The position numbers were made by a program, and so were the translations under genes. This document shows, one piece after another, positions 1 to 64,000 of a stretch of DNA of 64,000 nucleotides. The stretch's first letter is position 1; each line of letters starts with the position of its first letter. The stretch covers positions 2,016,001 through 2,080,000 of the forward strand of contig CBDBLO010000002.1 in the NCBI GenBank assembly GCA_965207075.1, read 5' to 3'. Source of the DNA: Nitrosopumilus sp. GTDB lineage: Archaea > Thermoproteota > Nitrososphaeria > Nitrososphaerales > Nitrosopumilaceae. Under the pieces are notes generated by a model. That model ran no database searches and was not told where the DNA came from. It was given only the letters and a program-made list of their open reading frames with translations.

Positions 1-50
1 CGTTAATAATTGATTAAAAAGTGGCAGGAATGGTCAGTTTTGCTGACCGT

Positions 51-124
51 GGGCCGGTCGTCTAGTCCGGTAGGATAGGTGCATGGCATGCATCGGATCG
101 AGGGTTCAAATCCCTTCCGGTCCA
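51..124 (+). tRNA. tRNA-Ala(GGC)
   Basis: Acceptor GGGCCGG/CCGGTCC+A with G3:U70; anticodon arm GGTGC-AT GGC AT-GCATC; T-loop GGTTCAAATCC. Confidence 0.93.
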
Positions 125-161
125 TTTTCTATTCATATACCGAGGAAGCAGTTTCTGGGTT

Positions 162-962
162 ATGCCACGTGCAGCGGGCGCCGGGATCCCCGTGCGGGCA
201 GAATGCAAATGGATTAGCCCGTTACAACGGGGCATTGCGGTCCGGGATGGCAAGCCTCACGCGCGCGCGAGGTTATGCAGCATGGCTAACATGACCACAT
301 TGCAGCCCGGCACCGGCGGCCAAAAATTTGGCCTTAAATCAAAACTGGTGATCTTGGAGGAGCGGTTGAGGGGATCTTCAAAAAAGCTGTTGGAAGCGGA
401 CGAGAACGTCGCAAGGTGGCACACGAACCTTGCGCGCTCAAGCCAGCTCACCGCCAACTCCCGGATAAGGCGGCTCAGCTTGTTCTACAAGAACACCGGG
501 ATAACCCCCGCCGAGATGGTCGCGACTGGAAGGGAGAGCAGCATGAAGGCCGAGGACATGATACTTGATTACGTGACGTGGATGGAGTCGCAAAAGTACG
601 CGCCGGGATACATAGAGGACGTCGTCAAGGCGCTCAAGTCGTGGCTGACGTACAACTATGTCGACATACGGCGCAAGATAAAGATGGCAAACGCCAGGAT
701 CCCCGTAACGCTGGAGGACGAGCAGGTGCCCACCCCGGCGCAGCTCGAGTCTATCATGAACACAGCTGATCCGCGCACCCGCGCCTGCATGTCCCTGATG
801 GCCTTTGCCGGGCTGCAGCCGCAGGTGATAGACAACCATGACGGGACCAACGGGCTGCGCGCCTCGGATGTCAAGGGGCTGCGCGCGGACGGCGATGGAG
901 GGGGCGCGGTCTCTTACCAGCTCAATTGGCGCGATGGCCCCCTTCCGGCTGTCGGCTCCTGA
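162..962 (+). pseudogene. Truncated tyrosine integrase (N-terminal half)
   Basis: Aligns by eye with the 41383 integrase (RWHxNL, KYAPGYI, IRRKIK, SLMAFAG); catalytic Arg replaced (AGLQPQ vs AGVRPQ); similarity ends near 890; no RAYF/MGH/Y motifs; true start probably downstream of 162. Confidence 0.85.
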
Positions 963-1494
963 ATGTCCCAGTGTCCTCCTCGCTCTACGATGGTCGGAGT
1001 GTTCATTCCCTGTTTGGCACGAGGTTCAGTCTTGGAGCGCTGCGCGTTCGCGTTCCCGGCCGGTGTTCGCCATGGGCGCGCCGGCTCAATGCCGCCCGCC
1101 GTGTCATGCGTATACGTCACCGCCCTCGTCGGTTACCTCCGAGGACGGTCAATCGCCTCCCTCTCCGGCCAACAGGCAGCCAAACTCAATCACCACTCCC
1201 GCTGGAAACTTACAATCCCAGACATTTCATGAGGCGCGCAGTTACCGTTCAACGTTCTCGCGCACCAACCGCATGTGTCGGTATCAACGTGTTCCCCATC
1301 GGTAACTCGCACTCCATTCTTGGCGCAGGTCGCCCGGGGCATCCGTGACCCTACTACCGTCAGCCGGTCCAGAACACGAGGCGTCTCGGGCATGTCCAGC
1401 GGCCTGCCCCGGGCTCCGTCCAGAACCGAGCACCTACGCATCCTGTCGGCTCGGTCGGCTCCGCCGATCCCAAGGGGGCTCCGGACACAGGTTC

Positions 1495-1562
1495 GGCAGG
1501 CGTCAGGCACGGAAGTCGACAATGTTGTCGACTTTGTCGACTTTGGCAGGCGTCAGGCACGG
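1495..1562. repeat. 18-bp direct repeat flanking a palindrome
   Basis: GGCAGGCGTCAGGCACGG at 1495-1512 and 1545-1562; AAGTCGACAA-TG-TTGTCGACTT at 1513-1534. Confidence 0.85.
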
Positions 1563-1755
1563 TTCGCAGACTTGAATCTACACAAGGCCGGCTTTTCTAC
1601 GATTGGGTATCACTCTGACTGCATCCTCAATCGCAGATACTTGCCAAGCAGTGGCATGACAAGTTCCACGCCGGACTTGCATATCGTGTCCCGCTAATGT
1701 ATGCGATTCCAGCGGGACGGCTTGCCGTCCATGTGACGGCCGGCAGTCCTTGGTT

Positions 1756-2898
1756 TTAGCACTGGCATTTGTCCTTGACGCTTTTGAGATCCTCAAGGTA
1801 CATGCCTTCCTTCTTGTATTCGTTGATTACGGACACGTCCTTGCTCAACCTCATCCCAATGTGGTTTGCAATCACGGCAAACCTCTGCTGAAACTTGTAG
1901 ATAAAGCAGAAGATCGTGTTGTGCTGCTGTAGCAACGGCCCCGTCACATAGAGGCCCGGGGTCTTTGTGGACTCGTCATAGGAATTCAACAGTGCCTTTT
2001 CCTCTTCCCAGTGGAACATCTCCTTGATCAGCGAGAGGCCTCCCGTAAAACCGGTGGCAAGGATCGGCCTTGTCTTTGACCGGATCTTTGTTTTCCCCGT
2101 CGAAATTACAAACTCGTCGTGCTTTTTTGCCACCTGGGTCACGCGCCCGATGAATATTTTTACCGTCTCGGCAGAGTTGACCCTTCTCAGCCTGTCCTTT
2201 GTGTACGGGGATATTATCCTACTGGGATCTATTTCATCACTGTCAAGCAGGTTCTTCGTGTCGATTATCGTGACCCGCTTGTCGCGCTCTGCAAGATTAA
2301 TCGCAGTATCCATGCCGCTTTCATAACCGCCTATGACAAAAAAATCGTCACCCTTAACCTCGTCCCAGTTGGTAATCAGGCTGTTGTGTATGCAGTACTC
2401 TGCACCCGGAAACGAGTTGTCCCTCGGGTATTGGAACTCCCCCGCCGCCCAGATTAGAAACATGGTCTCTATCTTCCCCTTGTCGGTGTCCAGGACAAAT
2501 CCACCCTCTGTCTTTAGCACCGAATTTACATTGATGCCGGTCCGGATTGGCAGCTTGAAGTGCTTTGAGAGGTTCTGTAGGTACGTCGCATACTCCTGCC
2601 CGCTGGGATGCTCCGTCTGCAGCGTCAGTGCAGGCGAGGTGTCGTATGTTATTGCGTTGAGATCTATCATCTTGAAGGTGTTGCTAAAGAACGAGGGAGT
2701 CAGCAGCTTCATCTGCTTTGGCCATTTGAGAAAGGAACTGCCGACGGCATTGCGTTCCAGGACTGTAAAGTTGATCCCCAACTTTTTCAGTATTATTGAC
2801 ACGCCTATTCCCGACGGTCCTGCACCCACCACGACTGTTTCAAACACTAGTTGCGGTCTGGGCAATAATGTTATTAATGTTTGGATTTTTTTTATCAA
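1756..2898 (-). CDS. NAD(P)/FAD-dependent oxidoreductase (flavin monooxygenase-like)
   Basis: VVVGAGPSG FAD motif, VIGGYESG second Rossmann motif, ILATGF; C-terminal KCQC; start uncertain. Confidence 0.85.
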   Translation of the reverse strand: MIKKIQTLITLLPRPQLVFETVVVGAGPSGIGVSIILKKLGINFTVLERNAVGSSFLKWPKQMKLLTPSFFSNTFKMIDLNAITYDTSPALTLQTEHPSGQEYATYLQNLSKHFKLPIRTGINVNSVLKTEGGFVLDTDKGKIETMFLIWAAGEFQYPRDNSFPGAEYCIHNSLITNWDEVKGDDFFVIGGYESGMDTAINLAERDKRVTIIDTKNLLDSDEIDPSRIISPYTKDRLRRVNSAETVKIFIGRVTQVAKKHDEFVISTGKTKIRSKTRPILATGFTGGLSLIKEMFHWEEEKALLNSYDESTKTPGLYVTGPLLQQHNTIFCFIYKFQQRFAVIANHIGMRLSKDVSVINEYKKEGMYLEDLKSVKDKCQC

Positions 2899-3114
2899 AA
2901 AATATTAATATTATTCAAAATCTTAATAAACAGAGGCGCCACGGGGGTATTGGGAGCATGAAGGTTGTAACATCGAGGCTGGAAGGAATGCAGGCATTAC
3001 CGAACCGGAGGCTGTCCGGTCCGGGGGCGGGCGCGGGGTGCTGGGAGACGGGGGCCCTGCGGCAGGCCTGGCAGCATCTCGGATGCCAGAAAGGGCCGAG
3101 GCCTGCAGGACGAG

Positions 3115-3792
3115 ATGACTGCGGGGTGCCTGAGGCGAGAGCCAAGACGCATGTCCCAAGGACTGACTTGTTGCAGATCTGAAATGACCGCGCAGAGCTC
3201 TACAATGGGAAAGTCGGCCCACATCCACACGATGCGCGTCCCCAAGCGCCTTCAGAAGGAGTGGAAAAAACTGTTTACAAAGCAGCTGTACTGCATGGGA
3301 CAAGACATACGGCACGGAGACAACCTGCTGCTGCGGTACGGCTTTACAAGACAGAGGCCCCCGAACCCGGACATGGGAAGCAGCCAGTATTCGCTCATTA
3401 CACAGAACGGGCAGGTACTTTTGTGGGGTTTTGGAATGATGTTTTCTGCAAAAAACGACGGATTGTTCTTGTGGCGCCACGAGTTTGAACCGAAATTCGT
3501 CAGGGTCAGCTCGCTCCTGCCCAACACGTGGAGCTGTGACCAGCTTCCGCGACGCACAATGCCAAAAACCGCGGAGGAGGCGCTGCGGATGCTGCAGATG
3601 CTCGTTGAATCCATGAGGTGGCTGGAAAGCTATGAAAACTGGGTGCATGCCACGTGCGGACAGTCATACCGCAGCAAGTCACTGCAGAGAGAGTATGCAT
3701 CCGATCCGGTCCAGCGCATGGACGAGGCGTGGCGCAAACTGTCTGAGGAGTTTGCAAAAATCCTAAAAACCCAGGCTGGGGCCACGCCATGA
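3115..3792 (+). CDS. Hypothetical protein
   Basis: 225-aa ORF with globular composition (YCMGQDIRHGDNLLLRYGF); start probably near 3184-3205. Confidence 0.65.
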   Translation: MTAGCLRREPRRMSQGLTCCRSEMTAQSSTMGKSAHIHTMRVPKRLQKEWKKLFTKQLYCMGQDIRHGDNLLLRYGFTRQRPPNPDMGSSQYSLITQNGQVLLWGFGMMFSAKNDGLFLWRHEFEPKFVRVSSLLPNTWSCDQLPRRTMPKTAEEALRMLQMLVESMRWLESYENWVHATCGQSYRSKSLQREYASDPVQRMDEAWRKLSEEFAKILKTQAGATP

Positions 3793-3822
3793 CATGGCTG
3801 GACCGGCCGTGGACCGTTTTGG

Positions 3823-5460
3823 TCAAATCTGAAGAAAGGCATTCCAAAGTTTGTCAGAATGCGCCAGCAGCAGCGTAAACGCGACGGCTGCAATGATCTG
3901 TTTTGCCGCCATCCTGACTGCAAACTTCCACGACATCTCGCGCACTATGGTCAGGAAAGTCACGATGCACGGCAGCAGCGTCCCGGCCAGGTAGACGCCC
4001 GTCAGTACCTGCAGCGCCGAAAGCGAGTCCGCCATGCCGGGTTCGGCAAGAAGCAGCAGCCCGTCCTTCCGGATGGAGCCGAACATTACTGCAAGCGCCG
4101 AGTCCCCCGGCAGGTTGAACAGGCTCATTATGAGGCCAAGCTCCCCTGCAAGAAGGGCTATGACGCCCGTCCAGTTCAGGAGGGATGCGACAAACGTGAT
4201 CGCAAAAAAGACCGGGAGTGCCGTCCTGAAGAACTGCGTTATGCTCTGCCTTGACTCCCTCCAGGTGGAGCTGAACGTGGGCCTCTCAAAGAACACCTGG
4301 CCGTCAATCACCGGCATGCCAAGCTTGGAGCGGTTCTTCCTTGTACTGACCAGCCGGGAGTAGACAACGGTGGTTCCGGCCAGGTAGATCAGGAACGGAA
4401 CCACCAGCCACGGCATGCCGGACGCGGCCAAGACCGCGATGGTCGCACCAAACTGATACGAACACGCAGAGCCGAAGCTTATTGCCGAGACGGTCGTGCC
4501 CCTAGAGCAGCCTGAACAGGACCTGCTGCTGATTACAGCAGGCACGTTGCAGCCAAAACCCATCACTATTCTGGTCACGTCCCTTCCACTCACCCCGATC
4601 CTTCTTACCAGCGGATGAATCGCCAGTGACGTGCGGTCCAGCAGCCCTGTCGACTTGTAGACACCGAGCAGCAGCGAGTATATGGTAATTGTCGGCGCCG
4701 CCCAGACAAAGAGGAACGGGCCCATGGAAAAGAGCCCGTATTCCCCGGCAAGGATGTACGTCAGCAAAGGCGGCAACGGCAGTGCCTCCAGGCGCTCCAC
4801 CGGCCCTGCCATGAGATCTGCCACTATGGGGTGGACGAGGCCTGCAAAGTAATTGGCCCCTGCAACTGACAGTATAGAAGGGGCCAGCAGCGACGCCATC
4901 CCGATTACGATCCCCATGTGCCTCTTTTCAAGGACCGTCGACTTGGGCCTGAGTGAGATTCCGGTGTGGAACGTCTTGTTTGAAAAGGTGCGGGGATTCT
5001 CTAGCGTCTTGCCGATCCTGCTCTTTTGAAACTCTGTGATCCTCCGCGCGTCGAGGGCAATTACGGGCATCCCCAGATCCCGCTCCAGCTGCTCAATTAT
5101 GGCAGCATTCTTTGAATTCGCCACCCTGTCCCAATTCGTCACTATTATCGCCCCCTTTTTGGCCTTGACCAATGAAAAGAGGTACTCGAGATCCTCATCC
5201 ATGCTTGTGGCACGGACGACAAGCAGTATGGAATCGTCCTCCTGCATTGACGCGATTGCAGTCCTTGTCGTTTCACTGTCAGAGTCAAAAACTATTCCCG
5301 GCGTGTCTACAAAGTCGAACCTGTTGCCGCTGTAGGATTCACTTGAGATCGTAGAGCCCCTGATGTTGCTGCCCCCCGCATCCTTTCCTGTAAGCGACGA
5401 GATTAGCTGTGATTTTCCAACTCCCTCCTTTCCAATTACTATGAATCTGGGAACGTTCAT
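3823..5460 (-). CDS. FeoB-like GTPase with gate (nucleoside-recognition) membrane domain
   Basis: G1 GKEGVGKS, G3 DTPG, G4-like TNWD; many TM helices; GFGCNVPAV gate motif; extra Cys in RSCSGCSR and SACSYQ. Confidence 0.85.
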   Translation of the reverse strand: MNVPRFIVIGKEGVGKSQLISSLTGKDAGGSNIRGSTISSESYSGNRFDFVDTPGIVFDSDSETTRTAIASMQEDDSILLVVRATSMDEDLEYLFSLVKAKKGAIIVTNWDRVANSKNAAIIEQLERDLGMPVIALDARRITEFQKSRIGKTLENPRTFSNKTFHTGISLRPKSTVLEKRHMGIVIGMASLLAPSILSVAGANYFAGLVHPIVADLMAGPVERLEALPLPPLLTYILAGEYGLFSMGPFLFVWAAPTITIYSLLLGVYKSTGLLDRTSLAIHPLVRRIGVSGRDVTRIVMGFGCNVPAVISSRSCSGCSRGTTVSAISFGSACSYQFGATIAVLAASGMPWLVVPFLIYLAGTTVVYSRLVSTRKNRSKLGMPVIDGQVFFERPTFSSTWRESRQSITQFFRTALPVFFAITFVASLLNWTGVIALLAGELGLIMSLFNLPGDSALAVMFGSIRKDGLLLLAEPGMADSLSALQVLTGVYLAGTLLPCIVTFLTIVREMSWKFAVRMAAKQIIAAVAFTLLLAHSDKLWNAFLQI

Positions 5461-5489
5461 TGCAGATCATAAAAAGGTGGGAGCGCGGA

Positions 5490-5741
5490 CTAGCCGCATG
5501 GTGCGTTCTTAATCTGAGGGGTCCCGCTCATGGCGTGATGCCAGTCAATCCTCTGCCCCCTGTCCCCAAAGGTCGCGTCATCCATTTTGGAAAGCCAGGC
5601 CTGGAAAGGGATGCGGCTCCCAGACACGCTAACACCGTACACCCTTCCCATGCCGGCGTAGACATTTGGAACTTTATGCATCCGGTCCTGCGCCCTGCCG
5701 ATCTCTTCAACTTCAAGATTTACTTGGAATGTCTTGGTCAT
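5490..5741 (-). CDS. Small hypothetical protein upstream of FeoB-like gene
   Basis: ATG start about 25 nt downstream of an AT-rich TATA-like stretch; co-oriented with FeoB-like gene. Confidence 0.4.
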   Translation of the reverse strand: MTKTFQVNLEVEEIGRAQDRMHKVPNVYAGMGRVYGVSVSGSRIPFQAWLSKMDDATFGDRGQRIDWHHAMSGTPQIKNAPCG

Positions 5742-6015
5742 GCCACTGGTATCGGCCCGGCACTATTTATATATTATTAAATATTTCAGAATCTTTCATA
5801 GTTATTATTAAAAATCATTAGATTATTAATATCATGGAGCACAGGGGCGGGCGGTTCATGGCAATGCTAGGGTGATGCAGGCACAGGATGGGAGTGCCCC
5901 CCGCATTGCCGTGCTGGACACATTCCGGTCCACCATCTACAGGGCGCGGACCGCGTTGCGTTTGACAGTGTCAGGCCAGCCTCCGACACGGTTCTAGTGC
6001 AGGCGGGGTGCCGGG

Positions 6016-6270
6016 TTAGTACTCAACGCCCATGGCCGATCCTTTCAAATGTTTCACCACATCCCAGACGCTCCCACCCCCAGTCTCATGCCAGAGAATC
6101 CCGAAGTACTTTTGAAACTCGTACGTGACCACGGGGCCACAGCCGTTGTCAGATCCCAACCAACTGGGTTGGGGCCCGTCAACAAATATGCACATGCTGG
6201 GCCCGGTCAAGCCAGCCCAGGCGGCAAAGCCTGCAGAAGCCAGTATCGTAATCTTGTACCTTCTCTTCAA
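6016..6270 (-). CDS. Small secreted/membrane hypothetical protein
   Basis: Basic N-terminus plus hydrophobic segment, two Cys. Confidence 0.45.
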   Translation of the reverse strand: MKRRYKITILASAGFAAWAGLTGPSMCIFVDGPQPSWLGSDNGCGPVVTYEFQKYFGILWHETGGGSVWDVVKHLKGSAMGVEY

Positions 6271-6505
6271 CCATTTCGGCTAAAGCCGGGGCACTCATAA
6301 AGAATTCTCAACTTGAGCGTCATTTCCCAGAAGATGTTGGATAATCACAGTCATTTGGAATCTCAAGCACTATTGGCATGATTACCTGGGCCTGTTGACT
6401 GCGCGTATCACTGTGTGGGGCTGGGAGGGCGCGGACGAACGCGTATCTCCTCTTAGCAACTGTTCATTTTAAAGACTTATAGAAACGGCTCCGCACAAAT
6501 CCGTA

Positions 6506-7885
6506 TTGAATAAAGTTGCAATATATGCCATCGTCGGGGCCGTGATTGCAATAGGGATTGCAGCTGCGGCCGTTTCGTACCCAGCCGACGAGCCCGCAGA
6601 CATGGACGCCGACATGCAGCCGGAGGATGCCGCCACGACGGTGCCAGAAAATGCAGGGGCGCCCGGCGATGTCAACGAGACGGCAGACGAGGACACGGAT
6701 GACGGGAGAGACAGCGGGGCCGATGGCGACAGCAGCGCGGCGTCATCAGACACAAGGACGGTAGACGTCGGGGCGCTGATCCCGGTAACCGGGGACCTGG
6801 CAAGCTACGGGATCGACACGAGATACGGGCTGGACATGGCATTGGACCACTTCAACGCATACCTGCAGGACAAGGGGGCGGACTGGCGCATGAGGCTCGT
6901 CGCGGAAGACACGCAGACCAACCCGATCACCGCCCTTGAAAAGATACAGTCGCTTGACGCCAAGGGGATAAAGTACATACTGGGGCCGTCGTCGAGCGCG
7001 GAGATCCGCAACATCATGGCGTACGTGAACTCCAACAACATGCTGCTGATATCGCCCTCGTCCACGTCGCCCAAGCTGGCAATCCCGGGCGACAACATAT
7101 TCAGGTTTGTCCCCGACGACAGCAAGCAGGGCACCGTGATAGCGGCGCTGCTAGAAGACCGCGGCATCAAGGCCATAGTAGCCGTATACCGCGGCGACAT
7201 ATGGGGCGACGGGCTGTTTGAGACGGCGGCGGCCGCGTTTGAGGACAGGGGCGGCGTCGTGGCAGAGGGCATACGCTACAACCCGGAGATAACCACGTTC
7301 TCCTCGGAGATGCACGCGCTCTCGAGTCTGGTGGCCCAGCTGCACGACACGTACGAGCGCGGCGAGGTAGGCGTCCTCCTCATAAGTTTCGACGAGGCGT
7401 CGCACATGTTCAACTCCGCGGTCGAGTACGAGAACCTGCGAAGCATACAGTGGATCGGCTCCGAGGGGGTCACGGGGGCGCACACCATCACGGACGACGA
7501 GCGCGCGGCCAAGTTTGCGGAGGATACCAGGCTAATGGCGCTGCAGTTCTCTGCGTCGGACAACGAGGTGTTCAGGGACGTCAGGGATGAGTTTGAGAGG
7601 CGGTCGGGCGCCACCCCCAACAACAACTACATCTACGCGTCGTATGACAGCCTGTGGGCGCTGGGCCTCGCGATGGAGGCGGCGGGGCCTGACGTGCAGG
7701 ACATCATAGAGCAGCTCCCAGATACCGTCACCGGGCGCACCGGTGCGCTGGGTGACGTCACGTTCAACGAGGCGGGGGACCTGGACGTCACGGACTATGA
7801 GTTTCTGATAGTTGCAGACGGCGAGTGGGCGCCCGCGGCCAGGTATGACGCGGCCACGGGTGAGATTGTGGACTATCACCAATAG
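6506..7885 (+). CDS. ABC transporter substrate-binding protein, LivK/type 1 periplasmic binding fold
   Basis: N-terminal anchor, acidic linker, ISPSSTSPKL, NIFRFVPDD, YASYD; clear paralog of the 17063 domains. Confidence 0.92.
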   Translation: MNKVAIYAIVGAVIAIGIAAAAVSYPADEPADMDADMQPEDAATTVPENAGAPGDVNETADEDTDDGRDSGADGDSSAASSDTRTVDVGALIPVTGDLASYGIDTRYGLDMALDHFNAYLQDKGADWRMRLVAEDTQTNPITALEKIQSLDAKGIKYILGPSSSAEIRNIMAYVNSNNMLLISPSSTSPKLAIPGDNIFRFVPDDSKQGTVIAALLEDRGIKAIVAVYRGDIWGDGLFETAAAAFEDRGGVVAEGIRYNPEITTFSSEMHALSSLVAQLHDTYERGEVGVLLISFDEASHMFNSAVEYENLRSIQWIGSEGVTGAHTITDDERAAKFAEDTRLMALQFSASDNEVFRDVRDEFERRSGATPNNNYIYASYDSLWALGLAMEAAGPDVQDIIEQLPDTVTGRTGALGDVTFNEAGDLDVTDYEFLIVADGEWAPAARYDAATGEIVDYHQ

Positions 7886-8033
7886 GCGGCACCGGCAGCC
7901 GCGCGGCACGCGCGGGGGTGTGATGATGGAAGGAGGCACAGGTGCAGGCACGCAACCGCCGTACGTCATACGTGCCGTGCGTAGCGCTAGTTTAGAAATT
8001 CCATCCCGTACGTCGGGCTCAGAGTCGATGATG

Positions 8034-8523
8034 TCATAGTTCAGCAGGAGCTCGTACGGCTACGTCCAGCAGCGGAGGCGTGCCAAACTCCATGGGAACT
8101 GCCGTCACGCCGCTGCCATAGTCATTACTCGGTTGGCCAGCATGCTCCTTGTCATGAACTCCGACTCGTCTCCGGCGCACCGGACGTCTTTCCCAGTCCC
8201 GCGGCTCGCGATTCCGGGCTCCCTTAGCGCCATCGGCGCAAGCGGGCCCTGCCTGCATGTGACTACCAGGGCGCGCGTCGGCGCCCGTAACCCTAGTCCG
8301 CGGCGCCTGCAACCGCGTCCCCAACGGACGTGCCCTCAAAGTCGAACGACCCTATGATGACTGCCACGCCGTTGTCCAGATGGCATCCCTTCCGGTCGGC
8401 CGTGTAAACGCCCGCAAGCTGCGCCTGACCCGCCCGCCTGAGCTTTGCCGCCGTCACCATCTCGGCAGGGTCACCGTCGGCCGTAGACAGGGACGGGACT
8501 GGATCCCGCCACAGCAACGACAA
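8034..8523 (-). pseudogene. Possible decayed substrate-binding protein paralog
   Basis: Fragments VGDAVAGAAD*GY (cf. IGAAAQDGY in the neighbour) and NDYGSGV in different frames. Confidence 0.3.
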
Positions 8524-8638
8524 TCACGATTGCGAGTATGGCCTTGCTCTGCCCGCGAGGCGAACAAGCGGAGAGGCTTGTTAATTGCCAGTAACAGACA
8601 GGCACGTCCTGCAAATAAGAAACCCCGGCACGCCGTGA

Positions 8639-9994
8639 TCAGCGGCACACGTTGGGAGGAGCCAGCGCCACCCAGTCGTAGACGCCGTCGGCGACCTCGA
8701 CCACGTGGTATACGACGTACGCCCTGGTTTCAGTCAGGTCACCCGTCGCCGGATCCAGCATGTAGTCGCCCATCGCCCCCTCGCCCAGGATTCTGTTTTC
8801 GTGGGGCACCGGGTCCATGTTGTTGTTGGCCACGTCAAATATGACGGCCTTTAGGTCTGCACCATCACCATCAACGCCGCCGATTGCAAGGACGTCGGCC
8901 AAGAGGTGGACTGCATCGTACGAGGCAAAGTTGAAGTTTCTAAAGCCGGGGCTGAACGTCGGCAGTTCTGCGAGCGGGGCGTTGACGTCGGTGCTCGCAA
9001 TCTCGAATACAACGACGTTCATGTCTACACGATCGGCAAATGCGGCGGCAGTTGGGTCGCCCGTAATGAAGGGAGAGTGTCCGAGATAATTGTAGCCAAA
9101 CCACTTTACGTCGTCTAGGACGGTCAGCTGCGGGTTGGCCGCAATGGCGTGGGCCATGGTAACGAAGGTGGGCGGCTGCGTGGCCGCGAATACCCCTATC
9201 CGATCACTGCCGTGCTGGTCAATCAGCGCGGTTAGATCGTCGTTCAGTTGGATCAGCGACTCGGTGTTAGCCGCCAAGTCGTTGAAACCATATATTGGAA
9301 TTGCGTCAGGCTGGTAGTGGTCGTGCAGGTCGTCTGGGAAGAAGCCCTGCTCTACGAGCGGCTCGAACGCCGCATCGGTGACTATAATCACGCTCCCGAC
9401 GCCCTGCCTGTCAAACTGCTCTAAGAGACGCTCGCCCTGCGTCGCAACGTTGGGCGCCAGCCTGAAGAGATTGTCGTCCGCGGCCAGGGAGGGTGGCAGG
9501 GTGGACTGAGATGCTGGCGATATGAGTATTGTATCTGACAGAGTTGGTATATTGTTTACGACCTGTTGGACTACAAAAAGGGCCTGATCGTCGGACGGGG
9601 CGATAAAGTGCTTGTAGCCGTCCTGGGCGGCGGCGCCAATCTGCTGTCCCACAAATAGCCCATGGGCCGGATCCGAAAAATTCCCCCTGATGTCAATAAA
9701 CTTTAGCTCCAGCTCTGCGTTGAAGTGAGCTGAGGATTCCTCATTCCAGGCATCCCGGGCCGCCTCCATTGCCAGGTTGGGGCCTTCCTCAAAGATGGGC
9801 AGGGATGCCGAGAGCACGCCGATCTTTATCTTCTCAGTGGTCTGCGCCATCGCCGCCTCCGACATGCCGACGGCGGCCAAGGCTGCCACGGCTACCACCG
9901 CTGCGATCAGCAGCTTGCCTGTGGCATGCGGGGCAGAGGCGGCCTTTGGGCCGCGCGCCAGTCTTGCCTGCGGTGTGTCTGAAAGATCGTACAT
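8639..9994 (-). CDS. Divergent type 1 periplasmic binding protein (LivK-like)
   Basis: Signal/TM segment, IKIGVL, ILISPAS, NLFRLAP, ASYDAV motifs; start taken at ATG 9994. Confidence 0.85.
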   Translation of the reverse strand: MYDLSDTPQARLARGPKAASAPHATGKLLIAAVVAVAALAAVGMSEAAMAQTTEKIKIGVLSASLPIFEEGPNLAMEAARDAWNEESSAHFNAELELKFIDIRGNFSDPAHGLFVGQQIGAAAQDGYKHFIAPSDDQALFVVQQVVNNIPTLSDTILISPASQSTLPPSLAADDNLFRLAPNVATQGERLLEQFDRQGVGSVIIVTDAAFEPLVEQGFFPDDLHDHYQPDAIPIYGFNDLAANTESLIQLNDDLTALIDQHGSDRIGVFAATQPPTFVTMAHAIAANPQLTVLDDVKWFGYNYLGHSPFITGDPTAAAFADRVDMNVVVFEIASTDVNAPLAELPTFSPGFRNFNFASYDAVHLLADVLAIGGVDGDGADLKAVIFDVANNNMDPVPHENRILGEGAMGDYMLDPATGDLTETRAYVVYHVVEVADGVYDWVALAPPNVCR

Positions 9995-10305
9995 GTATAC
10001 TGCTGTATCATCATTTAACTGGTTAATAACATTTGTGAACGAGCAGGCGCCGCCCAGATCACGCGCCGCAAAGTATGAACGCAGCACCCTGCCTCAGACC
10101 CACCAAGACGGTCAAAAGGCCCCGCTCGACGGTCCCCTAATCTGCAGACATATGGGAACCAAGCCGCCGCTACGACGGCCGCCTTCGCGCCCGGCGCGTG
10201 CCGCGCGCAGTCCAAGGCGTCAAGCAGCATGATCCGCGTGCCGGATGCAGGCGCCGGATGGAGCCGACTGTCCATCGCCCCGTCATCCAGTATGCATACC
10301 GTGAG

Positions 10306-11085
10306 TCATCCCGCCTGCGCCGCGCTCCCGCCAAGCCATTCCGCGCACTCCCCGCTTATGCCGTCGGCCGACTCGCCTAGGAGTCGGCGCCCGGCCTCTG
10401 CCGTCGCGCCGGCCGGATCCCCCCAGACGCCGTTGCCGGTCGCCTCCGGGAACGACCGCTTTGCAAGCTCGGAGATCTCCCGGATTCGCTCCGGCGGCAT
10501 CCCGTCCGTTACCAGCCCCTTCTGCGCCAGGTCCATCCTCACCGAACCGGCAGATATTGCCAGCATCATGGAGGTCTCCGCAAACCCGGCGTGGCCCAGC
10601 TCCTGCTGCCGCTGCATGTAGCGCCAGTAGTTGAACACCCGAACTGCGGGCCCGCCACCGTTGCCAGTCGAATCCTTCACCAGGCGTTCAAGCCTGCCAA
10701 GCGCCTCCATGTTCCCGTGGTGCCCGTTTACTATGATTATATTACAGATGCCGCTCCCGTACAGCGACCCGCACAGGTCCGATATCATCTGGGACAGCGA
10801 GTCCGGGCTTGTGCTGGCATTGAAGAGCGGCGCATGCTCGTACGACACGCCGTACGCGATAACCGGCATCAACAGGTAGCCGTTCTGCTCGGCCACCATG
10901 CGGGACACCTCCGACGCGATGACAGAGTCAGTAGAGACCGGCAGGTGGGGACCGTGCTGCTCAAGCGAGCCGACGGGTATTACCGCTGTTGCTGCGGCAG
11001 CCACTGATGCCTTATCTGCTGCTGCTGTCGTCGTCGCGTCACGGACGCCGCCGCGCACGGATGCCTGGATTCCCGGATCGGTCAT
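10306..11085 (-). CDS. Creatininase (creatinine amidohydrolase) family protein
   Basis: PVGSLEQHGPHLP, VNGHHGN, GHAGFAETS, GVWGDP. Confidence 0.92.
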   Translation of the reverse strand: MTDPGIQASVRGGVRDATTTAAADKASVAAAATAVIPVGSLEQHGPHLPVSTDSVIASEVSRMVAEQNGYLLMPVIAYGVSYEHAPLFNASTSPDSLSQMISDLCGSLYGSGICNIIIVNGHHGNMEALGRLERLVKDSTGNGGGPAVRVFNYWRYMQRQQELGHAGFAETSMMLAISAGSVRMDLAQKGLVTDGMPPERIREISELAKRSFPEATGNGVWGDPAGATAEAGRRLLGESADGISGECAEWLGGSAAQAG

Positions 11086-11117
11086 CCCCCATGCTTCACG
11101 GCGCGCATCCACGGGCG

Positions 11118-11969
11118 TCACCTCCGCACGTGCACCTTGCGCCACCTGACCTCGAGCCTGCCTGCAAGGTGCATCTTCAGGGCCTTGAATAGCAGCGCTG
11201 CCTCCAGCCGCTGCCCCCTCTGCTTTATCTCCGCAAGCGTGTAGTCGGGATCCGCCTCAAAGGAATCCTGGAATATTATGGGCCCCTGGTCCAGGTCCTC
11301 GGAGACGTAGTGGGCCGTCACCCCCACTATCTTGGTGCCGCGCTCGTGGGCCTGCTCGTACGCCGACGCTCCCGGAAATGCGGGCAGCAGCGACGGGTGT
11401 ATGTTGATGATGCGGTTGGGATACCTCCACACAAAGTTCGGGGTCAGTATGCGCATGTATCGCGCCAGCGCAATCACGTCGATGTCGTACTTTTTGCACG
11501 CGCGCAGGATGCGCTCCTCGGCCTTTGACTGGTTTCTCTCCTGTATCAGCACGAACGGTATGTGTGCGCGCCTCGCGACGGGGGCAAGCGTCCTCTCCGT
11601 GCCGATCACCACGGATATGCGGCCCGCGAGGGAGTCGCGCCCCGCGATTATGGCCTCGAGGCAGAGCGGCTCCCTTGTGACCATCACGGCTATGTTCTTC
11701 TCCGAGTTTGTCTCGTGGTGCACCGAGACCTCCATGTTCTGCTCGGAGGCAAGGCGCTGTATCTCCCTGTCAAGCCGTCCCGTGTCAACCTCCCTTGCAA
11801 ACGAGACCTCCATGTGCATCCCGAAGAGCCCCTTGATGACGTTCTGGTTTATCTTCTCGACGTTGCCGTCCTGCCTGAATGCAAAGTTGGTAAACGCGGC
11901 GACCACCCCCTCCTTGTCGGGGCCCACCGCCGTGATCCCCACGACGGTTCTCTTTGGTTTGCGGCTCAT
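11118..11969 (-). CDS. purU: Formyltetrahydrofolate deformylase
   Basis: N-terminal ACT domain; LARYMRIL, INIHPSLLPAFPG, LDQGPII. Confidence 0.93.
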   Translation of the reverse strand: MSRKPKRTVVGITAVGPDKEGVVAAFTNFAFRQDGNVEKINQNVIKGLFGMHMEVSFAREVDTGRLDREIQRLASEQNMEVSVHHETNSEKNIAVMVTREPLCLEAIIAGRDSLAGRISVVIGTERTLAPVARRAHIPFVLIQERNQSKAEERILRACKKYDIDVIALARYMRILTPNFVWRYPNRIINIHPSLLPAFPGASAYEQAHERGTKIVGVTAHYVSEDLDQGPIIFQDSFEADPDYTLAEIKQRGQRLEAALLFKALKMHLAGRLEVRWRKVHVRR

Positions 11970-12060
11970 TATGGACGGTTACGGGGTCGGGGTCGGGCAT
12001 ATTAATTCTTAAAAACGGGAGGGCGGCAGCGGTGCGGTTATTACGAGATATAAGGCAGCG

Positions 12061-13047
12061 GTGCGGTACAACCGCATGCCCCATGCTGCAAGAAAACGGC
12101 AGTACGGCGCGTATTATACAAAGCAGAGCCCGTTTGAACTCAGGCCGTTCAAGGACTGGGCGCGGGGCGCGGGCCTCGAGGACTGCACGGTTCTGGAGCC
12201 CTTTGCAGGGGCCAAGGACATAGTGCGCATGCTGCAGGACTCCAACGCGTGCTCGAGGTTCGCATGCTACGACGTTGCAGGCGGGGCCGGGCGGCCTGCA
12301 GACGGCGGCGTCCGGGTAAGGCGCCAGGACACGCTCGAGTCGTTTCCAACCGGATACCGCGCGTGCGTAACGAACCCGCCCTGGCTTGCCCGGAACTCTG
12401 CCCGCCGCAGGGGCCTCGAGTTCAGGGCGCCCTGCAGGTACGACGACGTTTACAAGTATGCACTGGAACTGGCGCTTGCAAGCTGCAGCTATGTTGCCTT
12501 CATAATACCTGCCACGTTCATCCGGAGCCGCCTGTTCCGTCACAGGCTCAGGGCATTCGTGCTGCTGGAGCGGCGCCTCTTCACCGACACCGACAACCCC
12601 GTGTGCCTTGCGCTGTTTACGCCGCGCCCGCGGCGGACGGAGGTATGGGCCGACAACGAGCGCCTCGGGTACCTTGACGAGCTGGAGGAGAGGTACAACC
12701 TCAACGTCCGGACCGCGTCAGGCAGGCGCGTGCGCTTCAACGCACCAGGGGGCGCGCTGGGCCTGAGGGGGGTGGACAATACCAAGGAGCCGTCCATAAG
12801 GTTTTGCAGGGGCTCCGAGCTGGCGCACCGCACGGTAAAGCACAGCGACCGGAGCATAACCAGGATTGATCCGGGGGTCAGGGTGACGTCAAGGACCATA
12901 GAGGAGCTGAACGAGTTCCTGTACAGATTCCGCCGGGACATACACGACGTGTTTTTGGCCCCGTTCAAGGGGCTGAGGGAGGACGGGCACTACCGGCGGC
13001 GGCTGGATTATGCGACCGCGAGGGGACTGATCTCCTGCAGCGTGTGA
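12061..13047 (+). CDS. Orphan N6-adenine DNA methyltransferase-like protein
   Basis: GAYYT motif X, LEPFAG motif I, TNPPW motif IV. Confidence 0.75.
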   Translation: MRYNRMPHAARKRQYGAYYTKQSPFELRPFKDWARGAGLEDCTVLEPFAGAKDIVRMLQDSNACSRFACYDVAGGAGRPADGGVRVRRQDTLESFPTGYRACVTNPPWLARNSARRRGLEFRAPCRYDDVYKYALELALASCSYVAFIIPATFIRSRLFRHRLRAFVLLERRLFTDTDNPVCLALFTPRPRRTEVWADNERLGYLDELEERYNLNVRTASGRRVRFNAPGGALGLRGVDNTKEPSIRFCRGSELAHRTVKHSDRSITRIDPGVRVTSRTIEELNEFLYRFRRDIHDVFLAPFKGLREDGHYRRRLDYATARGLISCSV

Positions 13048-13255
13048 CTGCGGGGCCGGAATCCGGCAGGCGGCGCCCGGACCTAAAGTAGCGGATCACC
13101 TAGGGGGCGCATCGGACCGCATTGCAAGAGGGGCGGCGGGTGTGGTGAGGAGAGGAGGGGGATGGATCCCCGGCCAGAGAGCGCTGGTCTTGGCAGAGGG
13201 CGGGGCCTTGCGCGCCTCACAGGCACAGAGACAAGAGGACGCTGCAAGGCAGGAG

Positions 13256-13343
13256 TGGTGCGGGAGATGGGATTCGAACCCACGAACTCCTGAGAGATAA
13301 GGACCTGAACCTTACGCCGTTGACCAGGCTGGGCGACTCCCGC
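13256..13343 (-). tRNA. tRNA-Leu(CAG)
   Basis: GCGGGAG...CTCCCGCACCA; anticodon arm TAAGG-TT CAG GT-CCTTA; long variable arm. Confidence 0.96.
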
Positions 13344-13499
13344 ACAGGGACGGCGCAACCTGCGAAATATGTACTTTGAGATGGCTGCCCACGCTCATGC
13401 GGTGCGTGTTGGGAGGATTCAGGCGGAGGCCGGCCGGCCGGCACGCACGCCGTTGCCTCCTCATTGTTGCCGCCGCCGCGCCGTCCGCGCGGCCCCGGG

Positions 13500-14525
13500 T
13501 CAGCCCTTCTCCAGGCTCTTGGTCTTTTGCGGCCGTTCCGGTATGATCCCGTGGGGGCGGAATATCAGCACCAGTATCATGAGCCCTCCGAGCGCCAAAT
13601 AGTCCAGCCATATGATGTCAAACGGCAGCAGGCCGTCAAGCGAGTCGTTGTAATATATGACCAGCTTCCTGATCGCCACGAACAGGAACGTCCCGACAAG
13701 GACGCCCTTGTTGTTGGCCATGCCGCCGACTATAATCATGACAAACGGGAGGAACGTCCAGTTCAGCCTGTCGTAGCCGAACGCGACCACGCCCTCCACG
13801 TACGAGGCGTACATCACGCCGCCCACCGCGCCGAGCATCCCGGCAAGCATCATGACCTTGAACTTTATCTTGACGGGATCGCGCCCGAGAGTCTGCAGCG
13901 CGAGGTCGTCGTCGCGCGTCGCCCTCAGCAGCCGGCCCACCGGCGACTTTGTAAAGCGCGCCACGAGCAGGTAGATTACGCCCGCGAACGCCAGCAGCAC
14001 AAAGCTGGCCGTCAGGAACCTGTACTCGTTTGGCACGAACGCCAGCATGTCCGGCAGCGAGATGCCCAGCGTCCCGCCTACCAGCGACGTGTGGTTGATC
14101 CCGACGATCCTGATTATCTCGCCGAACCCCAGCAGCGTGATGGCCAGGTAGTCGCCGCGCAGCCGGATTGCCGGGTACGCGGACGCCAGGCCCAGCAGCC
14201 CGCCCACGGCTACGGCCACGATCAGCGTGATGGCAAAGACGCCCAGCACGCTCTCCGGGTGCGCCTCGATGTACGCGTTTATCTGGTGCACGAGCATGAT
14301 GTTGTCATCCACGGGCTCGAGTGCCCCGTAGTCGACGAGCATCCCGAACACCATGAAAGGGATGGTCCCCATGACGAACGCGCCCCCCGCCACCGCAAGC
14401 ACCTTTCCAAAGTTCGGCACCCCCCCGAACCCGAACTCCAGGTTGAGGCTGAGGTTGATTATCAGGTATACCGAGAATATGGCAACCAGGTCGCCTATGA
14501 ATATGACCGCGGGGTCAAGCGCCAA
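13500..14525 (-). CDS. livM: Branched-chain amino acid ABC permease
   Basis: RLRGDYLAITLLGFGEII, GRLLRATRDD; multiple TM helices. Confidence 0.92.
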   Translation of the reverse strand: MALDPAVIFIGDLVAIFSVYLIINLSLNLEFGFGGVPNFGKVLAVAGGAFVMGTIPFMVFGMLVDYGALEPVDDNIMLVHQINAYIEAHPESVLGVFAITLIVAVAVGGLLGLASAYPAIRLRGDYLAITLLGFGEIIRIVGINHTSLVGGTLGISLPDMLAFVPNEYRFLTASFVLLAFAGVIYLLVARFTKSPVGRLLRATRDDDLALQTLGRDPVKIKFKVMMLAGMLGAVGGVMYASYVEGVVAFGYDRLNWTFLPFVMIIVGGMANNKGVLVGTFLFVAIRKLVIYYNDSLDGLLPFDIIWLDYLALGGLMILVLIFRPHGIIPERPQKTKSLEKG

Positions 14526-15507
14526 CGCCGTCCTCCTCCTCCTTCTCTTTGCTTCCTTCCTTCTCCTCCTCTGTCTTCTTCATGGTCATGTTCTTGCGCT
14601 TCTGGTATTTTGTGATCAGCTGTATGAGCCCTCCCGGCAGCACGAGCAGGGTCGCGATCATGGCGATGAACGGTATGACGGGCCTGTACGGGATCACCCA
14701 GTACCCCAGAAGGTCGATCAGGATGCTGGTCCCCACCACCTCCGACAGCCCCACGAGGACCCCGCCCAGTATGGCCCCGTACACGCTCGAAAAGCCGCCG
14801 ACTATGCTCCCCGCGAATATGCTCGGCAGCATTATGGCCGCCAGGCTCGGGTCCCCCTGGAACCACATGGACATCAGCACGCCGGCCATGCCGGCGAGGC
14901 CGCCGCTCAAAAACCACGCAAAGCAGAATATCGTCCGCGTGTTGATGCCCAGCGTCTGGGCCAGCGACTCGTTCTCTATGGCCCCCCTCAGGCTCATGCC
15001 AAAGCTCGTCCGGTACAGCAGGCAGTACAGCCCGAGCGCCAGCCCTGCCAGCAGGACCAGCGTCACGATAAATACGAGCGGCAGCCCCCCGTCGCCGCCG
15101 ATCACGATGTCCAGGCTACGCAGCGTAAAGTCGCGCGAGTTGACCTGGTACGTGTTGCGGATCCCGTCCGCTATTATGTTCAGCACGCCGATCATGAACA
15201 TGTCAAAGGCCAGCGTCGCGATGATCAGCGAGATGAGGGAGGACTTTTTCTTCTGCAGTATGCGGATTATCCCGTAGTACATGAACAGCGCCAGCGCCCC
15301 GGAGGCCGCGAACGCCACCGGGAGCGCCAGGTACACGGACATGTCGAGCACCTTTGCCATTATCAGCGCCATGTACATGCCGAGGATCGCAAACGAGGTG
15401 TGCGCAAAGTTCGGGACGCTCGTGATCTTGTACGTGAGCGAGAGCCCCACGCACAGCACGGCGAGCACCGAGGCGTATATCAGTCCGTCGAACAGTATGA
15501 TCGTCAT
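14515..15507 (-). CDS. livH: Branched-chain amino acid ABC permease
   Basis: GLSLTY...NFAH, FGMSLRGAIENESLAQTLGIN. Confidence 0.92.
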   Translation of the reverse strand: MTIILFDGLIYASVLAVLCVGLSLTYKITSVPNFAHTSFAILGMYMALIMAKVLDMSVYLALPVAFAASGALALFMYYGIIRILQKKKSSLISLIIATLAFDMFMIGVLNIIADGIRNTYQVNSRDFTLRSLDIVIGGDGGLPLVFIVTLVLLAGLALGLYCLLYRTSFGMSLRGAIENESLAQTLGINTRTIFCFAWFLSGGLAGMAGVLMSMWFQGDPSLAAIMLPSIFAGSIVGGFSSVYGAILGGVLVGLSEVVGTSILIDLLGYWVIPYRPVIPFIAMIATLLVLPGGLIQLITKYQKRKNMTMKKTEEEKEGSKEKEEEDGVGA

Positions 15508-15514
15508 CGGCTCA

Positions 15515-16327
15515 TCACATCCCCAGGTATTTGGACGCCAGGTCCTCGTCGTGGAGCAGGGTCTCCGGATCGCCGCCGTACACGACGTTCCCGCTTGCCA
15601 GCAGGTACACCTTGTCGCAGTTACGGAGCGCGTACTTTACGTTCTGCTCGACCAGCACTATGCAGTTGTCATGCTCCGCGTTCAGGTTCTTGATCTTCTC
15701 TATTATGATGTCCGCGTTCTTGGGCGAGAGCGCGGCGGTGGGCTCGTCGAAGAGCATTATCTTGGGGTTGTGCACGAGGATCATGGCCATGGCGAGGAGC
15801 TGCCGCTGCCCGCCGCTGAGTGTCATGGCCGGCCTGTCCAGGAACGGCAGGAGCTCCGGGAAGTGGTCCATGGCCCTGTCGGCCCTGTGGCGACCCGCCA
15901 CCACCGCGAGGTTCTCGCGCAGCGTGAGGTCCTGGAAGACGTTCTTCCTCTGCGCCATGTACGATATCCCGTAGTTCAGTATGGCATGGGTCGGAATGTG
16001 CGTGATGTCGCGCCCCAGCGCCCGTATGGAGCCGGACTTTACGTCGCACAGCCCGAATAGCGCCTTTAGCAGCGTGCTCTTTCCGGACCCGTTGGAGCCC
16101 ACTATCGCGGTTATCTTTGAGAAGTCGGCGCTAAAGTCCACGCCGTGCAGCACCTGGTTCTTTCCGTATCCGCAGGCCAGCTCCTTGATCTCTATGGCGT
16201 GGGAGCCGCCGTCGCCGCCCGGCGCGCCGCCGCTGCCGCTACCTGCGGTGCCCCCCGCGTTTCGTGTAAAAGGTGCCCCCTGGTGGTCGTCGCCGCCCGG
16301 CGCGCCGCCGCTGCCGCTACTTGCCAA
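15515..16327 (-). CDS. livF: Branched-chain amino acid ABC ATPase
   Basis: GSNGSGKST, LSGGQRQ, FDEP, VEQN; Gly-rich duplicated N-terminus. Confidence 0.92.
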   Translation of the reverse strand: MASSGSGGAPGGDDHQGAPFTRNAGGTAGSGSGGAPGGDGGSHAIEIKELACGYGKNQVLHGVDFSADFSKITAIVGSNGSGKSTLLKALFGLCDVKSGSIRALGRDITHIPTHAILNYGISYMAQRKNVFQDLTLRENLAVVAGRHRADRAMDHFPELLPFLDRPAMTLSGGQRQLLAMAMILVHNPKIMLFDEPTAALSPKNADIIIEKIKNLNAEHDNCIVLVEQNVKYALRNCDKVYLLASGNVVYGGDPETLLHDEDLASKYLGM

Positions 16328-17066
16328 GATACGACTCCTGCACCGCCTCGTTGTCCAGTATGCGATCGGGCAAGTCGTGCGCCACCACCCTCCCGTCGCC
16401 CATCACGAAGACATAGTCGGAGTAGTGCAGCGCGATGTCAAGCCGGTGCTCTATGATCAGGAACGTGACGCCGCCCTTCAGTATCTCCCTTATCTTCTTG
16501 AAGATCTTGTGCGCCAGCGTGGGGTTCACGCCCGCTATCGGCTCGTCGAGCATGATTATCTCCGTATCGGCCATCAGCGTCTTTCCCAGCTCGAGCAGCT
16601 TTATCTGCCCCCCGGATATCTCAAAGGACAGCTTGTCCTTGAGATGCAGCAGCTCCAGCGACTCGAGGATGCCGAGGGCCTTCTTTGTCTGGCTCGCCTC
16701 GTACGACTTCCACTGCGACGGCACGAGGGCCTTGCGGAAGCTCTCCCCGGGCTCTGGGTGCGCCATCAGCATGTTCTCCATCAGGGAGAGTCCCGCAAAG
16801 TGCTTTGGTATCTGAAACGTTCTCATGATGCCGTGCTCGAATATCCGGTGGGGCGGGAGGCCGGTGATGTCCTTGCCGCGCAGCGTGACGCGCCCACCGT
16901 TGGGGGCCCAGAGTCCCGATATGGTGTTGATCAGGGTGGACTTGCCCGAGCCGTTGGCCCCGATCAGTAGGTTGATCTTGTTTGGGTGGAGATCGAGGGT
17001 GGCGCCGTCCAGAGCGTGCAGCCCCCCAAAGGACTTTCGGAGTTCGTTGACTGTTAAGAGATTCAT
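16317..17066 (-). CDS. livG: Branched-chain amino acid ABC ATPase
   Basis: FGGL, GANGSGKST, RTFQ, LDEP, IEH. Confidence 0.93.
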   Translation of the reverse strand: MNLLTVNELRKSFGGLHALDGATLDLHPNKINLLIGANGSGKSTLINTISGLWAPNGGRVTLRGKDITGLPPHRIFEHGIMRTFQIPKHFAGLSLMENMLMAHPEPGESFRKALVPSQWKSYEASQTKKALGILESLELLHLKDKLSFEISGGQIKLLELGKTLMADTEIIMLDEPIAGVNPTLAHKIFKKIREILKGGVTFLIIEHRLDIALHYSDYVFVMGDGRVVAHDLPDRILDNEAVQESYLGK

Positions 17067-20000
17067 TTATTCATAATCTCGCCGGTGGCCGCATTGTACC
17101 TGGCTGTGGCAAACCACTCGCCGTCAATGACGGACCAGAGCTCATAGTCGGATATGGCCAGGTCTCCCGCCTCGTTGAGCTGAACCGTTCCCAGCGCGCC
17201 CGTGTACGACATGCCGGTGGCATGAAGCTGATCCTTTATGTCCAGCGAGTCAAAGCCGACCTCCTCCATGGAGAGGCCCAGCACCCACACGCTGTCGTAC
17301 GATGAGAAGACGTAGTTGTTGCTGGGCGTCGAGCCGGTCAGTTCGACAAAGTCCGCCCTGAGCATCTCGGAGACCTCGTTGTCGGATGCGGCAAACTGCG
17401 TCGCCACGAATCCCGTGTTGGTGGCAAACTCGGCGGAGCGCGCGTCCTCTACGAGCGGGGCGGCGCCGGCGTTGCCGTCGGAGCCGAACCACGGCACGGA
17501 GTTGAGTGTGTCATATTCTATGGCGGAGTTAAACAGGTGCACCACCTCGTCAAAGCCTATCACGAATACGCCGACCTCGCCGGCCTCGTACTCTGCAAGC
17601 TGCGCGTCGACGGCCTTGGAGAGCACCTCGGCCTCCGTGGAGAACGTGGTTATCTCCGGGTTGTAGCGTATGCCTTCTGCCACGATGCCGCCAATCTCCG
17701 TGAACGACTCCTGGGTTGACTCGAACAGTCCGTCGCCCCACACGTCGCCGCGGTATATCGGGACCACCACCTTTATGCCGCTGTCTGCAAGCAGCGTGGC
17801 GACCACCTTGCCCTGCTTTGTGTCGTCGGGGACGAACCTGAATATGTTGTCGGCCACGGCCAGCTTTGGCGACGTGGATGACGGTGAGAGTATAATCATG
17901 TCATTGGAGTCCGCATACGACATGATGTTGCGGGTCTCCGCACTGGACTCTGGGCCCAGCGCGTACTTTATCCCCTTTGAGTTCAGGGACTGTACCTTTT
18001 CAAGCGCGACTACCGGGTTGGACTGCGTGTCCTCTGCTACCAGGTTCATGCGCCAGTCGGCGCCCTTCTCCTCTAGGTACTCGTTAAAGTCCTCGACGGC
18101 AAACTCGAGCGCGATCTTGTTCTCGTTGCCGTGGCTTGCCAGGTCGCCGGTGGCGGGCAGCAGGACTCCCACGTCCACGGTCATGACCTCGGTGTCCTCC
18201 ATCATAGTATCGCCGGTATCCTCCATCATCGCCTCGCCGGTGTCCATCTTCTGCATGATCTCGCCGGTGGCCGCATTGTACCTGGCGGTGGCAAACCACT
18301 CGCCGTCAATGACGGACCAGAGTTCATAGTCTGATATGGCCAGGTCGCCCGCCTCGTTGAGCTGGACCGTCCCGAGCGCGCCCGTGTACGACATGCCGGT
18401 GGCATGAAGCTGATCCTTTATGTCCAGCGAGTCAAAGCCGACCTCCTCCATGGAGAGGCCCAGCACCCACACGCTGTCGTACGATGAGAAGACGTAGTTG
18501 TTGCTGGGCGTCGAGCCGGTCAGTTCGACAAAGTCCGCCCTGAGCATCTCGGAGACCTCGTTGTCAGACGCCGCAAACTGCGTCGCCACGAACCCCGTGT
18601 TGGTGGCAAACTCGGCGGAGCGCGCGTCCTCTACGAGCGGGGCGGCGCCGGCGTTGCCGTCGGAGCCGAACCACGGCACGGAGTTGAGTGTGTCATATTC
18701 TATGGCGGAGTTAAACAGGTGCACCACCTCGTCAAAGCCTATCACGAATACGCCGACCTCGCCGGCCTCATAATTGGCAAGCTGCGCGTCGACGGCCTTG
18801 GAGAGCACCTCGGCCTCCGTGGAGAACGTGGTTATCTCCGGGTTGTAGCGTATGCCTTCTGCCACGATGCCGCCAATCTCCGTGAACGACTCCTGGGTTG
18901 ACTCGAACAGTCCGTCGCCCCACACGTCGCCGCGGTATATCGGGACCACCACCTTTATGCCGCTGTCTGCAAGCAGCGTGGCGACCACCTTGCCCTGCTT
19001 TGTGTCGTCGGGGACGAACCTGAATATGTTGTCGGCCACGGCCAGCTTTGGCGACGTGGATGACGGTGAGAGTATAATCATGTCATTGGAGTCCGCATAC
19101 GACATGATGTTGCGGGTCTCCGCACTGGACTCTGGGCCCAGCGCGTACTTTATCCCCTTTGAGTTCAGGGACTGTACCTTTTCAAGCGCGACTACCGGGT
19201 TGGACTGCGTGTCCTCTGCTACCAGGTTCATGCGCCAGTCGGCGCCCTTCTCCTCTAGGTACTCGTTAAAGTCCTCGACGGCAAACTCGAGCGCGATCTT
19301 GTTCTCGTTGCCGTGGCTTGCCAGGTCGCCGGTGGCGGGCAGCAGGACTCCCACGTCCACGGTCATGACCTCGGTGTCCTCCATCATAGTATCGCCGGTG
19401 TCCATCTTCTGCATGATCTCGCCGGTGGCCGCATTGTACCTGGCTGTGGCAAACCACTCGCCGTCAATGACGGACCAGAGCTCATAGTCGGATATGGCCA
19501 GGTCTCCCGCCTCGTTGAGCTGAACCGTTCCCAGCGCGCCCGTGTACGACATGCCGGTGGCATGAAGCTGATCCTTTATGTCCAGCGAGTCAAAGCCGAC
19601 CTCCTCCATGGAGAGGCCCAGCACCCACACGCTGTCGTACGATGAGAAGACGTAGTTGTTGCTGGGCGTCGAGCCGGTCAGTTCGACAAAGTCCGCCCTG
19701 AGCATCTCGGAGACCTCGTTGTCGGATGCGGCAAACTGCGTCGCCACGAATCCCGTGTTGGTGGCAAACTCGGCGGAGCGCGCGTCCTCTACGAGCGGGG
19801 CGGCGCCGGCGTTGCCGTCGGAGCCGAACCACGGCACGGAGTTGAGTGTGTCATATTCTATGGCGGAGTTAAACAGGTGCACCACCTCGTCAAAGCCTAT
19901 CACGAATACGCCGACCTCGCCGGCCTCGTACTCTGCAAGCTGCGCCTCCACCGCGTCTGAGAGCACCTCGGCCTCCGTGGAGAACGTGGTTATCTCCGGG

Positions 20001-20740
20001 TTGTAGCGTATGCCTTCTGCCACGATGCCGCCAATCTCCGTGAACGATTCCTGGGTTGACTCGAACAGTCCGTCGCCCCACACGTCGCCGCGGTATATCG
20101 GGACCACCACCTTTATGCCGCTGTCTGCAAGCAGCGTGGCGACCACCTTGCCCTGCTTTGTGTCGTCGGGGACGAACCTGAATATGTTGTCGGCCACGGC
20201 CAGCTTTGGCGACGTGGATGACGGTGAGAGTATAATCATGTCATTGGAGTCCGCATACGACATGATGTTGCGGGTCTCCGCACTGGACTCTGGGCCCAGC
20301 GCGTACTTTATCCCCTTTGAGTTCAGGGACTGTACCTTTTCAAGCGCGACCACGGGGTTGGACTGCGTGTCCTCTGCTACCAGGTTCATGCGCCAGTCGG
20401 CACCCTTCTCCTCTAGGTACTCGTTAAAGTCCTCGACGGCAAACTCGAGCGCGATCTTGTTCTCGTTGCCGTGGCTTGCTAGGTCGCCGGTGGCGGGCAG
20501 CAGGACTCCCACGTCCACGGTCATAATCTCGCCGGGCTCTTCCTCTGTCACGTCTGGTTCTTCAACGGGTACCTCGGGTTCTACGGGCTCAACTGGTACC
20601 TCGGGCTCCACCGGTACCACGGGTTCCACAGGGGGTTCAACTGGCACGTCGCCGTCTCCGCCCATCGATGCCGCAATGGCCACGCCTATTGCAATCGCTA
20701 TTGCAGCTCCGATAATGCCATATTTGGCTCCGTTATTCAC
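17063..20740 (-). CDS. livK: Membrane-anchored substrate-binding protein with three tandem near-identical LivK-type domains
   Basis: 1225 aa; about 385-aa domain repeated three times; first gene of the liv operon. Confidence 0.92.
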   Translation of the reverse strand: MNNGAKYGIIGAAIAIAIGVAIAASMGGDGDVPVEPPVEPVVPVEPEVPVEPVEPEVPVEEPDVTEEEPGEIMTVDVGVLLPATGDLASHGNENKIALEFAVEDFNEYLEEKGADWRMNLVAEDTQSNPVVALEKVQSLNSKGIKYALGPESSAETRNIMSYADSNDMIILSPSSTSPKLAVADNIFRFVPDDTKQGKVVATLLADSGIKVVVPIYRGDVWGDGLFESTQESFTEIGGIVAEGIRYNPEITTFSTEAEVLSDAVEAQLAEYEAGEVGVFVIGFDEVVHLFNSAIEYDTLNSVPWFGSDGNAGAAPLVEDARSAEFATNTGFVATQFAASDNEVSEMLRADFVELTGSTPSNNYVFSSYDSVWVLGLSMEEVGFDSLDIKDQLHATGMSYTGALGTVQLNEAGDLAISDYELWSVIDGEWFATARYNAATGEIMQKMDTGDTMMEDTEVMTVDVGVLLPATGDLASHGNENKIALEFAVEDFNEYLEEKGADWRMNLVAEDTQSNPVVALEKVQSLNSKGIKYALGPESSAETRNIMSYADSNDMIILSPSSTSPKLAVADNIFRFVPDDTKQGKVVATLLADSGIKVVVPIYRGDVWGDGLFESTQESFTEIGGIVAEGIRYNPEITTFSTEAEVLSKAVDAQLANYEAGEVGVFVIGFDEVVHLFNSAIEYDTLNSVPWFGSDGNAGAAPLVEDARSAEFATNTGFVATQFAASDNEVSEMLRADFVELTGSTPSNNYVFSSYDSVWVLGLSMEEVGFDSLDIKDQLHATGMSYTGALGTVQLNEAGDLAISDYELWSVIDGEWFATARYNAATGEIMQKMDTGEAMMEDTGDTMMEDTEVMTVDVGVLLPATGDLASHGNENKIALEFAVEDFNEYLEEKGADWRMNLVAEDTQSNPVVALEKVQSLNSKGIKYALGPESSAETRNIMSYADSNDMIILSPSSTSPKLAVADNIFRFVPDDTKQGKVVATLLADSGIKVVVPIYRGDVWGDGLFESTQESFTEIGGIVAEGIRYNPEITTFSTEAEVLSKAVDAQLAEYEAGEVGVFVIGFDEVVHLFNSAIEYDTLNSVPWFGSDGNAGAAPLVEDARSAEFATNTGFVATQFAASDNEVSEMLRADFVELTGSTPSNNYVFSSYDSVWVLGLSMEEVGFDSLDIKDQLHATGMSYTGALGTVQLNEAGDLAISDYELWSVIDGEWFATARYNAATGEIMNK
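17066..20530. repeat. Triple tandem repeat, periods about 1182 and 1158 bp
   Basis: Equivalent positions at 17101, 18283 and 19441; nearly identical DNA. Confidence 0.95.
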
Positions 20741-20952
20741 GTCACTCCTGTTAATCTTGTGTTTATAAAGATTTATACGTCGATGTCGGATTTTATTAGA
20801 TCAGATAATTACGCCTGCGAATGATGCCGGCAAGCCGCGATACTGGGTCGGCACCATGGAGGCTGCCTGCGGCAGTCCGACATCAGGGTACGCCAGGCCC
20901 GCCGGACATGCGGCAGAGGGGGAGGCGGATCGCCCGCAACCCGCGTGAATCA

Positions 20953-21040
20953 TGGTGCGGAAGATGGGATTTGAACCCACGAACTCCTAAAAGATAGGGT
21001 CCTAAGCCCTACGCCTTTGACCAGGCTTGGCAACTCCCGC
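20953..21040 (-). tRNA. tRNA-Leu(TAG)
   Basis: GCGGGAG...CTTCCGCACCA; anticodon arm TAGGG-CT TAG GA-CCCTA. Confidence 0.96.
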
Positions 21041-21092
21041 ACGCCCGCTACCCCGGACACAAATTTATCTATTGTCAGCGCGCCGTCACGCC

Positions 21093-22541
21093 GTGGGCGC
21101 ATACTTTGGCACAAACGGCATACGCGGGATCCCCGGGCGCGGATTCTTTACGCTCGACTTTGCATGCACCGCAGCGGCCGCGATAGGCTCCCACCTCCTG
21201 GCGTCTGCACGCGACAGTGGCGCGAACCGCAGCGGCGACAACGGGGGCGGCACAACGGTGCTGGTCGGATACGACGGGCGCAGCACGGGGCCGCTCATAT
21301 GCAGCGCGGTGTCGGCCGCGCTCAGCTACGCGGGCATAGACTGCGCGGTTGCCGGCATGCTGTCAACCCCCTGCCTCGAATACGAGGTAAGAAAGAAGCC
21401 GCAGTACGCGGGAGGCATAATGATTACGGCGTCGCACAACCCGCCGGCATACAACGGGCTGAAGGTAGTCGCGTCAGACGGCATCGAGGTATCACGCCAA
21501 GACGAGCTGCGGATAGAGAACAGGATTACGTCCGGGGGGGTCCGCGCGGCAGGGAATGGGGAATGGGGAGCCATATCATCCGCGCGGGAGTTTGACTACG
21601 TGTCCGACGTGGCGTCCCGGGTCGACAGGCAGGCGATATCGTCAAGGGGCCTCAGGGTCGTGATAGACTCCGGAAACGGCGCGCAGGGGCCGTTTGCGGC
21701 GGAGCTGTGCGGCATGCTCGGCTGCCGGTACACGGTGATAAACCGGGAGGTGGACGGCAGGTTCCCGGGGCGGGGCCCCGAGCCCACGCCGGAGAACCTC
21801 TCGCAACTGTCCCGGGAGGTGGTGCGCAGCGGCGCCGACCTCGGGGTCGCGTTTGACGGCGACGGGGACAGGAGCATATTCTGCGACGAGACCGGCGGCA
21901 TAGTAATAGGCGACCGCTCGGCCCTCGTACTTGCAAGGCACATACTGGGCGGCAGCAGGGGCTCGAGTATTGCGACCTGCCTCAACTCCAGCTCGTCGGC
22001 AGAAAAGGTGGCCGCCGAGTTCGGCTCCGACGTCATACGCACCAGGATAGGCAGCGTCGAGGTCTCGCAGTGCATGAGGGAGACCGGCGCCCTGATAGGA
22101 TACGAGGAGAACGGCGGGTTCATGTACGGGGCGCACAACGCGGTCCGCGACGGATGCATGACGCTGGCGCTCATGCTCGACGCGCTGGCAAGCTCCGAGA
22201 TCACGCTGTCGCAGCACGCCGGCCTGCTGCCCCCCTCGTATACTGCAAAGACAAAGGTGAGGTGCGCGGAGAATGGCGGTGGCGGTGGCGGCAGGAGTGC
22301 CGGCAGCACCGCGCGGTCCGTCATGGGGCGCCTCAGGGACGCGCTGGACGTATCGGACGACTCTGACGGCCTCAAGGTCCTGCTGTCGGATGCCGGCAAC
22401 AGGTGGGTCCTGGTGCGCCCAAGCGGCACCGAGCCGGCCCTGCGCGTGTACGCCGAGGCCCCCACCCAGGGCGAGGCCGACGGCATCGTGTCCGAGTACG
22501 CCAAGATGCTGCTCGGGATGGACGGCGTCTCACCATACTGA
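21093..22541 (+). CDS. Phosphohexomutase (phosphomannomutase/phosphoglucosamine mutase family)
   Basis: YFGTNGIRG, ITASHNP, FDGDGDR, RPSGTEP; GTG start at 21093. Confidence 0.93.
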   Translation: MGAYFGTNGIRGIPGRGFFTLDFACTAAAAIGSHLLASARDSGANRSGDNGGGTTVLVGYDGRSTGPLICSAVSAALSYAGIDCAVAGMLSTPCLEYEVRKKPQYAGGIMITASHNPPAYNGLKVVASDGIEVSRQDELRIENRITSGGVRAAGNGEWGAISSAREFDYVSDVASRVDRQAISSRGLRVVIDSGNGAQGPFAAELCGMLGCRYTVINREVDGRFPGRGPEPTPENLSQLSREVVRSGADLGVAFDGDGDRSIFCDETGGIVIGDRSALVLARHILGGSRGSSIATCLNSSSSAEKVAAEFGSDVIRTRIGSVEVSQCMRETGALIGYEENGGFMYGAHNAVRDGCMTLALMLDALASSEITLSQHAGLLPPSYTAKTKVRCAENGGGGGGRSAGSTARSVMGRLRDALDVSDDSDGLKVLLSDAGNRWVLVRPSGTEPALRVYAEAPTQGEADGIVSEYAKMLLGMDGVSPY

Positions 22542-22599
22542 TCATAAAAGAACGCCGTAAATTTTAATATACTAGCGAAAGGCCCCAAAGTCGAGAAAG

Positions 22600-22842
22600 A
22601 TGTCCGTTGATATGGCAGTAAAGGTGCTTGATGAGAGCATCAACCAGGTCGTACTGATAAAGCTAAAGGGGAACAAGACCATCAGGGGAAACCTGCTCGG
22701 CTTTGACCAGCACATGAACCTGCTGCTTGACGCCTCTGAGGAGATACCCGCGGAGGGCGAGGCGGAGAGCCTGGGTTCCATCGTGGTGAGGGGCGACAAC
22801 GTGGTGATGATATCCCCGCCCCCGGCATCGCAGCAGCAGTAG
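22600..22842 (+). CDS. Sm-like (Lsm) RNA-binding protein
   Basis: [12 protein letters not shown] (Sm1), IVVRGDNV (Sm2). Confidence 0.95.
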
Positions 22843-22855
22843 TGGGTGGCGTGCA

Positions 22856-23023
22856 ATGGTAAAGGGCACCACATCAATGGGCGGCTTTACAAAGAAAAAG
22901 GTGCACATAAGGTGCAGGCGCTGCGGCAAGAACTCGCTTCACAAGCGACACCACAGGTGCGCCAGCTGCGGATTTCCCGACGCAAAGCGCAGAAAGTATT
23001 CCTGGATAAAGTGGTACACGTAG
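22856..23023 (+). CDS. rpl37e: 50S ribosomal protein L37e (absent from the ORF track, 55 aa)
   Basis: [10 protein letters not shown]...HIRCRRCG...CASCGF; follows the Sm gene as is typical in archaea. Confidence 0.95.
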
Positions 23024-23024
23024 A

Positions 23025-24188
23025 ATGCAGGAGATTGCCCTTCTTCTAAGCTCGCTAGCAGGAATTGCCACAGCGGCGGCAGTGCGGGCGAGGTCGGGCA
23101 GCGGCCAGATCCTCACGCTGGGCGCAAGCTCCCAGATCCAGAGCCAGATAAAGGCCCTGAGGATGGAGAAGGAGGTACTTGCAAAGACCATCACCAGGCT
23201 GTACCAAGCAGAGTGGGAGATGCCCAGGGAGCAGAAGGAGGGGCTGCTTGCCAGATACCAGCGCCAGATGGGGATGGTGATGGCAAGGCTTGAAAAGATG
23301 GAGGACGCGAAGAGGCATCCGGACCTGGGCCCCGTCGGGGACGGGCTGATCACGCTGATGGATCAAAAGCTGTCAGGCCTGGACGCAAAGATCTACGACA
23401 TATCGTCGGCCGTGGCCGACATCAAGGCGGTGCAGCAAAAGGCGATAGCGCCCGGGAAGGCGGAGGCGCAGAGTACGGGAGGCGCAGGGGGCGTGGCGGC
23501 GGTGGCGCCAACGGCGGCGGTGGCGCCAACGGCGGCGACGGCAGACACCAAGGTTGCGCCGGACGTGCCGATCCCAGGACAGAGGCGCGTCAGGCCGTTT
23601 GAGATTACCACGCTTACGAGCATCCCTGCCGCGAAAAAACCAGAGTTCAGGATAAAGACGGACGAAAAGAAGGCGCCTGTGGCAGCAGCAGAACAGCAGG
23701 CCGCAACAGACGCGCCGGTGACGCAAAGGCAGGAGCAGATTCAGCAGCCGGGGCGGGGCCTGCAGGAGCAGCTCCCGGTAGAAAAGCCCGCTGCCGTACA
23801 GAAAGGGGATGCGCCAGAAAAGGAATCCGCGCCAGTGGCGGAGGAGGAGAAAAAGATGCCAGACGTGTCATCGCTGATCGTACCCGACGTCGCAACTGCG
23901 ATAGTGCCCAAAACCATACCTAACGCCGCGGGCACGGAAGACGGCGCGGCAGGCAGGCCCGAGCCCACCACGCTGCCCTCCCCAGCGGCGGCGGCGATTG
24001 CAGGCGGCAAGGTCACGCCGCCAAAACAAGATGAGGGCGAGGCGGCGAGGCTCACCGGTGACGACAGCGGCATTCAAGGCGGCGTGGATGACGTGAAGGA
24101 AGAGGAGGAAGATGACAAGGAGCTCGAGGAGGCCATAAGCGACATCAAGAAGACCCTGGAAAAGCTTGACAGGGCGGAGTCCGAATAA
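23025..24188 (+). CDS. Hypothetical coiled-coil/low-complexity protein
   Basis: N-terminal TM, coiled coil, Ala/Pro/Glu-rich tail; tightly packed in operon. Confidence 0.75.
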   Translation: MQEIALLLSSLAGIATAAAVRARSGSGQILTLGASSQIQSQIKALRMEKEVLAKTITRLYQAEWEMPREQKEGLLARYQRQMGMVMARLEKMEDAKRHPDLGPVGDGLITLMDQKLSGLDAKIYDISSAVADIKAVQQKAIAPGKAEAQSTGGAGGVAAVAPTAAVAPTAATADTKVAPDVPIPGQRRVRPFEITTLTSIPAAKKPEFRIKTDEKKAPVAAAEQQAATDAPVTQRQEQIQQPGRGLQEQLPVEKPAAVQKGDAPEKESAPVAEEEKKMPDVSSLIVPDVATAIVPKTIPNAAGTEDGAAGRPEPTTLPSPAAAAIAGGKVTPPKQDEGEAARLTGDDSGIQGGVDDVKEEEEDDKELEEAISDIKKTLEKLDRAESE

Positions 24189-24189
24189 G

Positions 24190-24969
24190 ATGGCGCCAAG
24201 GTCGTCGGCCGCATACGGCGCCGCCATAAGGGCGGCGGCAAGGGATGCGACAAAGTACGTCGCGCGCACCGCCGCCGCGAAAGACGACGTTACAAGGGTA
24301 GGCTTTGGCAGCGGCCGCGCCGCGACGGCAGTCGCAAGGGAGATCGCAGGACTGGTCAGGGACAAAGGCCTCAGGGTAATCGGCGTCCCGACCTCGCTTC
24401 AGATCAAGCTCGTAATCGAGGAGGAGGTGGGTGACGCTATACCCCTCATAGGCGCGGACCAGACGGACATGGTCGACGTAGTATATGACGGCGCGGACCA
24501 GATAGACGCCAGCGGATACGTGGTAAAGGGGGGCGGGGGCGCCCTCCTGCGCGAGAACATACTGTTCAACATGGCGCAGAGGGTGGTGGTAATGGCGGAT
24601 GCCACAAAGTTCGTCAGGAACATATCCAGGACCGTCCCGGTGGAGGCGCACAGGCTCGCCCGCCGGCTGGTCCAAAGAAGGATAACGGAGATGGGGGGGG
24701 AGCCCGTCCTGCGCGTGCAGGACTCTGGGTATCCCGTATTCACCGAGAACGGAAACGTCATTCTGGACTGCGGCTTTGGAACCATACGGGATCCCGGCAG
24801 GCTGACTGGCGCCATAAGGCGCATACCCGGGGTCGCAGAGTCCGGAATCTTTGCAAGGAGGCCCGACATCATATACAAGGCGGGCAGGCGCGGCAAGTTC
24901 AGGGAGATCCGCGCAAGGTCCGGACGCGCCGACGCGTACGGCGAAAGGGATCCGGACCTCAGGGCATGA
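24190..24969 (+). CDS. rpiA: Ribose-5-phosphate isomerase A
   Basis: GFGSG, DGADQID, KGGGGALLRE, TENGN. Confidence 0.93.
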   Translation: MAPRSSAAYGAAIRAAARDATKYVARTAAAKDDVTRVGFGSGRAATAVAREIAGLVRDKGLRVIGVPTSLQIKLVIEEEVGDAIPLIGADQTDMVDVVYDGADQIDASGYVVKGGGGALLRENILFNMAQRVVVMADATKFVRNISRTVPVEAHRLARRLVQRRITEMGGEPVLRVQDSGYPVFTENGNVILDCGFGTIRDPGRLTGAIRRIPGVAESGIFARRPDIIYKAGRRGKFREIRARSGRADAYGERDPDLRA

Positions 24970-25032
24970 GGCGGCAGTCACGCGCGGCGCACGCGCGTGC
25001 GGCAGGTACAGCTCCACGCGGGGGAGGGGCCG

Positions 25033-26439
25033 TCAGTCCGACGAGCCGGGGCGCCCTGCCATCCTGCCATACCCAGGCTTGCTGACCATCTCGAACTCGT
25101 CGGATACGACCTGTCCGCGCACAATCGTCCTGACGGGCCACCCCCGAAGCGTCATGCCCTCGTATACGGAATAGTCCGAAAAGCCCCCGAACATCTCCGA
25201 CGTGACCCTCTTCTCGCGCTTGAGGTCAAGCATCGCAATGTCGGCATCGCACCCGACTGCAATCCGGCCCTTGCCGCGCAGTCCGAATATGCTGGCGGCG
25301 TTCTGGCTGGTCAGGCGGGCAAACTCGCCGACCGTGATGCGGCCCGAGTTGACGCCCTCGTGCAGCATTATCGGCACCGACGTCCCGACTCCCGGGAACC
25401 CCGCCGGCGCGCCCCAGACGTCCTCGCCCCCGAGCTTTAGCGACAGCTGGTTTGCCACGTGGTCCGTCCCTATGGTATCAATGGAGCCGTCCGATATGGA
25501 CTGCCACACGGAGTCCCTGTCGCGGCCCGTCCGGATCGGCGGCATCACCTTTGCAAGGTAGCCGCCCCTCCCCTCGTGCGACAGCGTGAGATAGTGGGGG
25601 CAGGTCTCCACGTATATGCGGGTGCCAAGCGCACGCTCGGCCCTGATCTGCCCGAGGGCCTCGGCCGAGCCCACGTGGACAAAGTATATGGTGCAGCCGT
25701 ACTCGCGGCCGAACCCCGACACGGTCTTGATCGCCTTTGCCTCCGACGTCGGCGGGCGGCTCTCGGACCAGGCGGAGAGCCCGTCGAGCCCCTTTTGCCG
25801 CGCCGTCTTGATTCCGCAGCCGCACATCTCATAATCCTCGGCGTGCACGAGCACGGGGCAGCCGAGCCGCGCGGCCTCCCTTACCGTCTCCCGCACCATG
25901 CGGTCATCCACGTGGACGCTTGAGGGCGCCAGCTCCTTGGAGCCGGGCGGCATGTCCATGTATACGTGGCCCACCTCGCCCCCGAGGTTCATGTATATCT
26001 TAAACGACCTCACGTCGCACTTCTCAGAGCAGAACTCCATGGTGCGCACCTGTTCGGGCGTAAAGACCGACGCGTGTACGGCATAGTCCACGTGGTGGTT
26101 TGCCGACATCGCATCGAGCTGCTCGGGCAGCGACTCGTCAAAGGGGCCTGGAAGCCGGAGCATGCGCATCATGGTGGTTATACCGCCGATTGCGGCCGCG
26201 CGCGACTCGGTCCGGGCGGCCTTGTCGATGGGCGAGTACACCCCGTAGTGGACGTGCGGGTCTATCGGCCCCGGGACTGACACGAGGCCCCTGCCGTCTA
26301 TGCGGACGTCGGCCGGCGGCAGGTCCGTGGTAATGCCGGATATGAGGCCGTCGTCAATCACGATGTTTGCATCCGAGAGTTCCCCGGTGTCCGGAAGCAC
26401 GACGTGCGATCCGGCAATGACTGTGTCGTGCGTGGCCAT
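25033..26439 (-). CDS. Cyclic amidohydrolase (dihydroorotase/dihydropyrimidinase family)
   Basis: IDPHVH, VHAED, ETCPHYL, PPIR, GTDH, DAD. Confidence 0.9.
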   Translation of the reverse strand: MATHDTVIAGSHVVLPDTGELSDANIVIDDGLISGITTDLPPADVRIDGRGLVSVPGPIDPHVHYGVYSPIDKAARTESRAAAIGGITTMMRMLRLPGPFDESLPEQLDAMSANHHVDYAVHASVFTPEQVRTMEFCSEKCDVRSFKIYMNLGGEVGHVYMDMPPGSKELAPSSVHVDDRMVRETVREAARLGCPVLVHAEDYEMCGCGIKTARQKGLDGLSAWSESRPPTSEAKAIKTVSGFGREYGCTIYFVHVGSAEALGQIRAERALGTRIYVETCPHYLTLSHEGRGGYLAKVMPPIRTGRDRDSVWQSISDGSIDTIGTDHVANQLSLKLGGEDVWGAPAGFPGVGTSVPIMLHEGVNSGRITVGEFARLTSQNAASIFGLRGKGRIAVGCDADIAMLDLKREKRVTSEMFGGFSDYSVYEGMTLRGWPVRTIVRGQVVSDEFEMVSKPGYGRMAGRPGSSD

Positions 26440-26493
26440 GCCTGGCGTGGCCCTGCTGCGCTATTATGCCTTGAGGCGTACGCAAGAGGCGTG

Positions 26494-27620
26494 TGGTATC
26501 CAAAAAGTAGTTCCCCCCTCCCTATCTGGCATCGTACTCCTCACCCGTCTGCTCATCTATGATCCTTTCCCCCTTGGGAGCCATCTTTCTCTCAAACGCC
26601 TCTGCAGGAGTCTCGTCGTCATTCAGTGACATGTGCGTCCGGCGGTAGTTGTACCACTGCATGAACAGGTCCATCGGATCGCTCTTCCTCATCATTATGG
26701 CCTCAAACTCGTGCAGCTTGCGCTGTATTTCTCCGTGCAGGCGCTCTATCTTGCCGTTGGTCTGCGGGTGCCCCACGCCCGCGAGTATCTGGCGTATGCC
26801 GAGCTCGACCAGTCTCTTCTCGAACCCGCTCTCGCCGCGCGCCTTGGCCTCTTTCTCGTTTGCGTAGAACTGCACACCGTGATCCGTCATGATCGACGCC
26901 GGCCTGCCGTGGTTCTTGATGGCCTCGTCAAGCACTCTGAGGGCGTTCTCGGTGGTGGCGTTGTCGAAGATTCCATATCCCGTCACGAACCTGGACGCGT
27001 CGTCCTCGTAGCACAGGAACCAGCGGCCGTCGTGCATTCCGCCGTGGATCTGCTTCCAGTCCGTGTGCCACAGCGAGTTTGAGTGCGTGCGCTCGTATCT
27101 GACCCATCTGCGCCTCTTTCTCTTCTTGCCCGGCTCCTCCCGGGCAAGGTTCTCCTCCACCATTACCCTGTGTATGACGCCCAGTGGGATATTAAGACCG
27201 CACTGTTTCCGGATCTTTTCTCGCAGCAGGGATGCGCTCACGTGCTCGCCGCCGCGCGCGTTCAGTACCGCCGCGTGCTCCCTGCGGCCGTACATGCTGG
27301 CAACGCGCCTGCCCATCCGGGGCGGATGAACCACGTCCTTCACCCGCTTGTGCTTGTACCTGGACCAGAGTTTCTTCACCCATCGCGCGGAGACCTTCAT
27401 GGATTCGGCTATCTGAGCGTTGGTGAGTTCACCCTTGTGCTTCTCTTGCAGTATCCATCGTACCTGCTTTGTGTCGAGCCTCACTCTGTCTGGGTTCTCA
27501 CGGCTTACGTATTTACGCCGCCGCCTGCTCCAGACCCACACACCCACATTTCCACTGCGCATGTTGACACACAGCCTGCCTAGGCTCCGGGACAGGGGGT
27601 GAACGACTTTTTGTATAACA
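26494..27620 (-). mobile_element. IS481-like insertion sequence
   Basis: Imperfect TIRs TGGTATCCAAAAAGTAGTTCCCCCCT / TGTTATACAAAAAGTCGTTCACCCCCT enclosing one DDE transposase. Confidence 0.85.
26522..27562 (-). CDS. DDE transposase (HTH + rve integrase core)
   Basis: WHTDWK, DDASR, TDHGVQF, PQTNGKIER, YNYRRTH. Confidence 0.92.
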   Translation of the reverse strand: MRSGNVGVWVWSRRRRKYVSRENPDRVRLDTKQVRWILQEKHKGELTNAQIAESMKVSARWVKKLWSRYKHKRVKDVVHPPRMGRRVASMYGRREHAAVLNARGGEHVSASLLREKIRKQCGLNIPLGVIHRVMVEENLAREEPGKKRKRRRWVRYERTHSNSLWHTDWKQIHGGMHDGRWFLCYEDDASRFVTGYGIFDNATTENALRVLDEAIKNHGRPASIMTDHGVQFYANEKEAKARGESGFEKRLVELGIRQILAGVGHPQTNGKIERLHGEIQRKLHEFEAIMMRKSDPMDLFMQWYNYRRTHMSLNDDETPAEAFERKMAPKGERIIDEQTGEEYDAR

Positions 27621-27679
27621 GAGCGTACGCAGGAGGCGGTTGAAAATGAATAAAAGCGGACTGTGCGGAGCATGCCAGA

Positions 27680-27754
27680 GGGCCGGTGGTTTAGGGGTAT
27701 GATGCCTCGTTCGCAACGAGGAGGTCGGGGGTTCAAATCCCCCCCGGTCCACCA
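27680..27754 (+). tRNA. tRNA-Ala(CGC)
   Basis: GGGCCGG/CCGGTCCACCA with G3:U70; anticodon arm CCTCG-TT CGC AA-CGAGG. Confidence 0.96.
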
Positions 27755-27892
27755 CCATCATGATGTTACAGTACGGGCCCGCGGCCGGTGGGTCCACGCC
27801 CCCTCGGGGGCCGCTGCGCGTGCCCCGCGAGGCGACGGATGCGGCGCGCACCGCTTGAAAACTCTTATACGCACGCGCCGGATGTGACGCGC

Positions 27893-28267
27893 ATGGAGGT
27901 CTTTGACGGCAAGAAGGCGGCGCAGGAGTACATGTCAAAGCACACGCTGGCCTTTTCCACCCCAGAGCTCACGCTCACGAGGTTCGCCTTCTGGCTGGGG
28001 GACACCGTGCCGGACCCGAAGGGGCAGAAACCCGACGGCGTGCCAAGGATGCTGACGTTCATGACAGAGCAGGACTATGCCCCCGTCATGATAGACGACG
28101 ACAAGTACGAGCCGTCCGGGGCGGTCCTGAGCAGCGCCACGTACGGCAACACGTACGGCAAGGAGGAGGCGCCAAAGGAAGACGCCAAGGGCAGGTTCTG
28201 CTTTGAGTGCGGCATCGGCATATCACAGACTGCAAAGTTCTGCCCGGACTGCGGTACCACGCAGTAA
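27893..28267 (+). CDS. Zinc-ribbon domain protein
   Basis: C-terminal FCFECG...KFCPDCG; ATG at 27893. Confidence 0.8.
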   Translation: MEVFDGKKAAQEYMSKHTLAFSTPELTLTRFAFWLGDTVPDPKGQKPDGVPRMLTFMTEQDYAPVMIDDDKYEPSGAVLSSATYGNTYGKEEAPKEDAKGRFCFECGIGISQTAKFCPDCGTTQ

Positions 28268-28326
28268 GTTTTGTTGTAAAATTTCAATAACCAATCCCGC
28301 GCGCCGCCGGCCAGGGGCGGCTGCGA

Positions 28327-28902
28327 TCACAGCCTCGCCCCGCACGCGGTGCAGAACTTTGCGTTGGGCCGCAGCGCGGCCCCGCACGAGGCGCATGCGC
28401 CAGAAGGAGGGGGGGGAGCAGTAGAGGCGCCCGGCTGCGCGGTGCCGGGCTGCTGCCGGTGCACGAGCGAGGGGTCCGGCGACGGCAGCGTGCCCACGTT
28501 TCCAAACGCCTCGTTTGCAGAGACGATTCCAGGGGGCCCTCCCACCGGATTCTGGGCCGTCCCGCTTCTAGGGGGCATCATTCCGGGGCCTCCCGCCCCG
28601 GGCATCATTCCGGGGCTCCCCATGCCGGGCATAAGCCCCGGCGACTGCGTGGCCCCCGACCCGGTGGCCACCGACTTTTTAATCTCAAACAGCACCTTTA
28701 TTGCAAGAAACTCCAGCGCAGAGTACGCGACCACATAGTCCCCGAGCCTCTGAAAGAACTCCTTGTCGCTGATCTGGCCCTTTTTGTACATGTTGTTGGT
28801 GTCAAGAAACGACTCGTAATACCCCTGGGACTCGTCAAAGAGGCTGCTGAGCTTTTCAAACAGCATGTTGAGCGTGTCCACTTCGCCAAACGACATGGCC
28901 AT
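28327..28902 (-). CDS. Zinc-ribbon domain protein
   Basis: Helical N-terminus, Pro/Gly linker, CASCG...KFCTACG. Confidence 0.85.
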   Translation of the reverse strand: MAMSFGEVDTLNMLFEKLSSLFDESQGYYESFLDTNNMYKKGQISDKEFFQRLGDYVVAYSALEFLAIKVLFEIKKSVATGSGATQSPGLMPGMGSPGMMPGAGGPGMMPPRSGTAQNPVGGPPGIVSANEAFGNVGTLPSPDPSLVHRQQPGTAQPGASTAPPPPSGACASCGAALRPNAKFCTACGARL

Positions 28903-28949
28903 GCTCCGGCGCGGACTGTATTAATTACTTTAGGATCGGCGAGCGCGAG

Positions 28950-29276
28950 TCACGCAAGTACTTTGTCTATCATGTCCTGATAGGATTCCTTGGATGCGGC
29001 TCCGATCTGCTGCTTCACCACCTCGCCCTTGTTGAAGAGGAACAGGGTGGGGATGCTGTACACCTGGTACTTGGAGGCCAGCTCGCTGGCCTCGTCTACG
29101 TTGACCTTGACGAACTTGACCTTTCCGTCATAATCGCCCGCTAGCTCCTCTACCACGGGGCCGACCATGCGGCACGGGCCGCACCACTCTGCCCAAAAGT
29201 CCACGAATACGGGAATCTCAGAGTTGATTACCTCCGACTCCCAAGTCTGCGCATCCTTGATTGGTATGGTGCCCAT
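28950..29276 (-). CDS. trxA: Thioredoxin
   Basis: DFWAEWCGPC, SIPT. Confidence 0.95.
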   Translation of the reverse strand: MGTIPIKDAQTWESEVINSEIPVFVDFWAEWCGPCRMVGPVVEELAGDYDGKVKFVKVNVDEASELASKYQVYSIPTLFLFNKGEVVKQQIGAASKESYQDMIDKVLA

Positions 29277-29411
29277 GCAGCCTCCCACAGTATTACCACC
29301 TAAAAACCTTGACAGCTCGGACTGCAGAGTCGGGGGGCGCCCGTGTCCGAGAAGAAAGATGATCACAAGAGTGCCGCATATGCTTAAATCCCTACTTTAT
29401 GATGGCAGATC

Positions 29412-30359
29412 ATGAGTTCGGAACTCAGGGTCAAAAAGCTCAGAGGATCCGGCGGCTACGTGGTAGCGGCCCTGACTGACGAACAGCAGACAAAGGCAAG
29501 CATAGGAGGCCCCGACCTGTTCCTGGCTCCCCTCTGCAGGATGGACACGGACAGGATGTCAAAGCACATGTGCAACATGTGCGACAAGGAGTACGAGGGA
29601 TCCCCGGAGATACATTACGAGAATCCCAACGAGGAGGTCGCCCAGGGCCTGACACTGGTTGAGAAGGGCAGATACTTTTGCAAGGTATGCAACAGTACAA
29701 TCGCAGAGTACAGGGAATTCAGAAAGGAAGACGAGCAGGCGGCGGGCCTGACTGCGGAGCAGCCGCAGAGTCAAGAGCAGCAGCCAAGCGTAGCGCCGAC
29801 GCCGACGGTGGCAGCCGAGACACCATCTGCGCCGCCGCCAGCGCCATCACCATCTGCGCCGCCGCCAGCGCCATCACCATCTGCGCCGCCGCCAGCGCCA
29901 TCACCATCTGCGCCATCACCATCTGCGCCACCTGCCACCACCGCGCCGCAGCAGCAGCCGCTGCAGCCAAACGTGGCAGAACAGTCGCCACAAACACAGC
30001 AGCAACAGCCGCAACCGGCCGGCACGCCATCTGATGCGTCCGGTGTCAGCGACATCAACGGAAGGGTGGTATACGATGAGAATGCGATAAAGATCGGGAT
30101 TGTAAACCGAATTGGCATAGACTCGACAAATGCAATGGTGCTAGTGATAGCAAAGGACGGCGGGGGCGAGGAGGCAATACCGTGGAGCCGCGTCAGAAAG
30201 GTGGGGGAGATAGTACTGCTTGGTGGCGGTGGTGGCCCGGCCGACGCCCCCGTGGCAGCTGTGTCGGCCGACGGCGGCAACAGCGGCAGATGTGGTAGCT
30301 GTGGATTTGAGAACAGAGAAGGCTCAAGGTTCTGCGAAGAATGCGGCGCCAAATTGTAA
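29412..30359 (+). CDS. Zinc-ribbon/PRC-barrel protein with Pro-rich linker
   Basis: CxxC pairs, PRC-like GRVVYDENAIKIG...IPWSRVRKVGEIVLL, terminal zinc ribbon. Confidence 0.8.
   Translation: MSSELRVKKLRGSGGYVVAALTDEQQTKASIGGPDLFLAPLCRMDTDRMSKHMCNMCDKEYEGSPEIHYENPNEEVAQGLTLVEKGRYFCKVCNSTIAEYREFRKEDEQAAGLTAEQPQSQEQQPSVAPTPTVAAETPSAPPPAPSPSAPPPAPSPSAPPPAPSPSAPSPSAPPATTAPQQQPLQPNVAEQSPQTQQQQPQPAGTPSDASGVSDINGRVVYDENAIKIGIVNRIGIDSTNAMVLVIAKDGGGEEAIPWSRVRKVGEIVLLGGGGGPADAPVAAVSADGGNSGRCGSCGFENREGSRFCEECGAKL
29821..29930. repeat. 27-bp coding tandem repeat x3 plus two 15-bp partial units
   Basis: CACCATCTGCGCCGCCGCCAGCGCCAT encoding PSAPPPAPS. Confidence 0.9.
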
Positions 30360-30399
30360 TGGTTGATATTGGCAGCCTCGGCGGAAAACGATCAGTCAG

Positions 30400-31503
30400 T
30401 TGTCAGCATCAAGTTCAATACCGAGGGGCATCCTGCGAGATGCCGGCATAGTCATAGCGGGAATAATCATAGTGTGGGCGGGGCTGTACGCCGCATTCGG
30501 CATGCCAAACCCGTTTTACGTGGTGGCAAGCGGAAGCATGGTACCCGAGCTTGAGATATACGACGTGCTCATAGTGCAGGGAAACCACCCATTTGACGAG
30601 CTAGGGGTGGGCGACGTCATAGTGTTCGACAGGCCGTCTGACCACAACAGAGTCATAGTCCACAGGGTTGCAAACGTGATAGACGACGATCCCAGAACGC
30701 TGCGCACAAAGGGCGACGCCAACAGGGCATCCATACCGGGGACGGACTTTCCCATTACGGAGAAAGAGTATATCGGCAAGGTCGAGCACGTGATACCCCA
30801 GATAGGATACGTAACGCAGGCGCTAAAGCCGCCGGTCAACTATATCATAATAGCAGTCATCATAGGGGTGATGATATCAAAGCAGCTCTTGGCAAGAAAG
30901 AAGGACGACGGCAAGGCCATCTTTTCTGGCGCGGCCCGGGACGGCGAAGACGGAGCCGGTGACGATGTCGTTGGTGACGATACAGATACGGACAAGAAAG
31001 ACGCCGACGGGCTGCAGGCCGATGCGCCGGGGCGCGATGGCGCGGCCCCAGACGCAGGCCAAGATGGCACAGACGGGCCCGCCGCATCCGGATATAACGG
31101 CGACTCTGAATATGTGGGGGACGGGCCGCAGGAGAAAGGCGGCGACTCTGAATATGTGGGGGACGGGCCGCAGGAGAAAGGCGGCGACTCTGAATATGTG
31201 GGGGACGGGCCGCAGGAGAAAGGCGGCGACTCTGAATATGTGGGGGACGGGCCGCAGGAGAAAGGCGGCGACTCTGAATATGTGGGGGACGGGCCGCAGG
31301 AGAAAGGCGGCGACTCTGAATATGTGGGGGACGGGCCGCAGGAGAAAGGCGGCGACTCTGAATATGTGGGGGACGGGCCGCAGGAGAAAGGCGGCGACTC
31401 TGAATATGTGGGGGACGGGCCGCAGGAGAAAGGCGGCGAGGAGTCCAAAAGTCCGGGTGACAGGCCCGGACGGGACAAGGGCGACGATGCCGCCGCGCCG
31501 TGA
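30400..31503 (+). CDS. Signal peptidase I (S26, Sec11-type) with repetitive acidic tail
   Basis: VASGSMVP, IVHRV, TKGDAN; two TM helices. Confidence 0.9.
   Translation: MSASSSIPRGILRDAGIVIAGIIIVWAGLYAAFGMPNPFYVVASGSMVPELEIYDVLIVQGNHPFDELGVGDVIVFDRPSDHNRVIVHRVANVIDDDPRTLRTKGDANRASIPGTDFPITEKEYIGKVEHVIPQIGYVTQALKPPVNYIIIAVIIGVMISKQLLARKKDDGKAIFSGAARDGEDGAGDDVVGDDTDTDKKDADGLQADAPGRDGAAPDAGQDGTDGPAASGYNGDSEYVGDGPQEKGGDSEYVGDGPQEKGGDSEYVGDGPQEKGGDSEYVGDGPQEKGGDSEYVGDGPQEKGGDSEYVGDGPQEKGGDSEYVGDGPQEKGGDSEYVGDGPQEKGGEESKSPGDRPGRDKGDDAAAP
31099..31434. repeat. Perfect 42-bp tandem repeat x8
   Basis: GGCGACTCTGAATATGTGGGGGACGGGCCGCAGGAGAAAGGC encoding GDSEYVGDGPQEKG. Confidence 0.97.
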
Positions 31504-31555
31504 CGGCGCGCGATGACTAGCAGTTGTAGCTGTCTGTCCCCTGCCCCAGGCGGGC

Positions 31556-33091
31556 TCAGATTATCGAGTCGTCGGTCTTGAATATGCGCTTAAAGTACTC
31601 GGACTGCTCCTTTGACTCTGCGTCGCCCTTGGTGCGTATGCCGGCCAGGTTCCTTGCAAGGTCCTTTTTGTATTCCAGCTGCATCTGGCGCTGTATCTGT
31701 ATGCGCTGGGCCTGCGGCGAGCCGGCCCCGTGCATCGACTCTGTAAGGTACCCGACCGCGTTGCGCCCGAGGGTCATGTTCTCTATGAGGCGCAGCATCC
31801 TCACCCGCTCCTCGACGGGAATGTCCTGGCGGCCGACCAGATACTTTTCAAGTATGGGGCCGATCTCCGGGTGACGCAGGTCGCGCTCGGACGGCAGCGT
31901 GACTACCAGTCCCCCCGCTATGTCCTGCGCAAGCCTCCCTATCTCGTACGGGAACCTAGTGACGTTGTGCTTGCAGACCTGGGCGAGCATGTCCTCGTTG
32001 AGGTACACGCCGGACTTCATGCGGTGCCCCTGGTGCGACGACGCTATGCCGGCCGCGAAGATGGTCTCGTTGAGGTGCGTCATCTCCACAAGCTTGTCCC
32101 GGATGTGGGACACCTTGGGGACTCCGTTGTACTCGGCCATCGAGGCCGCGGCGCCTATCAGCACGTCGCCAAGCCCCGTCTTGCAGACGTAGCTGCGCCT
32201 GTGGTAGCACGTAAAGCGCTCTATCAGCATCGAGGCAAACTCGTACTCGCCGTGCATGAAGACGCGCTCCCACGGGATGAACACCCTGTCAAGCACCATC
32301 AGGGCCTCCTGGCCCCCGAACTTTGCGTTCCCCGCGTCGATTCCCTCGCCGCCCTCCATGCTGCGCGTGTCGCAGGACTGCCTGCCGTAAACGTAAGTGA
32401 TGCCCTCGGCGTCGGCCGGGACGGCGCCCACGATGGCCCAGTCCTTGTCGGACTCCGTGAGCCTGACCGTGGGCATCAGTATTATCCAGTGCGAGTTGAT
32501 GCACCCTGTCTGGTGCGCCTTTGCGCCCGACACGTACACGCCGCGCTCGTCGCGGTCGACTATCCTGGTGAACAGGTCGGGGTCAGCCTGCTCCGACGGC
32601 CCCTTGCTGCGGTCGCCCTTGGGGTCGGTCATGGCGCCGCCTATCACCAGGTTCTCGCGCTGGACCATCTTTACAAACTCCAAGAAGCGCTTGTGGTAGT
32701 CGGTGCCGTGCTTCTCGTCTATCTCAAACGTGGTGGAGTGGAGGGAGTTGAGCGCGTCCATCCCGACGCACCTCTGAAAGCAGGTCCCCGTGTTCTGGCC
32801 CAGCTTGCGCTGCATCTTGTTCTGCAGCACGAGATCCTCGGCCGACTCTGCAATGTGCAGGAAGCGGTTGACGCGCAGCCCCGTGATGCCGGACTCGGCC
32901 GACGCCAGCTCCTCCTCGCGCACCGCGAGATCGTACGTCTCGGCGACGGCGTTGATCGAGGGCCTTATCATCGGGTGGTCCACGGGCTCCTTTACAAGCT
33001 CGCCGAACAGGTACACCTTGAGATCGCGGTTCCGCAGGCTCTCGATGTACTCGTCGCCCGTCCTGATCGTCTTGAGGACGTTGGCCGCCAT
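31556..33091 (-). CDS. hcd: 4-hydroxybutyryl-CoA dehydratase (3HP/4HB cycle)
   Basis: TCFQRCVGMD, AMTDPKGDRS, YHRRSYVCKTG, HGAGSPQAQ. Confidence 0.96.
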   Translation of the reverse strand: MAANVLKTIRTGDEYIESLRNRDLKVYLFGELVKEPVDHPMIRPSINAVAETYDLAVREEELASAESGITGLRVNRFLHIAESAEDLVLQNKMQRKLGQNTGTCFQRCVGMDALNSLHSTTFEIDEKHGTDYHKRFLEFVKMVQRENLVIGGAMTDPKGDRSKGPSEQADPDLFTRIVDRDERGVYVSGAKAHQTGCINSHWIILMPTVRLTESDKDWAIVGAVPADAEGITYVYGRQSCDTRSMEGGEGIDAGNAKFGGQEALMVLDRVFIPWERVFMHGEYEFASMLIERFTCYHRRSYVCKTGLGDVLIGAAASMAEYNGVPKVSHIRDKLVEMTHLNETIFAAGIASSHQGHRMKSGVYLNEDMLAQVCKHNVTRFPYEIGRLAQDIAGGLVVTLPSERDLRHPEIGPILEKYLVGRQDIPVEERVRMLRLIENMTLGRNAVGYLTESMHGAGSPQAQRIQIQRQMQLEYKKDLARNLAGIRTKGDAESKEQSEYFKRIFKTDDSII

Positions 33092-33112
33092 ACACAGATT
33101 TGGAACGTTGCC

Positions 33113-33120
33113 GTATAAAT
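33113..33120 (-). promoter_or_regulatory. Putative TATA box for hcd (short leader or leaderless)
   Basis: ATTTATAC on the minus strand 22-29 nt upstream of the ATG in GC-rich context. Confidence 0.55.
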
Positions 33121-33158
33121 ATTCTATAACGATGTAGGCGGCCTGCGGGCGTGCTGTA

Positions 33159-35276
33159 TCATCCGGCCGCGGTCAGCCCTATCCTCACGTCAAGGACGCG
33201 GCACCCCTTGCCCTTGGCAAGCACCAGCACGGGGTTCATGTCAAGCTCCGCGATCTCGTCGGCAAAGTCCGTGACCAGCTGGGACAGGCGCTGTATGCAC
33301 TCTGCAAGCTTTGCTACGTCGGACGGCTTTTCACCACGCACGCCGCCGAGCAGCTTTGAGGTGCGGAGGGAGAGCGGCATCGCGGCGGCCTCGGCGGCCC
33401 CCACGGGGGCGAGCCTGAACGTGACGTCGCCGAGCACCTCCACGTATATGCCCCCGAGCCCCAGCATTATCACGGGCCCGAACCCCGGCTCGAGCTTGGA
33501 GCCGATGATCATCTCCTTGCCGCCGGAGACCATCTCGGCCACTATGACGCCCCTCAGCTCCGCATTCTTGTCGTATTTGCGGGCGTTGGACATTATGGCG
33601 TCAAACGCCGAGCGGACCTCTGCGGCGCTCTTCAGGTTCACCATGACGCCGCCGGCGTCGGACTTGTGTATTATCTGCGGCGAGGATATCTTCATTACTA
33701 CCGGGTAGCCGATCTTGGACGCGGCGGACACCGCCCGGCCCGCGCTGGTGGCCAGGACGGACTCCGGGAGCGGCAGCCCGTACGCCTGCAGCACGTCCCT
33801 GCCCTCGTCCTCCAGAAGGGCCGAGCGGCCCTGGCTGCGGGCCCCGTCTATTATGCGCCTCACGGCGGGCTTGGAGACTCGCGCAAACCTTCTGGGCTTG
33901 TCGGCCGGCGCGCCCGCCCATCCCGCAAACCTGACCATCGCCTTTAGCGCCCTTATGGCGCCCTCCGCGTACGTGTAGTAGGGGACGTCTCCCGCGGCCA
34001 TTATGTCGCGGTTGGTGGTGCCCTCGTCGAGGCCCATCAGGCTGGCAAGCATCGTCTTTCTGTGCTTTTTTGACATCTCCACTATGACGCGGGCAAGGCC
34101 GTCGTAGTCCAGGGTCCCGGACGGGGTGCACATCGTAATGACGGAGCCGACGTTGCGGTGCCTCAGCACCCGCTCAAGCACGTTGCGGAACCGCTCAAAG
34201 TCCGCGTCGCCCACTATGTCGACGGGGTTGCGGGAGCTGCCCCACGGCGGGATTACCTCGTCTATCTTTGAGGATATGCTGGAGATGTCGGCCATCCTTA
34301 TGCCGGCCTTTGAGCAGGCGTCGGTGGATATTATGGCGGGACCCCCCGCGTTTGATACAATGACCAGGTCGCCCTTGGCCGGGAGCGGCTGCTTTGAGAA
34401 CGCGGTGGCGTAGTCGAACAGCTCCTCCATCGTGTCCACCCTTATGGCGCCGCTCTGCTGCAGCAGCGCCTCGTATATCTCGTCGGAGCCCATCAGGGCG
34501 CCGGTGTGGGACATGGCCGCCTTTGCGCCCTCGGGGCTGCGGCCCGACTTTAGCACGAGGACGGGCTTTTTGAGGCGTTTTGTAATGTCGCGGCAGACCT
34601 GCAGGAACTCCTGCCCGTCGCCCATGTCCTCAAGGTACATCACGATGACCTTGGTCTGCCGGTGGTTTGCCAAAATCTTGAGCACGTCGACCTCGCTCAT
34701 GGCGGCCTTGTTTCCCAGGCTGACGACCGCCGAGAACCCGATGCCCTGCGCGCTGGCATCCTCCACCAGCGCCGCGCAGATGGCGCCCGACTGCGACACG
34801 AGCGCGATCTTGCCCGACTTTGGGGTGATCTTGAGGAACGTGGAGTTCATCATGGTCTTCGGGTCGAGGTTCATCACGCCCAGGCAGTTGGGCCCTATCA
34901 CGTTGATGCCGTACTTGGTTGCAATCTCCTTTAGCTGCCTTTCCATGGCGGCGCCCTTCTCGTCGACCTCCTTGAACCCGGCCGTGATTATAACGACGGA
35001 CTTGATGCCCCTTTTGCCGCACTCCTCCAGAACCGGAGCCACGAGCGTGTTCTTGATTACAATGACTGCCAGGTCCGCCCGGGCGGGCATGTCAAGGACC
35101 GACTTGTACGCCTTTTTGCCAAACACGGTGTCCCTGGTGGGGCTGATCGGGTACACCCTTCCCTTAAAGCCGTGCATGATGTTGGAGGTGATGGTGGCCC
35201 CCACGCTGCCCTTCTTGTCAGACGCCCCGATGACGGCAATGGCCTTGGGGGACAGGAACGAAGATGTAGCACTCAC
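33159..35276 (-). CDS. ADP-forming acyl-CoA synthetase, likely 4-hydroxybutyrate-CoA ligase
   Basis: CoA-binding IAVIGAS, GPNCLG, SQSG, SHTG phospho-His, ATP-grasp HKSDAGGV; adjacent to hcd; GTG start at 35276. Confidence 0.9.
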   Translation of the reverse strand: MSATSSFLSPKAIAVIGASDKKGSVGATITSNIMHGFKGRVYPISPTRDTVFGKKAYKSVLDMPARADLAVIVIKNTLVAPVLEECGKRGIKSVVIITAGFKEVDEKGAAMERQLKEIATKYGINVIGPNCLGVMNLDPKTMMNSTFLKITPKSGKIALVSQSGAICAALVEDASAQGIGFSAVVSLGNKAAMSEVDVLKILANHRQTKVIVMYLEDMGDGQEFLQVCRDITKRLKKPVLVLKSGRSPEGAKAAMSHTGALMGSDEIYEALLQQSGAIRVDTMEELFDYATAFSKQPLPAKGDLVIVSNAGGPAIISTDACSKAGIRMADISSISSKIDEVIPPWGSSRNPVDIVGDADFERFRNVLERVLRHRNVGSVITMCTPSGTLDYDGLARVIVEMSKKHRKTMLASLMGLDEGTTNRDIMAAGDVPYYTYAEGAIRALKAMVRFAGWAGAPADKPRRFARVSKPAVRRIIDGARSQGRSALLEDEGRDVLQAYGLPLPESVLATSAGRAVSAASKIGYPVVMKISSPQIIHKSDAGGVMVNLKSAAEVRSAFDAIMSNARKYDKNAELRGVIVAEMVSGGKEMIIGSKLEPGFGPVIMLGLGGIYVEVLGDVTFRLAPVGAAEAAAMPLSLRTSKLLGGVRGEKPSDVAKLAECIQRLSQLVTDFADEIAELDMNPVLVLAKGKGCRVLDVRIGLTAAG

Positions 35277-35398
35277 TGACCTGCGAGGCTTGGCAATACA
35301 ATAAATCTGTTTTTTGTCCAAGTCCGGCGGACCGGCCCCCGCGCAGTTATGGCAGCATCGGGGCGCGCGGGGCTGCAGAAGCCACCGCCGTATGCGAC

Positions 35399-35776
35399 TC
35401 AGCTGCCAAGCATCCTGCCTGCAAGATTCTCCTTGCGGCTGACCCAGAGCACAGCCGGCCGGCGGCCGCCAAATTCGGCAATCTCCGACCAGCACCGCAT
35501 GGCAAGCTCCCGGAGCGCCTCGTTGTTTATGGCGTACTCGTGGTTGAGCTGCCTTACCGTGTTCAGGGAGTCGCTGTATATCACCACGTCGTCATAGGGG
35601 GGTTCGCCCGATTTTGAGCGCGCGTGTCGCACGGCCGATATTATGGCCATGTACTCGGCCTGGTTGTTTGTCACGTCGTCGCGCCTCTCGTAGTGCGACT
35701 CGCCTGTCTCCTTTACAAACCAGCCAAACCCACCCCTTGGGCTGCCGGAGCCGTCCACGTACATGCTGACTGCCAT
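35399..35776 (-). CDS. Ribonuclease HI family protein
   Basis: YVDGSG, TNNQAEY, IYSDS, WVSRKENLAG. Confidence 0.88.
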   Translation of the reverse strand: MAVSMYVDGSGSPRGGFGWFVKETGESHYERRDDVTNNQAEYMAIISAVRHARSKSGEPPYDDVVIYSDSLNTVRQLNHEYAINNEALRELAMRCWSEIAEFGGRRPAVLWVSRKENLAGRMLGS

Positions 35777-35800
35777 ATTGGGGCCTAGCGGCAGCACGTA

Positions 35801-36274
35801 TTATTTCTGGCCCTCCTTGCCGCCGCCGCTGCTGCTGCTGTACATCCTCGTGGCCTTCACGCTCAGGTTCATCACAACCAAGTACACCGCAATTGCCGCT
35901 ACCTGGGCGGTCACCGACGACGCGTACGGCTCGTAGCCCCACGCGTCAATCATGTAGTAGTGCAGGATCCACCTGACGACCCCGTACGCCACCTCGCCCG
36001 CCCCCAGCGAGGCGAGTATCTTCTTGAGGTCGGAGCGCGGGTCGGCCTCGGCGGGCCGGCCGCCTGGGCCCGCCCTGTACCTGTGCCTGTTTGTAATGTA
36101 GAACATGAGCCCGAACGTGCCCAGATACGCGGCATAGTCCACTATGGTGGCGTACGTGGCGTTGAGGTGCGGCTCCAGCCCGGACAGGGAATCGGCCACG
36201 ACCGCGGACACCGGGAGCGCCACCGCTATTGCAACAAACATGCTCTGGTTCAGCCTGACATAGTCGCGCAGCAT
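35801..36274 (-). CDS. Hypothetical membrane protein (GtrA-like topology)
   Basis: Four hydrophobic segments. Confidence 0.7.
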   Translation of the reverse strand: MLRDYVRLNQSMFVAIAVALPVSAVVADSLSGLEPHLNATYATIVDYAAYLGTFGLMFYITNRHRYRAGPGGRPAEADPRSDLKKILASLGAGEVAYGVVRWILHYYMIDAWGYEPYASSVTAQVAAIAVYLVVMNLSVKATRMYSSSSGGGKEGQK

Positions 36275-36301
36275 TACAGGACTGTACCAAAAGCCTGACT
36301 T

Positions 36302-36586
36302 TTAGTCCATCGTTATCTTGAGGAATATGCTCAGCCCCACAAGCTCCGTGATCCCGACTGCCAGCATATACGGGAATACGGACTCGGATATCAGCATGTC
36401 GTGCGAGAAGAACGCCGCCGCCCCTATCACGTTGTTCAGCAGCAGCGAGACGGCCACCACGATCATGCCAAGCGGCAGATGCGCCCTTGTCGCGGCAAAC
36501 ATTCTTGCAAACAGCACGATAAGCGCGGACAGTATGCCGATGTTGACAAGCGATATGATCGACAGGACAAGCAGCGGGGGCTCCAT
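36302..36586 (-). CDS. Small membrane protein
   Basis: Three TM helices, 94 aa. Confidence 0.75.
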   Translation of the reverse strand: MEPPLLVLSIISLVNIGILSALIVLFARMFAATRAHLPLGMIVVAVSLLLNNVIGAAAFFSHDMLISESVFPYMLAVGITELVGLSIFLKITMD

Positions 36587-36706
36587 GTGAGAGCTGGATG
36601 CCCCCCGTATCTTAATTACTTTTATCCAAAGAGGGCCGCACGTCCTTGGCCCCCGGCGCGCGGCCGTACTGATAATAAAGGCATATAACGACGCGGCGGC
36701 CCATAC

Positions 36707-37600
36707 ATGCGTATGCTGTCATACGACATGCCCCTGTACAGGCCGCCGTCCGAGGCGCGGTCCGTGATATTCCAGGTGACGCTTGGCTGCTCCTTTAACG
36801 AGTGCTCGTTCTGCGACATGTACCGCTCAAAGGAGTACGAGGAGAGGCCCTGGGAGGCAGTCAGGGAGGAGATAGACATGATGGCCAGATACCAGCCTGA
36901 CGCGAGGCGCTTTTTCCTCGCCGACGGGGACGCGCTAAACCTGGACACAGACTACATGATAAAGATAATCAGGTACATACGCGAAAGGTTTGCAGGCGCC
37001 GAGCGCATATCGTGCTATGCGATGCCAATGAACATACTCAAGAAGAGCGAGGACGACCTGCGCCGTATGAAGGAAGCGGGCCTCGACATGCTGTACCTGG
37101 GGATAGAGAGCGGCTCTGACGTGATACTCAAAAAGGTCACAAAGGGGGCCATCGCAAAGACCATAATAAAGTCGGTGAACAAGGCAAAGGCCGCGGGGTA
37201 CGTCATGTCGTGCATGATAATACTGGGGCTCGGCGGCACCGCGCACTCGAGGGAGCACGCAAGGGGCACGGCAGAAGTGATCAGCGCATGCGCCCCGCAC
37301 TACGTGGGGACGCTCACGCTGCACCTTGACGAGGGCATCAAGAAGGAGTTTCACGACAAGTTTGCAGAGCCGTTTGCAACGATAAACGACGGGGAGGCGC
37401 TCGACGAGCTGTACGATATAGTCAGTAGGATAGAGATCCCCGGAGACGGCAGCCAGACGGTATTCCGCGCAAACCACGGCTCCAACGCCTACATGATAAA
37501 GGGGACGTTCCCTCAGGACAAGCGGGAGATGCTCTCCCAGATAGACTGGCTCAGGCAACACCCCGAGGTGGCGCGGCCACAGGGACTGCGCGGGTTCTGA
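36707..37600 (+). CDS. Radical SAM protein
   Basis: CSFNECSFC (CxxxCxxC-like), YRPPSE, GIESG. Confidence 0.9.
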   Translation: MRMLSYDMPLYRPPSEARSVIFQVTLGCSFNECSFCDMYRSKEYEERPWEAVREEIDMMARYQPDARRFFLADGDALNLDTDYMIKIIRYIRERFAGAERISCYAMPMNILKKSEDDLRRMKEAGLDMLYLGIESGSDVILKKVTKGAIAKTIIKSVNKAKAAGYVMSCMIILGLGGTAHSREHARGTAEVISACAPHYVGTLTLHLDEGIKKEFHDKFAEPFATINDGEALDELYDIVSRIEIPGDGSQTVFRANHGSNAYMIKGTFPQDKREMLSQIDWLRQHPEVARPQGLRGF

Positions 37601-37744
37601 CGCCGCATCACAGCAGTAGTAGTAGCATCGTCGCCGTCGCGTGGCAGTGGCAGTTGCAACAACCACATCAATTGCCGCTACCGTTGCCGCGGCCGCCACC
37701 GCAGAATGGTAAAATAGTCGTACGCGGTTACTGTCACTGGTACG

Positions 37745-38266
37745 ATGCAGACCAAGATGCAGGTCATTAAAGAGGTGCTCCGCACGCGGAGATACGCCGG
37801 GATAGCCGCGGCAAGCGGGGCCGGGCTCGGCGCCGTATACTACGTACTGACGATGTCCATGCTGCCCCTGCACCTTGAGTCGGGGGTTGCAATGGCGGCC
37901 GCCCCTGCGTACATCGCGGCGTCCGTATCACTTACAGCAGTCATCTCGGGTCTTGCGGGGATCAACTTTGCACTGATGGCGTTCAAGATAAGGCGCATGA
38001 GGATGATGTCAAACCTGCTTGTAAAGAAGCCGAACTCGACTGCCGCACCCATACTGGGCGGGGTCTTTGCGGCCTTTACGCCCGGATGCCCCGCATGCAC
38101 GGCGCCCCTGGCCGTCATACTAGGCGCGGTTGGGGGACTGTCCCTGTTCCCCATGCAGGGACTGGAACTCAAGATGATATCGGCGGGGGTGCTGCTGTTC
38201 TCGATATGGTGGATCACGCGCGGGCTGCAGAGCCGCAGCTGCTGCCGCATCGACGGCGCCGGCTGA
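37745..38266 (+). CDS. Membrane protein with GCPAC motif
   Basis: 4-5 TM helices, CPAC in the membrane region, terminal SCC. Confidence 0.75.
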   Translation: MQTKMQVIKEVLRTRRYAGIAAASGAGLGAVYYVLTMSMLPLHLESGVAMAAAPAYIAASVSLTAVISGLAGINFALMAFKIRRMRMMSNLLVKKPNSTAAPILGGVFAAFTPGCPACTAPLAVILGAVGGLSLFPMQGLELKMISAGVLLFSIWWITRGLQSRSCCRIDGAG

Positions 38267-38403
38267 CGGAAGATTGGACGGCGGAAATCATCTGAAATCC
38301 CCTGCGTGCACTGGGTGGCGCATGCCCAAAATTACGTAGTATACAGATCGGTGGTGCCAGAATTTCATGATATTGCATTAGGAAGTAACTTCATATACTT
38401 GTT

Positions 38404-38811
38404 ATGCGTACTATACGTATGAAAGGTACCAAAGCGAAAGATGCGCAAGGCTGCGCGGGAGCACGTGCGGCGGCCAGACACGGCATGCACGCCGACAAGC
38501 AACTGCCCGGCAGGGCCATTGCAGACGCACTCACCGAAAAGAGGGCACGCTGGAAATCCAAGCCGGGTGTCTTCGTGGTGGAGTCGTCCGGGACGCTCCT
38601 GGATCATGGAAGGAAGCCCAGCATACTGGTACAGGGCGAGAAGTCTCCGCGCACCATAATAGAGACGCCACATGGTGCAGGGAAGGACTTCGTGAGACAG
38701 ACCGGCAAAACGACTGTCGGCAGGCATACGGTAAACGTGGCCATGTCATCGCTCATGCCAGAAGAGTTCAGGGCCATGCGGCAGTCGAGACTGGCGAGTG
38801 TGTTTATGTAA
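38404..38811 (+). CDS. Hypothetical protein (island left end)
   Basis: ORF after an AT-rich promoter-like stretch; co-oriented with the following module. Confidence 0.5.
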   Translation: MRTIRMKGTKAKDAQGCAGARAAARHGMHADKQLPGRAIADALTEKRARWKSKPGVFVVESSGTLLDHGRKPSILVQGEKSPRTIIETPHGAGKDFVRQTGKTTVGRHTVNVAMSSLMPEEFRAMRQSRLASVFM

Positions 38812-38927
38812 ACACCACCTACTCCAAAGCCCTAGCACAGTTGCGGCAGGTCTCCTGCCGCACCCCCATTTCATGACTGGCTGGGCGTGCACAGGGCCTA
38901 CGGCTGAACCGGGCAAGACGGGCCGGT

Positions 38928-39212
38928 ATGCAGGGAGACGTGGACAGCCTCCGGGATTCCCTACGAGTCACGCGACGAGGATCTACAGGCGCAAGCCGTC
39001 CAGAATGCAAAAAAACACTAGGACAAGGACTAGCCGCTGCGCGTGCGCGTGTACGGACCAACCCTGGCGTCAGCGATAAACTACGCGCCGCCCAACCTTG
39101 GCGTGAAGCGTATGCACGATCGGAAAAATCCGGTAGGCGCGCTCCGGTGTTATCATGGGTTGTACCAATTACAAAAACGTCAAATACAAAGGCGCCATTG
39201 CCACGCGTATGA
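38928..39212 (+). CDS. Small basic hypothetical protein
   Basis: Stop overlaps ATG 39209 of the next gene (ATGA). Confidence 0.35.
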   Translation: MQGDVDSLRDSLRVTRRGSTGASRPECKKTLGQGLAAARARVRTNPGVSDKLRAAQPWREAYARSEKSGRRAPVLSWVVPITKTSNTKAPLPRV

Positions 39213-40108
39213 GCACAACCGCCCCAGAATGCACTGCGCACAGCACATCCCACGATCGTCTCGGGGGGCAAAAGGTGGCCGCGGATGCATGCGCGCACGA
39301 TGCCCGCCGTGAGACGGCCACCTCCGAGGGGGAGATCGTCTGCCGCGCGTGCGGGGTGGTAAAGGGGAAGGACGGGCGGCAGATGTACGGGGATCACGCG
39401 GCGCTTCCGCGCACCCGGACCAACCTGTACCTGGAGATGGAGGTGGGCGGCAAGCCGGACCGCAGGCTGCGTGCCGACAGGTTCGTGCGCCGAAAGCGCG
39501 ACATGTCGGCAGTCAGCAACATATCGCAAAAGCTCGGCATTCCAAACGGCGTGGGAAGGGACGTGTGGGCGTGGTACCAAAGACTGCGCCGCGCGCCCGG
39601 CATGCGCATGACAAAGGCAAAGATCATGGTTCTGGCGTTTCACGGAGTCTGCAGGATGCGGGGCTGCCCGCTAAACGAGGCCAGGCTACTGGACGCCATA
39701 CGCATGGAGCTGGGGGTTAGGCACGCGCATTCGTACCTCCATGTCATAATGGAGGCCTCGGCGTACGTCGACGAGGAGACCGGGGAGTATATGCTGCGCA
39801 GGATAGGATTTCCTGACCAGGTCGGGCACGCCGCGCTTGGCGGCATCGGCCGTGATGACGGTGCCGGTGCCGCCGGGCCCGCGCCGCCGTCGCTGCTGCC
39901 ACCCGCGCCCTCACCGCCACCCCCAAACATGTTTTCCATAAGCACCGAGATCCAGTCGCTGGCATACGAGTACGAGCCCGTAGTCGCGGAGGCGCTTGCA
40001 CGCGAGGCCCGCGCCATTCTTCCCGTACTGGAGTACGGGGAGCCCAGCCGGGCGCGGGCGGCGCGGGCGGCCATACGGATAGCAAAGAGGAGGTACGGGG
40101 TGCGGTGA
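39209..40108 (+). CDS. Divergent TFB/TFIIB-like protein
   Basis: CAH...EGEIVCRACGVV zinc ribbon followed by cyclin-like ISQKLGIP...VCRMRGCPL repeat. Confidence 0.65.
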   Translation: MSTTAPECTAHSTSHDRLGGQKVAADACAHDARRETATSEGEIVCRACGVVKGKDGRQMYGDHAALPRTRTNLYLEMEVGGKPDRRLRADRFVRRKRDMSAVSNISQKLGIPNGVGRDVWAWYQRLRRAPGMRMTKAKIMVLAFHGVCRMRGCPLNEARLLDAIRMELGVRHAHSYLHVIMEASAYVDEETGEYMLRRIGFPDQVGHAALGGIGRDDGAGAAGPAPPSLLPPAPSPPPPNMFSISTEIQSLAYEYEPVVAEALAREARAILPVLEYGEPSRARAARAAIRIAKRRYGVR

Positions 40109-41229
40109 CGGGCAGTCAGAACCCGCGGGGGCGACTGCAGCAGGTTCGTACCAGGTCCATACGGCGGCACGATCTTGACGTTACGGTCCCGCTGCAAAAG
40201 CAGGTGGACGCATACAAGGACATCTTTACAGAGGCGGCGGCCGGGCAGCAGCCGCCCCGTCATGCAAGCGACATCCCTGCAGTCAGGGTGGGCAGCGTAG
40301 GCGGCACGCTATATTTGATGGCAGACGGCGACGTATACCGCGGCGCCCTGGCGGCGGGCGCGGAATCGATCAGGTGCATGGTCATAAAATGCGCAGACAT
40401 GCCGGACTTTCTTGTAAGGCACGTCCAGTGCAACCACAGGCCCACGGGGATCAACCCGCTCCTCCTGCGCAGAGTGTCGGACTACGTGTCGGCGCACGGG
40501 AGCGAGGAGGCCGCGGCCCTGTCGCGCGCGTGCAGGGGGACGGTGCACCAAAAGTTCATCGCGCTCAACCTAGCGCCCGGGGCCGCGGCGGTACTCGGCG
40601 AGCTCTGCGAGTTCCTAGGCGCAAAGCTGTCGCAGTTCGCGCTGCCGTACTATATCCCGCACCACATATCCGGGAAAAGAACCGACATGCAGCAGGAGCT
40701 GGCCCAGAAGGTGTCGTGGCTGATAAGGGCGCGCCCCGTGACCGACGCCCGCTTTGCATGGCCCAGCTTCGAGGAGGTAAAGACGCTCTCGGACTTCCCC
40801 CGATACCGCAGGGAGGGGAAGTCAGTCGTAGTGACGCCGGACGGTGAGCAGGCGGCCCCCAAGGAGGTGCGGCGCGCAAGACAGCTGATCAAGAACGCGC
40901 GCGGCATCATCGCCATCCCGGGTACGGATGCGCACCCCCCGTACCTGGTGGACCTCAAGACAAAGCGCGCCTCCATTGTGGAGGACCGCAAGCTGGTCAC
41001 GGTCCTCAGGGACGCGGATCCAGAGGGCACGGGCGCCGCCATGACGTACCTGCTCCCACAAGAGGCCGGCAGATGGCTGGGGCTCTTGGGCGGGAAGCAA
41101 GACGGCGCAGACATCAAGATGATACAATTTGATGCGGCCACGGGCCTCGCGGAGTTCGCGGAAAAGCACCGCGGCGCGCGCGGGGTCGTGTTTTACAGGA
41201 GGACAGATGCCGCAGGACCGCCAAGCTGA
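40105..41229 (+). CDS. Hypothetical protein with divergent ParB/Srx-like N-terminal region
   Basis: IPAVRV...LYLMADG...GALAAGAESIRCMV resembles the ParB N-domain pattern without the Arg patch; GTGA overlap with upstream gene. Confidence 0.5.
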   Translation: MTGSQNPRGRLQQVRTRSIRRHDLDVTVPLQKQVDAYKDIFTEAAAGQQPPRHASDIPAVRVGSVGGTLYLMADGDVYRGALAAGAESIRCMVIKCADMPDFLVRHVQCNHRPTGINPLLLRRVSDYVSAHGSEEAAALSRACRGTVHQKFIALNLAPGAAAVLGELCEFLGAKLSQFALPYYIPHHISGKRTDMQQELAQKVSWLIRARPVTDARFAWPSFEEVKTLSDFPRYRREGKSVVVTPDGEQAAPKEVRRARQLIKNARGIIAIPGTDAHPPYLVDLKTKRASIVEDRKLVTVLRDADPEGTGAAMTYLLPQEAGRWLGLLGGKQDGADIKMIQFDAATGLAEFAEKHRGARGVVFYRRTDAAGPPS

Positions 41230-41282
41230 GGATCGTGCAGGGCGGGAAGACGCCCCTTCTCCACGTGCATAGCCGCGGGTTC

Positions 41283-41342
41283 TGTCAAATCTGAGTGAAC
41301 TACGTGCCTACACGTAGGCAGGCGGGTCACGCAGATTTGACA
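41283..41342. repeat. 16-bp inverted repeat with nested palindrome
   Basis: TGTCAAATCTGAGTGA ... TCACGCAGATTTGACA (1 mismatch); inner TGCCTAC-AC-GTAGGCA. Confidence 0.85.
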
Positions 41343-41382
41343 AACGGCAAGGTCATACTGCAGAAAAGGACTTGAACCCAGA

Positions 41383-43074
41383 GTGGGAGTGGGCCCACGG
41401 GGGCCGTGCCGGCGGGACGATCATTTCAACAACCGCAACAACGCTGTATCAAAGCGTAACGCGCGCGTCAAGGAACTAGTTTCGGAATCCGGCGCCGAAT
41501 CCATAGCAGCTCCAACCAGAAAACCCGATGCTCAGGCGTCCAAATCCGGGGGAATTACGCCGCCTGCAGGCGAGGTTACGGATCAAAATAATATCCTTAA
41601 ATCAAATTCGGGCCTCCGAAGTTGGAACAGATTGGCAGACAAGCCACCAAGGGCGTTATTGAGTGATCCGGATGTGAGGCGATGGCACGACAACCTGCGC
41701 AGGTCCAGCGCCGTTACATGCAGCGTCAGGCTGGGCCGGCTCAACCTGTTTTGTGACAGGGTGGGCATGACGCCGCAGGAGCTGGCGAGGACGGGAAGAA
41801 ATGATCCGATGAAGACAGAAAACATACTGCTGGACCACGTGTCGTGGATGGAGGAGAAAAAGTACGCTCCCGGATACATCAAGGGGATGATGACCTCCGT
41901 AAAGTCCTGGCTGGAGTACAACCACATAGAGATCAGGCGCAAGATCAAGATAGCAAACATGGACATACCGACAACCATACAGGACGAAAAGGTACCCGAC
42001 AGGGAACAGCTCAAAAAGATACTGGATGCGGCGGACCCGCGGAGCAGGGCCGTCATAAGCCTGATGGCCTTTGCGGGGGTGAGGCCGCAGGTCATCGGAC
42101 TTGCAGACAGGAGCGACGGGCTGGTGCTCTCGGACCTGCCGGACCTGGTGCTTGACGGCGTGGACACTCGGTTCTCCAAGACACCTGCAATGGTGGTGGT
42201 GAGGCCCCGGCTGAGCAAGATCAGAAAAAAGTACTTTACGTTCCTTGCAGAGGAGGGCTGCCAGTACGTGCTCGGGTATCTGAGGGAGAGGATGGCGCAG
42301 GGCGCGCGCCTGAAGCCGGGCTCGCCGCTTGTAACGGTGGACCACGGATACCGCCTCAAGGGATGGAGCAGGCTGGACGAGAATGGCGGCCGGTTCCTGA
42401 ACACGAATGCCATAAGCCACATCCTACGCCCCAGAATCTGGAGCGTGCTAAAGGCTCGGCCCTATGCGCTGAGGGCGTACTTTGACAGCCAGCTGCTGAT
42501 TGCAGAGAGCCACGGGTGCATGACGCACGCGTACAGGCAGTTCTTCATGGGGCACAAGGGGGACATGGAGGCCAGGTATACGACAAACAAGGGCAGGCTG
42601 ACCGAGCAGATGACCGAGGACATGAGGCGCGCGTTTGAGCAGAGTCAGGCGTTCCTGTCGACTGACGCAGTGCACGATACGGAAAATGACAAGCGCAGGA
42701 TGCTGATTGGGATGTGGAGGCAGCAGGCCAAGATGTACGGGCTGGATCCCGATGCCATGATTGCGGGCGGGGTTCTGGACGGGGCGCGGGGCGCGCCGGC
42801 GCGGCAACCGGCGGCGATGACATCCGCGCAGGACAGCGGCGCGGGACGCAATGTGGATATGACGGCGCCCACGGCTGCTCAAGAGGCGGATCAAAGCGCC
42901 CCTGACGCGCGGAGAAAGGCGGCCGGTAACAAGGCCCCCAGACAGTCTCCCTTTGAGAGTAAAATAGTGGATGATGAAGACGAGCTGCTGGCAGGCACCG
43001 CGGAGGGGTGGGACTTGGTAAGGGACCTGCCCGGGGAGAGGTTTTTGATCAGGCGCAAGATTCCCAAGTCGTGA
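41383..43074 (+). CDS. Tyrosine recombinase/integrase
   Basis: AGVRP, LSKIR, PYALRAYF, FMGH, ARY catalytic set; start may lie further downstream. Confidence 0.92.
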   Translation: MGVGPRGPCRRDDHFNNRNNAVSKRNARVKELVSESGAESIAAPTRKPDAQASKSGGITPPAGEVTDQNNILKSNSGLRSWNRLADKPPRALLSDPDVRRWHDNLRRSSAVTCSVRLGRLNLFCDRVGMTPQELARTGRNDPMKTENILLDHVSWMEEKKYAPGYIKGMMTSVKSWLEYNHIEIRRKIKIANMDIPTTIQDEKVPDREQLKKILDAADPRSRAVISLMAFAGVRPQVIGLADRSDGLVLSDLPDLVLDGVDTRFSKTPAMVVVRPRLSKIRKKYFTFLAEEGCQYVLGYLRERMAQGARLKPGSPLVTVDHGYRLKGWSRLDENGGRFLNTNAISHILRPRIWSVLKARPYALRAYFDSQLLIAESHGCMTHAYRQFFMGHKGDMEARYTTNKGRLTEQMTEDMRRAFEQSQAFLSTDAVHDTENDKRRMLIGMWRQQAKMYGLDPDAMIAGGVLDGARGAPARQPAAMTSAQDSGAGRNVDMTAPTAAQEADQSAPDARRKAAGNKAPRQSPFESKIVDDEDELLAGTAEGWDLVRDLPGERFLIRRKIPKS

Positions 43075-43126
43075 CGGCTTCTTGTGGATTCGTGAGCTGT
43101 TCCAAAGCGCGGGCAGTGGATGGAAA

Positions 43127-43340
43127 GTATGAATTCACGTGTCCTTGTATCCGCCAGACGACCTCTTCGTACACACTCTTGCCCTGCCTTCTCCACGTGA
43201 GGACGCACGCGGCAAAATCTGCCAAGCGCCTCATGGTTCGGGGGCCTCCCTTGATCTGCCCGATTATGTTCCGGAAGACCACGATATAGCGCAGTGCTCC
43301 CTCACTCGCGTTGTTTGTGGGATCGACTCTAGTGCCCCAG
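43127..43340 (-). pseudogene. IS66-family transposase C-terminal fragment
   Basis: VDPTNNASEGALRYIVVFRNIIGQ...TWRRQG; ends in GTGAATTCATAC, like an IS66 end. Confidence 0.75.
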
Positions 43341-43503
43341 GAACGCGAACATGCGCGGCGCCTGCCGCTGCAGCTTGTCAAGCACCCTGATCATGCTAGA
43401 ATGTGGGCTAGACACCATGAATTGAGACCGTTTTTGGGGCAAAAATGGAAACGCCACAGATCATGAGTTTTGTGGGAGCCACACTAGAAGGAGGCTGATC
43501 GAC

Positions 43504-43818
43504 ATGCATACTTTAACAACGGGAGCAGGCCGAGGCATGACAGGCAAAAGAACCAGATTCACACCCGACGAAAAAGTCTGCACAGTCACCCAGATGCTTA
43601 GCCCAAAGACCAACGTGGCGGAGCTGTGCAGTGAACGCACGGGCTCGGGGGAGCAAAATCCCCCCACAGAAGCAATCGGGATCGACATCATGCCCGTGCA
43701 GGGCTCGGGGCGCTCACCAGAATACAACAGGAGGATCACGCTCATCGAGAATGCTGCCGCCCACGGCGCCGGCTGGCTTGGAGCACACCGTAGACGATAC
43801 CACACGGTCAGGTGTTGA
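43504..43818 (+). pseudogene. IS3-like transposase remnant
   Basis: MTGKRTRFTPDEKV...TNVAELC matches an OrfA-type HTH start, then degenerates. Confidence 0.55.
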
Positions 43819-43862
43819 AAAAAAGATGCAGGCGTTGTCCGTAGCAGTGATGCCGGGCGTCC

Positions 43863-44231
43863 TCATCTTGAAAATTTGCTGCATCTGTATGTATCCGCAT
43901 GGTCAAGAAAGAAATCCTGACTGGTAACCGTGGTGCCAGACTCAGCACTGTAGTTGTATGTTACGCATATGGGCATGTCGAACCCACAGTCATTACACTT
44001 TGCCAGCCAGTATATCGTTCCAGTACAGCTGAAGAGGGGGTCTTCACCGCATGAGATTAGCGAGACACGTGGATCATTGTCCGGATATTCGATATTGTGA
44101 CTGTGGCACTCGGAGCATCTGTTAGGCTGTAACTGTACATCTAGCATCTTTAACTCAAAGCCAGACAGGCACAGGATCTGTAGCGTCCTGTGCATCTGCT
44201 TGATGCGCATGGTATCCTTATGTGATGGCAT
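43863..44231 (-). CDS. Hypothetical Cys-rich (zinc-binding) protein
   Basis: CSECHS and CNDCG pairs; boundaries uncertain. Confidence 0.35.
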   Translation of the reverse strand: MPSHKDTMRIKQMHRTLQILCLSGFELKMLDVQLQPNRCSECHSHNIEYPDNDPRVSLISCGEDPLFSCTGTIYWLAKCNDCGFDMPICVTYNYSAESGTTVTSQDFFLDHADTYRCSKFSR

Positions 44232-44265
44232 GCTTCTTACGTAGTAAAACTGACATAAAAGGACA

Positions 44266-44478
44266 TTGAATGGGATTGAGCAGTCTATTGTACGACAATT
44301 AGTTCGCTTTGAGTTTGAGGCCAGACGGAAATGCGTGGAAGACTTAAGTGATATGCAGAATTTCCACTCAGGCATGGACGGCTATGACGGCAAGGAGATC
44401 GGAGACATTATAGTCACAAACCGAGCATTCGCGCATGAGATCTGCGGAGAGAGGCAAGTTAGTTGCGAAGACATCTAG
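44266..44478 (+). CDS. Small hypothetical protein
   Basis: Co-oriented and closely spaced upstream of the next two ORFs. Confidence 0.35.
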   Translation: MNGIEQSIVRQLVRFEFEARRKCVEDLSDMQNFHSGMDGYDGKEIGDIIVTNRAFAHEICGERQVSCEDI

Positions 44479-44484
44479 GGGGCC

Positions 44485-44796
44485 ATGCGGATAATGGCAG
44501 ACACAAGATACCCTCTCCGGCTGGTCGAGACTCAAGTCCAGATCCTCAAGTCCGACGAGCGGGAGGATGAACATGGATGGCACTGGACACCTACAGCAAA
44601 AGTTCGCAACACACAGACCAGCCACGGGGCGCCCGAGGCATCCCCCTTGCAACCCCTCCTGTTGAGCGGCGAGTACGATCCGTATGGATGGATCAAGCGA
44701 TGCTGCTGGCCCAGTCGAACGTATACGGTCGGCACATCGGTGGATATCAGGTACGTGGGATGTAGCCAAGAATCTAACATCAGGAGGACAAAATGA
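44485..44796 (+). CDS. Hypothetical protein
   Basis: Stop overlaps the DUF3800 start (ATGA). Confidence 0.45.
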   Translation: MRIMADTRYPLRLVETQVQILKSDEREDEHGWHWTPTAKVRNTQTSHGAPEASPLQPLLLSGEYDPYGWIKRCCWPSRTYTVGTSVDIRYVGCSQESNIRRTK

Positions 44797-45536
44797 CGTT
44801 TTTCCTATACATTGACGAGTCAGGGGATCCTGGAAGGTACTTGGATGCAAACCGCAATCCAATATCCGGCAGCTCCGAATGGTTCACGCTTGGGGGCATT
44901 ATCGTAGATGAGGAGACGAGATTGAATATGAGCATGGATGTCACTGACTTGGCCTTGTCGTTCTTTCCGCAATCGACAGTAGACGAGACCAAGCTCCACT
45001 ACCAGCAGCTCATCCAAAAGGCGCCGCCCTATGATTCGCTCTCCGACTCAGACAGGCTGCGTTTAACAGACGGGATGTTTGACATAATCCGTAATTCTCC
45101 ATGCAGATTGCTGTCGTCCGCGATTAACTTGGCGAGACATTTCGACAAATACGACGAGCCGGAGGATCCCAAGGCGTACGCTCTGGTGCTGATGCTCGAA
45201 AGGTTCCAAGACTTTCTGGCATCCAAAGCCTCGGAGGGAATAGTGATCTACGAGAGGATCAACCGAGCTGAACGCAAAAGGCTGAAAGGCACTATGAAGG
45301 GACTGAAGAGGATGCTGGCACTCAACCAGTATGTAGAGCTAAAGAATATCATAGGGGATATACGCAGTGGCGACCCCTTGAAGGAACCCATACTGCAATT
45401 GGCGGACTTCTTTGCATACGCAACGCATAGCAAGTATAGAAGTAACGGGACGAAACAGGACAGATGGGAATCTGTCAAGGAGAAGTATTACAACCCCAAT
45501 GGCTATTACTATCGTAGAGGAATCGTGTCTAGATAA
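44793..45536 (+). CDS. DUF3800 domain protein (RNase H-like fold)
   Basis: N-terminal LYIDESGD, FTLGG, ELH-like KLH, C-terminal LQLADFFAY. Confidence 0.85.
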   Translation: MTFFLYIDESGDPGRYLDANRNPISGSSEWFTLGGIIVDEETRLNMSMDVTDLALSFFPQSTVDETKLHYQQLIQKAPPYDSLSDSDRLRLTDGMFDIIRNSPCRLLSSAINLARHFDKYDEPEDPKAYALVLMLERFQDFLASKASEGIVIYERINRAERKRLKGTMKGLKRMLALNQYVELKNIIGDIRSGDPLKEPILQLADFFAYATHSKYRSNGTKQDRWESVKEKYYNPNGYYYRRGIVSR

Positions 45537-45538
45537 GG

Positions 45539-45594
45539 GCGGTCCCTAGGCTCTCAAAGGAACCCTACAGCCAACATCCGCTGGCGGGAACCGT
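45539..45594 (-). ncRNA. Candidate DUF3800-associated structured RNA
   Basis: Closing stem CGGTTCCC/GGGACCG with two inner hairpins; TTTAAATA on the minus strand at 45623-45616 at archaeal promoter spacing. Confidence 0.5.
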
Positions 45595-45681
45595 GTATAT
45601 TCTTAGAGACTCTGATATTTAAACACTGGATCTCAAATTGGGCAGGAGACATACTCCATTTCGGTGATCCGCACTTAACGC

Positions 45682-46377
45682 CTAGGAGAATATGTCGGGC
45701 ACGGGAAGCCCGGACGGCAAAAAGTCAAACACGTCGCCAGGATCCGACAGCACCATGGCGCCGTGCCGGATCATCTCCTGCGGCCAGGCCAGCCTTTGGT
45801 CTGACGCCGCGGCTTTGGTCATGAACAGGGGGCGGCCGAGCCTCAGGGTCTCCCGACCCTGGTGCAGCGACCCGCTGGCGTCTCCTGCCTCCACTATTAT
45901 CGTGGCGTCTGATATCAGGGCCATAGTCTTGTTCCTGATTACAAAGTTCTTCCTAGTGACGGGATGCCCTGCCGGAAACTGCGATACGGCCAGGTGGTTT
46001 GCCGCGATCTCTTCCTGAAGGCCGGCGTTCTGTCTTGGGTACGATCGGTTTAGGGGTGTTCCAAGCACGGCCGCCGTCCTGCCCTTGCAGTCGATCGCGG
46101 TCCTGTGCGCCACCGCGTCTATCCCAGCTGCAAGGCCGCTCACGACCAGAACGTCCCTCCCGACTAGGATCTGCGTGATCTCCCTGGTGTCCATGATCCC
46201 TTTCTCAGTGGGCTCCCTAGTTCCGATCACCGAGACGCGCGGACGCCTTAGCGGGAGTTTCATCGGCCCCCTTACAAAGAGCCTGTCGGAGGAGTGTCTC
46301 GATTCCACCTCGTTCACCTGCCGGCCCAGCAGCTCCGCAAGTCCCACACTGCGCTCGATACAGCCGTGCATCGTCAT
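45682..46377 (-). CDS. dprA: DprA/Smf (SLOG) DNA-processing protein
   Basis: VIGTR, VSGLAAGID, VLGTPL, FVIRN, VEAGDASGS. Confidence 0.9.
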   Translation of the reverse strand: MTMHGCIERSVGLAELLGRQVNEVESRHSSDRLFVRGPMKLPLRRPRVSVIGTREPTEKGIMDTREITQILVGRDVLVVSGLAAGIDAVAHRTAIDCKGRTAAVLGTPLNRSYPRQNAGLQEEIAANHLAVSQFPAGHPVTRKNFVIRNKTMALISDATIIVEAGDASGSLHQGRETLRLGRPLFMTKAAASDQRLAWPQEMIRHGAMVLSDPGDVFDFLPSGLPVPDIFS

Positions 46378-46596
46378 TGTCGTATATGCTTGAGACTGCC
46401 ATAAGTGCTTTGTAGATGCGGGGGCATGACGCCGTGCGCATCTGGATCCAACCAGCTCTGGCACGAAGGCAGCGCGGTCTGTCGAGGGCGAAGAGGCAGA
46501 CAGAGATGGTATGACCGGCGCAAGCCTGCCGCATGCCCGCCTGCCCTATCACGGACAGTCCGGATGCCGGTGCGGCCGCATGACCGGCGCACGTGA

Positions 46597-46644
46597 AGTT
46601 ACCCGCAAACTTTCATAGATCTCTATGAAAGTTTGCGGGTAACT
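46597..46644. repeat. 48-bp palindrome, copy 1
   Basis: AGTTACCCGCAAACTTTCATAGA-TC-TCTATGAAAGTTTGCGGGTAACT; perfect 23-bp arms. Confidence 0.97.
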
Positions 46645-46890
46645 ACCGCGGCCCACGGCATCGTACACACATGGGTAGGAAATCCGGCAGCAGGCGCCAA
46701 GTGCCTCGGGCCTGGCTGGCACACGGATGGCGGGCCTGCCGCATGCCCGCGGGAGGCAGGGCGAGTCGGCGGGATTGGGGGCGCAGCGCGTGCCAAGAGG
46801 CGGCTACTGCGGCCAGTAATGCTCAAGTCGGAAACAGTGTTCCGGTGCAGGTACGCTCCTCCCTCCCCTCCCCTCCCCCGCCGCCGACAC

Positions 46891-46938
46891 AGTTACCCGC
46901 AAACTGTCATAGAATTCTATGACAGTTTGCGGGTAACT
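46891..46938. repeat. 48-bp palindrome, copy 2
   Basis: AGTTACCCGCAAACTGTCATAGA-AT-TCTATGACAGTTTGCGGGTAACT; fully perfect palindrome. Confidence 0.97.
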
Positions 46939-47163
46939 ACCGCATACCCGTAGCACCGCACGCACACGGGCAGAAAGTCAGGCAGCGGGTGCTAGGTGCC
47001 TCCGGCCTTGGCCGGGGCTCCCATGCGGCAACCGGAAGGCGGCGCCCCCACCCCTCCCACGCCAGGGCAGGGTCACATGCGGCTTTCGGGCTCAAGGGTG
47101 CAACAGACCTACGCCCGGCTTTCAGGCGAGGAAAAGCGCGGGATCCAGCTCACCGGGTTGCGG

Positions 47164-47475
47164 TCATTTGAGCCGGAGGCGCTCCAGCTTGCTCTTACCG
47201 GCAGCCGTACCCCGGCCGCCGGGCTTTTCGGACCTGTCCTTGGCCATCATCTCCGCTACGGCCCTCGCGTACTTGTCGGGGCCTGCAGAGTCGGGCGTAC
47301 TGTCACCCAAGACGCTCAGGGGGCTTATCACAATCTCCCCGTCTCTGACCCGGAACCTGACGCTCTGTCCTTTGCGGATCCCTGCCCTTTCTGCTATGGC
47401 CCGCGGTATTGTCAGGATGAACGATCCCCGGTTTAGCTGTATTCTGCGCTCGATTATTTTCTCTTCCATGACCAT
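47164..47475 (-). CDS. AbrB/MazE/SpoVT-family DNA-binding protein
   Basis: RRIQLNRGSFILTIPRAIAERAGIRKGQSVRFRVRDGEIVISP. Confidence 0.88.
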   Translation of the reverse strand: MVMEEKIIERRIQLNRGSFILTIPRAIAERAGIRKGQSVRFRVRDGEIVISPLSVLGDSTPDSAGPDKYARAVAEMMAKDRSEKPGGRGTAAGKSKLERLRLK

Positions 47476-47504
47476 TGATGCGCCATATCTACTTAAGGGA
47501 CAAA

Positions 47505-47746
47505 AACCGGTAAAGCAGGCAAAGCATGTGTCCGGCCCACCGGTAAAACATGGAAAGCGTGGAAAGCGCGCGTCCGGCCCACCGGTAAAACATGGAAAGC
47601 GTGGAAAGCGCGCGTCCGGCCCACCGGTAAAACATGGAAAGCGCGCGTCCGGCCCACCGGTAAAACATGGAAAGCGCGCGTCCGGCCCACCGGTAAAACA
47701 TGGAAAGCGCGCGTCCGGCCCACCGGTAAAACATGGAAAGCGCGCG
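47505..47746. repeat. Tandem array of six CCGGCCCACCGGTAAAACATGGAAA cores plus one degenerate copy
   Basis: Cores at 47532, 47574, 47616, 47649, 47682, 47715 (periods 42,42,33,33,33). Confidence 0.95.
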
Positions 47747-48120
47747 CATGATTGAGTGACACGCATGGAATGCTCCTCTCGCATATTGGTACTATACCAT
47801 AACGACGACCAGCGCTCTCCCACACATGTCACACTCAGAGGGTTGTTAGGTCGGCGCGTTCCCAATAGGACGGGAATCCATCTCGACCAACGTTTCAAGG
47901 CAACAGAGTCCAAGCGTCACGCGCAAGCCGCACAGGCCCACTTCTGAGCATCCTGTCGTGGCCATCTCTGACGAGTTCGGCCATCAGCAGCTCTTGTTCC
48001 CGATGTCTTCCTCGCCCAGGACGACTGGGGGGCCGATTGCTCGCCGGGCATTGGAAGACTGTTCTCGAGGGCTCTTCGCGCCCGCCTTTTCATTGCCCGA
48101 AACATGGACGGGTAGCCGAT

Positions 48121-48172
48121 GGTGTGGGTGGCGGGTGTGGGTGGCGGGTGTGGGTGGCGGGTGTGGGTGGCG
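48121..48172. repeat. 13-bp G-rich tandem repeat x4
   Basis: (GGTGTGGGTGGCG)4 just past the helicase stop. Confidence 0.95.
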
Positions 48173-48177
48173 ACGCG

Positions 48178-51100
48178 TTACATGTGGCTGTCGAGGCCGT
48201 CACCCGACTTGTCCTTTTGCGGTGACGTGGTGATGAACATGGCGCCCACGAGCTTCATCCCGTCGTAGTCTATCTCCGCGTCAGCGTCCGTATCCTCTGT
48301 ACCTGCCCCCACCTGTTCGCCTATGAGATCAATCTCCTTGATCAGCATGTCCGCGTCCCCGTCACGCTCGTATCCGTCCACAATATCCTGTAGCTCGACA
48401 CCCCACGGCCGCAGCTGTGCGCTGTTTATGACGGCGTCTGCGCGCCCGGCGCTCTCAGAGTCAATCTTGCCGGACCTGTACGCCTCGGTTATCACGCTTA
48501 TGAGTCTAGTCCGCGTCTTTTCAAACCCAGTGTTCTGGGGGGTTCTGGCGTACTGTCTCACCACGTCGTCACTGTGTATGATTGCATCCCTTGCCTTTTT
48601 GTCTATCCGGATCAGATCTTCAAACGATTTTCGGTGGTCGTCACCATCCATTGGAAGGTACATCTCCTCGTCTGGAAAGCACCGGGCCTTGTTGACAGCG
48701 TCGTACTCGTTTTCAGGTACATACGCCTCGTTCCTTTCACAGTCGTATACCACAAAGTAGACGCGCCTCTCGGGCTTTGTCCTGACATACGCAAGTACGC
48801 ACTCGTTCTTGTCGCCCCCTGATTTGCCACTGCGCCTTCCAATCGGCATGGCGCGCAGCTCGTCCAAACCTATCTTTTTGGCGTGCTTGGCAATCTCGTT
48901 GAGCGGCGTGTTCTGTGGCATGAGATCCGAATCCCTCTCCATCTGCTCCACCACATCTGACGCCGCCGAGCCCTTTTCGCCCAGAACTTTCAGCCGCTCC
49001 CTGAGGTTCCCGTTGTACTGGCGCGGGTGTGGGGTCTCGCCCAGAAGCTCCGCATCAAGGCCAATGACCTCGTTTACGGTGTTTATCTTGTTTAGCAGCT
49101 TTCCCATCAGCTGGAGTATGCCGTCAAGCTCCTTGTCCGGGTAGCACGCCCTTGAGTGTATGATATCATGGCGACTGCCCAGCCTGTCGACCCTCCCTAT
49201 CCGCTGGACAATCCTCATTGGATTCCACGGCAGGTCGTAGTTTATCACGTAGTTGCAGTCCTGCAGGTTCTGCCCCTCTGCCAGCACCTCGGTTGATATG
49301 AGAATGTCAATCGGATCCCCTTCCGGCGGCTGGCCGTCAGACAGGTTGGCCACGGGCGCAAACCTCTCAATGTACTTGGATCGAGTGTCGGATTTGGTGT
49401 CGCCCGTTATGCACTCGACCGTACTGTCAGGAAACATTGTCCGCAGCTCACGGAGTAGGTATCTGGCAGTCGAGATGTATTCTGTAAATATCAGGATCTT
49501 GTGGCTTTCCGACCCCAGCGCGTTCTCCCTTAATATGGCGTCCCGGACCGCCTCGAGCTTTTTGTCGGCGGTCACCCTTCCCACCTCGTCCCACAACCCT
49601 CTCAGTATGACAAGGTCCGACCTCAGATCCTCCCTGAACCTTTCCATGTCGTAGCTTGACCCCATCTCTTCCGTCTCCATGTTCTGCAGCTGTCCAAGGA
49701 CAAACTCGTCCATGTCAAAGTCGCCGTACGTGTCGTCGCCGTACGTGTCGGCCTTGTTCATGATGTGGTTGCCCTTTGCGATGATCTGGTTGAGTTTCCT
49801 TACCCTTACCATCCTACCCTTGTCTGCTATGCTGATGATGTGCTCGTACAGGCGTATCTTGTTTTTGAGGCTTGACTTTACCGCCTCCACGCTGCTCTCA
49901 AACATCTTGAGCAGCAGTATCACCTGCAGGTGTGACAGAACCATGTGTCTTGCCCTTTCGTCCTCCGTGGCCTCCGTATTGTACTGCTCCAATCCGTACG
50001 GGGCCATGGTGAGCCTGTCGACATCCTCCAGTATCTTTTGGAATATGTTGCCGTACAGGTCCGCGAGGCAGTAGTGGATCGGCGAGTACTCGTGCTCCGG
50101 GAACTTGATTTGGTTGCCGTTTATCGTATCTTTGGGATACACCTCCCTGATGTACGAGCGCGTGCGGCGGATCATTATTCCGTCAAGCAGCCTCTGGATC
50201 TTCTCAAGGCCCGCTGCCAGTCCCCCTTCCTTGTTTGCCGCGTCCCTCATGTGCCTGTACAGGTCTGGTATGCCGATGGTGCGCCAAAAGTATGAGTCGT
50301 CGCCGCGGGTAATTATGGACATCTGATAGTACAGATCCATTATCGAATTGTTGATGGGGGTAGCAGACAGCAGGAGCGCCTGTTTTGACTTTCCGATGGT
50401 CATTATCTTTGCCAAGTTCCTGCTACGGTTGGCGTTTTTTGACCTAAAGTTCTGCGACTCGTCTATCAGCACAAAGTCGATGTTTCTGTACTCGTTCCAT
50501 CTCTCAAGGGCGTTCTCGCGCCCGAGCGACTCCATGGTAACTTGCTTGTACACGCTTATTCCGGACTCTTTGAGCTTTTTGTCCCACATGGATCGCAGCA
50601 CTTGGGACGGGGCCACTAGGAGCGCCCTCCTGCCCTCTTTTAGGATCTTCTGGCGCAGGATCTCCATGCCCATGTTGGTCTTGCCTAGGCCTGTGGCATC
50701 CGCGATCATGGCTCCCTGGAATTCTGATAACACGAGCATTGCGGTGTGGACCGCCCCCTTCTGGAACTCTGCAAGCTCTATGCTGTACTGATGTCCGATG
50801 TCGTCGTCTGGCGTCAGAAGCTCACGGTACCTCTCAAATATCATCTTGATGTATACGTCGTACGGGGACGCGGGAATCCCGAACTTTGATGACTCGAGCT
50901 GGTTTATCAGATCCTGCTTGGCGTCCTTGGACTCGGCCCACATGCGGTCAAACCATACGCGGGTCCTCCCAGAGACGGCCGGCTGGTACAGCCCGGCGTT
51001 CAGCTCGTTGTTTGCAGTCAGTCCGCCGTTTGTAAAATTGCTGGAGCCGATGAATACAGTGTCGTCGTCAAATATGTAGCATTTGGAGTGGTTGAACCTG

Positions 51101-51483
51101 GATCTGCCAAGCCTCACCTCGACGTTATCCATGCTCAGAAGGCGCAGGAGCGATGCGGTGTCTGACATCGCGTCCAGCGTCAGCTCCGACTCGTCAAGGC
51201 CGCTCTTGAGCGATACCGCATCCTCGCCGCCCTCTTCGGCCATCTCCTCAAACGTCGCATCCGGAACCAGCGCCGGCTTTCCAAGCAGCAACCGCACCCT
51301 GCCGCCTCTCTCGTGGACTAGTCCGTCAAGCGCGTCCTTTAGCAGTGCGTAACCGGGCACGTTAAAGTAGCCCGTTGATATGTCAAGGTTGTGGGTGAAC
51401 GGTATCTCGGAATTGAGTACGTCGCGCATAGTGATGCCGTCTGTGGTGTTGTCGATTATGTCCTGCTTGATTTTTTTGTTCAT
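48178..51483 (-). CDS. SNF2-type helicase with N-terminal PLD nuclease domain
   Basis: HSKCYIFD...IGSSNFT (HKD); ADATGLGKT, LIDESQ, LSATP, EGQNLQ, YDLPWNP, QRIGRVDR. Confidence 0.92.
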   Translation of the reverse strand: MNKKIKQDIIDNTTDGITMRDVLNSEIPFTHNLDISTGYFNVPGYALLKDALDGLVHERGGRVRLLLGKPALVPDATFEEMAEEGGEDAVSLKSGLDESELTLDAMSDTASLLRLLSMDNVEVRLGRSRFNHSKCYIFDDDTVFIGSSNFTNGGLTANNELNAGLYQPAVSGRTRVWFDRMWAESKDAKQDLINQLESSKFGIPASPYDVYIKMIFERYRELLTPDDDIGHQYSIELAEFQKGAVHTAMLVLSEFQGAMIADATGLGKTNMGMEILRQKILKEGRRALLVAPSQVLRSMWDKKLKESGISVYKQVTMESLGRENALERWNEYRNIDFVLIDESQNFRSKNANRSRNLAKIMTIGKSKQALLLSATPINNSIMDLYYQMSIITRGDDSYFWRTIGIPDLYRHMRDAANKEGGLAAGLEKIQRLLDGIMIRRTRSYIREVYPKDTINGNQIKFPEHEYSPIHYCLADLYGNIFQKILEDVDRLTMAPYGLEQYNTEATEDERARHMVLSHLQVILLLKMFESSVEAVKSSLKNKIRLYEHIISIADKGRMVRVRKLNQIIAKGNHIMNKADTYGDDTYGDFDMDEFVLGQLQNMETEEMGSSYDMERFREDLRSDLVILRGLWDEVGRVTADKKLEAVRDAILRENALGSESHKILIFTEYISTARYLLRELRTMFPDSTVECITGDTKSDTRSKYIERFAPVANLSDGQPPEGDPIDILISTEVLAEGQNLQDCNYVINYDLPWNPMRIVQRIGRVDRLGSRHDIIHSRACYPDKELDGILQLMGKLLNKINTVNEVIGLDAELLGETPHPRQYNGNLRERLKVLGEKGSAASDVVEQMERDSDLMPQNTPLNEIAKHAKKIGLDELRAMPIGRRSGKSGGDKNECVLAYVRTKPERRVYFVVYDCERNEAYVPENEYDAVNKARCFPDEEMYLPMDGDDHRKSFEDLIRIDKKARDAIIHSDDVVRQYARTPQNTGFEKTRTRLISVITEAYRSGKIDSESAGRADAVINSAQLRPWGVELQDIVDGYERDGDADMLIKEIDLIGEQVGAGTEDTDADAEIDYDGMKLVGAMFITTSPQKDKSGDGLDSHM

Positions 51484-54400
51484 TTTACATCATCAAATAT
51501 CTCGAGCGCTTTTTTTCTCATTTCACCGTAAAACTCCTTGAGATTGCTGTTGTCCCAGATTATTTCCTTTTCGTTCCACAAGTCGGGGTTTTCTCTGAAC
51601 AGCTTAAAGGATTCTAGTATTGTCTTGTATTCTTGTTTGTCAATGCCATATGCCTTTGCAACTATAACGTCGAGTCGGGCTGCAATGTCTATGCGATCTG
51701 CGACGGTCAGATATCTATTGGGAATATGCATAGTTTCTGCCAATCCTGCGAAGTCGGTATGACCAACTAGTAATTTAGCGGCCAGATTGGAGATCTCATT
51801 TTTGTATTTGTTTGGAATTGAAATGTCTGAAATAAGTGTGGAGAGGTGCACTTGTATAATCTGCCTTGAAATGAAATCAAAGGTAGTAGAGTTGAATACG
51901 CCACACAGATATACCATTGTGCGAATATACGCGTCATCTAACAATAGTGTTCCATCCCGTTTTATTAGAACGGAGCGGAGGGCATACGTGTGAAATGTTT
52001 TTGGTGGGATAATAGTTGCAATTGTGGTTCGCATATTTGTTGGACCTGATACGTCTCGAAATACAAGTCTGTAAGAATTGTAAAATTCTCGGTGCTTTTT
52101 AGCGTACTTTGGCTTGTCTTCCCGTTTGAGTCCGGCTCTCGACTGTGCGGTGAACATGGGTCTGGACCATGTGTGATTATATTGGTGAATCGTTTTGCCC
52201 TCATGTATGGACCATCCCCTGCCGTCTTCGCGGAACAGTTTAGAGTCGTCTGTTTTGCGAAATCCGTCAGCAAATGATATAGACATACCGTCTTCAGATA
52301 ATGCGTCTGCCAATTTTGGATGTTTGTATAGCTTGACGAGTATGTCACTAGTATTATACATGTTTTCTGGTATGGTTAAAGTTTCGGGGAACATTTCTCG
52401 AATTTTTATCTTGGAGTGTTTGCCAAATTTTTCCTTTTCTATGGTGTGGTCAATTAATGATGATAAGTGGTGTAGGTAAAATCCTACAGGGAATTCGTCC
52501 TTTTTGGTTTTTGAATTCCTGAGTGTCAGTAGCATGAATCTATAGCTAGAGTGAATGTCAAATATTTTTCCTTTGTTTTCAAATACGTATAACTGAATTA
52601 TCTCCTTGTTTAGTATCTCTTGTCTGATATCTGTGGAACCAGAGGATGCTAGAACCTGTGATGGGATAACCATTGATATAACTCCATTCTCTGATAATAG
52701 TTGGAACGTTCTCTCAAGTATCAGTTTTGAAAGATCTCGGGCGTCACTTCCTTGCATCTGATATGTCGATGCAGTTGAATAAAAATTAGTTTTTTCCAGA
52801 AATGATTTTTTGTATAATTCATACTCTGTTTTTATTTCGTCGTTTTGAAGTAATATATCCATAATTTCTTCCTTTTTGGCCTTTGTTGGAAGTGATTTAA
52901 ACGCAGGATAGTACGGAGTAAAGAATTCATCATCGAATGGTTTTATTTTATCCCATGGCGGGTTTCCTATGATGACGTCAAAACCATGCCGTGCATCGGT
53001 AAACGCGTCTCGCATCTCCAGCTCCCAGTGAAAGAATCTTCGTCGCTCTGCAATCTCCGAGACCTTGCGGCGTGCGTCCCGTATTGTCTTATCCTCGTTT
53101 TTACCGTACCGCCCGAACCGGTGGACAAACTCCATGCCGGACTTTTTTGGCAACATCGTGTCGTCGATTATCGATGCGGCAAACGCGTCAAGCACCCTCT
53201 TGGTATTGGATACGGATTCAGCGTATTTTTCGTACAGGGCCTCGCTACGCCGTACCTGCGAAACTGTGATATCCGGACTCGTCGAGACATCTTCCAACAT
53301 CGCGTTTGACTCCTCTCCAGGCATCCAGTCATCAAGGCTCTGATTCTTAACTCCATTCAGGTCATCAAGAGATACGCCTATCGTCGAGTCGCCCGTTCTG
53401 ATGTGGTGATCCATGTAGGTAAACGGCACCCCTATTGCAAAAGAATCAAGCCACAATGCAAGTTTTGCAATCTCAGTCGCGGTCGGGTTGCTGTCCACGC
53501 CGAATATGCACCTCTTCATTATCTTGCGCTTTAGCAGGACGTCATGCGTCAGGAGGTTGAGATCTATTGACACTCCCATTTTCTCCTGCTCGTCAACGAC
53601 GGTCTTGCGATCAACTTCCAGCTCTTCGAGCAGTGGATGCTTCGGATGTTTCTTCATGGTCTCAGTGGCCCACGAGGTCAGCTGGTTGAGTGCCTCGACC
53701 AGAAAATGGCCGCTGCCCATCGCCGGATCCAGTACTTGGATGTCAAGAAGATGCTCCATGCACGCGTCGCGGTTTTCAGGTGTCGGGTTTTTGGCGTATG
53801 ATGCGACGTCGCGCCCGATCTTAGAGGATCTGTCTGCCAGTATCGGCTCCAGTCCACGGCGTACGAGAAACTTTACGATCTCATCGGGCGTATAGTAGCT
53901 TCCGGTGCCCTTGCGCATCGCCAGGCCTCCCTTTGAGGCCAAGTACAGATCATTTTTTTTGTACGAATAGTTTGATTCGCGGGACGCCCGCACCTGCACG
54001 ATCTTGTGTCCCTTTACAAGCAGCATGACGTCCTTTTTGGCCTGCTGGATCGAGAATTCCATGACGCTCTCAAGTATGTTGCCAAGGTGTCGGACTCCGA
54101 GGCTTGCATAGTCGATGGTGTCCCCGTTGTGCTCAAGCAGGTCGCGCAAGGCGGGCACGAGCCAGCGGTTCTGAATGCTCATCCTGTCTATATCCGGATC
54201 ATGTCGGAAGAGGTTGCCGTTGTACTGCGGCAGGTTGTTTTCTGGACTCCCGTCCCGGATTCCCGCGAACATCTTTAGTAGGTGCTTCCAGCACGAGTCA
54301 CCGTCCTGCTCTTCGTGCATGTCAAGCTTCCCTCTGAGTCCGCGAAGCGACATGTTGGCTGCATACTTTTTGTCAGATATGGGCAGTAGGTTTCTTGACT

Positions 54401-55466
54401 CGGCATACGCCACAAACCAGACACGGTATATTATGCGCAGTGCGGCCTCCTTGGCAGAGGCAAGCTCCTCAGCATCAAAGACTGTTTTCATGTTATGGTT
54501 TAAGATTCCCTTTGCAAGATTTAGCAGGACACCATCCTGACTCATGATGCGCTCAGACAGGTTTTCCTCCAGCTGTGTTGCAAACTCCTTGCCCTGATCA
54601 AAAAAAAGGTCTATCCGAGGGCTCTTGCCAGCATAGGATGCGTATCCAAATATAATATACAGATACTGCAGCACCGTATCAGACGGCTCGGCAAGGTTCA
54701 GCTCAAAATAGTTGGTGGTGGATGCAGACACCCTGCTGGTGTAGAGTCGCCACTTTGCGCCGTTTGTGAGTATCACCCACCGGTGCTTGGAGAGCGCAGA
54801 TACTGCCCGGTAGCTTGGCACTACGTCGTCGCGGCTCTCACGTATGCTAAAGTTCTCTTGGTCCGTGACTATGACATGTACTGTCCCACTGCGAGGCTCG
54901 CTTGTCTTCCTCCATCCCAAGGCCTTCAAGAGACTCTGCGCGTCGGTGCCAGCGTCGCGCAGGGCCTTTATGGCGCCCTCGCTGCCGGACGCGTCATCAA
55001 ACACGCGATTTCTCAGGTAGTGGGTGGAGAACAGTCCCCTGTTCTCAAAGTCGTACGTGGTGGAAGGTATCGCATCTATGGAATCCTCAAGACGAGCAAT
55101 GAGTTCGATGTTGTTTTTTGCATCTCCGACATTGTTTGCCTCTAGTATCTTTGCTATCCTGCTGTATTCTGCATCGCTGTCAAGCGACACCATGTGAGTC
55201 TTGTCCGGGGTGCGTATGAGGAGTTTTTTGAGGCCGGATGCCAGTATCACGCAGGAGGGGAATCTCCTGACCACCCGCTTGAGATCTGTAACAGTCTTGG
55301 GGGCTTTTCCACTCTGCCCCCCGTCCACGATCAGTATGGGTGTGTTTCTTGACTTTGATGCGTGGTTGAGGCTGTAACAGTCCCAGCCTTCCAATTCCAG
55401 AGAGCGCCTTGTGTCATATGACACTCCTAGAGACGCAAGCAGTTGCTTGGTATGGGCCCTTGTCAC
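51480..55466 (-). CDS. Type IIG (Eco57I-like) restriction-modification enzyme
   Basis: ILTNG..WRLY nuclease-region motif, YNGNLF, GSYYTP, LDPAMGSGHFL, IGNPPW; C-terminal TRD; ATGA overlap with helicase. Confidence 0.92.
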   Translation of the reverse strand: MTRAHTKQLLASLGVSYDTRRSLELEGWDCYSLNHASKSRNTPILIVDGGQSGKAPKTVTDLKRVVRRFPSCVILASGLKKLLIRTPDKTHMVSLDSDAEYSRIAKILEANNVGDAKNNIELIARLEDSIDAIPSTTYDFENRGLFSTHYLRNRVFDDASGSEGAIKALRDAGTDAQSLLKALGWRKTSEPRSGTVHVIVTDQENFSIRESRDDVVPSYRAVSALSKHRWVILTNGAKWRLYTSRVSASTTNYFELNLAEPSDTVLQYLYIIFGYASYAGKSPRIDLFFDQGKEFATQLEENLSERIMSQDGVLLNLAKGILNHNMKTVFDAEELASAKEAALRIIYRVWFVAYAESRNLLPISDKKYAANMSLRGLRGKLDMHEEQDGDSCWKHLLKMFAGIRDGSPENNLPQYNGNLFRHDPDIDRMSIQNRWLVPALRDLLEHNGDTIDYASLGVRHLGNILESVMEFSIQQAKKDVMLLVKGHKIVQVRASRESNYSYKKNDLYLASKGGLAMRKGTGSYYTPDEIVKFLVRRGLEPILADRSSKIGRDVASYAKNPTPENRDACMEHLLDIQVLDPAMGSGHFLVEALNQLTSWATETMKKHPKHPLLEELEVDRKTVVDEQEKMGVSIDLNLLTHDVLLKRKIMKRCIFGVDSNPTATEIAKLALWLDSFAIGVPFTYMDHHIRTGDSTIGVSLDDLNGVKNQSLDDWMPGEESNAMLEDVSTSPDITVSQVRRSEALYEKYAESVSNTKRVLDAFAASIIDDTMLPKKSGMEFVHRFGRYGKNEDKTIRDARRKVSEIAERRRFFHWELEMRDAFTDARHGFDVIIGNPPWDKIKPFDDEFFTPYYPAFKSLPTKAKKEEIMDILLQNDEIKTEYELYKKSFLEKTNFYSTASTYQMQGSDARDLSKLILERTFQLLSENGVISMVIPSQVLASSGSTDIRQEILNKEIIQLYVFENKGKIFDIHSSYRFMLLTLRNSKTKKDEFPVGFYLHHLSSLIDHTIEKEKFGKHSKIKIREMFPETLTIPENMYNTSDILVKLYKHPKLADALSEDGMSISFADGFRKTDDSKLFREDGRGWSIHEGKTIHQYNHTWSRPMFTAQSRAGLKREDKPKYAKKHREFYNSYRLVFRDVSGPTNMRTTIATIIPPKTFHTYALRSVLIKRDGTLLLDDAYIRTMVYLCGVFNSTTFDFISRQIIQVHLSTLISDISIPNKYKNEISNLAAKLLVGHTDFAGLAETMHIPNRYLTVADRIDIAARLDVIVAKAYGIDKQEYKTILESFKLFRENPDLWNEKEIIWDNSNLKEFYGEMRKKALEIFDDVK

Positions 55467-55604
55467 ATTTGAGAATCTGTATGCTGTATTCTTATGTCTT
55501 ATCCTACGAAAGCACTGTTGCAGAGACGGATCAAATTCGCTATCTGTAGTTATCCGCTATATTTGAGACCGAACTGCTCGATCATGGGATAGAGATCATC
55601 GCCG

Positions 55605-56618
55605 TCAATCCCTACCATCTGACTTGTTATCGATAACCGTCCAGATCCTCTGCAGCGGAATCTCCGATTTTAATTCCTCATCGAGTGAGTCATAGTTCTC
55701 CGTCAGCTCGCCTACAATTTTATCTTGATCCCACAACCGTGTACGAAAAAACGCCCTGTTTATCTCGCTATCGGCCGCCTTGGTAAGGCCGCCCCAAGCC
55801 ACCAGTATGCCATAACTTGCGCCAAAGCTTTGGATGACACCCTCCAGCTGCCGCAGCACCGTGACATTCACCGGCGCGCGTGACGACTTTACCTGTATGC
55901 ATATCTTCGGATCATCAAAGCCTAGCTTGCCCGATGCCGCAAGTATGTCCACGCCGCCGTCGGGTCCTGGCGGTGAGCGTTTCGTGACATATCCCTTTGC
56001 GATTAGAATTCCATCAATCAGCCGTGCAAGATTGTGTCCCATAAATTTACTCTCAAGAAACCTGACTATACGGTCCTTTGACAGCACCTCCAAGTCAAAT
56101 GGCTGGTTTGCATCATCCCCGCCGTCTACATCTCCTCTCCGTATGTGTCTGTCACTCAGCATATCCCTTGCGCGAGATTCGGCGTCCCTCGCATTGATCC
56201 GTCCTACTGTCAGGAGGGAGCCCAATGAATACAATATGTCTTGGTCAAATTCCGACCGCATTATGGTTTTTTTCCAGATTACAGGCCTCTGATGTAGCGT
56301 GTTCGGTGAGCTGTGGTTGTATTGGTAGTCGCCAGTGACCTCCCCTACTGCCACAGAAGGCTGCAACTTTAGCGGCGTCGCCACTAGGTCGCCTTTTTTG
56401 ATACTGTGCAAAAAATTCCATATTTGGCCTACATGGTTTGCTACAGAGGCTTTTTTTCGATCTGTATATGTTTGGGCATACAGATCCGAAAGCTGCTCCT
56501 TTTGATGTATGCCAGACAGGTCTGGCAGATCGTTCCATCCTATTGCAATGATGCCCTTCTCTTGTATCTCCTGTTCACGTTCGCCGTATTTGCCTGCTCG
56601 CACAAACCAGAAAGTCAT
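55605..56618 (-). CDS. Mrr-like type IV restriction endonuclease
   Basis: WFVRAG N-domain; GPDGGVDILA...IQVKS catalytic motif. Confidence 0.9.
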   Translation of the reverse strand: MTFWFVRAGKYGEREQEIQEKGIIAIGWNDLPDLSGIHQKEQLSDLYAQTYTDRKKASVANHVGQIWNFLHSIKKGDLVATPLKLQPSVAVGEVTGDYQYNHSSPNTLHQRPVIWKKTIMRSEFDQDILYSLGSLLTVGRINARDAESRARDMLSDRHIRRGDVDGGDDANQPFDLEVLSKDRIVRFLESKFMGHNLARLIDGILIAKGYVTKRSPPGPDGGVDILAASGKLGFDDPKICIQVKSSRAPVNVTVLRQLEGVIQSFGASYGILVAWGGLTKAADSEINRAFFRTRLWDQDKIVGELTENYDSLDEELKSEIPLQRIWTVIDNKSDGRD

Positions 56619-56666
56619 GTGTTGTGTGCCGTACGTGATGATTAAAGCATGCCGGTTACGATTTCA

Positions 56667-57187
56667 GGTACTGGTACAAATTCGTGATATGGGCACGGAA
56701 TCGATTACTGGGAAACTTATTGTAGCGGCCCCACCCGGCCTGCAAACTTACAGGAATCAAAGAAAAGAGTGCCCTTGCGGGCGTTGGTCTAAGTGAACAG
56801 TTTTATGACTGCTATGACCAGACCCGTGTTACGCGTATGATCTCGATGTTTACCCGCATTTGGATCATCTTCCGCGAGTTTTCTGTTCACGGCGCCTATA
56901 GTGGCGTCCACGTTATCAAGACCAGATGTGTGGTCTATCTCCCTAACTACTCGTTTCACAACGAGTCAAAACCTAGGAGGACGAGATAAGCCCACCCTCA
57001 AATTCTTTTCTAATGTCATGATCCAAGAGACTTACATCTGTATATTTAATACTTGTTGCTTCCAGATTCGGCGTTGCCGTAGACTCCCCCAAACACTTCT
57101 AACGGCCTACCTAGACTGTGTTCTTGGTGTCGGTATTTAACGACACGGGCCAGACTGACGCCCATATCACGAATTTGCACCAGTACC
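56667..57187. mobile_element. Non-autonomous IS6-like element (MITE)
   Basis: 29-bp inverted repeat with 1 mismatch at 56666-56694 and 57160-57188; ends GGTACTGGTRCAAA resemble IS6/IS26 ends; no transposase inside. Confidence 0.7.
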
Positions 57188-57224
57188 TAATCCATGTGAT
57201 CCCTCTTAGTCCGCTTGTTCCAAG

Positions 57225-58235
57225 CTATTCAGAGCAAATGCAGACCTTACATTTTGTGATAAATTTTGAATTTATTTTAATCTTTTTAGATTTCAAATTT
57301 ATAGGAAGCTGTCGGTTCTTCATTCTACGCTTTGCTAGTTTTATAATAGTTTTTTGCGGCAAGTAATACATCATTCCCCTAGCACCTATATAATTACAAT
57401 TATGAGATGCCAACGCTTGACCAAAGTTAAGCGCGTTTTCCAAACGCTTCCTACTCACTAACCTGATATTTTTGCAATCTTGTAGACAATGAATCATTCC
57501 AGCGCTTGACCAGTCACCAGATCCAGCAGCATCAACCAGATTATTCACTGGAAATGAAGATAGCGTTTTCCATCCCGTGTCTCTTAAAAAATTTGTCTTG
57601 TACTGTAGTCCACTTTCTCCCATTGTTTGAATTTCCAGTGGGACAGATATGCCAAGTTTTTCAAGACTTGTTGATCTATTGTAACAATGTTTTACAATGT
57701 CCGCAATCTTTAGACATTGCAAAAATAAACTGTTGGAGAGAAATTTTGGGGGTTCAAACACAATAATTGCATTGTGTTGTTTCAGGTAGCAAGCTAATTT
57801 ATATGCGCTAGGTGTGGCACGATCAAAATAAAATACATTTGCAGGAGGAAGTTGATTTTGGATGGTTTTCAGTAGCTTGAGTGTAAAGATCTTTCTTTGG
57901 GGTAGCCATATCCCATGTTCACACTTGAGATAAAACCTATGATAGGGCCGCTTCCCTGCAAAAACTCTTTCTATTATTCGGGGCGTTCTTGTGTCGCTTT
58001 CTTGCAGGATGAAGTCCGTGTTAGTTCCCCATTTTTCCATATCTTCGATCATTCGATTGCCCTCCACATCTCTACCTAGTCGTGCCATGGGAAATGTTCT
58101 CCACCCAAAACTGGCAAGTATAGTAAGTACGTTGCCACAAGAACCGCCTGCAAAAAAACTTGGTGGCTGTGTGTTACTATCGTATATGACATCTAGAGCA
58201 ACTAGGCCGGTACCCACACATATTGAATCAACCAC
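57225..58235 (-). CDS. PfkB/ribokinase-family carbohydrate kinase
   Basis: AGGSCGNV, QTMGESG, VDAAGSGD. Confidence 0.88.
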   Translation of the reverse strand: MVDSICVGTGLVALDVIYDSNTQPPSFFAGGSCGNVLTILASFGWRTFPMARLGRDVEGNRMIEDMEKWGTNTDFILQESDTRTPRIIERVFAGKRPYHRFYLKCEHGIWLPQRKIFTLKLLKTIQNQLPPANVFYFDRATPSAYKLACYLKQHNAIIVFEPPKFLSNSLFLQCLKIADIVKHCYNRSTSLEKLGISVPLEIQTMGESGLQYKTNFLRDTGWKTLSSFPVNNLVDAAGSGDWSSAGMIHCLQDCKNIRLVSRKRLENALNFGQALASHNCNYIGARGMMYYLPQKTIIKLAKRRMKNRQLPINLKSKKIKINSKFITKCKVCICSE

Positions 58236-58339
58236 GATTCAGCACCCGTGTTACCAAATGAATTCCGAACTTTTGAAGCTGCGAAGACAGTGTTAAAGAT
58301 GTTAATATCGAGTAGAATGCTACAAGCAGCTCGCTGATA

Positions 58340-59452
58340 CTATACATAACATTCACCTGTAATCCATAACGAAAATAATTGAGCAAAAGACGGATTCCAC
58401 CTACTAATCATCTCTCTATCCATGATATAACCATCTGAGGGGACGTATGCAATACCAACTTTTTCATTGTTTTGAATACCCTCTTCATATGCCACTAGGA
58501 AGACCCCCAATGAAATCAGCTTGCTTGACAAAGCAGAAATTGCAACTTTACATTTACCCAAAGGGTAGAGCGAGCGTCTGTAGCCGTGGATTACTCGATG
58601 AATTGCACGATAAGCCTCAAAAGGGTTTTGTTCAGCGGCGTATATCATATTCCGGATCTCTATATCAGACTCTTCCACAAGAAATTTTCTATTTTCTAGC
58701 ATGAGATCGTCTCCACGTCTAGGATTCTGAGATGGAAACGGCAATACTGGGCATATCTCTTTAGCCGATACTTGATTTTTAATTCGTATCATCTGATCGT
58801 ATCTACCTTCTCCCAGCACTGGAATCCAGATCATTACCTCATCTTCACCAGAGGTAATGTCCAAGTCACCAGTGAAACCATGCAAGTATGATGCTTTATC
58901 TACCAAGCCAGATTTTCTAATGGCTTTATCTACAGAAGCATCCTCTGCAACTACAACATGGAGGTTTATGCGTGAAGTATCCTTCAAAATATGTAATGTC
59001 TTACCTATTAGTGGCATGTATACATCAAGGGGCATAGACGATATATCAATTATTATGTCTGAGTATTTTTCAAACTCTCCGAGATCTTTGAATATTTCAG
59101 CGGCTTTTCGGGAACCAATGCGGTATCCATCATCAGCTTTCATTGAAATATTTTTGATTTGAATAGTGCCTACAGCATTCACTAATTTTTCCAATCTAGA
59201 TTTATTTTGTTGAATCTCAACGTCATATTTGGTAGATGGAGAATTTTTGCCCTCATCAAATTGGATCAAAATAAAGTCACGAAGTCCATAGCTAGGATTT
59301 TTCATAATTGCTTCTGCGCACAAGCACATTCGTGGATCAAATCCTTGGCCTAAAACTATCAGAAGATTTCGCTTTTTTGCCAAATGTGTTTTCCAGAAGT
59401 CATCGAATGAATCATTCTTAAAAAGCAAGTAGTCCTCCCAGCGCAATGTCAT
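58340..59452 (-). CDS. Hypothetical protein of the five-gene operon
   Basis: GFDPR, IIDISSMP, WIPVLGE, PVLPFPS, LSSK; ATGA overlap with the ATPase stop. Confidence 0.85.
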   Translation of the reverse strand: MTLRWEDYLLFKNDSFDDFWKTHLAKKRNLLIVLGQGFDPRMCLCAEAIMKNPSYGLRDFILIQFDEGKNSPSTKYDVEIQQNKSRLEKLVNAVGTIQIKNISMKADDGYRIGSRKAAEIFKDLGEFEKYSDIIIDISSMPLDVYMPLIGKTLHILKDTSRINLHVVVAEDASVDKAIRKSGLVDKASYLHGFTGDLDITSGEDEVMIWIPVLGEGRYDQMIRIKNQVSAKEICPVLPFPSQNPRRGDDLMLENRKFLVEESDIEIRNMIYAAEQNPFEAYRAIHRVIHGYRRSLYPLGKCKVAISALSSKLISLGVFLVAYEEGIQNNEKVGIAYVPSDGYIMDREMISRWNPSFAQLFSLWITGECYV

Positions 59453-61338
59453 CCAACCTCTTTCATCTGAATTTTTGGAGACATGAGATCGAGCCAATTG
59501 CATAGCTCACTAGGGGTCTTTTTCCTCCAACCCCCTCTACCTAAAGGAAGACCAAAATGCACGCATAGCGATCGATTCAAGTAGAAAAGAATAAACTCGT
59601 TACCTATCTTTCCCTGCTTTGCATAATATTTAGCTTTAAGCAAGTTGTGGCTGAGACAGGTTTGTAAAACTTCAGATAATTGTTTGTATTTTCCTGTTGG
59701 TTGTAGTTGTTCTATGAATTTTCTGTAGTCTGAATTTGAGATTCCTATGCCAGTAACGCCGGGGACATATGGTGCGTTAGGCTTTATCGTCTGCTCTATT
59801 GCAAAGTCTCTAAATTTCGTAAGAAAGCTCATCGCTTGCATACCGTTATGTATTCCTGCTATTCGTTTCCAACGTGTACTTGCAATGTCCTTGATTATCC
59901 TTTCTTGTGTCCTTGGTGAAAGACTAGAATTTTTATCGTTTTTAATCATTTGTGATTCTAGTTCGTCAAGTAATGCAGAAGCCACCTCTAGAAATTGATC
60001 GATGTTGTACGTAGCTAATTTCGCGATATTTTGAAACCCAAAATAGTATGGAATATCATACTCATGATATAGGAAGAATTCTGCTACGGCATCAAGATTA
60101 CCGTCAGAATCAAGCTCGTCATCCAGGGGGATGTCAAAGAGCTTAGTCTGTGAATTAGCTTCTTCTCGTGCAATTTTTATCTCCAGCACACGCCAGCTAA
60201 TCAGATTATCAAGAGTTGGACTAGATCTGGAGCGCAGGTCTGCTATCCACTTGTTATAGATGTCTGTTCGCCCAGATACTGTCTCAAGCTTGGCTTTGAT
60301 ACTATCCAAACATTGTGTAAACGTGGGGGTCCACTCTGGTGCATCTATCACATCTACAAGATGCTGATCTAGTGAGTTCGTTTCAACGTCTAAGCTAGCC
60401 ATGCTGGTTCTTTGTCTAGATACTGATCTTACAAATTTTTCAAATGATCGCGGCCGAGATTCCCAAAACTCTTCAAGAAACACTCCGTCGTATTCTCTTC
60501 CAAGTATTTCTGGAATTAAATCTGGCGTCTCAAGTGCTTCTAACCTCTCCGCAAGCCATATGGAGATTGGAAATCGTCTTGGCACTATTGCACGAAGCAA
60601 TGCATTTCTCTGGGGTTTGCGCAGCTCGTGCATATCATCTAGCATAACTAATGTTTTGGACACTACACTCTTTCCATCAAGAAGAATATTTTTTGGAGCA
60701 ATAATTTGTAAATGTTCAAAATCAAGCATTAGTTGTACGTTATCATTCCAAGGAACATCGAAGCGATTTATTAATCTGTTTATTTCCAGTTCTCGTGTCA
60801 ATGCTTGTTCATAGAGCTCCTTCCCATTGCATGGGAGATTCAAAGAATTTACTACTGTGCCAATTGGTTTGGATATGCGTATTCGTTCTAGATCCTGAGT
60901 CTCCAGACCATTCAACTTTAATATTCCAAGCAAAGCTGTTATAATTAGCCTGTAACCAATAGATGAGAAAAGGTATTGCATCTTTCTTTCGTCAGGTATA
61001 TCCAAATCCAATATTGAGCCGTATTCAGACAATCTAAGATATACTCCTAGAAGCGCAGGCCCGTTATCATTCATAGCACCGTACTTCGTTAATATCTGGA
61101 AGAGATCTCTATACTGAGATTGGCGCTGAAATATTTCATGCAACGAGTCTGGACTAAATAACCTAAGTAGCGACGTCTTACCACCGCCAGGACTGCTTCT
61201 AAAGATTACTGTTTTATTTAAAAAATAATCGTCACGCAACACTTCTAAAATTCCCGAGCCAAATAATCTTAGAAATATCATTTGGTTTTCAATTGTCTCT
61301 GATGAGCGCATTGTAAATGGATTGCGAGGTGTTTTCAA
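59449..61338 (-). CDS. P-loop ATPase (ORC/CDC6- or STAND-like AAA)
   Basis: NPF at N-terminus, SSPGGGKTS Walker A, VMLDDMH Walker B. Confidence 0.8.
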   Translation of the reverse strand: MKTPRNPFTMRSSETIENQMIFLRLFGSGILEVLRDDYFLNKTVIFRSSPGGGKTSLLRLFSPDSLHEIFQRQSQYRDLFQILTKYGAMNDNGPALLGVYLRLSEYGSILDLDIPDERKMQYLFSSIGYRLIITALLGILKLNGLETQDLERIRISKPIGTVVNSLNLPCNGKELYEQALTRELEINRLINRFDVPWNDNVQLMLDFEHLQIIAPKNILLDGKSVVSKTLVMLDDMHELRKPQRNALLRAIVPRRFPISIWLAERLEALETPDLIPEILGREYDGVFLEEFWESRPRSFEKFVRSVSRQRTSMASLDVETNSLDQHLVDVIDAPEWTPTFTQCLDSIKAKLETVSGRTDIYNKWIADLRSRSSPTLDNLISWRVLEIKIAREEANSQTKLFDIPLDDELDSDGNLDAVAEFFLYHEYDIPYYFGFQNIAKLATYNIDQFLEVASALLDELESQMIKNDKNSSLSPRTQERIIKDIASTRWKRIAGIHNGMQAMSFLTKFRDFAIEQTIKPNAPYVPGVTGIGISNSDYRKFIEQLQPTGKYKQLSEVLQTCLSHNLLKAKYYAKQGKIGNEFILFYLNRSLCVHFGLPLGRGGWRKKTPSELCNWLDLMSPKIQMKEVG

Positions 61339-61339
61339 A

Positions 61340-62476
61340 TCAATCGCCTTTATATCGCTGTACTCTAGGAAACAATCCCGGTATACTCTTGCCTACATTT
61401 TCATACCACAATATAGTCATTGAGTTGTTTGGGCAGTTATGGCTCATAATTAATGGTAGGCCACATTCGTCAAACCCCAAATATGGTTTAGTATGTTTGC
61501 CATTTTTATACTGTGATGTTACAATATCTTTATACTGAAAATTGTTTTTTAATATATCTTCCATCTTGTCAAGTTCATCGGAGCTCAAATTCACAGAATC
61601 ATCTATTTCTTGTATGGCCCACACATTCACTTGTATAGATGTGTGTGCAACATGTTTGCGCACTTCATCTCTAATCCATTGTATGGCACGAGTAGTAGCA
61701 ACATACAGCACCACACATACTTTTAATTTTTTTATATCAATCGCTTTTGCAATAAAATTAAACTTGTCGTTATCATTAATAATCTGCTTAAGAAATTTTA
61801 TTATTTTGCCTGTTTTTATTATTTTACCTGTCGCATTTTCCTTTTCTTCGCGTATGCAGCTTTTACCACTCGCAGAAAAGTCGTCAATGAGAAAAACTAT
61901 TTCATATTTTTCATCCGCTGGTTTTTTAGTAAGATTTTTTATATCACAATCTAACTCTTCTTTAAGTTCATCTGCCTTTTCTTCGGTAATCAAATATGCA
62001 GGATATATTTGCTCATGCTTAAGAGACGCAGATAGTCTTCTGAACAGATCTAGTTTGGCACCGTCGCTCAACCCTAAAAACAAACATTTTCTTTGCATTA
62101 TTTCGAAATTTACATTATTTACAATTTTTTTAATAGCAAACCTTTCAATGTTATATTTCTCAGCTACAAGGTTAATGAGATATGGCCGTATTGTATCCAT
62201 GTACGTCATCTGGATCAGGTGTTCAAGTTCTTTTGTAGATATGAATACCAGATTTCGTTTGATATATTCATAAGCTGTGTTTTTCTCTTCGGCGCTTGGA
62301 AATCGCTCTAACCAGAGTACCAAATTCCCAATGAACCTCATTCCAGGGGCAAATTGTTGATATTCGTCATATTTATAATCCGCAAGCATTTGCAGATCGT
62401 ATCTTTCTGTCGTTAACTTACTAGGGGGCCAGTCAATTACCTTTGTAAGTAGCTTTCTTGTTAATGAATCTTTCAT
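61340..62476 (-). CDS. Phosphoribosyltransferase-like protein
   Basis: VFLIDDFSASGKS PRPP-binding-like loop; LGF...HNCPNNS. Confidence 0.78.
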   Translation of the reverse strand: MKDSLTRKLLTKVIDWPPSKLTTERYDLQMLADYKYDEYQQFAPGMRFIGNLVLWLERFPSAEEKNTAYEYIKRNLVFISTKELEHLIQMTYMDTIRPYLINLVAEKYNIERFAIKKIVNNVNFEIMQRKCLFLGLSDGAKLDLFRRLSASLKHEQIYPAYLITEEKADELKEELDCDIKNLTKKPADEKYEIVFLIDDFSASGKSCIREEKENATGKIIKTGKIIKFLKQIINDNDKFNFIAKAIDIKKLKVCVVLYVATTRAIQWIRDEVRKHVAHTSIQVNVWAIQEIDDSVNLSSDELDKMEDILKNNFQYKDIVTSQYKNGKHTKPYLGFDECGLPLIMSHNCPNNSMTILWYENVGKSIPGLFPRVQRYKGD

Positions 62477-63999
62477 TTTGTGCCTCCAGCAACATTCAGT
62501 GTGAGATACCCATCATAAAGCACAGCGTTTTTAAAATATTCCAGAACCCCACTTTCTCCATACAGTCCATACGGCAATGTATTCCAACAGCTGTCAGGGT
62601 TATTACTCGTTTCGCCTACGCTTAGGGAGAACTTCGTGCTTAGCAGCTCGAAATCATTGCCCGGATACTCTCCTTTGTCACCAACACACAGAACCTGTAA
62701 TTGTTGCGGTAACTTTCTCTGAATATGGTCGACTAGACTTAGTTTAGATACTTGGCACGGTATGATGTCAACGGAATGGATTGACTCTACTATCTTTACG
62801 TTTTTGTGTTCTTTGGCTATCATATACAGGGTATGAGCCAAGTCACTTGGAAGATGGTCATTCGTTTGAATTGAGATCTGTTTTGGTCGTCGTTCGATAG
62901 TACAATCATCAAGCACGGTTCTGTAATCCAGATGCGACATAAATCCCATTAATGCTTCGTCTATTGTCTCATCATCATCTAGCGTGAAGTCATCACTTAA
63001 ACCTCTTATAATGCCGCCATTGTAATACCCGATATGTACTCCCGATTGCCATTTTCTTGGGATTATTTTTTGCAATACTTTTCTCACAGATCTACCTCGT
63101 CCTGTCGCTATTCCTATGACAATGTTGTTGCTTAGGAGTGTTGTGATAAGAGATCCGATCTCTTTTGATGGATAATCAGATCTATGTTTGGAATCACATA
63201 CAGTACCGTCGTAGTCAAATACCACGGCACCAAACTTCTGTCCGGAAATATTTTTTGCAAATTTTCTGAACAATTTTAGCCGTGTCTTGGTTTCAGATAC
63301 GTCGGGATTCGCATGGCCAAACTTTCTGCAGATTGCCATCTTTTCGACGCTGCACCATGCGTCAGGAACAGCACGTGGCATTGTGAGATGATATATCTTT
63401 CTTCCAAATCTAGCAACGTGTGGTTTGCCAGGATCAATTCCCTTTGCAGTGCCGAAAAGATTTACCGCATGCAATACTTGAATAATAAGCGCTATTGATG
63501 CAGCAGGTCCCTCATAACCTGTATCAAATCTTGCTTGTGGCATGTATTCCGGAATAAGTGCAAGAGTCTTGCTTGCAAGCTTTCTGCAATTCGGGTTTAC
63601 AAAAGCAACTACGGATGTCTCATTTCTATTTTTGTCTAGCCAGTTATGCCTACCATGCGCAAAGTTGCGATAATCTGCAAGCTGCACACTACACAGGCCT
63701 GCTTCAACCAATTTTGACTCCAAGTCTACTGCAGCAGTTTTGCCCCAATTATCATAAAGGCACACTATCGTATTTCGACTGATAATATCTGTCAATCTTC
63801 TCTCAAGATCCTCTGGTTTCCACTCTCCACATAGTTCGTCCAGTTGTGGCATCTTGAAGGGCCACATGTGTGTCTTCATGTATGCTCTACATAACCAAAC
63901 CATGCTGGCTATCAATGAGTTTGTTGCAAGGAAGCCGTCCTTGCCTGTAGGAATGTCTATTGAATGCACCAAATCTAGACTACTGGCCTTTTTTACTAA
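62473..63999 (-). CDS. SIS (sugar isomerase) + HAD-IIB hydrolase fusion, 5' end outside window
   Basis: GFLATNS, LESKLVE, NFAHGRH (SIS/GlmS-like); FDYDGT, ATGR, SK, GD...ND (HAD); frame open to the window edge. Confidence 0.82.
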   Translation of the reverse strand, partial: LVKKASSLDLVHSIDIPTGKDGFLATNSLIASMVWLCRAYMKTHMWPFKMPQLDELCGEWKPEDLERRLTDIISRNTIVCLYDNWGKTAAVDLESKLVEAGLCSVQLADYRNFAHGRHNWLDKNRNETSVVAFVNPNCRKLASKTLALIPEYMPQARFDTGYEGPAASIALIIQVLHAVNLFGTAKGIDPGKPHVARFGRKIYHLTMPRAVPDAWCSVEKMAICRKFGHANPDVSETKTRLKLFRKFAKNISGQKFGAVVFDYDGTVCDSKHRSDYPSKEIGSLITTLLSNNIVIGIATGRGRSVRKVLQKIIPRKWQSGVHIGYYNGGIIRGLSDDFTLDDDETIDEALMGFMSHLDYRTVLDDCTIERRPKQISIQTNDHLPSDLAHTLYMIAKEHKNVKIVESIHSVDIIPCQVSKLSLVDHIQRKLPQQLQVLCVGDKGEYPGNDFELLSTKFSLSVGETSNNPDSCWNTLPYGLYGESGVLEYFKNAVLYDGYLTLNVAGGTK

Positions 64000-64000
64000 T

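Follow-up and report, generated by a model that had tools for sequence, protein, structure and literature searches.

The locus raises the question of why a mobile island of Nitrosopumilus should carry two long and almost perfectly symmetrical palindromes, and what such DNA could do for the element that holds it. By the window we mean the whole 64-kb stretch of DNA that was analysed; other loci are given as L numbers.

The two palindromes

A sequence-only reading of the window had pointed out two 48-bp palindromes in which a difference between the copies is compensated at the mirror position. We confirmed both, coordinates and arms included.

46597..46644, no strand: palindrome P1, TTT subtype; 42-bp family core at 46600-46641, centre ATCT
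46891..46938, no strand: palindrome P2, TGT subtype; 42-bp family core at 46894-46935, centre AATT

The arms of P1 are perfect over 23 bp around the 2-nt centre TC (23+2+23), and P2 is perfect straight through its centre AT (24+24). The two start 294 bp apart, between a DprA-like and an AbrB-type gene, and differ only at the mirror pair 16/33 (T-A versus G-C) and at positions 24/25. The second-longest perfect inverted repeat of the window has arms of only 10 bp, and arms of 23 bp or more would be expected there by chance about 1.5e-8 times; the palindromes are real and far beyond chance. Their 48-bp unit with a 2-nt centre holds within the window, and across genomes it gives way to a 42-bp core with a variable 4-nt centre. 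Similarly, the ACCGC noticed after both copies is present, and the shared right flank proved to be much longer: 46597-46713 and 46891-47008, a 118-bp unit, are 80.5% identical, which amounts to about 70 bp of likeness to the right of the sites, and the left sides are unrelated.

The P1 core is 41/42 identical to L026:7344 and L094:167 and 39/42 identical to L072:10000. The P2 core is 40/42 identical to L026:8017, whose left and right flanks also match. Since both sites recur in the genome of L026, within flanks of 85-96% identity, an assembly fold-back artefact, the case that the sequence-only reading had named against itself, is ruled out. Plasmid and phage collections gave only chance matches to the palindromes (E 0.7).

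A family of 42-bp sites

We performed one scan of a species-representative genome collection with exact 10-bp arms and a free interior, which gave 109 loci; owing to the exact arms, diverged copies such as L021:8146 are missed outside the loci searched. Seven of the 109 loci, from three Nitrosopumilaceae/Thaumarchaeota genomes, had the same 40-bp geometry and interior (8 matches), and a fuzzy search of these seven added L026:8017, L095:80 and L021:8146. With the two of the window, the family has 13 sites in eight loci and four genomes (the window's included), all of them intergenic. The 42-bp core reads TACCCGCAAAC, then the subtype letters TTT, TGT or AAT, CATAG, N4 and the mirror. Conservation at positions 2-11 is biased by the search pattern; positions 14-19, which lie outside it, are exact in 23 of 26 half-sites. 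The central hexamer occurs in eight variants and is palindromic in 5 of the 13 sites.

Three genomes have 1, 2 and 5 exact matches, and the L072 site is the only exact match on its 2.1-Mb chromosome. With a family model, no additional convincing copy came to light in the window or the seven related loci, and no solo arms were seen in the eight loci. An empty-site search of the same eight, which has low power, gave no genuine case, its 10 candidate rows being GC-rich chance matches. No earlier description of the 42-bp site turned up in the open-licence literature searched, where the supplements of PMC6563490 could list such repeats; the family is small and apparently undescribed.

The other 102 loci of the scan (bacteria and one Woesearchaeota) were rejected as members and excluded from all family counts. 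They hold mostly 34-36-bp palindromes with a different inner part, and 18 of them reached at best 38.9 bits against the family model, versus 61.2-82.1 bits for the 13 members, from which the model was built. They represent a separate, widespread bacterial class (e.g. L001, L005, L010, L029), for which a literature search gave no name. In 24 of these 102 loci a tRNA or tmRNA gene is no more than 300 bp away, mostly at a distance of 2-11 bp, and the class may represent attachment-site-adjacent repeats of bacterial integrative elements.

Symmetry and subtypes

Among the 19 core pairs, five show changes on both sides, none a wobble, nine are invariant and five depart by mismatch only. The covariation score was reached by none of 500 shuffles, a control that ignores relatedness. 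When orthologous sites were collapsed to 11 junction types, the subtype was symmetric in 9, against 3.3 expected (p=3e-4); the p-values are optimistic because the sites are related. The exceptions are L026:7625 (AAT/TAT) and L021:10000 (AAT/TTT), the latter being the one full hybrid site. This pattern points to a symmetry that would act at the level of DNA, through a dimeric reader, a hairpin or template copying. Mirror changes can also come from template switching.

Genes of the island

47164..47469, minus strand: AbrB/MazE-type DNA-binding protein gene (PF04014), pointing towards the sites
45682..46464, minus strand: DprA-like (ShosA-like) cargo gene left of P1; longest ORF, true start probably near 46390
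39155..41229, plus strand: TFIIB-like gene (39155-40108) and ParB-like gene (40105-41229), 81.6% identical in DNA to L072
41383..43074, plus strand: tyrosine recombinase of the island; structure model pLDDT 69, no demonstrated link to the sites
47506..47746, no strand: tandem direct repeat with a 33-bp unit (6.8 copies), upstream of the AbrB gene, within the shared cassette 46597-47854

The TFIIB-like gene owes its label to a weak Zn-ribbon match (E 0.08-0.3) and to the gene pairing described in PMC6563490. The ParB-like protein shows a ParB/Noc/KorB fold on a low-confidence model (pLDDT 43.7), and its family is narrow (22 matches). Canonical ParB proteins have a nucleotide-binding motif, the GxxR patch. 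Here the arginine patch is replaced by a GDVYR-type sequence, and judged by eye the canonical form is missing in 21 of 23 aligned rows, the remaining two being one misaligned and one divergent row. With this loss, the ICE ParB-like family may represent a ParB that has become inactive or taken on another role, coupled to a TFIIB homologue.

The model of the 41383 recombinase matched XerA, the phage integrase Brujita Int and the integron integrase IntI first in Foldseek, and no protelomerase was among the listed matches. Its family is broad (582 matches), and tblastn found no homologue in the seven related loci. PDB sequence searches with the integrase and the ParB-like protein gave nothing significant. 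Two further ParB-like paralogues and a second integrase seem to lie on the window's own contig, which suggests co-resident elements.

The gene left of P1 scored best against ShosA (E 5e-68), and the DUF3800 gene beside it had no PADLOC match. The AbrB layout of the window is repeated in L026; L072 and L090 have a different AbrB-type gene in that place, and BLASTP gave no alignment between the two types, both of which match PF04014 (E=6e-9 and 1.4e-6). The 33-bp repeat, whose unit corresponds to three helical turns and whose array is shorter in L026 (about 8800-8940), could be an autoregulatory or centromere-like array; an actin-like gene is present in the related locus L021 (6402-7253).

DNA in common with other loci and the relatives of its proteins suggest that the window belongs to Nitrosopumilaceae-like archaea. 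The island also holds an IS66 fragment and defence genes. The defence cluster, at 48178-63972 on the minus strand, comprises a PLD-SNF2 helicase, a type IIG-like methylase, Mrr/PDC-S02, a PfkB kinase, a triple CARF protein, a 629-aa protein (59449-61338), a PRTase and a HAD-domain protein; past 57 kb, the G+C content of the window drops to 35-42%. Two other repeats were seen in the window: a 60-bp imperfect inverted repeat at 41283-41342, in the gap between the ParB-like and integrase genes and unrelated in sequence to the palindrome family, and a perfect 42-bp tandem repeat (31098-31439, 8.1 copies) inside the ORF 30400-31503. VirB4/VirD4 ATPases, pilins and prepilin peptidase were not found among the window genes scanned (36-64 kb), and the island may extend past the window end; because no VirB4 was found among these genes, the window may be a partial element or a cargo island. 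No att-like repeat connects 38151-39200, at the left border of the island, with the rest of the window, the right border being beyond view.

Mobile-element context of the sites

Mobile-element genes adjoin the site in six of the eight loci; L094 and L095 comprise about 1.1 kb of sequence in all, and the neighbourhood examined at L094/L095, L090 and L101 was 0.5-0.6 kb each. L072 has an AbrB-type gene, a TFIIB-ParB pair 0.5 kb away, a VirB4-like gene (E=8e-23) 4.5 kb away and a weak peptidase A24 match. L101 contains the beginning of the VirB4-like gene known from L072, with the site about 180 bp ahead of it, and a site of L021 is upstream of pilin-like (E=0.002) and actin-like (E=2e-11) genes. 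An AbrB-type gene adjoins the site in L090. The neighbours of the L026 sites are a tRNA-Lys gene (1.7 kb away), AbrB and an integrase-like gene 0.2 kb from the array, whose product is only distantly related to members of the 41383 family (25% identity, E 7e-4). Altogether, three solo sites (L101, L021:8146 and L072) are located about 110-180 bp upstream of conjugation-type operons, with VirB4-like and pilin/actin-like genes in the first two, and in four of the eight loci an AbrB-type gene is oriented towards the site. A TATA-like box begins 12-14 nt from the site edge in 3 of 13 sites; the distance to the nearest box varies, and no match to the pattern was found within 260 nt of P1 or P2.

Neither a relaxase nor any other cutting enzyme was detected among the scanned window genes (36-64 kb) or among the proteins scanned from L021, L026 and L072. 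One orphan ORF of 443 aa (L072 6169-7500) lies in the ICE region on the strand opposite to its neighbours and has two relatives among 1.8 billion representatives; as a candidate processing enzyme it gave no Atlas match, two library matches and no family. We also noticed a 585-bp stretch without annotation, 82% identical between window 900-1483, near tRNA-Ala, and L026 9130-9711, just past the palindrome cassette; short repeats follow both copies.

It is well supported that the palindrome is a cis-site of Nitrosopumilaceae ICE-type elements. The sequence-only reading had already connected the palindromes with a mobile island, which the six loci beside mobile-element genes bear out, and had held that symmetry was retained while the sequence changed, in line with the mirror covariation and the subtype symmetry across the family. 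The search in relatives that it proposed showed the site at low copy number (1-5 exact copies per genome).

Arrays, flanks and breakpoints

46505..46596, plus strand: left flank V of P1, common to L094, not to L026
46645..46750, plus strand: module Y after P1, GC-rich and non-coding; accompanies the site in array copies and is absent beside solo copies
46769..46890, plus strand: spacer module M before P2
46939..47008, plus strand: second, truncated copy of module Y after P2

The window segment 46597-47854 corresponds to L026 7341-9046 with 85-96% identity in the main blocks, and on the left the match breaks off where P1 begins. Two blocks are extra in L026: one of 372 bp, which brings a third site, of the AAT subtype, and falls between the counterparts of 46768 and 46769, and one of 170 bp. 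The two indels lie between GC-rich repeats, away from the palindromes. The window pair is thus one array unit shorter than L026. A third array is formed by L094 and L095, and all three multi-site arrays mix subtypes (TTT-TGT; TTT-AAT-TGT; TTT-TGT-AAT), with all five spacers in one orientation and none inverted. A 17-bp repeat has one copy in flank V (46524-46540) and another at 46734-46750.

A coding origin of module Y was rejected: its seven aligned copies contain frameshifting indels, and a peptide-like minus frame has a stop in the P2 copy; the differences between the copies show a slight 3-nt period (9 of 18 in one phase). RNA structure was not indicated either: of 31 and 38 predicted pairs, none and one, respectively, had changed on both sides. 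Near these arrays we also saw a MITE-like 92-bp element (L095 348-439, 18-bp inverted ends, 9-bp flanking direct repeat) beside the AAT-subtype site, and a second small inverted repeat, in the array module Z, at L095 ~619-640 (10-bp arms), with variants near 7750 and 8235 in L026 and near 380 in L094.

When flank positions 10-30 were compared, four locus pairs were identical at 15-20 of 20 positions on one side of the site and at only 4-7 of them on the other, in contrast to homology on both sides in the control pair P1/L094. The 26 flanks fell into 16 classes, three of which were each joined to 2-4 different partners, and the flank graph has no cycle, so that no reciprocal product pair is seen. 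Both L021 and L090 run out in a common stretch of ~165 bp where contigs of a single assembly end, and assembly effects could thus account for two of the four breakpoints and for the one full hybrid site. Ordinary homologous recombination or cruciform breakage likewise produces breaks at a dispersed repeat.

A putative cut-and-rejoin junction

Of the functions considered, we favour a protein-bound junction at which DNA is cut and rejoined, similar to a transfer origin and with subtypes, and would put its probability at a little under 40%. A dimeric protein encoded by the element would read both 19-bp arms of the dyad, recognising the fixed TACCC, AAA and TCATAG blocks and the subtype letters at positions 12-13, with the 4-nt centre left free. 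Extruded as a cruciform or folded into a single-strand hairpin, the DNA would then be cut and rejoined at the site, and segments of the element would thereby begin or end there, as at a transfer origin or a module junction. On cargo islands, the present defence island among them, copies of the TTT, TGT and AAT subtypes would build up in short tandem arrays, and mixed arrays would let different co-resident ICEs act on them. We infer the protein binding, cleavage, transfer role and subtype specificity, and we favour this reading because it joins the long conserved arms, the mirror subtypes, the mixed-subtype arrays and the breaks at the site, and because the oriT variants of the pWBG749 family provide a precedent (PMC4652767).

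The site has the intergenic inverted repeat with hairpin potential that is expected of an oriT in a conjugative element. As for an asymmetric core or nic site, no one-sided flank is common to all sites, solo copies being without module Y, and no cognate relaxase was found among the scanned proteins, which cover part of each element. Because these formal tests for nick core and relaxase fail, we do not file the site as an oriT. It seems rather unlikely that the dyad is specifically the transfer origin of an archaeal conjugative element without a recognisable relaxase, with protein-specific subtypes and with non-autonomous defence islands collecting arrays of subtypes by which several co-resident ICEs could mobilise them.

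Alternative explanations

Nearly as good as the cut-and-rejoin reading, and possible if doubtful, is an operator or a partition/loading site, at which an ICE regulator (the AbrB-type protein, a winged-helix protein, or the ParB-like protein with the ICE TFIIB) would bind the intact duplex dyad and control transfer operons or segregation; the breakpoints would be a by-product of recombination between repeats. This explains the solo sites upstream of transfer operons, and the TATA-like boxes 12-14 nt from three sites, the AbrB-type genes pointing at the site in half of the loci, the several copies per genome and a ParB-like family that is narrow like the site all fit. However, arms of 19 bp are long for one dimer, the site stays the same although the two AbrB types do not align, the TATA-like boxes vary in distance and none was found near P1 and P2, and a parS role is at odds with the missing GxxR CTP-binding patch. 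A crossover site for the 41383 recombinase or a relative, with inverted core arms on either side of a 6-bp overlap, would account for the exchanged flanks and the hybrid site L021:10000; a tyrosine recombinase lies 3.5 kb away, the distant one of L026 is 0.2 kb from its array, and 8 of the 9 window and RHO2 sites have a hexamer with GA..TC as its outer letters. We consider it improbable, since the overlap should be identical, whereas the P1 and P2 centres differ and the hexamer has eight variants, and since exchange at the centre would be expected to give mixed subtypes, in contrast to the symmetry of 9 of 11 junction types. Archaeal dif sites, moreover, are 11+6+11 bp (PMC8371274), in contrast to the 19-bp arms. 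The sequence-only reading had tied the sites to the 41383 integrase and had supposed that the 246-bp spacer could be excised or inverted; the first idea is not supported, given the lack of homologues in the seven related loci and a recombinase family far wider than the site, nor is the second, given the uniform orientation of all five spacers and indels that lie between GC-rich repeats.

A selfish or neutral repeat, either a tiny TA-flanked MITE or a duplicated palindrome, kept symmetrical by template switching, multiplied through duplication and having no ICE function, also appears unlikely. In 12 of the 13 sites the core is bounded by TA on either side, units are gained and lost in the arrays by way of GC-rich repeats, and L095:80 and L021:8146 are degenerate copies; but copies are few, no genuine empty site was met in the eight loci (at low power), the context is of ICE type wherever it is known, and the L072 core is 39/42 identical where the TFIIB-ParB genes are 81.6% identical. 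Nor do the sites look like back-to-back element ends, as had been suggested, given that solo arms are missing from the eight loci and that subtype symmetry holds within a site, not across the spacer ends. That the sites act as a structured RNA following the AbrB gene, whether a terminator, a processing hairpin or a small RNA, is very unlikely: the hairpins are very stable (z -8 for 46560-47020, folded as DNA) and the site is 3' of an AbrB-type gene in four loci, but the core has no wobble substitutions, the flank shows no covariation, no Rfam family reached its gathering score (chance miRNA-precursor matches, ~22 bits), and a bacterial-type scan found no terminator-like site at the palindromes. 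Least credible of all is the proposed telomere-resolution site for a protelomerase making hairpin ends. Length and near-perfect symmetry are similar, and in 10 of 13 sites position 20 pairs with position 23; TelA, however, requires a specific palindromic central 6 bp (PMC3558466), against eight variants here, five of 13 sites palindromic. The sites are internal and in arrays, and the 41383 model folds like XerA and the integron integrase, with no protelomerase among its listed matches. The cut-and-rejoin reading, for its part, has to contend with the lack of a relaxase or other cutting enzyme among the scanned proteins, with the acyclic flank graph, which shows no reciprocal products, and with tandem arrays, given that, according to PMC4652767, staphylococcal plasmids with two oriT sites do not carry them as a same-strand pair. 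What survives of the first interpretation is a symmetric DNA site on mobile islands with an origin-type role as the leading idea; its recombination, telomere and element-end versions found no support.

Comparison with known systems

Thaumarchaeal ICEs are described as having the TFIIB-ParB pair as a signature, no relaxase found and extensive recombination of modules (PMC6563490). The window resembles them in its TFIIB-like gene directly before the ParB-like gene, and the related loci in their VirB4-like, prepilin-peptidase-like and pilin-like genes, reshuffled modules and lack of a detected relaxase; unlike here, the passages of that report on these ICEs describe no internal palindromic site (PMC6563490). 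In staphylococcal plasmids, 2-3 oriT variants occur and recombine during mobilisation (PMC4652767). The oriT sites and oriT mimics of the pWBG749 family are likewise inverted-repeat sites with subtypes differing in the repeat, 2-3 per replicon, with recombination at the sites and a small DNA-binding gene nearby; however, that oriT is a branched three-repeat hairpin with an asymmetric core and a known relaxase, neither of which was found beside the single symmetric dyad, and its neighbour is of the ribbon-helix-helix type, whereas here there are tandem arrays and an AbrB-type neighbour (PMC4652767).

XerA/dif and att sites share the dyad symmetry and variable centre, and a XerA-like fold is encoded in the island, but dif is an 11+6+11 bp single-copy site (PMC8371274), in contrast to several sites per genome with 19-bp arms. 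The sites are also not at a tRNA attachment site, the tRNA-Lys of L026 being 1.7 kb off. A comparison of Sulfolobus conjugative plasmids reportedly revealed a short recombination motif that bounds modules. Their origin regions have gene-free direct and inverted repeats similar to the arrangement here, although these are short (10-15 bp), and the account of them in PMC4390865 describes no 42-bp perfect subtyped dyad in the parts drawn on. The targets of the protelomerases TelA and TelK are long palindromes of similar size, with a fixed palindromic central hexamer and a dedicated enzyme (PMC3558466), neither of which was found here.

In archaeal conjugative plasmids, no relaxase homologue has been recognised, and the pili probably carry single-stranded DNA (PMC9905601). 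The start of DNA transfer in archaeal conjugative elements is not yet understood, and it is on this step that the site family may bear. The site is a real, apparently undescribed, subtyped palindrome of Nitrosopumilaceae ICE-type elements, and whatever its mechanism may prove to be, a conserved, subtyped, ICE-linked dyad with module exchange offers a concrete DNA bait for the missing protein. Even if the operator reading were true, it would provide a defined cis-site for the unexplained TFIIB-ParB module.

Follow-up and report, generated by a model that had tools for sequence, protein, structure and literature searches.

The five co-oriented genes that close the window (the whole stretch of 64,000 nucleotides analysed here) form a cassette that is co-inherited as a strict unit, mobile, located in defence-island contexts and equipped with intact catalytic motifs. 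With moderate confidence, we interpret it as a self-contained, horizontally mobile conflict system, most likely directed against phages or plasmids, in which a tandem-CARF protein would gate an ATPase controlling a PRPP-consuming phosphoribosyltransferase (PRTase), and in which SIS/HAD and PfkB enzymes would process the product or the acceptor. No part of the cassette is more informative than its fourth protein, through its CARF identity.

Organization of the cassette

All five genes are intact and lie on the minus strand, and together they span about 7.2 kb (57225..64401, Table 1). The initial annotation had pointed to five AT-rich genes in a GC-rich host, and the sequence bears this out, with a GC content of 0.34-0.42 over 57000-63999 against 0.60-0.66 at 40000-41500 and 46000-48000. 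The two junctions that it described as an ATGA overlap (genes 1 and 2, 62473-62476) and a 1-nt gap (genes 2 and 3, 61339) follow directly from the gene coordinates. The overlap proposed between genes 3 and 4 (59449-59452) holds provided that gene 4 starts at Met18 (59452). This start is favoured by three results: alignments with homologues begin at residues 18-21, the gene called in the genome itself is 362 aa long, and residues 1-17 are modelled with a pLDDT <50.

Looking beyond position 64000, as had been advised, we found that gene 1 runs past the window end to window coordinate 64401 (positions 6473-8401 of the genome copy 2072001-2092000). It is followed by genes for a glycosyltransferase, an amino-acid kinase and a class IV aminotransferase; because these are of housekeeping type, the operon is complete at five genes. 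At the other extremity, a terminator-like hairpin may mark the operon end, although the consensus scan detected four such sites across the region when 6.3 were expected, which makes the hairpin a weak indication. Domains of the three neighbours announced on this side, namely Mrr, a type IIG enzyme and a PLD-helicase, were found between 48178 and 56618.

Table 1. Features of the cassette and of its surroundings, in window coordinates
Feature	Position	Strand	Remarks
Gene 1, SIS-HAD-IIB fusion	62473..64401	-	642 aa; first gene of the operon
Gene 2, PRTase-CE	61340..62476	-	378 aa
Gene 3, ORC-CDC6-like AAA+ ATPase	59449..61338	-	629 aa; TTG start
Gene 4, tandem CARF (CARF6)	58340..59452	-	about 370 aa from Met18; longest ORF 387 aa, to 59503
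Gene 5, PfkB kinase	57225..58235	-	336 aa
Terminator-like hairpin	56977..56999	-	consensus scan only; ~225 nt downstream of the PfkB stop codon
Mrr_cat	55605-56618		cassette neighbour
Eco57I/N6_Mtase/MmeI_Mtase (type IIG enzyme)	51480-55466		cassette neighbour
PLDc_2 + SNF2/DEAD helicase	48178-51483		cassette neighbour

Protein families encoded by the cassette

Profile matches uphold the domains initially assigned to four of the proteins (SIS and HAD, PRTase, P-loop ATPase and PfkB). Gene 1 is predicted to encode an N-terminal double SIS region of the GlmS/NagB-II phosphosugar isomerase type, followed by a C-terminal HAD-IIB sugar-phosphate phosphatase. The latter narrowly passes the HAD-IIB model TIGR01484 (42.0 bits, cut-off 41.8) and matches Hydrolase_3 (9.8e-07), and its motifs are kept among copies (D.DGT in 71 of 72, GD...ND in 72 of 72). 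The match to Pfam SIS stays under its cut-off (17.3 bits for a cut-off of 25, E 0.0044); the family profile matches two-SIS GlcN6P deaminase/phosphosugar isomerase structures (8eol and 3hba, 4.5e-05) as well as HAD sugar phosphatases. Residues G55, G57, G58, E228, E233, H249-H252, D396, D398, G399 and T400 are invariant in 29/29 sequences, as are G574/D575...N582/D583.

Gene 2 is a type I phosphoribosyltransferase of the Pfam family PRTase-CE (PF24390: 83.5 bits, cut-off 27, E 2.9e-23, residues 55-362 aligned to positions 4-245 of the 253 in the profile). It also matches the PADLOC model PRTase_III-A (4.4e-13) over nearly the whole protein. When its AF2 model (pLDDT 88.5) is compared with known structures using VIA-align, the best match is the uracil PRTase 1vst, with a moderate Z of 9.6 (rmsd 4.0, 162 aligned residues), and the first 22 matches are all PRTase-fold proteins. 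Foldseek returned zero matches to this model at E up to 0.001, and the family profile found none among solved chains at E up to 1, except for one unrelated match at 0.17. None of the PRPP-loop residues D198, D199, F200, S203 and G204 varies among the 29 sequences compared. This PRTase is likely the effector of the cassette: such a role is more probable than that of a mere metabolic step, because the family includes proven retron effectors.

Gene 3 encodes an ORC-CDC6-like AAA+ ATPase with a large C-terminal part. It matches PF24389 with 71.1 bits (cut-off 27; residues 48-603 aligned to positions 39-567 of 571), a family also carried by its nearest Atlas clusters, and a sequence search of solved structures with its family profile retrieved no relative. 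Across 29 sequences, Walker A is invariant at G51, G53 and K54 and Walker B at D234, with D235 nearly invariant.

Gene 5 is a divergent PfkB-family sugar or nucleoside kinase (PF00294: 55.7 bits, cut-off 25.8, 6.6e-15), in which G30, G31, G238, G240 and D241 are invariant in 15/15 sequences. The best solved match of its profile is the fructokinase 5ey7 (8.7e-10), followed by ketohexokinases. All NCBIfam equivalogs are far under their cut-offs, the best ones being ribose-1-phosphate kinase, fructokinase and ribokinase (~1e-05). Two candidate pathways were rejected on this basis: the ADP-heptose pathway (GmhA/HldE/GmhB), whose heptose-7-P kinase model TIGR02198 gives 17.8 bits for a cut-off of 345, and fructosamine kinase FrlD, whose fructoselysine 6-kinase model NF007321 gives 13.1 bits for a cut-off of 247.

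A CARF protein predicted to contact the ATPase

The protein initially described as unknown, gene 4, turns out to belong to the CARF6 family: it is a tandem-CARF protein that stands alone, without an effector domain fused to it, and thus a nucleotide sensor by family. It yields zero Pfam matches and no solved relative by sequence with its family profile, but matches the PADLOC model PDLC01910 'CARF6' with an E of 1.8e-109 (residues 21-386, positions 2-347 of 348). The first 18 VIA-align matches to its AF2 model (pLDDT 88.8) are all CARF proteins, and the best one, Can1 (6sce; Z 15.0, rmsd 3.0, 232 aligned residues), spans residues 46-358 and hence both domains. The family comprises 835 clusters at 50% identity, almost all of 350-400 aa, with only one longer fusion found.

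Modelling supports binding of the CARF protein by the ATPase. Using alignments made for this analysis, the complex reaches a model-confidence score of 0.72, against 0.00 for the best control; this mark is attained by 58 of 80 solved complexes and by 2 of 110 mismatched pairs. Between runs, agreement on contacts is 77% or more, and partner pLDDT is at least 85. The modelled interface takes in ATPase residues 50 and 238-241, next to Walker A and Walker B.

In the host genome (95% complete), we found zero matches to Cas10 (TIGR02578 and TIGR02577) or to CD-NTases (SMODS, PF18144). Accordingly, the cassette must either be self-sufficient or respond to a cue from the host or a phage.

Conservation, mobility and genomic context

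The gene order was sought in 80 loci from other genomes, spanning at least 13 bacterial and 3 archaeal phyla. The five genes occur together in 71 of them, which is recurrence beyond chance, and 70 of these 71 keep the order of the window; the nine loci devoid of some gene all end at a contig edge. Distance matrices of the four larger proteins (64 loci) are correlated, with pairwise r of 0.87-0.95 (0.94-0.95 within the PRTase-ATPase-CARF triad). This triad is the invariant core: it is found in order in 8/8 plasmid loci, where SIS-HAD and PfkB shift position. One plasmid carries a second triad without its own SIS-HAD or PfkB, and one plasmid copy has no PfkB within 7 kb. The view of the five genes as one conserved unit is thus supported. 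PGAP labels some copies 'sucrose-6-phosphate hydrolase' and 'fructokinase'.

The cassette is patchily distributed, as the CARF gene occurs in 2 of 36 other genomes of the same genus and in none of 24 genomes from other families, and decayed copies exist in the host genus. Relatives are present in 19 plasmid records, nine of which are conjugative, and one plasmid copy adjoins repABC. Defence or mobile-element genes lie at most 9 kb away in 12 of the 17 loci scanned (a raw count without matched control), and a clear neighbour of this kind is absent at the other five (L003, L005, L021, L032 and L063). Genes often adjoining the cassette are restriction, Gabija-like, HEPN or integrase genes; Shedu and RES genes occur near plasmid copies. 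Genes of the NADAR family adjoin five of the eight plasmid copies, and are near only one of the 80 chromosomal loci.

Plasmid carriage, the conjugative records and the repABC neighbour could also be expected of an addiction or stabilization module of plasmids and islands, in which the PRTase would be a toxin restrained by the other genes, without any anti-phage role. PRTases of the ShosT type are indeed reported as toxins of toxin-antitoxin pairs (PMC11961720). However, the cassette, with its five genes over about 7.2 kb, is large for such a module, and most copies are chromosomal, in defence-type neighbourhoods. Moreover, toxin-antitoxin function and phage defence are not exclusive. We consider a pure addiction role improbable.

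The initial annotation had also favoured a defence or mobile context over sugar catabolism, in agreement with the restriction-type neighbours, the 12 loci above and the distribution within the genus. A PfkB kinase combined with a double SIS protein does recall fructosamine catabolism, where FrlD/FrlB pairs such a kinase with a double-SIS enzyme, and the PGAP names given to some copies point the same way, towards an ordinary operon, plus a regulator, for the catabolism or salvage of a sugar, an Amadori compound or a nucleoside. Yet no cassette gene matches a transporter family, the curated enzyme models all score far under their cut-offs, the foreign GC content and the patchy, mobile distribution are at odds with such an operon, and a CARF protein and an ORC-like ATPase would be out of place in catabolism. 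This explanation is very improbable.

The initial claim that the cassette is not a named system stands in part. No system model of PADLOC-DB v2.0.0 fits: only the CARF and PRTase proteins match, to models of other systems, and there are zero matches for the SIS-HAD, ATPase and PfkB proteins. Neither was the five-gene set found described in the literature searched, whose coverage is incomplete (possibly relevant papers lie outside it). Calling the set unrecognized was too strong, however, as the two central proteins have Pfam families; these are numbered consecutively (PF24389 and PF24390), which indicates that curators were already aware of both proteins.

Proposed mechanism and alternatives

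In the conflict system that we favour, the tandem-CARF protein would be seated on the ATPase core beside the ATP site, as in the complex model, and the ATPase would be switched when a nucleotide-like ligand binds to, or leaves, the CARF pocket. By analogy with other defence ATPases of the ORC/Cdc6 clade, the ATPase may also read invader DNA. It would license the PRTase, which would move phosphoribose from PRPP, drain PRPP and thereby cut off the supply of nucleotides, in line with what has been demonstrated for its retron homologue: the PRTase-like effector of Retron-Eco11 causes abortive infection with ~50% PRPP loss (PMC12746101). Defence-associated PRTases are, in addition, reported as one clade (bioRxiv 10.1101/2025.09.30.679545). 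The double-SIS/HAD-IIB protein and the PfkB kinase would act on the phosphoribosyl product or its acceptor as isomerase, phosphatase and kinase, and thus pull the reaction forward or reset it. The initial annotation had proposed that the ATPase senses infection and that a kinase and a phosphatase form a write-erase pair, here PfkB and HAD working on one metabolite; both proposals are hypothetical.

Several observations fit this mechanism less well. The cassette has no classical killing domain, its PRTase resembles retron effectors only modestly (E 4e-13), and the partners of the retron protein, RT and msDNA, appear to be absent. Furthermore, PRPP drain alone, as in retron III-A and ShosT, needs no SIS, HAD-IIB or PfkB. 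As these three are near-universal in the cassette, they argue for a multi-step small-molecule pathway, which our preferred mechanism explains only loosely.

Such a pathway could consist in the synthesis of a signal or an antiviral nucleoside, an alternative that is possible but rather unlikely. Starting from PRPP, the four enzymes would build a non-canonical riboside or ribotide: an N-ribosyl bond would be formed by the PRTase, the GlmS-type SIS region would carry out an Amadori-type isomerization, and HAD-IIB and PfkB would set phosphorylation. The product would be a CARF ligand (a second messenger) or an antimetabolite blocking phage replication, with regulation by the ATPase-CARF pair. The four enzymes have intact active sites and are co-inherited, the fusion of SIS to HAD suggests successive steps, the SIS region belongs to the aminosugar isomerase/deaminase type, ketohexokinases and fructokinases come closest to the kinase, and no cyclase was found in the host genome. 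NADAR proteins are N-glycosidases, and their genes beside plasmid copies fit a ribosyl-N product needing erasure. A nucleoside-type signal is also the predicted product of PRTases and HAD phosphoesterases in Ter systems (PMC7824862). On the other hand, homology places none of the steps above a curated cut-off, a pyrophosphokinase acting on a non-ribose sugar is lacking, and one plasmid triad and one plasmid copy do without some of the enzymes, as described above. Nor is any killing effector seen that could act downstream of a product serving as a signal. Tentatively, the cassette might be the first CARF pathway to supply itself with a messenger in the absence of a cyclase: once the ATPase has read a cue, the PRTase, SIS/HAD and PfkB would produce a PRPP-derived riboside, read by the asymmetric tandem CARF and erased by NADAR in some lineages, unless the product is an antiviral nucleoside analogue.

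The PRTase might instead phosphoribosylate a macromolecule, marking a DNA or RNA base or a protein of the invader or the host under the guidance of the ATPase, and NADAR, SIS-HAD and PfkB would remove or process the mark. NADAR reverses guanine ADP-ribosylation, and the NADAR genes next to plasmid copies are consistent with this scheme; they are nearly absent from the chromosomal loci, however. We know of no PRTase that modifies a polymer, and sugar-phosphate enzymes suit small molecules better. DNA is bound by the ORC/Cdc6 clade, whose ATPases have been posited as sensors of invader DNA (PMC12839542; bioRxiv 10.64898/2026.10.19.760177), and winged-helix DNA-binding partners are reported to accompany the PRTases of type III retrons (PMC7736814). 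Overall, we attach little likelihood to this scheme.

Comparison with known systems

The conflict system that we favour shares parts with several known systems. Pairs of fructosamine kinase and deglycase (FrlD/FrlB, FraD/FraB) also associate a PfkB kinase with a GlmS-type double-SIS enzyme, but the context and partners differ, the cassette has no transporter, and the FrlD model scores 13.1 bits against its cut-off of 247. The computationally predicted Ter module likewise combines a PRTase with a HAD phosphoesterase in a conflict system (PMC7824862); the cassette lacks TerB, TerC and TerD, and its CARF, ORC-like ATPase, SIS and PfkB components are not Ter parts. In ShosTA, a PRTase also works with a phosphohydrolase in a defence context. 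ShosT is a hydrolase-PRTase toxin whose DD mutant is harmless (PMC11961720), in which a pyrophosphatase-type hydrolase is fused to the PRTase and paired with a DNA-binding antitoxin, whereas the cassette hydrolase is of the HAD-IIB sugar-phosphatase type and fused to SIS domains.

Type III-A retrons (Retron-Eco11) and the cassette both match PADLOC PRTase_III-A models and both have a DD PRPP loop; PRTase-CE is the Pfam family reported on type III-A1 retrons (PMC13712802), and the retron protein has been proven to act as an effector of abortive infection, in connection with PRPP loss (PMC12746101). The partners are RT/msDNA and a winged-helix protein in retrons, instead of an ORC-like ATPase and a CARF protein, and the cassette adds three sugar-phosphate activities. 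No RT family was detected in the five cassette proteins or in three downstream neighbours, so that, with no reverse transcriptase next to the PRTase, assignment to type III-A retrons was rejected. Two other assignments were rejected from the host genome searches, namely a type III CRISPR-Cas signalling module (no Cas10 found) and CBASS (no CD-NTase found).

Can1, an ancillary CARF protein of type III CRISPR, has the same tandem-CARF fold (Z 15.0 over 232 residues, both domains); unlike it, gene 4 has no fused nuclease or other effector, and its CARF domains are modelled as acting in trans on the ATPase. Finally, RtcR is a CARF-AAA+-HTH regulator whose CARF domain controls the AAA+ ATPase (PMC11090510). 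RtcR is a single polypeptide with a sigma54-activator ATPase and a transcriptional output, whereas the cassette has two proteins, an ATPase of the ORC/Cdc6 type and no HTH detected by Pfam; in both, a CARF domain governs, or in the cassette would govern, an AAA+ ATPase.

Organization and base composition of the cassette

The cassette consists of five minus-strand ORFs arranged head to tail, with a total size of about 7.2 kb. As gene 1 runs past position 64000, the sequence beyond this point was inspected, as proposed in the initial annotation: gene 1 is 642 aa long and stops at window coordinate 64401. Past it lie genes for a glycosyltransferase, an amino-acid kinase and a class IV aminotransferase, and the operon thus comprises exactly five genes. 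A promoter-like site is found upstream of gene 1, and a weakly supported terminator-like hairpin downstream of gene 5 may mark the end of the operon. The 113-aa ORF lying between gene 1 and the promoter-like site has no Pfam family, nor do two small ORFs near the other end.

Coordinates of the cassette and of the features around it (window positions unless stated otherwise)
Feature	Coordinates	Strand	Basis or remark
Gene 1, SIS-HAD	62473-63999, open at window end; full end 64401	minus	ORF, 642 aa, extended from L002 (host stretch reaching past the window)
Gene 2, PRTase-CE	61340-62476	minus	ORF
Gene 3, ORC-CDC6-like	59449-61338	minus	ORF
Gene 4, tandem CARF	58340-59503	minus	longest ORF
Gene 5, PfkB	57225-58235	minus	ORF
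113-aa ORF	64478-64819 (L002 8478-8819)	minus	no Pfam family
Promoter-like site	L002 8991-8963
Terminator-like hairpin	56999-56977	minus	possible operon end, weak
Small ORFs	56509-56796; 57118-57366		no Pfam family
Mrr, type IIG and PLD-helicase genes	48178-56618	minus
MazE-type antitoxin domain	47164-47913
DprA/DNA_processg_A-like	45682-46464
DUF3800	44793-45536
Five ORFs, 164-563 aa	39155-44862		no Pfam family

The gene junctions proposed initially stand: genes 1 and 2 share a 4-nt ATGA overlap (62473-62476), genes 2 and 3 are separated by a single nucleotide (61339), and the overlap between genes 3 and 4 (59449-59452) holds with gene 4 starting at Met18 of its longest ORF (387 aa). This start is favoured because homologues align from residues 18-21 on, the gene is called at 362 aa in the annotation of the genome itself, and residues 1-17 are modelled with a pLDDT below 50. 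The operon is indeed AT-rich relative to its GC-rich host, with a GC content of 0.34-0.42 versus 0.60-0.66 in flanking host-like DNA.

A core of PRTase, ATPase and tandem-CARF proteins

Gene 4, left as unknown in the initial annotation, has no Pfam family but gives an end-to-end match to the PADLOC CARF6 model (1.8e-109). Foldseek returned only generic tandem Rossmann matches for its structural model (TM up to 0.26; model pLDDT 88.8), a result resolved by VIA-align, in which the best match is Can1 (Z 15.0, 232 residues over 46-358) and the 17 rows after it are also CARF proteins. Gene 4 thus encodes a tandem-CARF protein without effector domain. Its fold resembles that of Can1, a nuclease of type III CRISPR whose single chain holds two CARF domains, but the effector domain is missing. 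The CARF6 family comprises 835 clusters at 50% identity, nearly all of 350-400 aa, and a single longer fusion was found, to PfkB. This 740-aa protein (P0127) is encoded on one contig, and could be either a real fusion or a frameshift.

Gene 2 belongs to the Pfam family PRTase-CE (83.5 bits) and also matches the PADLOC PRTase_III-A models. Foldseek found no match to its model (pLDDT 88.5) at E up to 0.001; the fold was resolved by VIA-align, where uracil, hypoxanthine-guanine and orotate PRTases align best (1vst first, Z 9.6) and every one of the top 22 rows is a PRTase-fold protein. The PRPP loop, DD-F-x-x-S-G, is invariant among 29 sequences. Gene 3 matches Pfam ORC-CDC6-like over nearly its full length, with conserved Walker A and Walker B motifs, and an Atlas search with it returned its own family only. 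Sequence profiles retrieved no solved relative for the PRTase, ATPase or CARF families.

Structural modelling supports binding between the gene 3 ATPase and the gene 4 CARF protein (residues 18-387). The predicted complex scored 0.72 (runs 0.72, 0.67 and 0.72), the best of three controls scoring 0.00; 58 of 80 solved complexes attain this mark, as do two of 110 mismatched pairs, a rough calibration since custom alignments were used. Contact agreement between runs was at least 77%, with partner pLDDT of at least 85. Since no solved relative of either family is found by sequence, the prediction is unlikely to reproduce a known complex. [quoted passage not shown] Both partners contribute conserved residues to the predicted interface (ATPase A179, E183 and D191; CARF G199, A204, G209 and F210).

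Sugar-phosphate companions

Gene 1 is a fusion of an N-terminal SIS half and a C-terminal HAD-IIB hydrolase half. The latter scores barely above the TIGR01484 cut-off (42.0 versus 41.8 bits), and its DxDGT and GD...ND motifs are conserved. The N-terminal half has a weak Pfam SIS match, and the family profile matches structures of two-SIS GlcN6P deaminases/phosphosugar isomerases (8eol and 3hba, 4.5e-05). The alignment also displays a conserved K..E followed by HG; GlmS-type isomerases have catalytic Lys/Glu/His at these positions.

Gene 5 encodes a PfkB kinase in which the GG and GxGD motifs are intact. Its closest matches are fructokinases and ketohexokinases, but it scores far under every curated enzyme cut-off. 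That these enzymes serve ordinary catabolism seems to us very improbable. Membership in an ADP-heptose-type pathway or in Frl-type catabolism was rejected by the scores of curated enzyme models. Most copies in the PfkB alignment (A5) have both a CPxCG insert and a C-terminal CxxC, which may form a zinc site and are unusual among PfkB kinases. The window copy (57225-58235) has C-E-H-G at the insert position and CKVCIC at its end.

Conservation across genomes and plasmids

A scan with the CARF6 alignment, using one genome per species, yielded 202 confirmed relatives among 244 pattern hits, and the best 80 loci were kept. These 80 are distributed over Thaumarchaeota, Bathyarchaeia, methanogens, Myxococcota, Cyanobacteria, Planctomycetota, Bacteroidota, Verrucomicrobiota, Chloroflexota, Acidobacteriota, Bacillota, Armatimonadota, Nitrospirota and others. 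With the five window proteins as queries, the CARF gene was recovered at all 80, the ATPase at 79, PfkB at 78, the PRTase at 76 and SIS-HAD at 72, all matches sharing the CARF strand. The conserved gene order sought in the initial annotation was recovered: all five genes are present at 71 of these best 80 loci, and in the window order at 70 of the 71. At locus L040, the order is PRTase-ATPase-CARF-SIS/HAD-PfkB. Each of the nine incomplete loci (L027, L031, L033, L039, L048, L051, L055, L057 and L066) has a contig edge at the position of the missing gene. Two loci (L041 and L058) look degraded, with shortened or interrupted genes. Pairwise-distance matrices of the four larger proteins at 64 loci correlate with r of 0.87-0.95 (0.94-0.95 within PRTase, ATPase and CARF), values that are descriptive only because related sequences inflate them.

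Distant copies (27-35% identity) occur in 19 plasmid records, nine of them conjugative. The PRTase-ATPase-CARF order is kept at all eight plasmid loci examined, while SIS-HAD is shifted at all eight and PfkB at seven. As the order of the triad is constant and the two other genes change position, we consider the triad as the core and the sugar-phosphate genes as its near-constant companions. The Rhizobium tumorigenes plasmid pRt1078 (L083) carries a second triad (11282-15568) without SIS-HAD or PfkB of its own, located 2 kb from a full cassette, with a patatin-like phospholipase gene in between. A NADAR-family gene adjoins the cassette at five of the eight plasmid loci (L083, L086, L087, L088 and L090) and an HTH regulator at three; among the best 80 of the 202 loci, which are chromosomal, NADAR is found near L030 only. 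PGAP calls the three core proteins hypothetical in the RefSeq plasmid records examined, as does one GenBank record.

Mobility and defence context

Within the same genus, the CARF gene is found in only two of 36 other genomes, once complete, with no more than 53% identity, and once in part, and it is found in none of 24 genomes from other families. Two loci of the genus (L093 in genome G014 and L094 in G009) carry C-terminal CARF fragments (query residues 142-386) beside an intact PfkB gene and look like decayed cassettes. No match was found in a phage collection, and none of 33 pattern hits in IMG/VR encodes a relative.

Immediately downstream and on the cassette strand lie the three neighbours first described, all of defence type: a 337-aa Mrr-type nuclease, a type IIG Eco57I/MmeI-like enzyme of 1328 aa and a PLD-SNF2/DEAD helicase of 1101 aa. 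A GC dip within the type IIG gene (0.38-0.41 at 51500-53000) suggests a mosaic origin. More island content lies at 39155-47913, including DUF3800, DprA-like and MazE-type genes.

We also compared with Pfam 133 ORFs that flank the cassette at 17 diverse loci, six L073 ORFs being left out. The neighbours include Nmad2 and a Swt1-type HEPN protein (L011), a SNF2 helicase, zeta toxin and DUF1156 methylase (L025), HsdR/HsdM with Tn7-like genes (L029), Fic (L045 and L054), and an MmeI-type enzyme, Cas4-like nuclease and DUF488 (also L054). L078 has a Gabija-like pair (OLD-TOPRIM ATPase and UvrD helicase), L024 Schlafen/AlbA_2 and ArdC, and L067 a relaxase, a resolvase and ThiF with an E2-like protein; integrases or recombinases flank L006, L022, L023 and L043. 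A defence or mobile-element neighbour is thus present at 12 of the 17 loci, a supportive rather than statistical count without matched control; L003, L005, L021, L032 and L063 have no countable neighbour of this kind. In addition, two plasmid copies have Shedu and RES genes nearby.

Proposed mechanism

The reading we put first, at about an even balance, is that the tandem CARF would gate the ATPase, which would in turn license the PRTase; the latter would drain PRPP or ribosylate an acceptor, and processing of the product or of the acceptor would fall to SIS-HAD and PfkB. It is anchored by PRTase effectors, by ORC/Cdc6 defence ATPases, by the RtcR precedent and by the ATPase-CARF model. The PRTase-like protein of Retron-Eco11 is reported to cause abortive infection with about 50% PRPP loss (PMC12746101), and ShosT combines a phosphohydrolase domain with a PRTase whose DD motif is described as necessary for toxicity (PMC11961720). 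A single clade is reported for such defence PRTases (bioRxiv 10.1101/2025.09.30.679545), and winged-helix DNA-binding partners accompany retron type III PRTases (PMC7736814). ORC/Cdc6-clade ATPases such as BREX BrxC and BrxD are described as recurrent in defence, and are posited to be invader-DNA sensors or switches (PMC12839542; bioRxiv 10.64898/2026.10.19.760177). RtcR provides a reported precedent for a CARF domain controlling an AAA+ ATPase (PMC11090510). Two other uses of these parts, phosphoribosylation of a polymer by the PRTase and an addiction module, appear to us quite unlikely, each with a similarly small chance.

The weak point of the gating model is that PRPP drain by itself does not require any of the three sugar-phosphate activities. 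Several features point to N-ribosyl or ketosamine chemistry: the constancy of these activities, the fusion of SIS to HAD, an isomerase of aminosugar type, a ketohexokinase-like kinase and the NADAR genes beside plasmid copies (NADAR proteins are N-glycosidases). A serious rival is therefore a dedicated small molecule made by the cassette, which would serve as a messenger or as an antiviral analogue, even if we hold this reading to be rather less than probable.

Comparison with known systems

No system modelled in PADLOC-DB v2 corresponds to the cassette, three of whose five proteins have no match there, in line with the initial annotation, which had not recognised it. No RT was found among its five proteins or the three downstream neighbours, ruling out a retron. 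Neither a SMODS cyclase nor Cas10 was found in the host genome (95% complete), and a CBASS role and that of a type III CRISPR accessory were rejected on this ground.

In the literature that we searched, no description of the five-gene set and no experimental work on it were found. A 2020 CARF census reportedly defined CARF6, and may describe its neighbourhood. Pfam already holds full-length families with consecutive numbers for the ATPase and the PRTase, and PADLOC holds CARF6 models. In view of these families, models and census, the neighbourhood has probably been noticed computationally before.

To our knowledge, nearly all that is understood of CARF sensors concerns the reception of cyclic oligoadenylates made by Cas10, and retrons and toxin-antitoxin pairs are the only settings from which defence PRTases are known; we know of no characterised defence system using the three sugar-phosphate activities of the cassette. 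We regard the cassette as a candidate for CARF-controlled, PRTase-armed immunity. It joins a CARF and a defence PRTase in a compact, self-contained and easily cloned unit, spread over Thaumarchaeota, methanogens, cyanobacteria, Planctomycetota, Bacteroidota, Myxococcota and Rhizobiales plasmids, and it bears on the ligand of a CRISPR-independent CARF, on the gating of an ORC-type ATPase and on whether PRPP or ribosyl chemistry can drive immunity.
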